A stretch of DNA of 64,000 nucleotides, taken from the NCBI GenBank assembly GCA_965153455.1, contig OZ234494.1, forward strand, positions 10,664,001 through 10,728,000. Reading direction: 5' to 3'. Below the pieces are notes generated by a model that saw only the letters and a list, made by a program, of their open reading frames with translations, did no database searches and had not been told where the DNA came from. This document shows positions 1 to 64,000 of the stretch, one piece after another. The translations under genes were made by a program, and so were the position numbers. The stretch is from Sphagnum compactum (Eukaryota). The first letter of the stretch is position 1, and each line of letters starts with the position of its first letter.

Positions 1-2009
1 CTTTAGTACCTTTGTGGTTAGACTTTATCGTGTCTCCAGACTGAAATGTATTTGGTAGATTAATAATGCCTATGGGAAAAAAAAATGGTTTTGTAGCAAA
101 TATGATATTTTCCTCCTCATCGGTGATACCATTCTGGTAATCGTAACATAACAACACTTTAGGTTGTTTCACATCTATTCCCACATGTTTAGTCACCACT
201 ACAGTTCTGACCATTCCATTCCCTTGAATAATCATTGTGTTGTTCCCCCAATCATGGGCTACTTTGGCATCCCTCAACCATGGTTTCCTTAGTAATGCAA
301 TCATTGTGTGAGCACGTGAACATGAATGATGAGCTTGTGAATAGTGAGCAGTAAGCACATGAGCATAAATTTTGTGAGCAACACAAAGTTTTTAAAAAAT
401 ATTCTTGCCAAGTAGGCCAAATATTCTCCACGTAAACAAAAATATTTTGTCCATGTGGATAGAATATTTGATTAATGTGGTAAGAATATTTTTTGAATGA
501 TATAAAATATTCATCCAAATATACAAAACTAAATTATTAATGAACTTTTAACTTAGTTTGGTAATTAATTTCTATTTAATGGTGAAACATCATTCATGCG
601 AAGCAAAATGTTGAATGAATAAATGTTTATAAAACCTTATATAACATTATTTGCAAGTTCTACTCTAAAAGCCAAACATAGCATCATCACAAGCGCTAAA
701 ATTGACAATGTTCATTGTATTTATTTTTCAGAACAATTTAGAAGTGTACTCCTACCTACACAATAGCTATATTGCAGGACAACAAGCGACAAACTTCATC
801 ACAATTCAAAGTTGGAAAGTGGATGAAACTTTTGAACTACCCACAATACATAACATGCTACAAAACATAGTACATGTGTTTATAGGGCACCCACTTCACT
901 CACCAACCTAACGAACTGGACATCATTGCTACAAAATCCAAACAAGTGCAAGCTGAAAAATTCCTTATTTTAACTTCATATTGCTTCTTGTTTGGATTTT
1001 GGCCAAATAAAATCTTATAAATTCATTTATATCTAGGAGGGGGAACCTCCAATGGTGGGTTTATAATCATTTCAAGAAGTTAATTAGCCTCCCACCAATT
1101 ATAGTGTAAATTTGATATCTTGAATGGCACTATACAACGAACAGCCTTACCATTACGTGATGTTGGCCACGACATTTCATCCATTGGCCTATTTATAGGA
1201 ATGGAGCTTCCCCCTTCGAATAAACTTTAAGGAAAGATTGGTTGTCATTTATTTAGAACAAAACCTGCTTCCTCAAGAGACTTGATTTCATCTTGGACGA
1301 GCCAAATTTGATCTGTCCAATGCATATTTGCACTTCATACCACCAATGCAACGATTCTATCATTTGCATAGAATTAGAAATTGTGTAGCTTTAAAAGTGC
1401 ACCAGGGAACTAAGCCCACAGCCTTGAGTAAGTCAGGGCAGGGACACCAATAGAAGTTGGCTTAGCAATTATCCTTATAACACAAGAATGATTGGTGGAT
1501 TTTTGTAATGTGAAACATTAAACATGCGACATATAGGGCATCTTTCTATATGCCAAACTCCATCTCCACATGGAGCTTCAAGGACCTCAACATCTCCTTG
1601 AATTTGATCCACCCCAAGTTTTTCGATTTCCACACCTAATCTGGCAATTGTATGGTTTACATGAGGATGAGAAAAATTCACATGGTTGTGCCTATGAGAA
1701 TCCCTTTGATCTAGGGGCTAGGTTCACCTTCCATTTATAGGAACCAAAGATCTCCTCAACTCCCATGTGTGCGGTTCTAGTTGTGCAAGCCAATCCTAGG
1801 GAATATTTCAACCCATTTAAAATCTTGTTGGTGATGTTCTTACTCACTATTGGTACGAGGTGCAATGCAATTTTTTTGAATATGTGAGAAAATAAGTAAA
1901 AAGACATAGTTGCTAGTGCCCTTTTATGAACTTGTGATATTCCAAATACAAATATCCTATTACACCTAGACAAAGAGGACATTGCATTTGTGGCATCCAC
2001 CAATTACTT

Positions 2010-2210
2010 GGGAAAAACATAAATTATACACGCTCCAACTTCAAAATGGCCATAATGCAATTGCCCCCTTGTAGCACAATGCATTGTTTGTAAGCATGTC
2101 ATGAAAGTTTTCAAGATGCTTCATCTAAACATTCGTAATGGTTCAATTATTAGAGAGATTGGTACCTTGAATAGGGTTGCACGAGGTGGTGCAATTTTTG
2201 AACACAACAG
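2010..2210 (+). mobile_element. Degenerate SWIM zinc-finger fragment, MULE/Mutator-type transposase remnant
   Basis: In frame with ORF 2101: IHAPTSKWP*CNCPLVAQCIVCKHVMKVFKMLH, a CxCx(n)CxH SWIM motif with an in-frame stop. Confidence 0.65.
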
Positions 2211-3371
2211 TCATGAATGCAATCTTGGAAATGCTGATAACCTCACAAAATATCCTAAATCCAACATAAATGGAGACATAATCAATGTCATCAACAAGGT
2301 CTTCTTGGACCTTAGAGCCACAAATTTGGAATTTCCACCCTTGAAATTGCATTTACTCTCAGCATTGAGAATTATGAGGCAAACATAAAAACGTGTTAGT
2401 GTGGGGTGTTGCCACATTGGCACACCCAAATACCATAACTTTTTTCTCATATGTAATAGGTGATAATGACTTGAAAATTAATAAAGGATTGCTTGAATCC
2501 CTTGCCTAAAAACACAACCATTTGAAGGATACAATAATAAGGCATAGGCACATCTAAAAATTGGTTCCCCGTGTTGGGGTAAAATTCAAGTTTCTTTTGT
2601 GATATGTTGGGATTTGTAGTTATACTAAATCATGTCTATTGGAATTTGAGAACAAACATCACCTTATTTGCATTTTTCGGTGGTTTAATCTGACACCTCA
2701 TATATGGGTTTTGAACATTCTGTGGTTTTTCCAACTACATTCATAATTCTACATGTTGAAATTATTACAATGCTTTCAAATATTGGTTTTGTGCATCATC
2801 TATGTTACATTGTACAAGGAATTACATGACCATGTGATAGACATTGTTGTCACAAAAAATGTTATAACACATTATAATAACAAACAATGTTTTCAAGCTT
2901 TTGCTTAGGCATCACCCAATTTAATAAGTGTAACTTGGGGGCTTAACATGTGTTTAAGCATCTCCCAATCCAATAAGTGCAACTTTGGGGCTTAAGTGTA
3001 TGATTAATTTGGAAATACGATTATCTAGATTAAAAATGTTAAATTGTACAATCCATCACTATGAGAAAAAAAGGTGTTTTGCAACTGCCTTGCAATTTAG
3101 TTTTTGAGTTGCAATGACCATTTACAACTCATCGTATTCTATGTTGCGAGTGTTATTGGACAAGTTGCATGAATTGTAAGAGTTGCAATTCATCATATAT
3201 ATAGTGCAACTTGTTGCAATTCAATTACAATTCTACTGAAACAACTAATTTTCAACTACTATGCAATTTCACTACATTTATAGCCATAACATCATGCCAA
3301 TGTTACTAATTTTCTTCTATCCATTAAAATTTGAAATGTGGCACAACAATGTTTTTTGCCACATGGGTGAA

Positions 3372-4010
3372 AACAAAGAAATCAAGGGCACCAAGGTAAA
3401 AGTCCTTTTCCAAATACTATTACATGACACATGTCCTTTTTGTGTTGGTTTATAACTTAAAATTTTGTATTTTGGATAGCTAGTTTAACATTACATGTTA
3501 CATATATATATGTTTTGATTACAAATTGATTTTATGTCATATATATTATGCATTTATGCCCTTAATCACATAAATATGAACAACTTTTATTAAGACCACA
3601 TTTTCAAAATCCATAATTTTCAGGATCAAAAACACATTTGAACCAAATGTGCTCAAATGGTTATAAAAACAATTTTCATTGGTTCAAGTCCTTTTGCCCT
3701 TTAATCATCAATATTAAAATCCTCTCCAATTTTAAAAAAGAATTGTGCACATTTGGTAGAAAAAAAAGACGTTTGAAAAAAATAAAGATTGTCCACTTTC
3801 AAGGTTTGGGAGCTTTGAACATGTAAGACATTTTTTATTCGTGTCAAGTTTTGAGCATATAAACTTTGCAATTAATGAAAAATATTCCAAAAAAATTTGT
3901 GACCTTGATTCAAACTATTATGTTTCATTTGTGATCTTTAAAACATACAAAGAAAATAATTTTAAGTCTAGTGTCCATTCATTTGGGTGGCTCCTTTGAC
4001 TATGTTTTTA
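3372..4010. mobile_element. ~630 bp MITE-like dispersed repeat (family 1, copy 1)
   Basis: Colinear with 38557-39176 (ggcaccaaggtaaaagtc...catttgggtggytcctttractatgtt); imperfect terminal inverted repeats. Confidence 0.7.
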
Positions 4011-4479
4011 TCCACATGGCATATTACCTGAATTTTGAAAATTTTTTTAAAATAAATATATATTTTAATAGCTAAGTAGGTTAGTACATAACCATAAATA
4101 GGTAGGTTGGTAGGTCCTAGGACCTACATGCCTACACTACATACTTACTTACCTACCTACCTACATAAGTAGGTAGATGAATAGGAGTTACTTATTTACA
4201 TAGGTAAACAAATAGGTAAGAAAATACAAGACTAGATGAATTAAAACATAGTCATGTAAATATTTTTATTTTTAAATTACATGTTTTTCTTTTAAAGTTA
4301 AGTTTTTTTGAGTTCATCCCAGCATGGCATGTGTATTTTAATGTGAGAACATATGAGAAGATACCTTCTTTATATAATTTGTGACATGAGATTCAAAGAC
4401 AAAACATATGGGTTAAATCTTAATTATTTCTTAGTTGCAAGTTGAATTGTAATTATAGAAAGATTTTTTCACATGCTTT

Positions 4480-5580
4480 GTGTTTGTTTTACATTATGTA
4501 AGTCATATATTAAATTAGTAATTATATGATATATATAGGTGAATTAATCATATAATAGTTAATCATCAAAGAAATTGATTTAAATTAATTAATTTAGTGT
4601 AGATAATTAAAAATCAAAATAATTTATCTCATATTTTATATGGAAACTAAAATTTTAAATTAAATATTCAATAACTAATTATTTGGATCAATTATGTGAA
4701 TTATTTAACCAGTGAGCTAGTTAATAAACTTATTTGAATTTGTTTGTTTAATTCATCTATTTTTTAGTTTATTACTTCAAATAATGAATTATTTGATTTC
4801 AGATAATTTATTATTAGATGATTAATTATCTAAATTCATGTAATTAGTCATTTATTAGCTGAACATTTTTTAAAAGTTAGTTATTTGAATTAACAAAAAA
4901 AATAATTATTTGAATAAAATTGCTTTATAGTTCATATTAATAGTAAATTATTCAATTTCAGTAATCAGTTCATAATAATTAAATAAAATACATAATACTT
5001 TCTATTTAATAATAAATAAATTATTGAAAAACTTCATTACTAAATATTTAAAATTAAATATGAATTTGGGTAGAAAACATCAAGGTATAAATAGACATAT
5101 CCATATGTCCATCCATATTGAATTTCTAACATAATATACACATTTTAAAAATTTCACGTTTAATTTGATTATATGTAATTAGAGAACTACTTTGTTAGTG
5201 AATTTAGATAATTAATCATCTGGTAATTATTGATGAGATAATATGTATGTTAATTAATTAGTTTAATTCATTATTAAGTATCCCCAACTGAAATAAATAT
5301 TTATTGGATTATTATTTGATGAGTAATTATTATTCCTATACATCCATATTATTCAATCTAATAAACATAATTGATTAATTTGTTCATTCAAAAATAATAA
5401 AATTAGTTATAATTATTTATTTGGGTTAATAATAAATTATTTAGTATAATTAATAAGTTCATAATAATTATGTGTATTAAGTTCAATTAATATTTAATAG
5501 TTCATAGTTAAATTGTTGAAACAATAATGTTTTATAAAATATTATATATGAATTTGTATACTTATTAAAGTATAAGTTGT
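4480..5580. other. Extremely AT-rich low-complexity non-coding tract
   Basis: Dominated by taat/atta words; no ORFs in the track. Confidence 0.7.
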
Positions 5581-8500
5581 TGCATAATAGTCACAACATA
5601 GTTGAACATTAGTAGTTCAAAATTGATGTAATAGTGGCCTTACTAATTGTATAAATGGTAATCATAATTGAAAACTAGTTGCAAATGTAAATGGGCGTTG
5701 GAAATGTAGACACATGGCATGATCACATGTATGTACATTGTACATTAGTTGAATCATGAAGTAATTCCCAATGTTGTTTCTTATGTGTATGGCATCAAAT
5801 CAAAGAAAACAATTGTTGATATGTACCTTTTCATCAAATTCATAAAGTTGTTGTAGAACATATTCATTTTTAATTTTTTTTGAAGGTCAATGAAAGACTT
5901 GTTTTCTTTGCTTCATATTCTTTCTTCAAGGTTAGGTATTCTAGGTGGTCCTTCAAACCCTTGATCTCTCGCAATCTTTCCATTGTTTTTTTCTCAGCCC
6001 CATTGGATGTCCATGTAGCCAAACAACTCTCCATTATACCCTATATTTGACCACTTCTATCAATGCCTCCACTTTCCAATAACAAGATCCATAAGTCAAT
6101 TAACACATGGAGAAACCAAATTCAACATGAAATTGACATTTAAATGGTTGTTAGAATTGAAAAAACATGAAAGGAGGTGGATGTAGACTTACAATAAGAT
6201 ATAATTGCAATTGCCCAAATGCAACAACAAGATTGTTGTGTAGAGTTTTTATTGTTTCCATGTTCATAAGGATTGCCATATGCATTCTTTGGGATCTTGT
6301 AGAAGAGTCCTGTCCATAACTGTTTCCGTATCCAACAAGGCAAACAACATTCATTAACACTTCTTTTGGACGAGGAGGCAATTCACAATGTGCATTCACT
6401 TGATGCATATGTCCTTTTTAACAAATCTAGGCCGTGGAGGTGGCATAACCCCCATTTCCCCAAATCTTGGATTTGGTGTGGTTTGTTTAGGAGGAAGATA
6501 GACTTCATTTAAAGCAAGACATTTGTTTCGACTAGGTACACGATCTTGCCAAACTTCAAACCTTACCTAATAATTTCCTTTGTTTCATTCTTGTTCCAAG
6601 TCAGGTACATTTTTAAGAGGTCTTTCCCCTTATAAATAGGGCACTAATTCATCATTTTGTGATAAGAAATAGTGTTCATATTTGTCATGCAAACCTTGTA
6701 GAACTTACATTGGAAGGAAGGACGATTGTCAATAGGGTTGTTAGGTTGCTTATAATCAAAATGTGCTTCCATTACAAGTTCTTCATACTCATCCTCAAGA
6801 TACAAGGCCATACATATTCTCCTACTTTGTTGCATGTTAGTTGCACTTGTAGATTTTGGTCTTGCGAGATGGACCTCCAAAACCTCATGAGCACGTCATA
6901 ATTGAATACACAATAATAAAACCCAAATTCAATCTGCAATTTTGTGATATTAAACACATTGCAACATTTTTTTTTGTGGCAAGCTACCTATTAGTAAAAT
7001 TCATCAACCATAACACATGGCAAAACAATTGTTATAAACGTGATTTTACAAGTTTTTGCAAATATAAAGTAACTAGAAAAATGACAAAAGGAGCAAGAGA
7101 TTAGAAAATAATTACAAAACTGCCATCAAGCTATTTGCAATACAAAACCTTTTGAAATCTATTCATTGTGAATTGGAAAACAAGTACAATGTACATGACC
7201 TACACCGAATTCTGTACAATTGATCTACAATTTTGTGATATTTAACACATTGCAGCATAACTGTTTCCAATGGCAAGCCACTCAAGATAAATTTGCCTCC
7301 ATTGGTTGATTTTGTTTGATGTGCTTTGTTTGTTTGAAGGGGCTAAAACATGGAAAAAGAAGTTGACAAAACATTAGAGAGAAATGGAAAGAAGGAATAT
7401 TGTGACATATTAAAGTTGTTTGGTTTGGGTCATTTGATGTCAATTATTCTATTTTTTAGGGTTTGATTGTGGAATTAAGAAATTGCAAGAACATATTGGA
7501 AAAAAAACAATAAAGAATATGCCCACACAAATAAGTAAACAACAATAGACTGACAGAAAAAGAATGGTGGAAAAGTAGGGAGGAAAAAAAATCAAGTGAG
7601 GAACATACCCCTCCTACCCATCCTATAGGTGCATTAAAGATAATGTTGATATATTTTTGTCGCCCAAGCAGTTGGATCATATAAGGATCCTCATGTGCAT
7701 GTATGGGTAGCACCCCCTGAAGCAAGTGGCCTTGGTTGATGACTCATGTCGATGGCATCGTGTGTGTTCCATGTTGTCTATGATTCCTTGTCCTCTTCTA
7801 CACTATCAAATTCTCTTACATTGTCGACGTCTTCCACATTGACGATAATGGGAGTAAGACAACTTCAATTAGTAGTGATGCCGCTAGGTACAAGGGAGGA
7901 GAGCCATTTAATCAGATTAGCATTGAGCTCACATGAAGGCTTTCCTTGCAACGACTCCATTGTTGCAATCACTCAAAACTTTAAACGTAGCAAGAAAATA
8001 ATGCAAAACATATTTAAAAATGTCAATTGCACAAGTTAATGCAAGCTCACAAGTTTCATACACAAAAAACCTAATCCTTAAATACTTGCACAATTGTTAT
8101 GTCAAGTGCATTATGAGCTGCCCAAAATAAAAATGACACAAGAAATGTTTCTAGCTTTGTTGTGGTTTTTGTTACATTTGTAATCTTGATTTTTACGAGT
8201 TGAAAATAAAAAACGTTGAAGGCTCTATTTTTAGCTGAATTTCATATCTATGCACATGTAAAAATTTAGGTAGAATATGGGAGTGTTCTGTAGACCACAT
8301 TGTGATTACAATTGACGACGAATGTTGGGGAAGATGTTCAACGACATTTATAGACGACATAAGGTAACCCACCCCCCCCCCCCCCCCCACCCCCCCGCCT
8401 TTGGCTAGGTGGAAGCTCATTCAAAAACCATTTAACATGTAATCTTTTCTTGTGTGTTATGCCTAGAGTAGCAAGTAGAAGGGACTAAATCCTGGAGCTT

Positions 8501-10209
8501 AATTTGGTTTTTTGTACTATAGAGAGGGCCACTCTATGTCAAATTCTATTAGGTGTACATTCAGTGAGAGACCCTACAGGAAGTTCACCAAGGTAGGGTT
8601 TAGAACTTTTGGCAGAATCAACCATTTGGCCCACTCTAGGGGTTAGAAAGAAAGGGTGTAGAATCAAAATTAGCAATGTTGTCGATGTTGATTTTGCTAC
8701 TCAACTAGGCACCAACACAACGCAAATAGGCATGTCTTTTTAATGCATGTAGCTGCTTGTAATCATCTAACACCAGTCAACACAAAACCTTCTAGTAACC
8801 TAACACCAATTGAGACAAAACCTCCTAGTAACATAAAAAGAAGACAAGTTATAGTGATGCTTGTCGAAAGACACTAAATACCCACTAATGAACATTGTGA
8901 TGTCAATGTGATGCTTGCACAATTCTATGTAAGGTTTGACTAATGCGTTAAAAAATAAGAATAAAGGATCATGTTGTTGTAAAATGGTAGGAAGTAGGTT
9001 GTTGGTGGGTGCTGGTTCTTACATTGTTGAAGTTGTTGCTCAAACCTTATACGGACCATCAAAATCATAATTTATTTATTTTTGTTCTTGGAGCATCTCT
9101 AGTAGGTAGCAGTTGTAAGACGTCTTAAATTGGAAATGTTGGATGAAGTACAACATTCAAACTCCATAGATTCCTTGAACATTTGCTTTGAGCTTGAAAA
9201 AATGCACATATTTTTAGACCTTGGAAGAGCCTTGGAAGAATGCAATAAGTAAGAAGTGATTGTTGGTAACTGATTTTGATGAATAATTGTAATGATTGGC
9301 TTAAGTGTTGAGATTTAAATTGTTTTTCACTTTATATTGTTTAAATTTTCTTATTTACAGTTGAGGAGGGGTGGAACATTTGACTAATATATTGGATGTG
9401 ACAAATTCGAATTGAGGGTGTGGGTGGAGATGCTCTTAAGCAAAACAAGTATTGTTTGTAAAGGACACAAACTATGCAATGTGCAAAACCACATATAGGG
9501 CTCCATAAACAAGCTTTGAAAAGAGCTCATGCAATGCATAAAATCACACAAGGCTCCATAAATAGGCTTTGGACAGAGCTTGCGAGAGAGTATTTAATGT
9601 CTCCCATGCATTTTGAAAAGCACTACCCACATTCAAAATTAAATGTCTATGACAAACGTTTTGTGTTTTCCATTCTTATATGGGATAGTCTTTCATCTTT
9701 GCTGCAAGAACACTTGATCAGAGATCACACCCTTCCAAGGATCCCGCTTGTAGGCAAATATCATGGGGACAATTGGACCAGTACAGAACAATCTTTTGAG
9801 ATTTATAAATCTCTAAAACAAAAGAAATTTGAACCATTAGTTGAAATTTTGATTTTGCTGGGTCAATCAAAAGGAAGATATTGATTCCGTCTTAGTGCGA
9901 AATGCCCTACTTTCATAAATATTTCTTAATCCAATATAATAGTTTCAAAAAGTTTGACAAGATTTTAGATTTTACACATTTTTCCTGCTCATGTGTATTT
10001 TGATTTTTTTGCCTTCTATTTGATAAGGCATCCCATGAAATCACCTTTCATTTGACTATTTTACTTGACTCTTCTTGAAAAGACAACCAAAGTTTAACTT
10101 AAGACTCATAAGGACAACATGTCAAAAATCTACTTTCAAGTATTAGGTATTGAATTCTATTCATCATAACAAGAGCAATGTTGAACAATATTATACTCTT
10201 ATCAAGAAC

Positions 10210-10517
10210 CTCTCTAAGAAAAAAGCCCTTTTGGTTTTGGTTCCACATGTAACTGGAACCAGGAATAAAAAAATCCCATTTCGAAATCAAATATTGATTT
10301 TAAAAATCAGATCCAGTTCTACGTTAACCTTTGGTTAGCCTATGGCCTAGTCTTTTTTTCAAGTAAATTTTTCTCAAAATCTCAATTTCAGTTCCACAAG
10401 TAAATGGAATCAGGAACCTGGTTCTAGTTCCAATTCTGAAAAGCAGACCTAGTTCTAGTCCAAATTTACTAAAACCAATGGTTTTAACCCACCAAACTGG
10501 GTACCCACCCAACACAG
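10210..10517. mobile_element. ggttc/gaacc-rich non-autonomous repeat; relatives in intron 4 of both RLK copies (~27420-27633, ~60143-60356)
   Basis: Shared end aaactgggtacccacccaacacag versus aaactgaatacccacccaatacag, and a shared ttttggttttggtt motif. Confidence 0.5.
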
Positions 10518-11863
10518 AACAAGTCCTGCATCAGAACATCCAAAGTGCCCCACTTCAAAAGAGACAGAAATGGCTGTTGATGGAATTTCATGGGGGGGAG
10601 AAAACTTGTCTTGCTTGAAAGAACTTCATTTATTTGACAAATTGCAACACTTGCTTAAATTACAACCCATTTTCTATGGAAGCTTCATGACGTTTGGCCA
10701 TTGATATGCCATTCATAGCCACATCCACAAAATTGCCATGTTTTAGTAAAAACTTTATTTTCACATTCAATAAAGTTATGCGTAAAGTCAGGAAAAGACG
10801 CCACCGGAACCCCTTGTTTGGTCGCATAGGGGATGAGATTTCAAAAAACAGGAAAAAACGGAAAAACACTGGACTTCAACGGGGTATGAAACTCAGTTTG
10901 GCAGCAAATTTGGCACTAAATTGAGTTTACCTTGTCCTTTCTTTTCCTGACCAATCACTGCTGTTATGTGTACTGTAGCTAAATGTCCTCGAGCCTTGTG
11001 CATTTAATCATGAGTCTCAGTATTTCATACCCTTATTGAATAAAATTTCGTGACTTCGTGGACAACAGCCAGGAAGGGATGAAGCATCAAATGAGGGGTG
11101 CAACTCAGGCCCAGCAGGGCATGACTTTAGGGATAACTCTAATGTTTCCACAAAGTCAAGTTTTTCTCTCTTCTTGCATCAATTCTAGCTTCGAGTAACC
11201 AATATTAAAAAATAAGAAGTCTTTTGGTGATTGTGATTGAATTGAAGTGTCAAAATAATTAGCTTCTAGCTACTTGAGTTCTCAATGTTCATGTGAAGGA
11301 CATGAACCCTTGTCACAAAGGACACTGCACCCGATGGCAACACATGATCTTACATGCAACCCACAAATTAGTTCTAGTGCTTAAAAGAAAACTTCAAATG
11401 GGAGGGGAGAAAGTTACCTTGCGAGCGAATTAGTTGGCATCATGGAAACATGTGGTCAAATTCAACTTGATTTTTTCATCATCCAACCACACAAGTTCAA
11501 CACACATGGTCCATGATTCATAAGAAGCTATCCTAAAGGCAAAAAATTCATAATCCAAAATCTAACAATCCATACACACAAAAATGCAAAATGCAAGGGC
11601 TTTAAAAAGGAGATAATTTAGATAGTAGAATCTATTCATGATTCAACCTTGTTATAGTAGCAAAACATGTTAGAAAATGAGCCAAGCAACGACATATTAA
11701 CATCCCAACATTTGCAATGTGCATCACCAAGGTTTATATTTCATGTGGGCATGGATTTTAGAATGTTTCATGGATTGCAATGTAAAGCAGTTGTTTATTC
11801 AAAAACGTAGAATTCTTAATTTGATACATGGCATTAAGTAATACAACATGTTAGGCGAACCGT

Positions 11864-12778
11864 TGTGACGCACCCCCAAATCTTGGATAGACTCAATTAC
11901 GAGTCCAAAGGTGAAAACAATGGAAGGATAAGGAGTTGGGGTACACTCTTTGACTTGCAGCACTTTGGGGGTAGAAAGGCGTGCTGGAGCTTTGAGATGG
12001 GGACTAGGATGAGTGCAAGTGGGCCAATTATTCACACATACCTACACAAACCAAACAACAAGTTGGTTAGTGCGTAATCAAAGCACTTTAGGTGCACGGA
12101 CGAACCATGGGCAAACACGGATTCACAAGACCCACCATAGCCTGAATTTGGGCGAAGCCACCACCTTCCCCCTTATTGTATTCTCTATGCCTGGCTACAG
12201 GGCTTGCACCCAAATGTGATTTTGTCTTGGGCCTCCCAATTTGGGAGCCCCGAAATTCTCTAAATTGGGATTTCGCGACTTTTGGAGGCTCATGACTTCT
12301 TGTGAAAACCTCTGATTGAGATGAGGTCTAAAGCAAAGTTATAGCCCTCGTCGAGAGTTTTCCAACGATATATGGCACGCCACCTGCACGCAAGTAAATC
12401 AGGGCGATTCCTGACTTTTAGTGGTCGGGAGTCAAATTGGCACTTTGATTCCCATCCCTTCTTTTGGCCGTAACTTATGTTTTAAGTACCCAAATGGGTC
12501 ATGCGAGCCCATTTTAGACATATACGTTTCAAGAGATTTCCAATAGTATAAGGAATTCTCCAATGAGTTTTGACCCCCTGCAATCACTCTCTAAAGATTT
12601 GAGATTCCATTAGGATTCCAATTCTTAAAGTGGGAGTTCATTTGGGAGTGTGGGGGCTCATTCCCTCACACTCTCCTACACTCTCGGGAGCATGAAATGT
12701 GATTGCCGAGCTTCATTCTTGGCTCGCACCTTTGCAAGCCCTTGCCTTGGTCGCGAGCCTAAGGTTAAGGTTGCGACA
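11864..12778. mobile_element. ~915 bp TG...CA-bounded repeat, solo-LTR-like
   Basis: Sharp GC rise against the flanks; begins TGTGACGCA and ends TGCGACA (short imperfect inverted ends); no convincing coding frame; no clear target-site duplication. Confidence 0.6.
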
Positions 12779-12859
12779 ATTTTAGAACCCAAAAAATAAT
12801 TTTAAAGCCAAAATTAAAAATGACATTAGGCTCTCACTATTCAAGCTAGAAAACCCCTC

Positions 12860-14420
12860 TTAGCTTTCTCATTGGTCCAAGTTGTGATGGCATCGTTGTA
12901 AGGAAAGAAATTGAAACAATGTAGAAGGTATTGCAAACATATCAACCATTAAATCCAGATGGTCACTAAGTTTGTCCCATAGTTTTGTCTTCATGAAGGT
13001 CAAGGTTGAAAAAGTTTTCTCATCCTCAACAAACCCCATGATTTGGACCACAATTAATTTTGCCACCTTCATGAACTCAGATAGGCGTGTACATAACAAT
13101 GTAGTACAAATTTGCTTAGCATAATTTCATGGCAACAACAAAGTCACATACAAAACACTCTCGAAATTGGGAGAATTTGATTAATTCATTCAACCCTTCA
13201 AACATGGCATGATGCAAGAAAGGCCCAACATTATTTCTAAGTCGCAAATAAGCTCCAGATTATGGGCAACCTACATGATAATGTTGGCATTTTGATGCAT
13301 CTTTAAGACCCAGGCATGATATTTTGACAAAACCATTTTGGCTAGAAGTAACATTAAAATCTAGCATGTCTTGATGTTTCTAAAAATGTATTTTCATAAT
13401 GTTGGCTAGTTTGACAAACTTTTGAGTCTTTTTTAGACTATGAAAGAAATAAGAGTACAAGTTCTGCAAAACATCCTCAATTTTCCCCGCAATGTTCCAT
13501 CTTAGAAATTGTTTGCACCACCAAATTTGTGTGATGACTCATGCAATACAAACTAATCATGAAAAGTGTAGTCTAGTCTTTAAGTTGGACTATCACACAT
13601 GTTTTAACACCTTGAAAGACACTCACCCCGTTAACTCCAAATCTGATCAACTTGGATGCAATACTTTCTTATGTCAGATCACCATAAAACCATAACATCC
13701 ACCAAAATGAGTTTCAAGTTATTTAAATTGGCCCCATCAACCACTTGTTGCAACGATGTCACAAAACAATTTTTTGCCAACCTCCAACCACATATGCATG
13801 TATGGAAACCCATGATTGTTGGTCACAAGTTGTGACCTCATCACAAGAAAGGGAAATGAATTGAACACTCTGCACTAAATTTTTTGTTTTGTTCACAACA
13901 ACCTCATGCATATAGGTTGCCATCTCCCAACCAATGCTACTAAACCAATGCATTATCGGATAATTTTTTTTGTCAAGAAATTGTAGCAACTTGTTTTTGT
14001 TCTCATAATCGTCATGGGTTTACCTTTAGACAACAAATGAAAGTAAACAAAAAATTGAACTAACTTCTTCTTCCTTTCATCAACAATAACATGGGAAACT
14101 TAATTAATAACTTTTTTTTTTCTAATTACCATGTACAACCATTCATTCTTAGTATGAACCAAATTTTTGTTCATTTAGTACTCACCAAATTTATAGACCC
14201 CTCAAATACTGGTTAGAATTCTTTTCCTACTACCATGTTTTCAAAGACTATTCAATTTAGGGGCCAATTTTTTTCTTTACCCTCAATTTTGTTACAAACT
14301 TTACATCTAACTTGATGCATTTTCCCATTTACATCCACCATAGATTCAGCCTAGGGGAGTTTTACATTCCAAAGATCTTGAAACACCATATTTCTATCAT
14401 ACTCCTTCCTTCTTTTTGTT
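12860..14420 (-). pseudogene. Decayed hAT-superfamily (ZNF862-like) transposase
   Basis: Minus-strand fragments in the expected order: a CxxC zinc-finger-like segment (VDVNGKMHQVRCKVCNKI, ~14300-14350); FISLSCDEVTTCDQQSWVSIHAYVV (first catalytic Asp region); VEDEKTFSTLTFMKTKLWDKLSDHLDL (hAT C-terminal dimerisation, ERxFS-like). Many stops and frameshifts. Confidence 0.8.
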
Positions 14421-15748
14421 TTATTCAATAAAAATCCAAAGATCTACCTTTGAAGGAGGCTTAAAAGAAGTTGGGACAATGTCTGGGGTCTGGTTATTAG
14501 ATCCTACAATTATACCAATAGATTCATCTTGCAAAAAAAAGTGAAAAAAATTAAAGTTTTATGGAGGTTGTAAAGGTGCCATGCTTTAATGGAGGAAATG
14601 AAAAATAAAACCCAAAAAGAACACTAAACCCTAATCCTCTTCCTTTACTTTGGAAATTTGAATCTTAAACATTGGGTTGCTCAAAATTAGAATGGAAAGC
14701 AAATTTCAAAAGGGCGGATAGACAATGATGCAAGAACAACACATGTAATTATAATGAATTTTAAACCGTAAATGTTGTTCGAACCTCAAATATCAACAAT
14801 GACGATTTATGGTTCGATGATTTTCAATTCTTGAAAGTTCGTAAGAAAATGAAGAAGGTTAGGAAATAAAACTTTGGTACCTCATATGATTTGTAAAGGG
14901 CTGATGTTTGTTGTTCAAAGTGAATCGGAAGTTGGAAGTTGGAATTCGATACCTTGTCCCTTTAGTGATCAGCCTTGACATCTAGATTCCAAGGTTTAAG
15001 TTGTGCATCATCATTGTTTGAACTTCACAAGGTTCGAGTTTGAACAATCTAATCTACAATTTTATAGTTATGACTCACAATGCATGAAATTACTTTAGAT
15101 TGTGAACATCATCCTTTGAAAATTTGATGCAAAACAATCTTGGAGCATAAAACATTGGCACAAGATAAGTATTCCAATTATGGAGGGCAATACAAGCTAC
15201 AACCATAATGCAAGGGAAATTATGAAATACAGTGGGACCTTTCATTTTGTCATCCGCACTAAAATTTTGAACTTGCCATGGTACAATGGTAATTTAAGCA
15301 TGAATAAATGTGGGATGTGGACTAGTATTGCCAATACAACTAGTAATCGAATGAGCTTCCATCAGTTGTTCAAATTGTGAAATATGTATTATATCGAGTC
15401 TTGCCACCCCATACTCAATGGAAGAAGTAATAAAGAAAGCTACTTTGCCCAATACTATGACAAGACGAATGACCCCATGGCATCATCTAAAATAATTATT
15501 TGAAGAAGGTCCCATCCCCAAACCTTTGGCATATTGATTAGGCAATTGATTCATATCCAATGGAATGAGAACAAATTCTTCTTTTGTTAGATTTATTTGA
15601 AGTAATTTGTCATTTCTGATTATTTTGGGCAAAACTTCCCAAGTAATGTTTTTTTGGAGCAAATTTTCTCATTGTATAGATTCTTTTGCAAAACAATAAA
15701 ACGAAGATGAAACAACCTTGTTTTTAGGTTTCTTTTTCATCATACTTC

Positions 15749-15887
15749 CACTAGAAGAAAAATCTCATTTTTCGACTTGTCTTAGGCGATTAAAAGTGTC
15801 TTTTACGACTATTTTTGATCAAAAATAGTCGCAAAAAACATTTTTAGTCGCCTAAGTAAAGTCGAAAAATGGGATTTTTCTTCTAGA
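15749..15887. mobile_element. CACTA-ended miniature palindromic element
   Basis: Starts CACTAGAAGAAAAA; 15751-15886 folds back about the central GATC (15817-15820); TTC on both flanks; right terminus damaged (CTAGA instead of CTAGTG). Confidence 0.7.
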
Positions 15888-18800
15888 TTCGAATTTAAAA
15901 AACCAGTTGCCAAATAGACAATTAGATGTGATTTAAATGAGTGCATTTGAATGTATAATACCAATTGAGATTCCAAATTCAATATTTGAATATCTAAACT
16001 AAATATTAAGATTATTCTAATGCATTTATATTAATTGTTTATAAATTCATTACAAAATTCAATGTAGGTATGAAAATTAAAATTCAATTAAATTAAATAG
16101 TGAAATGAAGGTATGTAGGTAAATATGTAAATACATATTACTTAGATAAATAACTAGGTAAATAGGTAGGTATTATTTACTAACTACCATGCACGCACCT
16201 TTTACCTATTTACATACATACATCATTATGAAAAATCATTTTCATTTGTCATATCTAATATGATGCATTTTGGTTCTATAAGTATTTAATTGAATATTTG
16301 AGCCTTGGGAGGTTTGATGCTCATGTGACATATCTGATATGTTGTATTTTTATTTTATGGGTCTTTTATTGAACTTGATTTCACCTTGGGACGTATTATG
16401 TTCATTTGGCATATCCTACATTAGCATATAATACCTATTAACCTATATAGTCTCTATAGCCATTGTATAGCCCTCACAACCCTTGTACCCCTATATAGCT
16501 CTATGTAGTCCCCATAGCCCCTACATTGTCCCCTAGCCTATTTAGCTAACAAGTGAAACAACCTATAAAGCATAGATGAGGTGGGCAGGCTGTAGTGGAT
16601 TTTGTTTTATTTTGGTTTTCTCTTTTTTTTGGGTTCACACTACCTTGGGGGACTTTGTGCCAAGTTTGTGAGATTGGTCCTTTGTTTTGATGACTTTACG
16701 GATAACAAGCAATGATTCATGAGGACACAAAGAAGCAGTTGAAGTGGGCGGCTCCAAAGCACTACTTGGAGAATAGTCGTCAAGGCTACAAATGTCTCGC
16801 CAATTAAATTAATGCTATGTATCTTTGTGGAAATGCTCACCAGTGAGGCTGCATAAAAAAAACTGAAGCCTAGCATCTCTCTCCGGTTTCATTGCAGTAA
16901 AAATAAAATCCTTTTTGCATGTCAGAAATTGGAGTATTTGAAATATATTCCCAAGAGAAAGGCAAGGATAAGAAAGAATCAAGTGTCACGTTCTGTCACG
17001 AAGCATATCCAGTAAAGAAAGGGGAGGTAAACCTGATAAAACTCCAAGCCTAGAAGAACCCTCCCTTGCGGTCACGGCCCGCCTCGAGATGGAGGCAGCC
17101 TTCGCTCTAGCCAAGAGTCCACCACCCGGCACGCCCCACCTCCACCCCACGTTTTGCCCCCACCGGCCTCAAGGGGAATGAACCCAGTCGGAGACCTTAC
17201 AGAGAACTGGGATGAAAAGGCGACAAGCGCTGGTCAGCCTCGTCCGCTTCACGAACGGGTTTGTAGCAGCTGAGCAGATTCAGCTCTGCATGGTTTTGCA
17301 TAAAACCACGCAGCATGGTTCTACATGGTTTTTTAATTCTGCAAAAGAACTCAGCAATGTCGTTTTAAATTTAAGAACTATTTTAAGAACTCTGAATCTT
17401 CCAGGTCAGAACATGCTACTGAGCACTGGCATAGATTCTGACACCGGAAAATGAGTGCTTCCTTTTCTATTTCATTAACTTCTACAGCCAAAAAGTCAAA
17501 CCCTGCGCCAGAACAGAACCACACGGTTCTCCGCCGGGGTGCCCGGTGCACTGGAAAGGACTCCGGAAACTACTCGATGGGCCGCAGGTATTTAGCGGTT
17601 GACTTATAAGTACTGATTCTTATCATGGGCCCGGTACAAGGGAATAAAAAGTTGCCGTATGTCCTGTTCACTTGTCCTGGGGCCCCTACAAAGGCATAAA
17701 AAAGTTGCCGTATGTCCTCTACACTTGTATGGGCCTACGGCTAGAAGCTACAAACAGCATGGAATTCCACTGCTATTTTGGTTTTCATTTAATTGAAAAC
17801 GGGTGTTAATTATTACAATCCCTTTGAATCCATAAGGATGCAATCTTTTGAGACTCGACTTTTGGAGCTGCTTCAAGAGATGAGGCATACAGTAAACTTA
17901 CACAAGGGCTTTTCTATGGCGGAGAGAGAGTGATCACTTAAACCAATCCTTTAAAAAATGTGGTATGTGGTGTTAAAGCATCAAAAATTGTTAATTGCAC
18001 ATGTGAGTATGTGCATAATCATCAGTGTTAACCTTCATCATATACTTTAAGACTTAGGTAAATAAGAGTTTCATAACAATCAATATAGGAGGATTACCTC
18101 ATAGATTTTACACATTGGAATCTGTGAAATATCATAGGATTTATGTTGAACGAATTCATCCAAGGTTAAGAGGTGGTTGATTTGCAAATGGAGATGAGTT
18201 GTTAATCTAATTTATGGCTTATTAACATAGTAAACAAAAATGGGGATCAATTAGGTTGACTTATAGGTTTCAAATGCGTTTAAATTATAAGGTGAAGATG
18301 TCAAATAATATAAAGCCTCATTTATCACATGGATGGACATTTTGGAAAAGTACTTGGCAACATAATCTGATGGAATTATAACTAATATCTTCATAAGAAA
18401 TGACGAGTAATAAAATTAAAATGTGCATTAGACATATATGAACAATAGAACTAATCATGCATTTCCTTCAAGTATTTAAAGAGGTTATGCTACCAGCGAT
18501 TTTTCATTTGTTCATTAAGACTTGGGTGAAAGCATGGTAAGTAGAACAAGAAAATGCCATTGCAAAATTCAGTTTTAAAATGAAATAATTCTTTATATAA
18601 ATATGAGACAATATTTATTCAAAAAAATTAAAATTTTCATTATGAAACCGTTGCCCACCTAATTTGTGTACCATGGTGGACATTTTTTATAAATGAAAAA
18701 TGTTTAAAAAATTAATACGATGTTTAAAATAAAATCTTCAATATTTTGAAATGTGGGATTTACATGGATCATGAACTACACCATTTTTGTTGGAAAACAA

Positions 18801-21371
18801 CTTGCCCTATAATACTTTTTTGAAATAAGAATAAGGGTGATCATTGTATGTTAAAATTTGACATTACTTGAGACAAAGAAGGTATTTTTTGGGGGCTATT
18901 ATTTACCATAAGTTTAATTAAAATTTTCACCTTATTATAATATTTAATCCTCCCTATGCTTAATTTAGTTTATTATCATTAAAATTTTGAAACTGTATAT
19001 ATATATATAAAATTGAAGTGATGAGGAATATGAAAGATTCACAATTTGTTCACATCTTTCTATATATCAAACAAACAACCATTGAGAGAAAAGACAATCA
19101 TATAAAGACAAACTAGTTGTCAAGTTGAGGAGGAATCCTAAGCAACATTGACTAATTCATCTTGGAAACTTCCATATCTCTTTTGTGATACTATTCTTCC
19201 CCCCCCTCCTCTTCAACAAAAATCAAAATCAAAGGCATTGAATAAAAAATTTCCTAATTATTAATACATGATTCAATACATTCAAAATATAAGGTATTCA
19301 TTAAATGCATATTTTGATTTTGAAAATATGCATGATGCCATTATAGAAACAATGGAATAATTATAAATTTTAACCAATAACCATATTATAGCCCCTTGCC
19401 CCTCCAAATAACAAATGCAGAAAAGTTTTTTTAGTTTGGCTAAAACTTAATTATCATTTTTTGAATTGTCTTTTTAACATTCAAATTATGTTCTAGATAG
19501 AAATTATTATGAAATGAAAACATGGATCATGATTTTTTTGTACAAAGATATCGGAACTTGGCATTAAATGTGTAATTTAGTCAAAACTAGGAGTTCACAT
19601 GAATCAAGACAAAGTTGAGATGTAAGAGAAAATTTCAATAACCTGATATCTAGCAATTGAAATTCTAAGTTGTTTCATTTGAGGAACCAAAAATCATTTT
19701 GAGAGGGACAGTTATTGAACTATTCATCAATTGTGATGACAGTCAAAAATTGTGGCAAACAACTTTAAGAAACTAAGAGATGTGGCTTCCTCAAGATTTT
19801 GATGAAAAATCAAGAAGACATTTTATGCATGAAGTTTTTTTTCTGAATTCTTTTGCAGTGATATAGGCTAGCTACATGAATCAAATAGCAATTAACTCAA
19901 AATTAACCTTGTTTAATTTGAATGTTGGATATATATAACAGGTACACATTCAAACTTTGGAAATGTATTGAAAAGAAAATCAGATTTAAATATGTTTTTA
20001 TAATTCCATTCCACATATAGAATTTCCCAATATTGATGAAAGAGAAAAACAAAAATGTCCTGAACTCAAGAAGGTATTATCATTTCAAGACGTCATAGAG
20101 AATCAAATATACCAAAATGCTTATATTTAGAAAAAGTGTTGGGTAAGCAAGAAATTAATTAGATGAAGATTCCTTTTGAAATGATGAACCAGATTTTTGG
20201 GAATCTTGATAAAATTAAATAGTAAATATTTCACATGATAATATAATTGAACTATAAAATATATGAGTCATAGCATCATTTTTAATCGAAAGGTTTGGCA
20301 CATATCAATTTAGATATTGGTAAGGAATAAAAGGTTTGGAAGTAAATGATTTACCATGTTATGATGTAAGCATGTGTAAATGTACGTAAGCATTTGTAAA
20401 TGCATGGCCTCATTGAGATTCAATTTGAGGTTTGAATGGCAAATCTACCATCCTAGTTGATATTGAGTTCAACTAATTTTAATTTGATTTTTAATTGTAA
20501 ACTGTCCTTGTTTTGCACAAATACAAATATTAAAAAATGAGTATGCAAAGTCAATCCTTATAATTTTCCAAAATACTAGTAGGTCAAAAAAATCATTTTA
20601 TCCAACAAATAGTAATTTAAATTGTTTAAATACAACATCTAAAGATGATGAACAATATTTTTTGAACCCTTATACATTCAAATTAAAAAATGAAAAGGGT
20701 TCTAAGTTGTTGTTTCATTGCCACAACAATTGATCCCACTTATGCTAAAAACAACCATAATTAGAATTCTTATTTGAACAAATATTTGAAAAGTTATTGC
20801 TAGGTGTGAAACTAGATTATAGGGATTTCATTCAAATGAATTAAATCAACACGACTACAAAACTTGGAATAAGAATGTGAGTTCGATATGCCAAACATGA
20901 CATTGTTTGATTGTAATCTAATATCCTTTTTTAAAGACGAATTTGATAGAATTTTTTCATTGACTGAAAAGAACGACACATTGACACAATGTGAAATAGA
21001 AGATCATAATCCACTTTCACACAAAGATACATTGTCAAATCTATTTATAATGGGATTTTGATTAGGTGGTTTAAGTGGATTATGTAACAGAGTAGTCTAC
21101 AACTAATAAATACAAGATGTGATGAGAGAGTGAATGCACATTCTAGGAGAGAGCTGAATGTTTGCTCAATGACCTATCTACACTAGCTTTTCTGGGATTG
21201 AATTATGGTTTCATTACACATGTGTTAAGGTATCATCAAACAAATCTTAACAATGGCCAGTCTCCAATTGTGAATCATCTCTCTTGAGATCACTTATTCC
21301 AAGGGAGAGGTTCTTGATCCAGGGTCAAAGTTGGTCAAATCATACCTGAATCAGAAAACAATCTCACCTAA

Positions 21372-21673
21372 GGCCCACTTTACACTAGGAGTCAAGGCCA
21401 ACATTCAATTCAAATCAAGCATTCCTAAGCTGAAGTCAGCCCCAAAGGCTTTACACTTGGGGTCAAGTCTGAAATAGGAAAAATCTTTTCAATCTGCCCC
21501 AAGTTACTAATAAATGCTAAACTTTATGTCCTTGTATTGGTCCCCAGGATGAAAAAAGGATACCATCAAATTTGGGAAGCCAATGTGCAACCCTTGGGTG
21601 CAAACAACAACCCAAAACTGATCAAAGTCAGCCCCCAGGCTTTTCGGCCGTAACTCCTAGTGTAATGGGGGCC
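21372..21673. mobile_element. Tourist-like (PIF/Harbinger) MITE ~1.9 kb upstream of RLK copy A
   Basis: TIRs ggcccactttacactaggagt / actcctagtgtaatgggggcc; TAA on both sides; copy B retains only the right half (~53535-53695). Confidence 0.75.
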
Positions 21674-22987
21674 TAAGTTATTGTACAAATAATTAGTGAT
21701 CTCAGGCGTAATCTTAGAGCACTTTGTTGCTAGAGCATCTCCACCCCCAGACCGGCAAACACCCCTTTTCAGTAAGTCTTGGAGCAGCATAGTGCAAATC
21801 CTGCTGCTTCTTTGGTTTTAGTGGTCCATTTTGCAGTAGTCATTTTAACCCCTAAAAGAACTTTTTTCTACTATGAATTTCGACAGTGACTATTACTCTC
21901 ATCCAGATGTAAAGGCATAAATAGTCTTTGAGTGTTTAAAGGGACTTTTATGACATTTGTGGGTGTGGACAGTGATCATTAAACAATATTCTATTCTAAA
22001 ATAAAGGAGTTGTTTACTGTTTTGCGGGTGGAGATGCTCAGAGATCATAGTTTCTAAATTTGAAACTTTGCACACACCCCCTCAAAATACTAAATAAAAA
22101 ATTGCACCCCCAGAATAAAATTGTAGTTTGGTTCTCTCCTTTTGGCCCTACATAAGGTTACGAAAGTTCAACTTTGGGCAAAGGTTATGTGACATGGTGT
22201 GTTGCTACAGGGACTGTCTTTGGGAACACATTGGGAACTTGGGGGGAATGTTAAGGATGCATTCAGAACCTGGTGGGAACGCATCAAAAACTTCATGGTA
22301 CTTAAGCCCCTGCCATTAGTCCAAGCCAAAAAATGGTGACAAACAGTTTTGAAAATAGAAATTCTGTGCAATCAATGGGAAGGCTTAACATGCACTCATG
22401 ATGGACCTGTTTTTTCCTTTTGGGGGTGGGGTCGGCGGAATTATTTTTTGCGTCTTTCCCTTGTTCTCAATGTGTTCTCAGAATGCGTTCCCCAAGATGA
22501 TCCCAATAGCACCTGGGTTTTATCCCATATGGTTTGCCCAAAGTTCAACTGCCCTGAATATAAACTAAAATGGTCAAATCCACAGGGTGGACATTTGTTT
22601 TTATTTTGCAACTGAGGTCCAAAGAGGTGCTTCTATTTGGGGCGTGCCCAATGTTCCAAAAACATTTGCTGTTGCGCCAATCAATATGGCTTCTCTAAAA
22701 AAGAATAGAATTAAAGTTGTGAGTGCAAACATGATCCAATTAATATGAATCACACTATACTATATTAATTAATAGACTAATCATGTCAACAGATAATTGG
22801 GAGATACGTGGCGGTAGCAGAAATGGCCATTTAAAAATAGCATCATTGGTTAAATCTGATCTTATTGTCTAATGAGGTCCATAAAGACTAATCTAGAGAC
22901 TAGTGCAAGTGCATGTTAATTTGTAGGTGGCATATGAACTGTTCGACCTCAAAGGAGTCAGTCCCAGGCTTGTTTTTTTAAAATCTG

Positions 22988-23225
22988 CAGTGTAGCAAGG
23001 TGGCGAGTATCCTCAGTCAAAATGCGACATAAATGGCGACGGTTTAATGATTTGGCCATTAAAACTGTCGCCCACAGGCAGCCCTGTGGCGACACTCCCT
23101 CGAAACAACTTTGATACTGTCTCAATTTTCGCGATTTGTTTTTGTAAAAACAGACCGTTTTCGCCAGATTTTGGAGGCAGAGTCGCCTTTTGGCGATTTT
23201 TCGCAAAAAAACAAACAAATCACTG
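22988..23225. mobile_element. CAGTG...CACTG-bounded, ggcga/tcgcc-rich MITE-like insert in the proximal promoter (also at ~55660-55900)
   Basis: 5-bp inverted ends, repeated TCGCC/GGCGA words and internal hairpins; no TSD recognised. Confidence 0.4.
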
Positions 23226-23586
23226 CAAAGGATCTTTCACGTTTGCAACCATACGTTACTTTAGGAATAATACGGCCTTTTCTACTGCGACACAGCTGCC
23301 TGCAACTACGGCTTTGCCGATTCCATCGGTTGGATGTGCAACTAGGCATCCAGATTTACCGATACTTGAAGGCGGTAGCGCACAGAAACGAACGCCCTGG
23401 TTGCTACTATACAAATTGCGTCTGAGAGGTGCGCTGCTTCTTCATGAGAGGATACAAGCTAAGCTCACAGTAAAGCGCTTTTTGTATGCATGGTTTGCTT
23501 GAGTGGGTACTACATTGACAGGTGAAGCGTGCAGTGACAAGGTTAAGATCATCTGTTATTTGTGCTCTGCATCAGTGGACAAACAA

Positions 23587-26500
23587 ATGGAAGTCTGGAT
23601 GGCCACGTTGTTGCTGGTTGCAGTACTGCTGGAAGCTCTACTGTGCAGTCTGTCCACTGTTCCAGGCGTGTCGGCCCAAGCTCCAGGTTTGTGGCCTATT
23701 CATACAAACCGTCTCTGGTTTGTGCACCCTTGCATAGTATGAACTATGTACTGATCGTGTTCCACTTTGGAAAATTGGGTAGCTCTCAATTCCCTTGTAT
23801 GCACATGTTTCTTTGAATACGAAATACAAAACTGAATTTCCCAGCAAAATGCGATGAAACTTGAAGAAAAAAGTGAACTAGTGTTCAAAGAGTTTGGATT
23901 TCTTTGTGGGGACGTGAATCAACGTTATCTCCTAGTATTTTGACAAAGTATCAATTCTAGGTCATGAAGTTGTGCCCAGAGGTTGATATTTGAGGCCACG
24001 CATCCTACCTTTTCTTAAGAAAAAACAACTATAACTTACGCATCAACCAAACAAGGTGCGAATCAAGTAGGCACACTCGTTGGCAACTGGCTTCACAAGA
24101 TGTCCGGTACATAATCAACGAATCATAGGTCTAGTCCAGCTCTGTGCTCTCAAACATCTAAGGTTCACCACTTCAGTTCTCAGCACGCGAGTGGCCTCAA
24201 GATATAATACAACATGAGTTGACTTCATTTTTTCATGTTGGCATGCAGGATCCATCTTTGTCGACTGCGGTTCAAATACCAAATATGTAGACAAAGTCAC
24301 AAATATAACATGGGTCCCTGATGCTGCATTTATAACATCTGGCGTAAACGGATATGTCCCTAGCGCCCAGACGAATTATCCAAGCTTCTCTGAATTCACA
24401 ACCGTGAGATACTTTCCCGATTCTCATCCCAAAAACTGTTACACCTTTCCAGTAGTGCCAAAACAGATCTATCTAATGAGAGGGACATTCTTCTATGGTT
24501 CTTATGACAATGCCACCACACTCCCTAGCTTTCACATGGGTATTGATGGGAATATTGTTGCCAATGTTTCCTTTAATGACGCCAATACATTTGTGTATTA
24601 TGAATTTAGTTATCCATCTCAGCAGAATGTGACGTTTTTATGCCTATTACGAGACTCCTCTAATTCTGTTCCATTTATTTCTGCAATATCTTTTTCACTC
24701 TTGCCGAATTCTTATTTTGACTATGGAGATTATGATTTTAATTCGTTCTTCGAGACAAAATACAGGTTGAACTTTGGTGGAAATGGAATCATCAGGTGTG
24801 TCAGCCAAATTATGTCGATTCCAAATTGCCTATTGTGCTCTACATGTACCGATCAAGTTGTTATAACTTCATGAAGTGGGGTTAAGTTACTCCTCTAAGA
24901 GTTCTCACCTAATGTCATCGAATAAATTACAGCACTTAGAAATCACATAGAATAACAATGTCATTAATGGTGCCACAAAAATATGCTTCTTGATTAATGT
25001 AAATAAATTACCTCTAGTTTGCTGAAGCTTCGAATACACTAAGTATTAATGATCAAAATATTAAACACGCATATTGCATTTATGTTTGATGCATCATAGT
25101 CCTACTGCCTCTGAATATTTTGGGAATGATTCCCTTGACCTATGGTTGATTTGCATACAAGTAATCATAGTTTGCTTATCGTTCTATCTTTATAACATTT
25201 TTTGTTATTGCAGATGTCCTGATGATCTTTACGATCGATATTGGTTTCCAGTGCTAGGGTCAAATTCAACATTTGTACAAAGTACCAATATTTCAGGGCT
25301 ACAAATTTTAATGACTAACAACTCAGTCTTGCCAATGGCTGATAACGTGAACGACTACCCCCCTGAAGCAGTCATGCGTACTGCCCTGACTGACACAAAC
25401 GGCAACATGACAATCTCCTTCCCAGACATGAATAGCTATGAAGTGTTTCTGTCACTTTACTATGCTGAATTAGATCCAACTGCAAATGGTACTTCACGAA
25501 ATTATTATGTAGCCACATCTGATTCTTATCCCATCTTAGTAAATCCAGTCCTCAACCAGTCAAGTAGTAACTCAAATGGTAACAGTTTTCCTAATGTCTT
25601 AAACTTTGGCTTCTTTCTGTATACCGAAGGATTTAATATTCTTCTCTATCCAGACCCCACTAGTCCTCTGGGTCCCTTGGTGAATGCCTTGGAGATTTTG
25701 GAATTTGGAATCCAAACGGCTACATTGACAAACCTTCAAGATGGTGAGTTAATCATCTGGGTGTGAGTTCTGGTTTTTGGTTGTCTTTTACTAATTTTCA
25801 TGAGAAGACACCCATGACATTCCACAGGAAGGGAATCATTTTCACATCTCAAGTTAACATGTCCGAGGAAATTATCCATAGTGCGATCTAGTTACTGTGC
25901 TAAATTTAGTGTTGGATCTTTTGATGTTAACTATTGTTTTGTTCGACATTGCCCCTCCAAAAAATCTCAGGTCTGACCTTGTTGATCTAAAAAGTCTTCA
26001 ATTGCATCATATTGGCTGATGGCTAGAACAATGGTTTTCCATTATGAACCACATTACATTACCAAAACAAAGATAAACTACATTCCATAATTTCTAAATT
26101 TTAATCTACCAAATTATTGGTTCAAAGTATTGCTGAAAGTTGCGACAATTAATAGAAACTAGTATGTGATGTGCATGTAGCACTTGCTATTGAGGAGATA
26201 AAGTCAATCTACAACCTTACTGAATGGGGCGGTGATCCCTGTCTTCCAATTCCGCATCCCTGGGTTACATGTAACTTTGACAGCCAGACCATCCCTTCAA
26301 TTATTGGCGTGTGAGTAATTTTCCTATTCAACTATATAACCATTTTATTGACATTGTTATAGAAGATCACAAACAGATTTTCAATATCTTCACTAATTTG
26401 CATCCAACTTTTTTCCAATTGAATTTGAAATCTAATTATTCAATTCAATTCAAAATGCATGCAATGTCATTCAATATTTTCATTTAAATGGAACTTAATT

Positions 26501-29500
26501 TTCACCAAATTTTTTTTTTCATCCATTGATCAATTATTCATCACTTGTAGTGCTAAGTAATGTGGAGCCCAAGTTTGATTAATATAATTATTTGTGAAAT
26601 ACCCCAAACTGGGGACTAAATAAGAAGTCAGGATGAAAACAGTAAGAAAAGCCCAGGGCACAAAACTAGTTTCGAGCCTAAATTAGTCTTCAGGGAAGTT
26701 TCACCCCCAATTTTGTATTTGCTTTACTTGTGCCTTGGTTGGTTCATATTCTTTATGGTATTAGGCCTTGTGAAAATAGGATTTGTAAATCTTCTAAACT
26801 GATACCTTCTTTCATGGAATGGTACCCAATTTCGCTCACTTTATAGATACACAAAGTCAGGACGAAGGAGGGGGTAGAAGGTCAAACTGGAATGTGATTT
26901 TACAGATAACGGTTCTTCGCAGGGTTGCACTGTTAGGCCCAGAAAAGGACACCAAATAGTGCTCGATGGAGGGAATTTAGCATCTTGCTAATCTAAGGGG
27001 CATAAGCTACTGAAAACTTGTAAACCAGAGATGGCTGGTACTGTTTCACTCTAGTTTAGGGTCGAGCAGGCTTTCTCAAACACACCAACAAAGTTTGTTT
27101 GTATTTTCAGGTGTCCTTGTTTGTAAGCTCAAGTCCTTGGGCTTAGAGACATGAGCTCTTTTAGTAATTTTATCCTAGACCAATGACTAGCTTGCCACCA
27201 ATGATAGTCTCATTTTAAAATTGTCATGTAACCTAGGGGCCCACAATGATTCTTGGGGATTTGAAATACTATGCAAAATATCTCACAACTTAGGGGTTAT
27301 TTTCTCACCTGCGACATTTGGTCACTTTTAGTGTTTCATAGATCTTAGCAAGATTTACTAATCTACACTAGCAATGGTGATTAACTACTGGTTAACCTCT
27401 GGTTAATCATCAATTCTAATCATTTCTTTTTCAAAAATACATATTTTGGTTTTGGTTTGAGTTCTGACACACATAATTAGAACCTTGAACCCAACCAATT
27501 TTGGGTTCGGTTCTTTAAATATATTATTCCAATTTTGAAAACCAGACCTGATTCTAATGTAATCCTTACTAATTGAAACCTAAACTGGAGGTTGCAACTT
27601 TAACCTGCCAAACTGAATACCCACCCAATACAGGAAATAACCCTCCTGTTATTGTTGGTACACCATATACACAGGTTATTCACAGAGAATAACTGTAATT
27701 ATACTTCATGTCTTATGTTTTGTATGATGTTATTTTTAGGAATATCAACTTGTGCTTAATACTAATCCATGAACATTTCACATCCAGGCAAGACTTTCAC
27801 ATCATTCATCTAACTTTTCTAATTGGGACCTCATGTTGTGATGTTTGACAGGAATCTTGCCCATTACAATCTAAGTGGGCCCATTTCACACGGCTTTAAC
27901 AACCTTGTGAACCTCATCCAGTTGTAAGTAACCTTCATAAGCAATATTTTATTATCTTTGAGATGGTACCAGGTAGGAGTCAACATGTGGGATTTTGGTA
28001 GGAATTTTTTTAAAAATCGATTCTACCATCTTTATTCACAAGAAATGTTTTTGAGTTCCTCTCTTGCATTTTTGATTTTATTTTTAAATGCCCTCAAAAA
28101 AACCAATGAATGCACATATCCCCTAAAAGGTCTTACTCAATAGGATAATGAACTGAGTTTTTCATATTTATGCCCTTTGTGATTTGTTTGAAAAATGATT
28201 TTTTCAAATTACCCCCATGAGGAAAGTTTGGTTATCTCTTGTTCTTGAGTTTTTTTAAACATCACAAAGGTGATTATCAATATTTTCTCCTTAAAAAAGG
28301 GAGTAAATAGGATACAATTCTTATTTACATAAAGAAAAGTGTGCTTGAGTAGTTGTTTAAGGCAAACTAAAGTCTTGAATTGGATAGTAAAACAATGTTC
28401 AATCCTTTTGATAACTTGAAAGGGGAAACTTTCTCCTTTTTTATTAACAAATCCCCAATGGTCCCACTTTCCCCTCCAACCACCTAAATCATCGATGACC
28501 CAAATTATGGTGCAAATCATGTCCCTAAAGATAGGGGGATTTGCAACCATCTCCCCCACAAGGAAACTTGTAAATCTTTGTTGGAATTTATCAAAACATG
28601 GATTGTGTAGCAATTACAAGCATTTGGTCTTTCATTAGATCTTATAAATGTTGGTCTTATGGTTTGAGTGTAGATGATAGTTGATGTGCGTTCATAAATA
28701 TTCACATGATCTTGCATTTACCAACGTCAGCTTCTAATGTAAGACCTTTGATCCAACAATAACTACTCGAACATTCAATTCATGATTTAACAACTAATTG
28801 GCCATGATGGCAGAAAAAGTGGTTGTTATGATCATACAAGAGTATATACTATTTATCTTTATATGGTCATTGTAAATATTGTAGTTTTAATAATTGCACA
28901 TTGGTTAATTTTTCAGTGATGGTGTGTTTTCATACGATATGCAGGGAATTGCAAAATAATACACTGAATGGTTCTATACCTATATTAACGCAGTTAACGA
29001 GCTTAACAACATTGTGAGTATACACATCCACCTTATGTAATTCATAGGGGAACTCTCATTTTTAGATCCACTAATTGGACATGAAGTAAAGACATGATAT
29101 CATGCCCAATAGGCACTAACATTTTGTCTGATATATACAATACATCCCTAAAATCTAAATGCTAATTTCTGTATCCATTCTCCACTAACCTCATTAATAC
29201 TTTGTAGAAAATAATAATTAAGTTTTTTTCTTGCTATTATAACCTGAATATTTTAGGAACTATTTAATATATATATATATATTTTATATTTTTGTTTTTA
29301 TAGTTACAATATGCATTGATTCAGCTGTGACCTTTTATTCTCAGATTCTAAAAAGATATTGTGGAACATTGTGTTTTGATCTACAATAGGAATTTGCAAA
29401 ATAATTTTCTATTTGGGGAGCTTCCATATTGGTTGGTTCAACTACCACATCTATCAGTATTGTGAGTATTCTATTATATAGTTTCCACTTCAAAAAGGTT

Positions 29501-32500
29501 ATTTGCATGATATTATGATTTTTTTAATCAACTTAAAAGACTAAACAAGTATTAATTCATGATTGAACCTTCAAATAGGATTTTGAAGCTTAGCACTAAT
29601 TTTTATATGCTTATATGTTTCTTTTTTCATTTCATATCAGTCACATCATGTAATTGCACAAGCCAAAGATATAAATATATCATGGAATAATTTGAATTAT
29701 TGTACATTTGGATAAAAAAATCCAACAAAGTTGAAAAACTTCAAACAAGTTGTGACATTGGACTTTCTACAATGTGGAACAGGTTTATACAAAATAACAA
29801 TTTTAGTGGCCCTATTCCCCCATATTTCATTCCCAACAATGGCACTTGGACTTTCATGTAAGTAAAAACAAAGATCCAAAAATTTGGCACCGTCTTTGCA
29901 TAAACATTTTTCATGCTTGTGAAAAACATTTCTTTTGAAACTCATGAATTTATATCCATTGTTTTTCATTGTCAAGAAAAATAATGGTTTTGATTCACCA
30001 AATTTGACAATTGTGTGTTTGTGAAAACTTGAAGTTATACTCCAGGAAACCTACTCTTGGACTCACCAATATCCAATCCCAAATCTACAAATATTGGAAT
30101 CATAATTGGTCCTATAATAGGTGGCAGCTTAATACTTGTTGTCATCATTTGTGTTATTGTTTATTTTCAACGTAAAAAAAGGCATGGCAAAACCACCAAA
30201 ATTAGCGAACATTTGCAAATGATGAAATCTACTCATCGAGGTAAGTGAAAAAACACTTTATATTTGGTAATTGATATTTTGACCTTTTTTAGTCATCACA
30301 TGTATTTTAAACATTTTAAAAAAACATTTTGAGTGAAAGTGTGTAAATTGCACAAAATATCATCCCAAATGGTAGTTTTTCATACTCCCTTCAAAGTGTT
30401 TATACCAAAAATGTACAAGAACATAATGATATTTGAATGATAAAATCACATTCATGTAGATGAACCTAACCTTCTAATTCTATGAATGTTTTAAAGTTGG
30501 ATATGATCACAATGTGCTTTGTTTGCATTAATAATTGTCTGACAAAATAACTTAACATATCACTTGGTGTTAGTACTATCAAAATTTGATGTTTTGAAAA
30601 AAAAACCATTTGTCAACAACTAAGACATCTCAATGTATCCAAAAACTTATAAAACGTGCTTATATACTATCACATCAATTTGGGATAATTTGACAAAAAA
30701 TTGATTCTTATAGAAATTGTCCATTGAAAGGAGTATATCAAAAATTAATATATTGAATCAGACGTTTACAAAGGAAAATTTCCTACAACCATCCTTGAAG
30801 GAATCATGTTGTTGGATTTTTGAAAACCTCAAATCCATGATTACTTGAAATGACTATTATCACTTCAAAAATGTAATGGGGTAGTTTATTCAAAAAATTG
30901 GTGTGTTTTGACATTCACACCAAATTTTCCCAAATTTTGGGAGGCACTAAATCATGATGTCATAAAGTGATGTACATAAAATTAACTTTGAATTCGTTGA
31001 GAAAAATGCATAAGTGCATCTGACAATTTAACATCTTGAAAAATTCAATTTATGAACTTGCTTTAAAGTTCCACATTGAACACTCATCTATATAGGTCAA
31101 TGTAATTTTCCTTGTAAATGAACCACATTTGAAGTATGTCAATGAAAAGATTGTATATAGTTTTGCATTAAGTAATGTGAAAAGGTAAAAACATGTACAG
31201 GAATTTATTTCACTTGAAATGTGCTGCACTAGAAAATTTTATCAAAATTATAAGAAAAGAAATTTGGGTGGTTTAGTGTTTGTCAATTGAATGAATGGAA
31301 AGTTATTAGTCTATCACTTCATGTTAAACACAACTAAACCACTATGTACATATTTTTGTTGGAATTAATTTTATGTATGGCTAATGCAATCTATGACATA
31401 GGTATTATACAAACATTCAATTGCATGCAGCAAGATTAATGACTTAATGATCATGTAGGTGCGAAGCCTTATTCACTTGATGAAGTTGTTGTTGCAACTA
31501 ACAACTTCAAGACAATGATTGGAAAAGGAGGGTTTGGACCTGTATATTATGGCAAGCTTGAAGATGGACAAGACGTGGCAATCAAAGAGCTTGATTTTAA
31601 ATCAACCCAAGGACCATCTGAATTCTTTAATGAGGTTTGTAAAAGTTCAAGACTTTTTTTTATGTTCGTAATGAAAACAGTTCAACTTGGTTGTGAAAGC
31701 AAACCCATTTAACTATAAAAACATATTCCAAATTTTTTAATTTTTTATATTTGTAGTAATTCTTTCCCTCCATGTTTTAGAATGTGTTATCAAATCATTC
31801 CAAAATGTGAACTTTGAATTTTGATTTAAAAATATTATACTAACAACTTAGCAATTTTTTAAAATCTTGATTTTGGAACTATATTATTCATTATTTGTCA
31901 AGAATCACCATCTCAAAATTTCAAATATGCCCAGGAGTATTGAACTTATTTAAGATGGACACATTGAGCACCCCCTAAATGTTAAAACTGAAAGTAATGC
32001 ATGGACTAACAAATTATTGATGAGTGATGAAATCATGTGGATCCCACATCCCAAATATTAAAGGACATAATACTTAAGTCATGTAGTTGAAAAGAATTTT
32101 GAATTATGTAGCCCACTAACTCAATGAATTTCATCATTTAATTATTTGAATGATGTTCAAAATTATGGAAGGGTTGACATTTCAAACATTCATCTTCAAG
32201 AACCTTGACCTATGCAATGTTGATTGAATGTGATTGATGTAGGTTGATGTTTTATCAAGGGTGAGCCATCGGAATTTGGTATCTTTAATTGGATATTGCC
32301 ATGAAGATAATCGAAAAATGTTGATTTATGAATACATGCATAAAGGCTCTTTACGTGATCATTTATACGGTACTATCAATTCCTACTCGAATTTTGATTT
32401 TGAACACATGATTGACTCATTATAAGTTCTAATACATGTAAAAACCTCCCTAAACATTTGAGAAATCCTTAAAGTGATCATATCTATGGGTCATCCTTTC

Positions 32501-34745
32501 ACCCCCTACACCTTATGTTAATCTCAAACTCTATTTTTTTTAAGATGAAAGAATTTAATTGAATAAAAAATGAAACTAAATATCAAAATATTTAATGCAC
32601 AAGGTTGGAAATAATTATGGAAAGAAGTAAGCACATTAGTAATGAATGTGCTCAAGAACAAAAAAAAAGATAAGGTGAAATCAAATTATCACAAAATTAA
32701 ATATAATTTGAATTTCACCTTGTCTTCATTCCTTGTTTAAATGCAATGATCTTTTTTACTATTTAAACAAAAATTAACCCCCTTACTGACCAAATTCAAT
32801 GTATTAATCCTATGTTTTCTTCACTTTACATATATCTCTATTCATCACCATGTTTTAATTATGTTGTTAGTGTCATTTATAATTGCTATTGTGATTAATG
32901 AATTTTTCTAGATGGAAATTTTTTGTCAAAGTTCAATGTAAAAAATATGATTTTGGTTTATACAAAAAAATATTTCATGAAATGAATCACCCAAAATTGC
33001 CAAATTTCAAATTTTATTTTTTCCAAATCATCAATTTTTGTGTGATAAGTTCCAACTACATGTAGCCAAGAATATAGAATTGTCCTTAGATTGTCTTATT
33101 TTCATATCTAATTTATAGCCAAATTTAGCTAAATTGACTTATCGATGGTCACCACTTTGGTTACATCACAAAATCCAAAAAAAATAAATCATTAATTCTG
33201 GTTGCAAATCAAAATCAAATAAAAAATTTCATGTTAATATGATTTTTTAAAATTAAACACAGGTGACATAGCAACATTGACAATTGAGCAACTTGATTGG
33301 AAAACACGCATGAACATTGCTCTCAATGCAGCACAAGGTAAATGCTTCAACTCCAACATGATTATTGTTGAGTAACACACCTTTGCAAATTAATGTAATT
33401 TTATTTTAATAACTTGTTCTTTTGCATGGCAAATTTAAATTTTGGGCCTATCAAAATGAAACACGAAACAATATATCATAAAGGAAAAATTTTATTAGTA
33501 CTTATGTTTTCCTAACATATTTACATGGTAATATTTTTAAGACATTTAAATTTGGAATTTGCAGGCCTGGAATATCTACATTCAGGGAGCAATCAAAGCA
33601 TTATTCATCGAGATGTTAAAAGCAGTAACATTTTACTTTCCAATAATATGGAAATCGCAAAAGTTGCAGATTTTGGTCTATCAAGATTAATATATGGGGA
33701 AGATGATATTACTCATGTTACAACAAATGTCAAGGGAACTGCAGGGTATCTTGATCCAGAGTGCGTATTTAACCACATATATTATATGGTCCAATTTATT
33801 GTAATGTGTGACATAGATTACAAAATCAATCGTTTGATGATTAAATATATGCACTTTACATGATTTCATCTTGTAGAATGTAACTTGATAATTTCAAAAT
33901 GTCATATTACATATTGCAATTTGCATTAACAATTAGTGTGCATGACTTTCCTCATTGATAGGTATTTTACAACACGATATTTATCACCAAAAAGTGATGT
34001 ATATGGCTTTGGTGTTGTGCTTTTGGAAATAATATCTGGACGCATGCCTGTAGATCCAACATTGCCAGAACGCAATGCTTGGAATTTGTGTGAGTGGGTA
34101 AGTTATGAATTATAATCCTTTGAAGTTTTTAGAATTTTGATTTTATTTATTTACCTTTAAAAATATGATTTACAAACTGTAATGAGAAAAGATGTATACA
34201 ATATTGGACTTGTATGTTCTTGCTCTGTTGTTTCACCCAAGATATACTCGTATGTGTGCTACAAAATGGAATTAGGTGGGTATATCAATTATATACTTTA
34301 AATACTTGGTCCATGGAAACATTACACATGATGGTGATATAGAAGTAAAATATCAAGTTTTAACCAAGCAACAATGAATGTCTATTGAACATACACTTAA
34401 AAACCTGTTTGCAAATGATATCAAAAGGTACAAATAATATGTGTATGTGTTGAATAGGTGCGATCCAATCTTCAAGCGGGAAATATTGACAAGATTTTGG
34501 ACCCTATTGTGAAAGCTTCAAATCCCCAACTTGATGCTTTATGGAAAGTTGCAGAAATTGCCATCCAATGTGTGGAACCCAAATCTATTCATAGACCAAC
34601 AATGACCAAGGTAGTTGAAGAATTACGGGCTGCACTCTTACAAGAAGGCTTGAACCCGACATTATCTGAATATTCACCAAATGATACATATGGAATTCAA
34701 GATCAATCTGGATTTCAAACAGATTCAACATTTGATCCTAGATGA
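23587..34745 (+). CDS. Malectin-like domain + LRR receptor-like Ser/Thr kinase (LRR-I / IOS1-At1g67720-like architecture), copy A; 15 exons, ~932 aa
   Basis: Hand-spliced with GT-AG introns; reading frame consistent throughout (2799 nt). Exons: 23587-23686, 24249-24795, 25214-25743, 26181-26310, 27852-27923, 28945-29013, 29390-29461, 29783-29857, 30035-30240, 31459-31634, 32243-32369, 33263-33337, 33565-33760, 33962-34097, 34458-34745. Motifs: signal peptide [64 protein letters not shown], PDDx[27 protein letters not shown] (malectin-like); [12 protein letters not shown] (LRR N-cap); LxLxNNxLxGxIP repeats; [27 protein letters not shown] followed by RKKR; kinase [64 protein letters not shown]. 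Confidence 0.95.
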
Positions 34746-36473
34746 TCAATAGAGATTTGTGGACACCAACTCTTAATATATGAACTATAAAATTTTAACA
34801 TCACATCTATTTATATTTTATAAATCTAATGGATGTGGACAAACTTAAAAGGTTAAAGGTGCATCCATTTACGTTATAATGACACTTTCAATTCAAGTTT
34901 TAATGTTCATATATGTAATAATGTTGAACTCTTTTCTGTATCACTATTACAAAAATTTGGATAACAAATTATCTAATGTAGCTATTCATAATGCCTTTGA
35001 TGTTTTAAAAATTAAGAAACTCTTTTAAAAAATCAGCCAAAAATGCAATATGTAAAGTTTTGAACTTATTAATCATAAAGTGTTTTATGAATGATTTCAT
35101 GTTTTTTATGTGATTCAATTATCTTCATTCATAACAAAGAATTTTTTTCATTAGTGAAGATCGCATGTCATAAACACTTCTTTTGACAAAAAAAATCATA
35201 ATTTTATTGAAAGATCCTAAGGTGTTTCTACAATCAATATAAACCAAACCAACCTAACTACTAAGCAAATTGAATCTTGGATCTTTTTAACATAAAATCC
35301 ATTTTGCATTAATCTAAACTTGAATGAATATTGAGATAAAATATATCAATGATCATTACCATACCTTTGGCTAAGGTTTGGTGTTAAATAATTCTCAAAA
35401 GGGAGATTTGGGAAAAAAAACAAAAAACCTAAAAATTTGAACTTATGATCTTTTAATTTGATTAAAAGATATTGTCCCTACCATTGATCTAGCATCTTTT
35501 CTTTTGAAAATTATGTGCATTTCTTGCATTAAAAAACTAATTGTCAAATATTACTTATTTAAGATGGGGCTATTGAACCTTTTTTGTTGAAATTTTAATT
35601 TTTCAATAGTTTGTTCCAAATGTTGATTGAGGATACAGTAGTAGATTTAGGATAACTTTGAGGTGGATTGGGTGATTATGCCTACTTTAATTCATGATTA
35701 GATCATGCTAGATGTTGACCGTATGAACAAACATAGCTATAATTGTGGGTTCATTGTGTAAATTGATAATTCCCAACTTGTGGAACAAAAGGTTTCTAGT
35801 TTCTTTTAAAATATGGCCATATTATATCTATTATACTATTGAAAATAGTTCTAATTTTGAAGAGTGCATATGAAATTGTGAAATCTAAAATTTACAATAT
35901 ATAATCTTGATTTGGCTACCAAATACAATATACTAAATGATAAGCAAATAGAAAATGATAATCATGGAACTCAAATGATAAATTTATAACATTGATTTCA
36001 ATGGTCACTCTTGATTTTAATAACATGTACAAGTAACTACTTAGGTTCTTTTGTTGATATTTTTTTCATATTAAACAACTTGAAAATTCACACAATAGGA
36101 ACCTGTGTGTTAATGAGTTGAAAGAATTCCTATGTACTTGAAATTATTTCATCACTTACAAATCCATTCATTGTTTATTCAATCATTGTGTTGGACCATT
36201 CAAAATTTGATATCCCTCCACTTTTCATTTGATATCATTACATGAATCATTTCATAATTTATCATCCCAATAATCCATTTTCAAAAGCAGATTCATCTTA
36301 TTTGCTTATTTGGCATCCATGGAAGTTTTCAAATTAGACTTGTTATACACAAACACACACATATATATCCATCTAATGCGCTAGATATGTTCAACAAAAT
36401 ATCAATGGGATTTGGTGTCTTTTGATACGAAATTAGTTCGTACCAATATTATTATTTGGTTCTTAAGTTTTTA

Positions 36474-37233
36474 GGGTTTGTTCATAATTAAGGTACCAAA
36501 AAGGAATGACTTGTATTTAAAGGACTACAAAGGATAACTTTGGATTTTTGTTTATTTTACATTATTATAGTTGCATTGGATTATTGTATGCCAATAAACA
36601 AAATGATGTCTTGTTAAATTATTAAAAATATTTAAAAATAATTTGAATATTATGTAAATATTATTTTAAGTCTTGTAAACTAACTATATCAAGTGTTTAA
36701 ACTACACTTTTTTTAAAGGAATCAACAGGAATGCATAAAATTATACAATTATCTTCAAACTTTTTGTACAACAAAAACATGCCCCCTTTTATGAAAGTAG
36801 TTACATGTTCATTGGATGAACTTGATGAAAAACCAAATTATACAAAAACTTCAAAATCTTGAAATTTCAAAGGAAAAGGCTGCAAAGCAAATGATTCTTT
36901 TTTTAACCATTTGATCAAAAAACTGTGTTCAATGGTTTCAAAATGTCAAGCTTTAGGTGCAAGTCACATGTGCAAGAAATAATCTTGCCAGTTTGGTTGT
37001 CCATTGAAACTCATTTTTGGATTTTTTGCATTTCTGGCTATAAACCAAAATAGACGCACAATTATATGTATGATTGTGAAAATTTACCATTGTCACATAA
37101 ATTTATCTTAAATTAAACTATTCAATCTTTTTCACTTAAATTTGTTTCAAGTAAATGTTATTTGCAAAAAGTAGCCCCACAAAAGTCATGGTGTCCTATG
37201 TCTTTTTTTGGAACCCCAACCATGAATAAGCAT
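36474..37233. mobile_element. ~760 bp non-autonomous TIR transposon (family 2, copy 1)
   Basis: Colinear with 44821-45566; degenerate ~15 bp TIR (approximate consensus rggcttattcayrgtt); flanked by (T)TTTA on both sides. Confidence 0.75.
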
Positions 37234-38556
37234 TTTATATATAAAAGATTTGTTGATTCAAATCTATTTTAATTCTAAAACTTAGAACCTACAAATTCCA
37301 AGGTTGTGTTAAATTTTTTAAACTACCAATTCTTGAATCTAAAGGAACCCATTAGTTTGAAGTTCAAAATCACTTTTGAGATTTAGTGTTTTATAACGTG
37401 AAGGTGAGAAATTAAAACTTTAAAAATCCATCCAAAGCAATTTTCTTCTTCACCTTAGACTTTGGTAAACTAACACTTTACTTATTTCAAAAAAAGTCTT
37501 CACCTTTCTTCATAAGCATAGGACTTCAACTCCAACAATGTTTCATGGTCTAGTATTGTGCATAACTAGAATACCTTCATTGTTAGTCCTTCACTTTTGT
37601 ACCAAACAAATGGATTCAACAACTTTTAATCCTTTAACACCTTCACAACCATTTGAATATAGATGCAAGAAATTAAAGTTTTATATATAGAACTTTGTAT
37701 AAAACTAGATTGTCCTTTGTAACAAAGAAAATGCAAACATCTTCATCTTCATTTAATTATGGCAAATTTGAAAATATTATTTTCATTCATACACAACATT
37801 ATAAGGCCCTAGAGGACCCTACCCCTATTTAATTTATGGCATAGAAAGTATTTAAAAACCTTTAAGACTCATCAAATCTAGTTTTAAAGTGATTCTAGTT
37901 CTATGTAAACATGGTGGGTTTAATTTTTAATTTTAGATGTAATTGAACACCTAAAAATTGTGTAACACTACTTTCTTGTTGAAGGCTATAATAGACTTTA
38001 GATTTATTTTTGGACACATTTTATAATAATCGAAAATCTTTTCTAAAAACACTCTTTTACCAAAAATTGTTGATGTACCAAAAATCCATCTTTATTGAAA
38101 TCCTTTATTTTGACAAAAACATAATGCTAGAAGATTATATATTTTTAGAACCATGTTATTTGATTCAAATTATATATTATGTTTCTGAAAGCATGATATG
38201 ATTTTTTTTTGTTATAGATAAATTTCAAATCTTTTTATCTAATTTCAGTGGGGTCATCGTTTGTGACCCTTATCCCTACTTTTGATCTACTTAAGAACTT
38301 GGGGTGCAAATGGGATAACTAAGCCACACCCACCCCTTGGGTGATAACTTATTAGGTGTTTATTTTGGAATATTCTTAGAATACTTTAAACAAAATTCTT
38401 GAAAATTCTCATCACACTATTATGTTGTGGTTTATGTAAAAAATTGTTTTAAAATGTCATTTTCAAAAAAATTCAACTCCATTTACAAGTCCTTTTGTGG
38501 TTTAAAAACATTGGTTAAAATGTTTTCAAACTGATTTTGGGTGAAAACATGGTCAA

Positions 38557-39176
38557 ACAAGTTAGGGGCACCAAGGTAAAAGTCTTTTGCCAAGGACTAC
38601 ACATAACATGTGTCATTTTTGTGTTGGTTTATACCTTTAAATTTTGTATTTCGAATCCATTTAGCCTTGCATTTTCGATATAAATACATTTTGACTACAA
38701 GTTTTATATTATGTATATTATGCATTCATGCCCTCTATTTCATAAATATGAACAAATTTTGTTAAAGGCACATGTTCAAAATCCATAGTTTTCAAGGTCA
38801 AAAGCACTTTTGAACCAAATATGTTCAAATTAATTATAAAATCCATTTTCATGAGTTCAAATCTTTTTGCCCTTCTAATCATCAATGTTAAAATCCTTTC
38901 CAATTTTCAATAGGAATGGTGCACATTTGGTAGAAAAAAAAATAATCGAAAAAAAATAAAGATTATTTATTCTTGAAGTTTGAGTGCTTTGAACATGCAA
39001 AAACATTTTTGATTTGTATCAAGCTTGGAGCATGTAATCTTTGCAATTAATAGAAAATATTCCAAAAAAATTATGACAATCCAAAATATTATGGTTCACT
39101 TGTGATCATTCAAACATTCAAAAATGCAATTTTATGAAGTGTCCACTCATTTGGGTGGTTCCTTTAACTATGTTCT
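38557..39176. mobile_element. ~620 bp MITE-like dispersed repeat (family 1, copy 2)
   Basis: Matches 3372-4010; ends aacaagttaggggcacc / ggtggttcctttaactatgtt are imperfect inverted repeats. Confidence 0.7.
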
Positions 39177-39223
39177 TACCCTTTTGGGTATTTTTCAATC
39201 ATTAGACTGATTTCAAAATTTTA

Positions 39224-39251
39224 GATATATATATATATATATATATATATA
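39224..39251. repeat. (TA)n microsatellite
   Basis: Direct reading of the sequence. Confidence 0.9.
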
Positions 39252-41099
39252 CATTGAAAATAACATTATGTAAAATCAATTCCATTTGGAGTTCTTCATT
39301 TTTTTTTAAATGTTAAATAAACAAAACCAAGCGCTGGTTACATTTGTTCATGTGTTAGTGTGACTAAGGTATTTGCAAACTAGAGTGGACCAATTTTGTC
39401 TACATTTTGGAGTCCCTAAAAGCAATTTTCATAGCTTACATGCCAAATATTTAAACTTCGAATTTTGTAAAAACTACTCATCTTTTCCAAAAAAATAATG
39501 ACACATGACTATCTATTTTAGGCTAAGTTACAATCTTTGTGAAAAAAAAAATTTTAATTCCACAAAATCGTGATATGATGGACTTTACATTTTTCACTGA
39601 TTTTTGTTATCATGAAAAGTCCACCAAATTTTCATATGGTGCTAAAATGGTTTAAAGAACCTCATTTTGAATTACAAACCAAGGTTCAAATTTTTGAAGA
39701 GTCCATCTAGGTTATTTCATTACAAACCATAATAATAGTGAGTCCATTTCCAACTTTTATAAGGACTGTGACAATGCAACTCATTTTCAATTAAAAGTCC
39801 CCCATTTGATGTAAATTTTTTGGATGATTCCACTTTTATATCACAATAAATTATATAATAATCATATGACTAAGTCCCTTTTTATTAGAGTAATTATTTT
39901 CTTGACATGAGGCACATAGTAATCCATAAGGGTACCAAAAAAATGACATTGTGACCTCCAAAAATGGACACTCTAGCTTGCAAACACCCACTACATCCTT
40001 TGGGGGAGGATGCTTGGGCTAAAGTGAGGATTCATTCTATGTTATTTTTTTATTGTAGAGTAATTTGTAAAAAACACATTCTTGAAATCATCTTTTGCAT
40101 TGGAAAGTTGTGCAATTTTTTGTTTGAACTTGTATTTGCTTGTTGTTGAAGTTGTTTATTTTGAAACATATTTTTTCCTTGAAGTTGTATTTGTTTGACA
40201 ACATTGAATGTTGGATTTATTTTAAGTTATTTTCACATACTTTCATTTGAAAATATGAAAGTCTATTTGAACTAATTGACAAAATTTTCTATCCTAAACT
40301 ACTTGTCATTTAAAAAGTTGCAAGACATGTATTTCACATTTGTTCCTTTTTCTAGATACATAAAACCTCGAATATTACTAAGTGGCCTTAACATTTGGCA
40401 ACCATACTATGGCCATCATGGATACAAAACTAGGATGTTTTGTTTAATGACTTTTATTTTAAAAGTTTGGGTAGGAGTCATTTGTCTTCACCAAAAAAAT
40501 GGATTTTATTTTCAAAAGTGATTATGTATTTTTTGTGTTTTTTATTTTTAGAGAAGCCACATAAAACTTCAATTTTTTTTTGAAAAATACCAAAGTCTTT
40601 TACTTTGTCTATAAGTTGTTTTTTGCTTCAATACAACAATAATGTTTCCTAGGCACATGAGGAAGCAATTGGACAAAGTGTTGCAGAAAAGAAAACAAGG
40701 TGGACCTTTTGATGGTCAAGGAGTGGAGCTACCAAAAATGGATATGGAGGACATTGCTATTATTCATATCGAGGAGTAAAGGGAGTTGGAGACTACCACC
40801 CAAAAAAAAAGAACAAAAAAATTGGAGTGATATCAAAAACCATATAATAGAAAGGGTTTGTTGGGGTAATTATGCAAATGGACACATTGGGGGAACCTAT
40901 TTGGAACCCTACTAAAAACCAAGGTTTTTAGTACCCAATACTTATGCTCAAAATAAGGAAAGTCTTCAACTCCAAAGGTGATTAAAGGAATTATGGCAAT
41001 TTCAAAAGAAGGATACTTCCAATGACAAGCACAATGGCCATTCCTCAAGGATGAGTTTCACAGATGATGATGAATTTTAATATAAATTTTGATAACCTT

Positions 41100-42200
41100 C
41101 AATTTAATGTTTAGAAATTGAATTGTTTATGGTTTAGGGTTTAAAATATTGAAATGTTTATGGTTTAAAACTTTACGTGTTTAAGGTTTAGGGTTTACTA
41201 TTTAGGGTTTTAAGTCTTTAGGGTTAATCATTGAAGGTTTTAGAAGTTGAGTTGTTTATGGTTTAAGGTTTTATGTGTTTAGGATTTAAGGTTTTAGAAG
41301 TTTAATTGTTTATAATTTAAAGTTTTATGTGTTTAGGGTCTAGGGTTTTAGAGGTTGAATTGTTTATGTTTTAGTGCTTTATGTGTTTAGGGTTTAGGTT
41401 TCTAAGTTTTTAGGGTTAAGGGTTTATGTTTTAGTGCTTTATGTGTTTAGGGTTTAGGTTTCTAAGTTTTTAGGGTTAAGGGTTTATAGTTTTAGAAATT
41501 TCATTGTTTATGGTTTAGGGTTTTACATGTTTAGGGCTTTAAAGGTTGAATTAATTATGGTTTAAGGCTTTGAAGTTTACATGTCTAAAGTTTAGGTTCA
41601 AAGTTTAATGTTTAACATTTAGGGTTTAAGGTTTAAGGTTTTAAGTCTTTAGGGTTTAAGGTTTAAGGTTCTAGAGGTTGAGTTGTTTATGGTTTAGGGC
41701 TTTATGTGTTTAGGGTTTAAGATTTAAAAGTTGAATTGTTTATGGTTTAGGGTTTTACGTGTTTAAAATTTAGGGTTTACTATTGGAGTTTTAAATCTTT
41801 AGGGTTAAAGGCTTACAATTTTAAAGGTTGAGTCATTTATGGTTTCAGGTTTTACTTGTTTATCATTTACCATTTTATACGTTGAACTATTTATGGATTA
41901 AGGTTATATATGTTTATGGTTTAAGGTTTTACGTGTTTAGGGTTTGTGATTTTAATGTGTAGGGTTAAGGTTTATAATTTTAAAAATTGAGTCATTTATG
42001 GTTTAGGGCTTTAAAATTTACGTCTAAGGTTTAAGGTTCAAGGTTTGATGTGTAGCATTCACGGTTTAATGTTTAAGGTTTAGTGTTTAGGGTGTTAAGT
42101 TTTTAAGGTTAAAGGTTTAAGGTTTTAGAGGTTGAATTGTCTATGGTTTAAAGCTTTACGTGTTTAGGTTTTTGAATTTTAGAAATTGAATTTTTTATGA
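41100..42200 (+). repeat. Degenerate TTTAGGG-derived (plant telomere-like) array, G-strand on +
   Basis: Numerous tttaggg/tttaagg/tttatgg words with a recurring gttgaattgtttatggtt spacer; small satellite patch at 42650-42700. Confidence 0.85.
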
Positions 42201-43489
42201 TTTATCACATATTTAATTAATTTAAAATTAAATTGTTAATTTAGAACTTTACCCAACCTAGTGGATGGTATGAATTCCACCTGGTGGCCACCAAATTTAA
42301 CAAATGAAACCTTATATTCAACAAGTAAAAATAACAATCATTAAGAAATATAACAATGTCATCCATGTAGACATTTTGACTTGAAATAAATCATACCAAT
42401 TTTTTTATGCAACATTTACAATCTTTTTTTTTTAATACATTGAAAAACATGAAACCAATTTGACAACAACAACATTGTCAATGGATCCATTCGTCTTGCT
42501 CATACTATAAAAAATATAACATGTTAGTTTCAAAATAATATATTATGATGAAAAAAGTATTTTGCTTGGTGTCGATTAAATGAAAATTATAGGTTATTCA
42601 TTATCGAGGTTGGAAGTTTTTAATTCTTATTTATGAAAAACAGAAATTTAAAGGCTTTATGTGTTTAAAGTTTAGGGTTAAGGGTTTAGGGTTTAAAGCG
42701 TTTAACATTTTTCATAGTTCAAAATAATCCATCCTTTTCAATGAAATAGTTGTAAACCTGAAATAAATTTAACACACACACACATATATATATTGAATTT
42801 GGTATGTGTAGGCCATTGGGTATCTTTTCAATAAGACCATGTTGGATAATGTGATGTTCAATTCACCTTAAACATAAATTTTGTATGATATTATCCCCCA
42901 AATAATTCACATCATAATCACAACAAGATTTGATACATTTGATCAATTTGCCAAAAATCAAATAAAACATTTATCTTTGTCATATCGCATTGAGATACAT
43001 TGGTATGTATTTGATTATTGAGTATTACTTTGGTAAATAAAATCAAAACATTGAAATAACTTTCTCATTAATTTATTAAATGAATCATAATATAATGGTT
43101 TCGTGTGTTTGCACAATTGGATTGTGGGATCCGAGGATTTTTTAACCAACCTAATTTCATGCAATAAATTTTTGTGTAAATTTTCAATGTAAATTGTTTG
43201 TGTAATTTCATAGTAGCCAAAATTTGTGATGGTTTTTTATATTTTGTTCAAAGGATAACTTCTTTACAACTTTTCCAATTTTGAACCAAATACCACATGC
43301 ACATGGGAGTGGTTGGACAAGAGTCAATGTTTTCTTATGCATTTGATTTTGCCCATGTGGTTCTTAAATTGAATTGAATTCAATTGATGACAAATGTGAT
43401 GTAAATTCATGCAAAATATATTGAAAATTTGTTCATCATTTTGACCTTCAACCTCAAATCTTACATTTGAAATGTTACATTGTAGACCA

Positions 43490-46400
43490 TAAACATTAAA
43501 CCCTAAACTATGAACCTTAAAACCATAAACAATTAACCATAAACAATTAACCTTAAATCCCTAAACCCTAAATGTTATAACATAGACCCTATGCCATACA
43601 CCCAAAACCATAGAACTTAAAACCTTAAATTATAAATCGTTAACCCCTAAACTCTAATACCCTACAACCTTAAAACCTCACACTCCAACCCTAAACCATT
43701 ATATGAAAATATTAAACCCTAAACTCTAGCACCAAAACCCTAAACCCTAAACCATTGCACAAAAATGCTAAACCATAAACCATAGCACACTAACCATAAA
43801 CCTTAACACCAAAACCCTAAACATTAGCTCAAAGACCTTAAACCTTAAACCATACGAAAAAGCCCTAAAAAATTACACAAAAATGTTAAACCTTAAACCA
43901 TAGATCAATAATCCTAAACCTTAGCAACAAAACCCTAAACCTTAGCTCAAAAACCTTAAACCATACAAAAAAAACCTTAAATCCTTACAAAAAAATGTTA
44001 ATCTCTAAACCATAGCACAATAACCCTAAACCCTAGCTCAAAGACCTTCAAACCTAAACCATAAAAAAAAGCTTTAAACCATTGCACAAAAATGTTAAAC
44101 CCTAAACGCTAATTCAAAAACCTTAAAAATTAACCGTATAAGAAAAACCTTAAACCATTGCAAAAATTGTGAATCCCTAAACCATAACACAACAACCCTA
44201 AACCTTAGTTCAAAGACCTTCAAACCTAAACCATAAAAAAAAAACCCCTAAACCATTGAATAAAATGTTAAACCCTAAATTTTAAACTTTAGCATTGAAA
44301 CCCTAAACATTAGTTCAAAGACCTTAAACATTAAATCGTATAAGAAAAGCCTTAACCCATTGCACAAAAATGTTATTTCCTAAACCATAGCACAACAACC
44401 CTAAACCCTAGCACCAAAACCCTAAACCCTAGTTCAAAAACCTTCAAACCTAAACCATAAAAAAATCCCTAAACCATTGCACAAAAAAGTTAAACCTTAA
44501 ACCTTAAACCCTAGCATTGAAACCCCAAACACTAATTCAAAGACCATAAACACCAAATCGTATAAGAAGAGTCCTAAACCATTGCAAAAAATTGTTAAAC
44601 CGTAAATCGTAAACTGTAAACCCTAGTAGTAAAACTCTAAACGCTAGCTCAAAAACCTCAAACATTAAACCATAAAAGGAAAGTTTTAAACCATGATTGC
44701 ACAAAAATGGTAATCCTTAAACCATAACACAACAACCCTAAACCCTAACACCAAAACTTTAAACTTAGCTCCAAGACCTTTAAACCTAAACCATTAAAAA
44801 AAAAGCCCAAAACCATTGCAGGTGGTATTCATGATTAAGGTACAAAAAAGGAATGACTTATATTTAAAAGACCACAAAGGACAACTTTGGATTTTTGTTT
44901 ACATTATATAGTTGTAGTGGATAGTTGTATACCAATAGATAAAATGTCTTGTTAAATTAATAATTTTTTTTTTGATGTTATATAAATGTTAATTTGAATC
45001 ATGTAAACTAATTACATCAAATGACTAAACTGCATTTATTTTTAAAAGAATCAAAAGGAATGCATAAAATCATTTACTTGATTTCAAACTTTTATTACAA
45101 CAAAAACATGCCCCCTTCTATGAATATACATGTTCATTATATGAACTTGATGAAAAACCAAATTATACAAAAATTTCAAAATCTTTAAAATTGGAAGGAA
45201 AGGGTTACAAGGAGAAGGACCCTTTTTCTAAACCATTTGACAAAAAAATAATGTTCAATGGGTTCAAAATGTTTAGCTTGCGGTGTAAATCATATGTGCA
45301 AGAAAAAATCTTGCCAAAAAACATGTTTAGTTGTCCATTGAAACTTATTTTTGGAATTTCTGCCTTTTTGGCTATAAACCAAAATATTCATACACAATTA
45401 TGTATGAATGTGAAAACTCACCACCTACACATGAATTATCTTAAATTAGAAAATTCAAATTTTTCACTTAAATTTGTTTTAAGTAAATGTTATTTGCAAA
45501 AAATAGCCCCATAAAAGTCCTTGAATCCTTTTTCTTATTTTTGGAACCCCAACTGTGAATAAGCCTTGCAGAAAAATGCTAAACCTTAAACCCTAGCACC
45601 AAAACCCTGAATGCTAGCTCAAAGAACTTAAACATTAAACCATATAAGAAAAGCCCTAAACCATTGCATAAAATGCTAACCCCTAAACCATAACACAATA
45701 ACCATAAACCCTAACACCAAAACTTTAAATGATAGTTCAAAGACCTTAAACACTAAACCGTATAAGAAAAGTCGTAAGCCATTGCACAAAAATGTTAATC
45801 TTTAAACCATAACACAACAACCCTAAACCCTAAACCCTAGTTCAAAGACTTTCAAACCTAAACCAATGAAAAAAAAGCCTTAAACCATTGCATAAAAATG
45901 CTAAGCCCTAAACCCTAAACCTTAGCACCAAATCCCTAAACATAAGTTCAAAGATTTTAAACATTAAACCATATAAGAAACCATACACAAAAATGTTAGT
46001 TCTTAAACTATAACACAACAACCTTAAACCTTAGCACCAAAACCCTAAACCTTAGCTCAAAGACCTTCAAACCTAAACCATAATAAAAAACCCTAAACCA
46101 TTGCACAAAAATGTTAAACCTGAAACCTTAGCAGCAAAACCTTAAACACTAGTTTAAAGACCTTCAACATTAAACCATATAAGGAAAGCCTTAAACCATG
46201 ATTGCATACAAATGTTAATCCATAAACCATAACACAATAACCCTAAACCCTAGCTCAAAGACCTTCAAACCTAAACTAAACCATTGCACAAAAATGTTAA
46301 ACCCTAAATCCTAACACCAAAACCCTAAACGTTAACTTAAAGAACTTAAACATTAAATTGCATAAGAAAAGCCCTAAACCATTATAGAAAAGTGTTAATT

Positions 46401-46950
46401 CTTAAACCATAACACAACAACTATAAACCCTAGCACCAAAACCTTAAATGCTAGCTCAAAGACCTTAAACACTAAACCGTAATGATAATGTTTAAACCAT
46501 AACACAACAACCCTAAACCACTAAAACTCTAAACCCTAGTTTAAAAACCTTCAAACCTAAACCATAGAAAAAAAAACCCTTAAACCATTGCACAAAAATG
46601 TTAAACCCAAAACCCTAAACCCTAGCATCAAAACCCTAAACCTTAACTTAAAGACCCTCAAACTTAAACCATACAAAGAAAAGCCCCAAATCATTACACA
46701 AAAATGCTAAACCCTAAACCATAGCATAAGAACTTTAAACCTTAGCACTAAGACCCTAAACTAAAACTTTAAACTAGGATTCAAAAACACTAAAACTTAA
46801 ACCATATAAGAAAAGCCCTAAGCCATTGCACAAAAATGTTAAACCCTAAAACATAGCACAATAACCATAAACTTTAACACCAAAATTTTAAACCACAATT
46901 CAAAGACCTTCAAACTTAAACTATATAAGAAAAGTCGTAAACCATTGCAG
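43490..46950 (-). repeat. Degenerate CCCTAAA-derived array with ~70-90 bp higher-order units
   Basis: Recurring unit aaaccattgcacaaaaatgttaaaccctaaacc...tagctcaaagacct...aaaccataagaaaagccct; interrupted at 44821-45566. Confidence 0.9.
44821..45566. mobile_element. ~745 bp non-autonomous TIR transposon (family 2, copy 2), inserted in the CCCTAAA-like array
   Basis: Interrupts the array unit aaaccattgca|caaaaatg; (T)TGCA duplicated on both sides; matches 36474-37233. Confidence 0.8.
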
Positions 46951-47249
46951 AGTGTAATTACACATGCATAATTTCTATTTGTCTATCAAATTCTTGATAT
47001 ATTCGTACAATATGGTACAAAATGTAAAATAGTTAACATTCTAAGCGTTTAGGGTTTATATAAAGTATAATACAATGATCATACCATCTTAAATATTCTA
47101 ATTTGAAGTGAAATAAGCATAATGAATGAATAATATTGATATTTAGTTTAACATTTATTAATCCTAGGCTACATAAAAAATAACTTGAAAATATTCCATT
47201 ATTTGTATTTGTATATTATTATTATTACTATTTATATATGGCAGCCACC

Positions 47250-49445
47250 AAGTGTTTTCTCACAATTGAACCCAAGTAATTGCAAAAATTTCAAGTATTA
47301 GGAAAAAAATTCCTTTGCCATAATGTGGAAAAAATGTTTTATTCCATGCGATTTGTTTCCTCATGGGTCATCTCAATGAATTAGAGAAGAAGCCGCCTTT
47401 GTTCGATAAAATTGAATTGGCAAATCAAGTTATTGGGAGTATTTTTTCTTGTCAATCTACATACTAACACCTTGAAACAAAAATAAAAATACAAGGTGTT
47501 GAAATGGAAATGATGTCACAAAATTTGAATGTTCCATTTTGGACTTGAGCAAGGATAGTAAGGTTCAGGTTGGAATCAAAAAATGCAAAGATCCTTTAGT
47601 GGTTTCGATGAATGGTGTTAATGGAATTGAAAATTATTTAGTTATAATGATCAAATCTATGTTTGAGCCCTTTGAGCAACAAAGACTCTTTGCCTTATTC
47701 TAACTACAAGATATTGCAGGTCATTAGTTGGAAATGATTATTTTTGGCTTGCAAGGGATGTTTTGGTGATGGAGGACGCACTCTGTTTCTGCCACAAGAA
47801 GATATTTTCTAGGAGGGTTTTAACAGCCTACAAGATAGGTAAATGTCTTGTAGGGATGAACCTTTCTCCACAACTTTATGTTTTGAGAATTTCAATAGTA
47901 ATGAGGAAATCGACAATAAAATGTATGAACCTATTGATGACGAGTTCGATGAATACAAAAATTATAGCTCTAATGATGGTGAGGAAGGAAGAATGGAGAG
48001 ATCTTCCTTTGATTCCTTGGGTGAAGGAAGGAATGAAAAACAAAATGAAGAGAAAAACAAGGAACGAAGTGATGGTGAGGAAATGAAAGAAGGGATTCAC
48101 ACATTCTAGCAAAAGGTAAGTGTTTTTGGCAAGGTGTTGACTATGACCTTGTTGATTCAGATGTTGGGGTCTTTGTTGCAAGTGAACATGTGATAGCATG
48201 TGACCCATGGGAAATAGTTCTTGACGATCAACTTCGGATTGAACATTTTGCATTGCCCAAGTAATGTTGTAGTGGTAATGACAATTTGGAAATGGTCATT
48301 GTTTCAATCCATTTTGGATGGCTTTTCCTTGAGGCAATTTCTCACACCATACAATGAAAACCACATATTAGTTGTTGATGAAGAGGGAGAAATTGGTGTT
48401 AGGACAAAACAATATATGTTCAGAAGAGGAAATAAAGGGTATGTCATTTTGAAGCATTAGTTTCAAGGATAGAAAAGCTCTTATCCAATGAGTATATTCA
48501 AAATGTTAGTGTTGTATTATATTTACCCATGGAATTACTATTAATATTTTCCTCGTGAAAAGACGTTGATGTTGAGAAAAGATTTTTGGGGACCATCCTT
48601 TGAAGACTATAGAGTGTATTGTCTAAAATTTCTTCAAAGGTTGGATATGAAAAGGAACATGAAACAACAAAAAATTATCACAATTCAAGAAATAGATATA
48701 TGTGAAACTGCATGGTATAAAATCATTGGCTTGTTGAGATTGAAATATATGTTATACAAGGTAGATTACAAACGAGGTTCTAAATTTGCCCCATGGAAAC
48801 AAAGGTTTACATAAACTATGAACTCCAACAAAACAAGCAAAGTCAAATGTTCAAGGCTTGATTGACTTATGTGTTAACACAATCCGCATCAAATGAAGGA
48901 ATCGGAAATGGTAGACAAGATGTCCAACATTTATTGGTTGATATTTGGAAAAGTCTTCAAGAATGAAGTGATGAAATAAGATACAGAGTATATATTCGTA
49001 ATATGTGAATATTGTGATTTAATTTTTTGTTCAAAATTAATGTAGGTATGTTGGTTTACTAGTTTAGTCATTAGTGTGAAGTATTCTCATGTGTTATTTA
49101 GTATGAGGTTTATTGTTTTGATTTTTTTCATTACATTTTCGCATATACGCGAATTAAACATTGAAGGTATTTCTCAATCTGCAATGAATAGATTGAGGAA
49201 TAAACATCATTTTAATGTAGATGTACCAAAGAGAGGGTTGGTGTTTGTAGAATGTGTTATGTGTGAATCCTTCAAGGAGTTAATATTGAAGTTGGGAAAA
49301 AATAATAGTGATGCAAAAGAATATGAATTGAAGTTGAAAAAAATACATTTTGCATCAAGAATCATGCAAAAGCTTTTACCATACTTAGAGGTAAAATTCA
49401 GTGCGTTCTAAGGATTAGTTTTTATGTGTTATCCATGACAAATAT
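47250..49445 (+). pseudogene. Decayed DNA-transposon ORF(s), DDE-transposase-like remnant (superfamily uncertain)
   Basis: Broken frames: FPREKTLMLRKDFW.., ITIQEIDICETAWYKIIG.., ISQSAMNRLRNKHH..VECVMCESFK..EYELKLKK (CxxC), then ..FLCVIHDK at ~49420-49443 where similarity stops; acidic linker at 47843-48109. Confidence 0.5.
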
Positions 49446-49826
49446 TTGTTATAACTTTCTTGCTGTTCTTTGATAATTTCCAGCAAATCTTGCTGAACTT
49501 GTATTCAAAATGTCAGGGATTTCCATCTCAAAATCACCTTCCCTTCTTTTTTGGTGACACTATGTATCTTTGTGGAAATGCTCACTAGTTAGGCTGCATA
49601 AAAAAAACTGAAGCCTAGCATCTCTCTTTGGTTTCATTGCAGTAAAAATAAAATCCTTTTTGCATGTCAGAAATTGGAGTATTTGAACTATATTCACAAG
49701 AGAAAGGCAAGGATAAGAAAGAATCAAGTGTCACCTTCTATCAGGAAGCATATCAAGTAAAGAAAGGGGAGGTAAACCTGACAAAACTCCAAGCCTAGAA
49801 GAACCCTCCCCTGCAGTCACAGCCCG

Positions 49827-49944
49827 CCTCGAGATGGAGGCAGACTTCGCTCTACCCAAGAATCTGCCACCCAGCATGCCCCACCTCGAGATGGAGGCAG
49901 CCTTCGCTCTAGCCAAGAGTCCACCACCCGGCACGCCCCACCTC
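49827..49944 (+). repeat. 2 x 57 bp diverged tandem repeat in copy B (one unit in copy A at ~17082)
   Basis: cctcgagatggaggcag..cttcgctcta..caaga..ccaccc..gca.gcccca at 49827 and 49884. Confidence 0.9.
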
Positions 49945-52451
49945 CACCCCACGTTTTGCCCCCACCGGCCTCAAGGGGAATGAACCCAGTCGGAGACCTT
50001 ACAGAGAACCGGGATGAAAAGGCGACAAGCGCTGGTCAGCCTCGTCCGCTTCACGAACGGGTTTGTAGCAGCTGAGCAGATTCAGCCCTGCATGGTTTTG
50101 CAAAAAACCACGCAGCATGGTTCTACATGGTTTTTTAATTCTGCAAAAGAACTTAGCAATGCCCTTTTAATTTAAGAACTATTTTAAGAACTCTGAATCT
50201 TCCAGGTCAGAACATGCTACTGAGCACTGGCATAGATTCTGACACCGGAAAATGAGTGCTTCCTTTTCTATTTCATTAACTTCTACAGCCAAAAAGTCAA
50301 ACCCTGCGCCAGAACAGAACCACACGGTTCTCCGCCGGGGTGCCCGGTGCACTGGAAAGGACTCCGGATACTACTCGATGGGCCGCAGGTATTTAGCGGT
50401 TGACTTATAAGTACTGATTCTTATCATGGGCCCGGTACAAGGGAATAAAAAGTTGCCGTATGTCCTGTTCACTTGTCCTGGGGCCCCTACAAAGGCATAA
50501 AAAAGTTGCCGTATGTCCTCTACACTTGTATGGGCCTACGGCTAGAAGCTACAAACAGCATGGAATTCCACTGCTATTTTGGTTTTCATTTAATTGAAAA
50601 CGGGTGTTAATTAATTACAATCCCTTTGAATCCATAAAGGATGCAATCTTTTTAGAGTCGACTTTTGGAGCTGCTTCAAGAGAGATGAGGCGTACAGTAA
50701 ACTTACATAAGGGCTTTTCTATTGCGGAGATAGAGTGATCACTTCAACGAATCCTTTTAAAAATGTGGATGTGGTGTTATAGTATCAAAAATTGTTAATT
50801 GCACGTGTGGGTATGTGCATAATCATCAGTGTTAACCATCATCATATACTTTAAGACTTAGGTCAATAAGAGTTTCATAACAATCAATATAGGAGGATTA
50901 CCTCATAGATTTTACACATTGGAATCTTTAAAATATCATAGGATTTTATGTTGAACGAATTCATTCAAGCTTAAGAGGCGGTTGATTTGCAAATGGAGAT
51001 GAGTTGTTAATCTAATTTATGGCTTATTAACATACTAAACAAAAATGGGGATCAATTAGGTTGACTTATAGGTTTCAAATGTGTTTAAATTATAAGGTGA
51101 AGATGTCAAATAATATAAAGCCTCATTCATCACATGGATGGACATTTTGGAAAAGTACTTGCCAACATAATCTGATGGAATTATAACTAATATCTTGATA
51201 AGAAATGACGAGTAATAAAATTAAAATGTGCATTAGACATATATGAACAATAGAACTAATCATCCATTTTCTTCAAGTATTAAAAGAGGTTATGCTAGCA
51301 CTGATTTTTCATTTGTTCATCAAGACTTGGGTGAAAGCATGGTAAGTAGAACAAGAAAATGCCATTGCAAAATTCAGTTTAAAAATGAAATAATTCTTTA
51401 TATAAATATGAGACAATATGTATTCAAAAAAATTAATATTTTTATTATGAAACCATTGCCCACCTAATTTGTGTAATATGGTGGACATTTTTTAAAAAAA
51501 TGAAAGATGTTTAAAAAATTAGTACAATGTTTAAAAATAAAAATCTTCAATGTATTGAAATGTGGGATTTACATGGATCATCAACTACAACATTTTTGTT
51601 GGAAAACAACTTGCCTTATAATACTTTTTTGAAATAAGAATAAGGGTGATCATTATGTGTTAAAATTTGACATTACTTGAGACAAAGAAAGTATTGTTTG
51701 GGGGCTATTATTTACCATAAATTTAATTAAAATCTTCACCTTATTATAATATTCAATCCTCCCTATGCTTAGTTTATATTTTATTATCATTAAAAATTTG
51801 AATATATATACATAAATTGAAGCAATGAGGAATATGAAGGATTCACAATTTGTTGACATCTTTGTATATATCAAACAAACAACCATTGAGAAAAAAGACA
51901 ATCTATAAAGACAAACTAGTTGTTAAGTTGAGGAGGAATCCTAAGCAACATTAACTAATTCATCTTGGAAACTTCCATGTCTCTTTCGTGATACTATTGC
52001 CCCCCCCTGCCCCCTCTCCCTTCAACAAAAATCAAAATCAAAGGCATTGAATAAAAAATTTCCTAATTATTAATACATGATTAAATACATTCGAAACATA
52101 AGGTATTCATAAACCTTTTAATACATATTAAATGCATGTTTTGATTTTGAAAATATGCATGATGCCATTATAGAAACAATGGAATAGTTATAAAATTTAA
52201 GCAATAACTAGCCCCTTGCCGCTCCAAATGCAGAAAAGTTTTTTTAGTTTGGCTAAAACTTAATTATCATTTTTTGAATGTCTTTTTTAACATTGAAATT
52301 ATGTTCTAGATAGAAATTATTATGAAAGAAAACATGGATCATGAATTTTTTGTACAAAGATATTGGAACTTGGCACTAAATATGTGATTTAAAACTAGGA
52401 GTTCACATAAATCAAGACAAAGTTGAGATGTAAGAGAAATTTTCAATAACC

Positions 52452-52545
52452 TGATATCTAGCAATTGAAATTCTAAGTTGTTTGATATCTAGCAATTGAA
52501 ATTCTAAGTTGTTTGATATCTAGCAATTGAAATTCTAAGTTGTTT
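52452..52545 (+). repeat. 3 x 31 bp tandem repeat specific to copy B
   Basis: tgatatctagcaattgaaattctaagttgtt at 52452, 52483 and 52514; single copy at ~19644 in copy A. Confidence 0.95.
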
Positions 52546-53980
52546 CATGTGAGGAACCAAAAATCATTTTGAGAAGGACAATTATTGAACTATTCATCAA
52601 TTGTGATGATAGTCAAAAATTGTGGCAAACAACTTTAAGAAACCAAGAGATGTGGCTTCCTCAAGATTTTGATGAAAAATCAAGAAGACATTTTATGCAT
52701 GAAGTTTTTTTTTCTGAACTCTTTTGCAGTGATATAGGCTAGCTACATGAATCAAATAGCAATTAACTCAAAATTAACCTTGTTTAATTTGAATGTTGGA
52801 TATAATATAACAGGTATACATTCAAACTTTGGAAATGTATTGAAAAGAAAATCAGATTTAAATATGTTTTAATCATTCCATTGCACATATAGAATTTCCC
52901 AATATTGATGAAAGAAAAAAACAAAAATTTCCTGAACTCAAGAAGGTATTATTGTTTCAAGACATCAAAGAGAATCAAAAATATCAAAATGCTTATATTT
53001 AAAAAAAGTGTCAAGTAAGCAAGAAATTAATTAGATGAAGATTCCTTTTGAAATGATGAACCAGATTTATTGGAATCTAGATAAATTAAACAGTAAATAT
53101 TTCACATGATAATATAATTGAACTATAAAATATACGAGCCATGGCATCATTTTTAATCAAAAGATTTGGCACATATTAATTTGGATATTGGCAAGGAATA
53201 AAAGTGGTGGAAGAAATTGTTTTACCATGTTATGATGTAAGCATCTGTAAATGCATGGCCTCGTTGAGATCCAATTTGAGGTTTGAATGGCAAATATACC
53301 ATCCTAGTTGATATTGAGTTCAACTAATTTAATTCGATTTTTAATTTTAAATTCTTCTTGTTTTGCACCAAAAAAAAAGAAAAAGAAAAAAAAGTATGCA
53401 AAGTCATTCCTTGTAATTTTCCAAAATATTAGTAGGTAAAAAAGGTCATTTTATCCAACAAATAGTAATTTAAATTGTTTAAATACAACATCTTAAAATG
53501 ATGAATAATATTTTTTGAACCCTTATATTATATTAAATGCTAAACTTCGTGGCCTTGTATTGTTGCCCCGGATGAAAAAATGATACCATCAAATTTGGGA
53601 AGTTGATGTGCAACCCTTGGGGCCAAACATTAACCCAAAACTGATCAAAGTGGGTCCCAAGTTTTTCGGCTCTGACTCTTAGTGTAAGGTGGGGCTAAGT
53701 CATTTTTCCAAGAATTAGTGATTTCAGGTGTAATCTTATAGCACTTTGTTCCGAGAGCATCTCCACCCCCAAATCCACGAACACCCCTTTTCATTAAATC
53801 TTGCAGGAGGATAGTGCAAATCTTACTGCTTCTTTGGTTTTAATGGTCCATTTTGCAGTAGTCATTTTAACCCCTTTAAAAACTTTTTTTACTATGAATT
53901 TGGACCTTGACTATTACTCTCATCCAGATGTAAAGAGACATAAATGGTTTTTGAATGTTCAAAGGGACTTTTATGACATT

Positions 53981-54534
53981 TGTGACGTGAATGTAACTTG
54001 ATGTAATTACACAATTACTTAGGTAATTGTTTAAAGGGGTAAGTTGAGTGGTAGGATTCTATAATTTGGTCATGGTACATATCAATTTATGTGCAAGTCA
54101 TGTGCACCATGTGATTATGTTTCCTTGTGATTAATTGTGGAATCACATGGGGGGACCATGTGATTATGTTTCCTTGTGATTAATTGTGAAATCGCATGGG
54201 GAACCATGTGGTGGATAAACTTTAAGAAGTTTTTTGAGTAGTTTTCTTTTGGTTGGGATATAAGTGCGTGTTTATGACCTTGAGAAACACCTTCACTTGT
54301 ACAAAGTTATTATATGAATGCAAAGTTTGTTAAAATTTAAGTTTTGATTTTTTGAAAAGACTTTTGGTTTTGAATGGTTTTGGAGTTGTTTGTGTTTAGA
54401 TCATGGTAAGAGAATGGTGAAACTTGCATAGACAATTGAAAAGTGAGAGAATAATTTTACAACCAAAAACATAGATTTCATAACTATGTAGTAATCAAAC
54501 ATAGTTTCAGTTCCAAACTTGTTTGTGTTGTACA
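53981..54534. mobile_element. ~550 bp insertion present only in copy B upstream region; TG...CA ends; internal 49 bp tandem
   Basis: Absent at the matching site ~21958-21965 in copy A; internal repeat accatgtgattatgtttccttgtgattaattgtg at 54106 and 54155. Confidence 0.55.
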
Positions 54535-56261
54535 TGGACAGTGATCATTAAACGGTATTCTATTCTAAAATAAAAAAATTGTTTACTATTTTGCGGGTGG
54601 AGATGCTCTGAGAACGCAGTTTCTACATTTGAAACTTTGCACACACCCCCTCAAAATACTAAATAAAAAGATTGCACCCCCAGAATAAAATTATAGTTTG
54701 GCTCTCTCCTTTTGGCCCTACATAAGGTTAGAAAAGTTCAACTTTGGGCAAAGGTTATGGGACATGGTGTGTGGCTACAAGGATCATCTTTGGGAACACA
54801 TTGAGAACTTGGGGGGAATGTTAAGGATGCATTCAGAACCTGGTGGGTACACATCAAAAACTTCATGGTACTCAAGGTACTGGAACTTTTGTATTTTTTA
54901 GCAAGATATTACAATTGTTTATTGGACCGTTTCCAGCACTAAGAAGTTGTTCCATATAAAGGTGAACAGGATTAGACTCATAACTATGTTCCCAAATTTC
55001 TGCCCCTGCCATTAGTCCAGGCCAAAAAATGGTGACAAACAGTTTTGAAAATAGAAATTCTGTGCAATCAATGGGAAGGCTTAACATGCACTCATGATGG
55101 ACCCTGTTTTTTCCTTTTGGGGGTGGGGTGGGTGGAATTATTTTATGTGTCTTTCCCTTTTCTTTCCTCAAGATGTTCCCAATAGCACCTGGGTTTTATC
55201 CCATAAGGTTTGCCCAAAGTTCAACTGCCCTGTATATAGACTAAAAAGGTGAATTTCAAGGGTGGACATTTGTTTCTAATTTACAACTGGGGTCCAAAGA
55301 GGTGCTTCTATTGGGGGCATGCCCCATGTTCCAAAAACGTTCGCTGATGGGCCAATGAATATGGCTCCTCTAAAATTAAAAAATTAAAGTTGTGAGCGCA
55401 AACATGATCCAATTAATACGAATCACACTACACTATATTAATTAATAGACTAATCATGTCAACAGATAATTGGGAGATAAGTAGCGGTAGCAGAAATGCC
55501 CATTCAAAAATAGTATCATTGGTTAGATCTGATCTTATTGTCTAATGAGGTCCATGAAGACTCATCTAGAGACTAGTGCACGTGCATGTTAATTTGTAGG
55601 TGGCATATGAACTGTTCGAACTCAAAGGAGTCAGTCCCAGGCTTGTTTTTTTCAACTCTGCAGTGTAGCAAGGGTGGCGAGAATCCTAAGTCAAAATGCG
55701 ACATAAATGGCGACGGTTTAATGATTTGGCCATTAAAACTGTCGCCCACAGGCAGCCCTGTGGCGACACTCTCTCCAAACAACTTTCATACTGTCTCAAT
55801 TTTCGCGATTTGTTTTTGTAAAAAACAGACCGTTTTCGCCAGATTTTGGAGGCAGAGTCGCCTTTTGGCGATTTTTCGCAAAAAAACAAACAAATCACTG
55901 CAAAGGATCTTTCACGTTTGCAACCATACGTTACTTTAGGAATAATACGGCCTTTTCTACTGCGACACAGCTGCCTGCAACTACGGCTTTGCCGATTCCA
56001 TCGGTTGGATGTGCAACTAGGCATCCAGATTTACCGATACTTGAAGGCGGTAGCGCACAGAAACGAACGCCCTGGTTGCTACTATACAGATTGCGTCTGA
56101 GAGGTGCGCTGCTTCTTCATGAGGGGATACAAGCTAAGCTCACAGTAAAGCTCTTTTTGTATGCATGGTTTGCTTGAGTGGGTACTACATTGACAGGTGA
56201 AGCGTGCAGTGACAAGGTTAAGATCATCTGTTATTTGTGCTCTGCATCAGTGGAAAAACAA

Positions 56262-59200
56262 ATGGAAGTCTGGATGGCCACGTTGTTGTTGGTTGCAGTA
56301 CTGCTGGAAGCTCTACTGTGCAGTCTGTCCACTGTTCCAGGCGTGTCGGCCCAAGCTCCAGGTTTGTGGCCTATTCATACAAACCGTCTCTGGTTTGTGC
56401 ACCCTTGCATAGTATGAACTATGTACTGATCGTGTTCCACTTTGGAAAATTGGGTAGCTCTCAATTTCCTTGTATGCACATGTTTCTTTGAATACGAAAT
56501 ACAAAACTGAATTTCCCAGCAAAATGCGATGAAACTTGAAGAAAAGCATGAACTAGTGTTCAAAGAGTTTGGATTTCTTTGTGGAGACGTGAATCAACGT
56601 TATCTCCTAGTATTTTGACAAAGTATCAATTCTAGGTCATGAAGTTGTGCCTAGAGGTTGATATTTGAGGCCACACATCCTACCTTTTTTTTAACAAAAA
56701 AACAACTATATAACTAAAGCATGAACCAAACAAGGTGCAAATCAAGTAGGCACACTCGTTGGCAACTGGCTTCGCAAGATGTCCGGTACATAATGAACGA
56801 ATCATAGGTCTAGTCCAGCTCTATTCTCTCAAACATCTAAGGTTCACCACTTCAGTTCTCAGCACGCGAGTGGCTCAAGATATAACACAACATGAGTTGA
56901 CTTCATTTTTTATGTTGGCATGCAGGATCCATCTTTGTCGACTGTGGTTCAAACACCAAATATGTAGACAAAGTCACAAATATAACATGGGTCCCTGATG
57001 CACCATATATAACATCTGGTGTAAACGGATACGTCCCTAGCGCTCAGACGAATTATCCAAGCTTCTCTGAATTCACAACCGTGAGATACTTTCCCGATTC
57101 TCATCCCAAAAACTGTTACACCTTTCCAGTATCGCCAAAACAGATGTATCTACTGAGAGGGACATTCTTCTATGGTTCTTATGACAATGCCACCACACTC
57201 CCTAGCTTTTACATGGGTATTGATGGGACTATTGTTGCCAATGTTTCCTTTAATGACGCCAATACATTTGTGTATTATGAATTTAGTTATACATCTCAGC
57301 CAAATAATAATGTGACGTTCTTATGCCTATTACGAGACTCCTCTAAGTCTGTTCCATTTATTTCTGCAATATCTTTCTCACCGTTGCCGAATACTTATTT
57401 TGACTTTGGAGATTATTATTTTGTTTATGCTAGTCTTGAAACCGTCTACGAGACAAAATACAGGTTGAACTTTGGTGGAAATGAAATCATCAGGTGTGTC
57501 AGCCAAATTATGTCGATTCCAAATTTCCTATTGTGCTCTTCATGTACTGATCAAGTTGATATAACTTCATGAAGTGGGGTTAAGTTACTCCTCTAAGAGT
57601 TCTCACCTAATATCATCGAATAAATTACAGCACTTAGAAATCACATAGAATAACAATGTCATTAATGGTGCCACAAAATATGCTTCTTGATTAATGTAAA
57701 TAAATTACCTCTAGTTTGCTGAAGCTTCGAATACACTAAGTATTAATGATCAAAATATTAAACACGCATATTGCATTTATGTTTGATGCATCATAGTCCT
57801 ACTGCCTCTGAATCTTTTGGGAATGATTCCCTTGACCTATGGTTGATTTGCATACAAGTAATCATAGTTTGCTTATCGTTCTATCTTTATAACATTTTTT
57901 TGTTATTGCAGATATCCTGATGATGTTTACGATCGATATTGGTTTCCAGTGCAAGGGTCAAATTCAACATTTGTACAAAGTACCAATATGTCAGGGCTAC
58001 AAAACTTAATGACTAACCTCTCAGTCTTGCTGCCAATGACTGATAAATTCGACGACTTCCCCCCTGACGCAGTCATGCGTACTGCCCTGACTGACACAAA
58101 CGGCAACATGACAATCTCCTTCCCAGACATGAATAGCTATGAAGCGTATCTGTCATTTTACTATGCTGAATTAGATCCAACTGCAAATGGTACTTCACGA
58201 AATTATTATGTAACCACATCTAATTCTTATTATCCCATCTTAGTAAATCCAGTCCTCAACCAGACAATTAGTAACTTAAATGTTTTCAGTTTTCCTAATA
58301 TCGTAACTTTTGGCTTGTTGCCGTATTACGAAGGATGGAATATTCTTCTCTATCCAGACCCCACCAGTCCTCTGGGTTCCTTGGTGAATGCCTTGGAGTT
58401 TTTGGAAGCAGAACCCCCAATGGCTACATTGACAAACCCTCAAGATGGTGAGTTAATCATCTGGCTGTGAGTTCTGGTTTTTGGTTGTCTTTTAGTAATT
58501 TTCATCAGAAGACACCCATGACATTCCACACGAAGGGAATCAGTTTCACATCTCAAGTTAACATGTCAGAGAAAATTATCCATAGTGCAATCTAGTTACT
58601 GTGCTAAATTTAGTGTTGGATCTTCTGATGTTAACTATTGTTTTGTTCGACATTGCCCCTCAAAAAAATCTGAAGTCTGACCTTGTTGATCCAAAAAGTC
58701 TTCAATTGCATCATATTGGCTGATGGCTAGAGCAATGGTTTTCCATTATGAACCATATTACATTACCAAAACAAAGATAAACTACATTCCATAATTTCGA
58801 AATTTTAATCTACAAAATTATTGGGTCAAAGTATTGCTGAAAGTTGTGACAATTAATAGAAACTAGTATGTGATGTGCATGTAGCACTTGCTATTGAGGA
58901 GATAAAGTCAATCTACAACCTTACTGATTGGAGCGGTGATCCCTGTCTTCCATTTCCGCATCCCTGGGTTACATGCGGCTTTGACAGCCAATCCATCCCT
59001 TCAATTATTGGCGTGTGAGTAATTTTCCTATTCAACTATATAACCATTTTATTGACGTTGTTATAGAAGATCACAAACACAGTTTCAATATCTTCACCAA
59101 TTTGCATCTAACTTTTTTCCAATTGAATTTTGATCTATTATTGAATTCAATTCAAAATGCATGCAAACATTCAATTTTCATTTAAATGGAACTTAATTTT

Positions 59201-62200
59201 CACAAAATTAATTCTTTTTTTTTTCATCCATTGATCAGATAATCATCACTTGTAGTGCTAAGCAATGTGAAGCCCAAGTTTGATTAGTATAATGGTTTGT
59301 GAAATACCCCAAACTGGGGACTAAATAAGTGGTCAGGATGAAAATAGTATGAAAAGCCCAGGGCACAAAACTAGTTTCGGACTTAAATTAGTCTTAAGGG
59401 AAGTTTTACCCCCAATTTTGGATTTGCTTTACTTGTGCCTTGGTTGGCTCATATTCTTTGTGGATTAGGCCTTCTAAGAAAAGATTTGTAAATCTTCTAA
59501 ACTGATACCTTCTTTCATGGACTGGTACCCAATTTCGCTTACTTTATAGATACACACAAATTGAGGATGAAGGAGCGGGTAGAAGGTCAAACTGGAATGT
59601 GATTTTACAGATAACAGTTCTTCGCAGGGTTGCACTGTTAGGCCCAGAAAAGGGCACCAAATAGTGCCCGATGGCCGGGGGGGGGGGGGGGGGGGGGATT
59701 TAGCATCTTGCTAATCTAACGGACATAAGCTACTGAAAACTTGTAAACCAGAGATGGCTGATACTATTTCACTCTAGTTTAGGGTCGTGCAGGCTTTCTG
59801 AAACACACCAACAAAGTTTGTTTGTATTTTCAGGTGTCCTTGTTTGTAAGCTCAAGTCCTTGGGCTTAGAGACATGAGCTCTTTTAGTAATTTTATCCTA
59901 GACCAATGACTAGCTTGCCACCAATGATAGTCTCATTTTAAAATTGTCATGTAACCTAGGGGCCCACAATGATTCTTGGGGATTTGAAATACTATGCAAA
60001 ATATCTCACAACTTAGGGGTTATTTTCTCACCTGCGACATTTGGTCACTTTTAGTGTTTCATAGATCTTAGCAAGATTTACTAATCTACACTAGCAATGG
60101 TGATTAACTACTGGTTAACCTCTGGTTAATCATCAATTCTAATCATTTCTTTTTCAAAAATACATATTTTGGTTTTGGTTTGAGTTCTGACACACATAAT
60201 TAGAACCTTGAACCCAACCAATTTTGGGTTCGGTTCTTTAAATATATTATTCCAATTTTGAAAACCAGACCTGATTCTAATGTAATCCTTACTAATTGAA
60301 ACCTAAACTGGAGGTTGCAACTTTAACCTGCCAAACTGAATACCCACCCAATACAGGAAATAACCCTCCTGTTATTGTTGGTACACCATATACACAGGTT
60401 ATTCACAGAGAATAACTGTAATTATACTTCATGTCTTATGTTTTGTATGATGTTATTTTTAGGAATATCAACTTGTGCTTAATACTAATCCATGAACATT
60501 TCACATCCAGGCAAGACTTTCACATCATTCATCTAACTTTTCTAATTGGGACCTCATGTTGTGATGTTTGACAGGAATCTTGCCCATTACAATCTAAGTG
60601 GGCCCATTTCACACGGCTTTAACAACCTTGTGAACCTCATCCAGTTGTAAGTAACCTTCATAAGCAATATTTTATTATCTTTGAGATGGTACCAGGTAGG
60701 AGTCAACATGTGGGATTTTGGTAGGAATTTTTTTAAAAATCGATTCTACCATCTTTATTCACAAGAAATGTTTTTGAGTTCCTCTCTTGCATTTTTGATT
60801 TTATTTTTAAATGCCCTCAAAAAAACCAATGAATGCACATATCCCCTAAAAGGTCTTACTCAATAGGATAATGAACTGAGTTTTTCATATTTATGCCCTT
60901 TGTGATTTGTTTGAAAAATGATTTTTTCAAATTACCCCCATGAGGAAAGTTTGGTTATCTCTTGTTCTTGAGTTTTTTTAAACATCACAAAGGTGATTAT
61001 CAATATTTTCTCCTTAAAAAAGGGAGTAAATAGGATACAATTCTTATTTACATAAAGAAAAGTGTGCTTGAGTAGTTGTTTAAGGCAAACTAAAGTCTTG
61101 AATTGGATAGTAAAGCAATGTTTGAGGTTCAATTTTTTTGATAACTTGAAAGGGGAAACTTTCTCCTTTTTTACTAACAAATCCCCAATGGTCCCACTTT
61201 CCCCTCCAACCACTTAAATCAACGCTGACCCAAATTATGGTGCAAATCATGTCCCTAAAGATAGGGGATTTGCAACCATCTCCCCCACAAGGAAACTTGT
61301 AAATCTTTGTTGGGATTTATCAAAAAATGGATTGTGTAGCAATTACAGGCACTTGGTCTTTCAGTAAACGCCATAAATGTTGGTCTTATGGTTTGAGTGT
61401 AGATGATAGTTGACGTGCATTCATAAATATTCACTTGATCTTGCATTTACCAACATCAACTTCTAATGTAAGACCTTTGATCCAACAATAACTACTCCAA
61501 CATTCAATTCATAATTTAACAACTAATTGGCCATGATGGTAGAAAAAATGGTTGTTATGACCATACAAGAGTATATATTATTTATCTTTATATGGTCATT
61601 GTAAATATTGTAGTTTTAATAATTGCACATTGGTAGTTTTTCAGTGATGGTGTGTTTTCATATGATGTGCAGGGATTTGCAAAATAATGCACTGAATGGT
61701 TCTATACCTATATTAACGCAGTTAACAAGCCTAACAACCTTGTGAGTATACACATCCACCTTATGTAATTTATATGGGATACTCTCATTTTTAAGATTCA
61801 CTAATTGGACATGAAGTAAAGACATGATATCACACCCAATAGGCACTAACATTTTGTCTTATATATATACATTACATCCCTAAAATCTAAATGCTAATTT
61901 CTTTATCCATTGTCCACTAACCTCATTAATACTTTGTAGACAATAAACAATTAAGTCTTTTTTCTGCCACTATAACCTGAATATTTTAGGAACTATTTAA
62001 TATATATTATGTTTTTACATTTTTGTTTTGATAGTTACAATATGCATGGATTCAGGTGTGACCTTTTATTCTCAGATTCTGAAAAGATATTGTGGAACAT
62101 TGTTGTGTTTTGATCTACAATAGGAATTTGCAAAATAATTCTCTAGCTGGGGAGCTTCCATATTGGTTGGTTCAACTACCACATCTATCAGTATTGTGAG

Positions 62201-62972
62201 TATTCTATTATATAGTTTCCACTTCAAAAAGGTTATTTCCATGATATTATGATTTTTTTAATCAACTTAAAAGATTAAACAAGTATTAGTTCATGATTGA
62301 ACCTTCAAATAGGACTTTGAAGCTTAGCACTAATTTTTATATACTTATATGTTTTTTTTGCAATTTCATATTAGTCACGTCATGTAATTGCACAAGCCAA
62401 AGATATAAGACCATCATGGAATAATTTGAATTATTGTACATTTGGATAAAAAAATCCAACAAAGTTGAAAAACTTCAAACAAGTTGTGACATTGGACTTT
62501 CTACAATGTGGAACAGGTTAATACAAAATAACAATTTTAGTGGCCCTATTCCCCCATATTTCATTCCCAACAATGGCACTTGGACTTTCGTGTAAGTAAA
62601 AACAAAGATCCAAAAATTTGGCTCCATCTTCGCATAAACATTTTTCATGCTTGTGAAATAATTTCTTTTGAAACTCATGAATTTATATCCATTGTTTTCA
62701 TTGTCAAGAAAAAGAATGGTTTTGATTCACCAAATTTGACAATTGTGTGTTTGTGAAAACTTGAAGTTATACTCCAGGAAACCTACTCTTGGACTCACCA
62801 ATATCCAATCCCAAATCTACAAATATTGGAATCATAATTGGTCCTATAATAGGTGGCAGCTTAACACTTGTTGTCATCATTTGTGTTATTGTTTATTTTC
62901 AACGTAAAAAAAGGCATGGCAAAACCACCAAACTTAGTGAACATTTGCAAATGATGAAATCTACTCATCGAG
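56262..62972 (+). CDS. Paralogous malectin-like/LRR receptor-like kinase, copy B; exons 1-9 (ectodomain + TM), kinase exons expected beyond the window end
   Basis: Exons: 56262-56361, 56926-57493, 57912-58447, 58885-59014, 60575-60646, 61673-61741, 62124-62195, 62517-62591, 62767-62972. Splice sites and phases match copy A; indels are in-frame (+21 nt in exon 2, +6 nt in exon 3); no stop codons. The window ends inside intron 9. Confidence 0.93.
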
Positions 62973-64000
62973 GTAAGTGAGAAAACACTTTATATTTGGT
63001 AATTGATATTTTGACCTTTTCTAGTCATCACATGTATTTTAAACATTTTAAAAAAACATTTTGAGTGAAAGTGTGGTAAATTGCACAAAATATCATCCCA
63101 AATGGTAGTTTTTCATACTCCCTACAAAGTGTTTATACCAAAAATGTACAAGAACATAATGATATTTGAATGATAAAATCACATTCATGTAGATGAACCT
63201 AACCTTCTAATTCTATGAATGTTTTAAAGTTGGATATGATCACAATGTGCTTTGTTTGCATTAATAATTGTCTGACAAAATAACTTAACATATCACTTGG
63301 TGTTAGTATTATCAAAATTTGATGTTTTGAAAAAAAAACCATTTGTCAACAACTAAGACATCCCAATGTATCCAAAAACTTATAAAATGTGTTTATATAC
63401 TATCACATCAATTTGGGATAATTTGACAAAAAATCGATTCTTAATGAAATCGTCCATTGAAAGGAGTATATCAAAAATTAATATATTGAATTAGACATTT
63501 ATAAAGGAAAATTTCCTACAACCATCCTTGAAGGAATCATGTTGTTGGATTTTTGAAAACCTCAAATCCATGATTACTTGAAATGACTATTATCACTTCA
63601 AAAATGTAATGGGGTAGTTTATTCAAAAAATTGGTGTGTTTTGACATTCACACCAAATTTTCCCAAATTTTGGGAGGCACTAAATCATGATGTCATAAAG
63701 TGATGTACATAAAATTAACTTTGAATTCGTTGAGAAAAATGCATAAGTGCATCTGACAATTTAACATCTTGAAAAATTCAATTTATGAACTTGCTTTAAA
63801 GTTCCACATGTGAACACTCATCTATATAGGTCAATGTAATTTTCCTTGTAAATGAACCACATTTGAAGTATGTCAATGAAAAGATTGTATATAGTTTTGC
63901 ATTAAGTAATGTGAAAAGGTAAAAACATGTATAGGAATTTATTTCACTTCAAATGTGCTGCAATAGAAAATTTTATCAAAATTATAAGAAAAGAAATTTG

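Follow-up and report, generated by a model that had tools for sequence, protein, structure and literature searches.

A hypervariable malectin-like half-domain, probably under diversifying selection, in tandem receptor kinases of Sphagnum compactum

The 64,000 nucleotides of Sphagnum compactum DNA analysed here (the window) contain two intact paralogous genes for malectin-like/LRR/kinase receptors, arranged in tandem. We consider it probable that these genes, which have an LRR-I layout, carry a hypervariable module (exon 3 and the 3' part of exon 2) under diversifying selection, and for the second half of the malectin-like domain such selection is strongly supported by sequence comparison once 36 relatives are added. 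The predicted receptors would consist of a putative signal peptide, a two-lobed malectin-like domain, a GDPC linker, three to four LRRs, a transmembrane (TM) helix, and an RD kinase, with the module comprising the second malectin-like lobe, encoded by exon 3, together with the end of the first lobe (3' exon 2). Within the module, replacements appear to have become fixed at a higher rate than silent changes or changes in introns, at positions that are variable across the Sphagnum family. The framework and the glycosylation sequons are retained, as are the LRRs, TM helix, and kinase.

The tandem genes and their predicted products

Self-BLAST of the window revealed a segmental duplication on the forward (+) strand, on which all features described here lie. 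Copy A spans 16815..31266 and copy B 49560..64000, the latter being cut at its right end by the window end; the two are collinear in pieces, with 86-95% identity, one piece extending over 9,042 bp at 95.0%. Gene A (23587..34745), located by tblastn with the database proteins P0003 and P0005, is a complete receptor gene of 15 exons: exons 1-5 (23587-23686, 24249-24795, 25214-25743, 26181-26310, 27852-27923), exons 6-9 (28945-29013, 29390-29461, 29783-29857, 30035-30240), and the kinase exons (31459-31634, 32243-32369, 33272-33337, 33565-33760, 33962-34097, 34458-34745). Its splice sites were transferred from gene B, and every one is AG/GT. The frame is open up to the stop codon, a hydrophobic stretch (TM helix) precedes the kinase, and the kinase motifs VAIK, HRD, and DFG are all there.

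Gene B (56262..64000) has exons 1-5 (56262-56361, 56926-57493, 57912-58447, 58885-59014, 60575-60646) and exons 6-9 (61673-61741, 62124-62195, 62517-62591, 62767-62972) inside the window and its kinase exons past the window end. The Sphagnum compactum protein P0003 is 100% identical to gene B and was rebuilt exactly from the window, in keeping with the original prediction of a probable bryophyte. The deposited model of gene B is partly wrong in that most of exon 2 is skipped; the complete exon was derived from P0005 and the open frame, and its full-length acceptor is backed by RNA joints, 38 reads jumping from 56349 to 56924. Elsewhere, too, RNA joints coincide with the inferred exon junctions.

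The domain content of both genes was assigned with Pfam. Against Malectin_like (PF12819), exon 2 matches profile positions 1-172 in A (E 1e-37) and 1-155 in B (E 3e-35), and exon 3 of both copies matches positions 179-328/331 (E 1e-13 to 1e-14); P0005, a family member, covers positions 1-330/331. Exon 3 (57912..58447 in B, 25214..25743 in A) thus encodes, by Pfam and by comparison of the two copies, the latter half of the malectin-like domain. The coordinates originally predicted for it coincide exactly with exon boundaries in both copies, each flanked by AG...GT. The exon 3 frames are open, starting one base in, and encode 176 residues in A and 178 in B. The 3' part of gene B exon 2 (57231..57493; A equivalent 24554-24795), set apart by the raised replacement rate seen in omega, contains a 5-codon indel between B and A. 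Exon 4 of gene B (58885..59014) encodes the GDPC-motif linker from the malectin-like domain to the LRRs; its translation contains WSGDPCLPFPHPW, and the G-D-P-C columns are almost invariant among 74 family proteins. Four exons, 23-25 codons long, each read as an LRR unit (motifs like LxLQNNxLxGxxP), and the match to Pfam LRR_1 reaches 23.0 bits (cut-off 20.6), LRR_4 and LRR_8 staying under their cut-offs. The kinase of P0003 matches Pkinase (E 4e-45) and PK_Tyr_Ser-Thr (E 8e-49). The N-terminus, where a putative signal peptide would lie, is hydrophobic, and the predicted structure shows residues 2-21 as a helix. Self-BLAST, tblastn, and Pfam together bear out the predicted malectin-like LRR receptor kinases in tandem, and by domain layout both genes can be placed putatively in LRR-I, a subfamily whose formal basis is kinase phylogeny.

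In a protein database search, all 84 matches with E <=1e-10 were Sphagnum proteins, and a phmmer search of the PDB by sequence returned no matches at E 0.01. The AF2 model of the relative P0004 (pLDDT 74 overall, 80-94 in the second lobe) aligned with the ANX1, FER, and ANX2 ectodomains at E ~1e-15 and TM ~0.56, with a structure-based identity of 14-18%.

Replacement and silent changes in exon 3

Codon alignment of exon 3 between A and B gave 177 aligned codons with 38 replacements, two one-codon indels, and 50 nucleotide differences. The original prediction had arrived at about 38 replacements and two in-frame codon indels, both of which our recount reproduces, and the four variable patches that it quoted are all present. 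It had also counted a single silent change, ACT/ACC. That change is real, but TTG/CTG is likewise silent-only, bringing the count to two, although this second case hinges on the placement of an adjacent gap. About three more synonymous steps lie within multi-hit codons (Nei-Gojobori sd 5.2, nd 44.8). The resulting dN is 0.118 and dS 0.044 (omega 2.65, Nei-Gojobori). Pairwise maximum likelihood (ML) gives an omega of 3.1-3.5, with p 0.007-0.012 in a likelihood ratio test (LRT) against omega=1; this p of ~0.01 belongs to an exon chosen post hoc, one out of nine. Replacement divergence in exon 3 (45/411 sites, 0.109) is 3.2 times that of the non-coding DNA of the duplicate (246/7,119, 0.0346; Fisher p 1.2e-10). 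When only single-hit codons are considered, 29 replacement changes stand against 2 silent ones (binomial p 0.018). Two or three changes are found in 9 of the 40 differing codons, and these could stem from multi-nucleotide mutation or small indel events.

Intron 2 had been credited with about ten differences between the copies; they are indeed few, being six substitutions and two indel events over 417 aligned bases. The two differences claimed for the TM exon hold as residues but correspond to three base differences. By ML, omega of the other exons is ~0.7 between A and B, and all nine ectodomain and TM exons pooled give ~1.1-1.2, indistinguishable from 1. All six N-glycosylation sequons are kept, as are the framework residues. 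The exon 3 differences are grouped in patches, and 16 of the 50 nucleotide differences are unique to B and 14 to A. The differing positions fall in strands (14), loops or insertions (24), and helix (2), and no loop enrichment of variable residues was found in this secondary-structure comparison of the exon 3 differences.

Selection and exchange across the Sphagnum family

The relatives are 36 further unique exon 3 sequences from moss metagenome contigs, among which orthologs and paralogs are not separable. In all, 48 exon 3 sequences (A, B, and 46 loci) reduce to 38 unique ones, every one of which is open and has AG/GT boundaries. Site models were fitted with our own Python implementation, not PAML/HyPhy, using F3x4 frequencies, eight beta classes, and naive empirical Bayes. 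For the exon 3 of an eight-sequence clade including A and B, the M0 omega is 2.09, so that dN/dS above 1, the pattern first noted in the A/B pair, persists with more relatives. The LRTs for this clade are 99.2 (M1a/M2a), 100.6 (M7/M8), and 99.1 (M8a/M8), values that recombination can inflate, whereas the pairwise and M0 results are much less dependent on it. About 29% of exon 3 sites fall in a class with omega ~8, and the posterior for positive selection exceeds 0.9 at 31 sites. Dropping gap-adjacent codons (158/181 kept) left omega at 2.14, with an LRT against omega=1 of 11.7 (p 6e-4) and an M2a LRT of 83.6. Pairwise omega of exon 3 is above 1 in 15 of 15 pairs (range 1.06-3.91), and for the same pairs exon 3 dN is 0.12-0.19 versus intron-2 distances of 0.015-0.052. 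In two further clades omega is 1.14 (LRT 48.8) and 1.31 (LRT 123). Columns that differ between A and B have an entropy of 1.98 bits among the 36 other sequences, versus 0.94 at identical columns (p 4e-8).

Exon 2 shows a selected site class of its own: from codon 101 to its end omega is 1.77, compared with 0.47 for control codons 1-100. Since the signal reaches into exon 2, a boundary of the selected zone at exon 3 is rejected, and the original prediction of diversifying selection stands while its restriction to exon 3 does not.

The copies have also exchanged sequence. An identical tract of 1,314 bp (59801..61114, equal to A 27078-28391), which includes LRR exon 5, is the longest identical A/B run, whereas sequences simulated 2,000 times with the divergence actually seen never gave a run above 354 bp, and therefore points to recent gene conversion between A and B. 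Such conversion would homogenise flanking DNA while the variable lobe remains diverged. In the exon 3 tree A is not paired with B (bootstrap support 35-42%), and 16 of the 50 variable nucleotide sites have both of their states present elsewhere in the clade; exchange among paralogs is likely.

These same observations, with the patchiness of the exon 3 differences, lend themselves to an explanation by import, in which ectopic conversion from distant family members put foreign tracts into exon 3 and conversion between A and B erased the differences in the flanks; an equivalent alternative is raised, in the passages concerned, in a paper on the Arabidopsis OAK cluster (PMC3136440). Imported tracts would, however, bring silent differences with them, and dS in exon 3 (0.044) lies near the non-coding figure (0.035) and is lower than that of exon 2 (0.089-0.10). 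The donors themselves would, moreover, need an excess of replacements, that is, a family-wide omega above 1, so that conversion would redistribute variants already selected and would not supplant selection as their cause. We regard import as an unlikely substitute for selection in place. Relaxed constraint, or incipient pseudogenisation of one redundant duplicate with neutral replacements, would be in line with the frequency of decay among tandem duplicates, with the pooled omega of the nine exons, and with a database model for B that omits most of exon 2. Neutrality predicts an omega of ~1, against 2-3.5 in exon 3, and accounts poorly for a replacement divergence above that of non-coding DNA or for the consistency of the 15 pairs; A and B are open across all exons seen, as are all 38 unique family sequences, the changes are divided evenly between the two copies, the sequons and framework are preserved, and the full exon 2 acceptor is used in RNA. 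This explanation is largely refuted, and we consider it very improbable.

Artefact is the least credible of the alternatives. Mis-assembly is frequent in paralog-rich regions and the deposited B model is partly wrong, which would leave room for errors of assembly or sequencing, for collapse or chimerism of a paralog, or for a mistaken frame or exon model. Contigs from two DNA runs of different studies (one run possibly that from which the assembly was built) show 0 differences from B over the stretches covered (X1, 57578-57989 and 58069-58619; X2, 57578-57900 and 58234-58619), which speaks against the sequencing error that the original prediction had named as a possible source of the differences. 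The frame is fixed by the Pfam match and by 36 relatives sharing the AG/GT boundaries, and RNA joints lie at the inferred junctions; an origin of the pattern in error is thus extremely improbable. Diversifying selection on the module remains the probable explanation.

Known receptors and possible roles

The same pattern is already on record for OAK (OUTGROWTH-ASSOCIATED KINASE, At5g59670b), a tandem malectin-like LRR receptor kinase cluster of Arabidopsis thaliana (Smith, Bomblies and Weigel 2011, PMC3136440). The relevant passages of that paper describe a signal peptide, two malectin-like regions, 4-5 LRRs, a TM segment, and a kinase; a strongly divergent region, residues 180-331, which is the second malectin-like domain; enrichment of positively selected codons in that domain, the LRR and kinase domains being conserved; and a 2.7-kb identical fragment shared by neighbours, read as recent gene conversion. 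The OAK divergence is among alleles and accessions, codeml gave no gene-wide signal, and the authors left selection versus conversion open (PMC3136440). Like OAK, the Sphagnum genes are in tandem and combine a variable exon 3 (38/177 residues replaced) with a conserved TM and kinase region (7 substitutions, and 1 gap, in 397 columns), show site-wise positive selection in the second lobe (M1a/M2a LRT 99, from our own implementation and open to inflation by recombination), and have undergone conversion between neighbouring copies (the 1,314-bp tract). Unlike OAK, they are moss paralogs, and their omega exceeds 1 throughout the half-domain and in each of three clades. Orthology with OAK is not expected, because LRR-I subclades are lineage-specific according to the relevant part of PMC10739070. 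The same source reports that LRR-I expansion in bryophytes is lineage-specific and largely tandem, with expansion also in Brassicales, and in the passages concerned gives counts and architectures, not selection on the bryophyte malectin lobe (PMC10739070). The original prediction of an undescribed system therefore fails, both the pattern and the bryophyte expansion having been published: the Sphagnum locus is a further case of a known pattern, not a new kind of system. In the literature searched on malectin, Sphagnum/moss, and diversifying selection, a published description of such malectin-lobe selection in a moss was not found.

The genes resemble LRR-I receptors (malectin-like domain, 2-4 LRRs, and kinase, e.g., IOS1) in domain order, LRR number, tandem duplication, and lineage-specific expansion. 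IOS1 acts in pattern-triggered immunity. With the CrRLK1L proteins (FERONIA, ANXUR1/2; structures 6A5E, 6FIG, 5Y96) they share only the tandem malectin-like fold; CrRLK1L proteins are without LRRs and a GDPC linker, the Sphagnum genes have both, sequence similarity is undetectable, and membership in that family was rejected. SYMRK (DMI2, NORK) combines a malectin-like domain, which is released by GDPC-dependent cleavage, with a GDPC motif, about three LRRs, and a kinase, and is single-copy and conserved. The Sphagnum genes have the GDPC motif in common with SYMRK but, unlike it, form a hypervariable array.

To our knowledge, hardly any ligands have been described for malectin-like receptors of LRR-I. 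A lobe in which replacements outrun silent changes over dozens of moss paralogs marks a probable seat of specificity, and may carry a candidate binding surface for an extracellular partner such as a glycan, a peptide, or a microbial molecule. Duplication combined with selection would then produce receptors of new specificity signalling via a conserved kinase. A and B constitute a natural variant series for domain-swap and binding tests, and the family provides candidate recognition receptors for work on Sphagnum and its microbes. The evolutionary mode of one Arabidopsis cluster is now seen in a lineage that parted from the flowering plants early in land-plant history. More speculatively, should the OAK pattern share its cause with this one, the second lobe would represent a recognition module of ancient origin in land plants.

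Most flowering plants possess LRR-XII and RLP arrays, which are largely missing from bryophytes, as stated in the part of PMC10739070 concerned. It is conceivable, though we would hold it doubtful, that the expanded LRR-I family of Sphagnum, with its hypervariable second lobe, serves peat mosses as their chief diversifying repertoire for recognition at the cell surface, a functional counterpart of those arrays tuned to microbial or symbiont molecules of the Sphagnum microbiome, and that secreted malectin-only isoforms retaining intron 3 serve as soluble decoys or co-receptors. Intron 3 of gene B (58448..58884), if read through, adds seven codons (GELIIWL) before a stop, and would thus be predicted to yield a secreted protein with the malectin-like domain only. 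The database proteins P0004 and P0010 have introns 1-2 spliced and end in intron 3 read-through, and the depth of polyA RNA (reads at least 85% alike) is 4-10 in intron 3 versus ~0 in introns 1-2.

RNA reads were placed on B at 85% likeness (n=1,159) and come mostly from other paralogs, 681 of the 1,159 being less than 90% alike and only 55 at least 99% like B. Single positions among them provide hints only: A-type letters occur in 19 of 25 reads at 57229 and in 16 of 22 at 57291, and B's letter T at 58378 in 4 of 89.

Gene structure of the tandem receptor kinases

Self-comparison of the window identified a segmental duplication with copy A at 16815-31266 and copy B at 49560-64000, where it is truncated by the window end. 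The duplicated pieces align collinearly with 86-95% identity (9,042 bp of them at 95.0%), and each copy carries one + strand gene. The deposited protein of gene B, P0003 (775 residues, "unnamed protein product [Sphagnum compactum]"), matches the translation of 57913-58446 at 100% identity. All matches to this translation (16 of 16) and all 84 in a second protein search are Sphagnum proteins, so the original guess of a bryophyte was right.

P0003 can be rebuilt exactly from the window sequence as nine B exons with AG/GT borders. In its model, exon 1 is spliced to an acceptor inside exon 2 (56361/57412), so that most of exon 2 (first malectin lobe) is lost; the annotation is probably wrong here. 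The related protein P0005, the uninterrupted frame, and RNA joints, among them 38 RNA reads in which 56349 is connected directly to 56924, indicate a full exon 2 at 56926-57493 (join 56361/56926) that is open and conserved in relatives. Gene A (23587-34745, + strand) is complete: its 15 exons form one open frame with the kinase motifs VAIK, HRD, and DFG.

The N-terminus is hydrophobic and is followed by Malectin_like (PF12819), a GDPC linker encoded by exon 4, four exons of LRR size, a TM helix, and a protein kinase; exons 2 and 3 cover PF12819 profile positions 1-172 and 179-328, respectively. An AlphaFold2 model was made for the relative P0004 from an alignment of 74 sequences (mean pLDDT 74; second lobe mostly 80-94). 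The predicted fold matches the ANX1, FER, and ANX2 ectodomains (E about 1e-15, TM score about 0.56), and a sequence search of the PDB gave zero matches.

Replacement divergence in the malectin-like domain

The region singled out in the original prediction, 57912-58447 in B and 25214-25743 in A, coincides exactly with the borders of exon 3. Its 177 aligned codons contain 50 nucleotide differences; the 38 replacements and two single-codon indels agree with the original estimate, and silent-only codons number two rather than one, the second depending on gap placement. Nei-Gojobori estimates are dN 0.118, dS 0.044, and omega 2.65, and pairwise maximum likelihood gives omega 3.1-3.5, with an LRT against omega = 1 (p 0.007-0.012) that is weakened because exon 3 was picked out of nine. 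Comparison with non-coding sequence is the stronger test: about 45 of 411 exon 3 replacement sites differ (0.109) versus 246 of 7,119 aligned sites (0.0346) in duplicated introns and 5' flank (Fisher's p 1.2e-10). Codons with a single hit comprise 29 replacement and 2 silent changes (binomial p 0.018).

Intron 2 is little diverged, as noted originally: over 417 bases it has 6 substitutions plus 2 indels, in place of the approximate ten sites first reported; intron 3 has 19 differences in 437 bases. The other exons, pooled, have omega about 0.7, and TM plus kinase, compared at the protein level only as B kinase DNA lies beyond the window end, differ by 7 substitutions and 1 gap over 397 aligned columns. 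All six exon 3 N-glycosylation sequons are retained, three with substitutions inside them. By secondary structure, A/B differences fall in strands (14), loops or insertions (24), and helix (2), and are not confined to loops.

A scan of metagenome contigs found 61 loci, 47 of them (L001-L047) on Sphagnum-like genomic contigs. In 46 of the 47, exon 3 is complete, open, and bordered by AG/GT, L017 being incomplete; these 46 with A and B yielded 38 unique sequences. Two near-identical metagenome copies (L037 and L038), likely decaying family members, have an internally deleted exon 2 and an intact exon 3. The exon 3 alignment is a conserved framework broken by four hypervariable, indel-rich patches, the same patches in which changes had been said to cluster. 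Among the other 36 sequences, column entropy is 1.98 bits where A and B differ versus 0.94 where they are identical (p 4e-8).

A and B cluster with six metagenome sequences, although internal support is low (35-42%). Codon models (M0, M1a, M2a, M7, M8, M8a; F3x4 frequencies) were fitted with a self-written likelihood program. For exon 3 of this eight-sequence clade, M0 omega is 2.09, with LRT values of 99.2 (M1a/M2a) and 99.1 (M8a/M8) and a site class of omega about 8 that holds about 29% of sites; in the M7/M8 check proposed originally, omega >1 persists with more relatives (LRT 100.6). With gap-adjacent codons dropped (158 of 181 kept), M0 omega is 2.14, M1a/M2a LRT 83.6, and LRT against omega = 1 11.7 (p 6e-4). 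M0 omega and M1a/M2a LRT are 1.14 and 48.8 in a sister clade (9 sequences) and 1.31 and 123 in a distant clade (14 sequences). Among the six clade members that also carry exon 2, exon 3 omega exceeds 1 in 15 of 15 pairs (1.06-3.91), and exon 3 dN is 0.12-0.19 versus intron 2 distances of 0.015-0.052.

The control, exon 2 codons 1-100 (6 sequences), has M0 omega 0.47. Whole exon 2 has omega 0.96 with a selected site class (LRT 53), and from codon 101 onward omega is 1.77; thus the hypervariable half-domain is upheld for exon 3, but its confinement to that exon is not.

Selection, gene conversion, and the Arabidopsis precedent

The data are best explained by diversifying selection acting, in a tandemly expanding receptor-kinase family, on the second malectin-like lobe together with the terminal part of the first; we infer that the variable residues are a candidate binding face. 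Polarised against six clade members, the 50 A/B nucleotide differences comprise 16 unique to B, 14 unique to A, 16 with both states shared with other members, and 4 with neither shared. Divergence has accrued in both copies, and homoplasy at a third of the sites points to repeated substitution or to exchange between paralogs. The data do not fit relaxed constraint: omega >1 is beyond its reach, it leaves replacement divergence above intron divergence unexplained, and frames and sequons are preserved.

A 1,314-bp identical tract (A 27078-28391, B 59801-61114) spans LRR exon 5, whereas elsewhere the divergence between the copies is about 3.5%. Simulated 2,000 times at the observed divergence, the copies shared no identical run longer than 354 bp; we therefore read the tract as recent gene conversion between A and B. 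On the best reading, conversion homogenises the remainder of the gene copies outside the selected lobe, and the malectin lobe is their most diverged part despite it. Ectopic conversion cannot by itself have imported the divergence, as exon 3 silent divergence is not elevated, but it may reshuffle variants that are under selection. Independent DNA excludes an artefact: contigs from two runs of different studies match B with 0 differences over 57578-57989 and 58069-58619 (X1) and over 57578-57900 and 58234-58619 (X2), one run possibly being the source of the assembly itself.

The original prediction of an undescribed system does not stand, because the same pattern is described for the tandem malectin-like LRR kinases of the Arabidopsis thaliana OUTGROWTH-ASSOCIATED KINASE cluster, the closest precedent: divergence coincides with the second malectin-like domain, where positively selected codons are enriched, and neighbours are linked by a 2.7-kb conversion tract (PMC3136440). 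The A/B pair is an unusually clear further case of this known pattern. LRR-I is reported as expanded in Brassicales and bryophytes, largely via tandem duplication (PMC10739070), and positive selection in Arabidopsis malectin-containing LRR kinases as greater in ectodomains than in kinase domains (PMC12382012). Our search of main article texts found no description of such selection in a moss.

Transcripts and flanking sequence

PolyA RNA reads labelled as this species map to the exons but not to introns 1 and 2, are strand-specific in the orientation expected for a + strand gene, and have joints at the inferred exon junctions. Reads were placed at an 85% threshold, and most stem from other paralogs; 55 of 1,159 are at least 99% like B. 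Among these mixed reads, A-type letters in 19 of 25 at 57229 and 16 of 22 at 57291, and B's letter in 4 of 89 at 58378, are only hints of copy-specific expression.

Read-through of the exon 3 donor adds seven codons before a stop (GELIIWL in B, 58448-58470; GELIIWV in A, 25744-25766). The database proteins P0004 and P0010, from contigs of about 1.9 kb with introns 1 and 2 spliced out, end in this intron 3 read-through. PolyA RNA depth is 4-10 in intron 3 versus about 0 in introns 1 and 2, and 10 of 10 reads have A's letter at 58692 in intron 3. The read-through may come from precursor RNA that is not yet spliced, or may represent a secreted isoform limited to the malectin-like domain.

Directly upstream of the start codons lies a G+C-richer open frame (55737-56177 in B, 22996-23502 in A) whose translation (AFSTATQLPATTALPIPSVGCATRHPD...) recurs as the annotated N-terminus of P0006 and P0011, proteins of another Sphagnum species; candidate readings are a repeat fragment, a conserved 5' leader, and an upstream ORF. 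Between the gene copies are degenerate telomere-like repeat arrays (about 41100-42200 and 43700-46950), with CCCTAAA/TTTAGGG-type units within 54-222 bp periods, the two blocks being opposite in strand skew.
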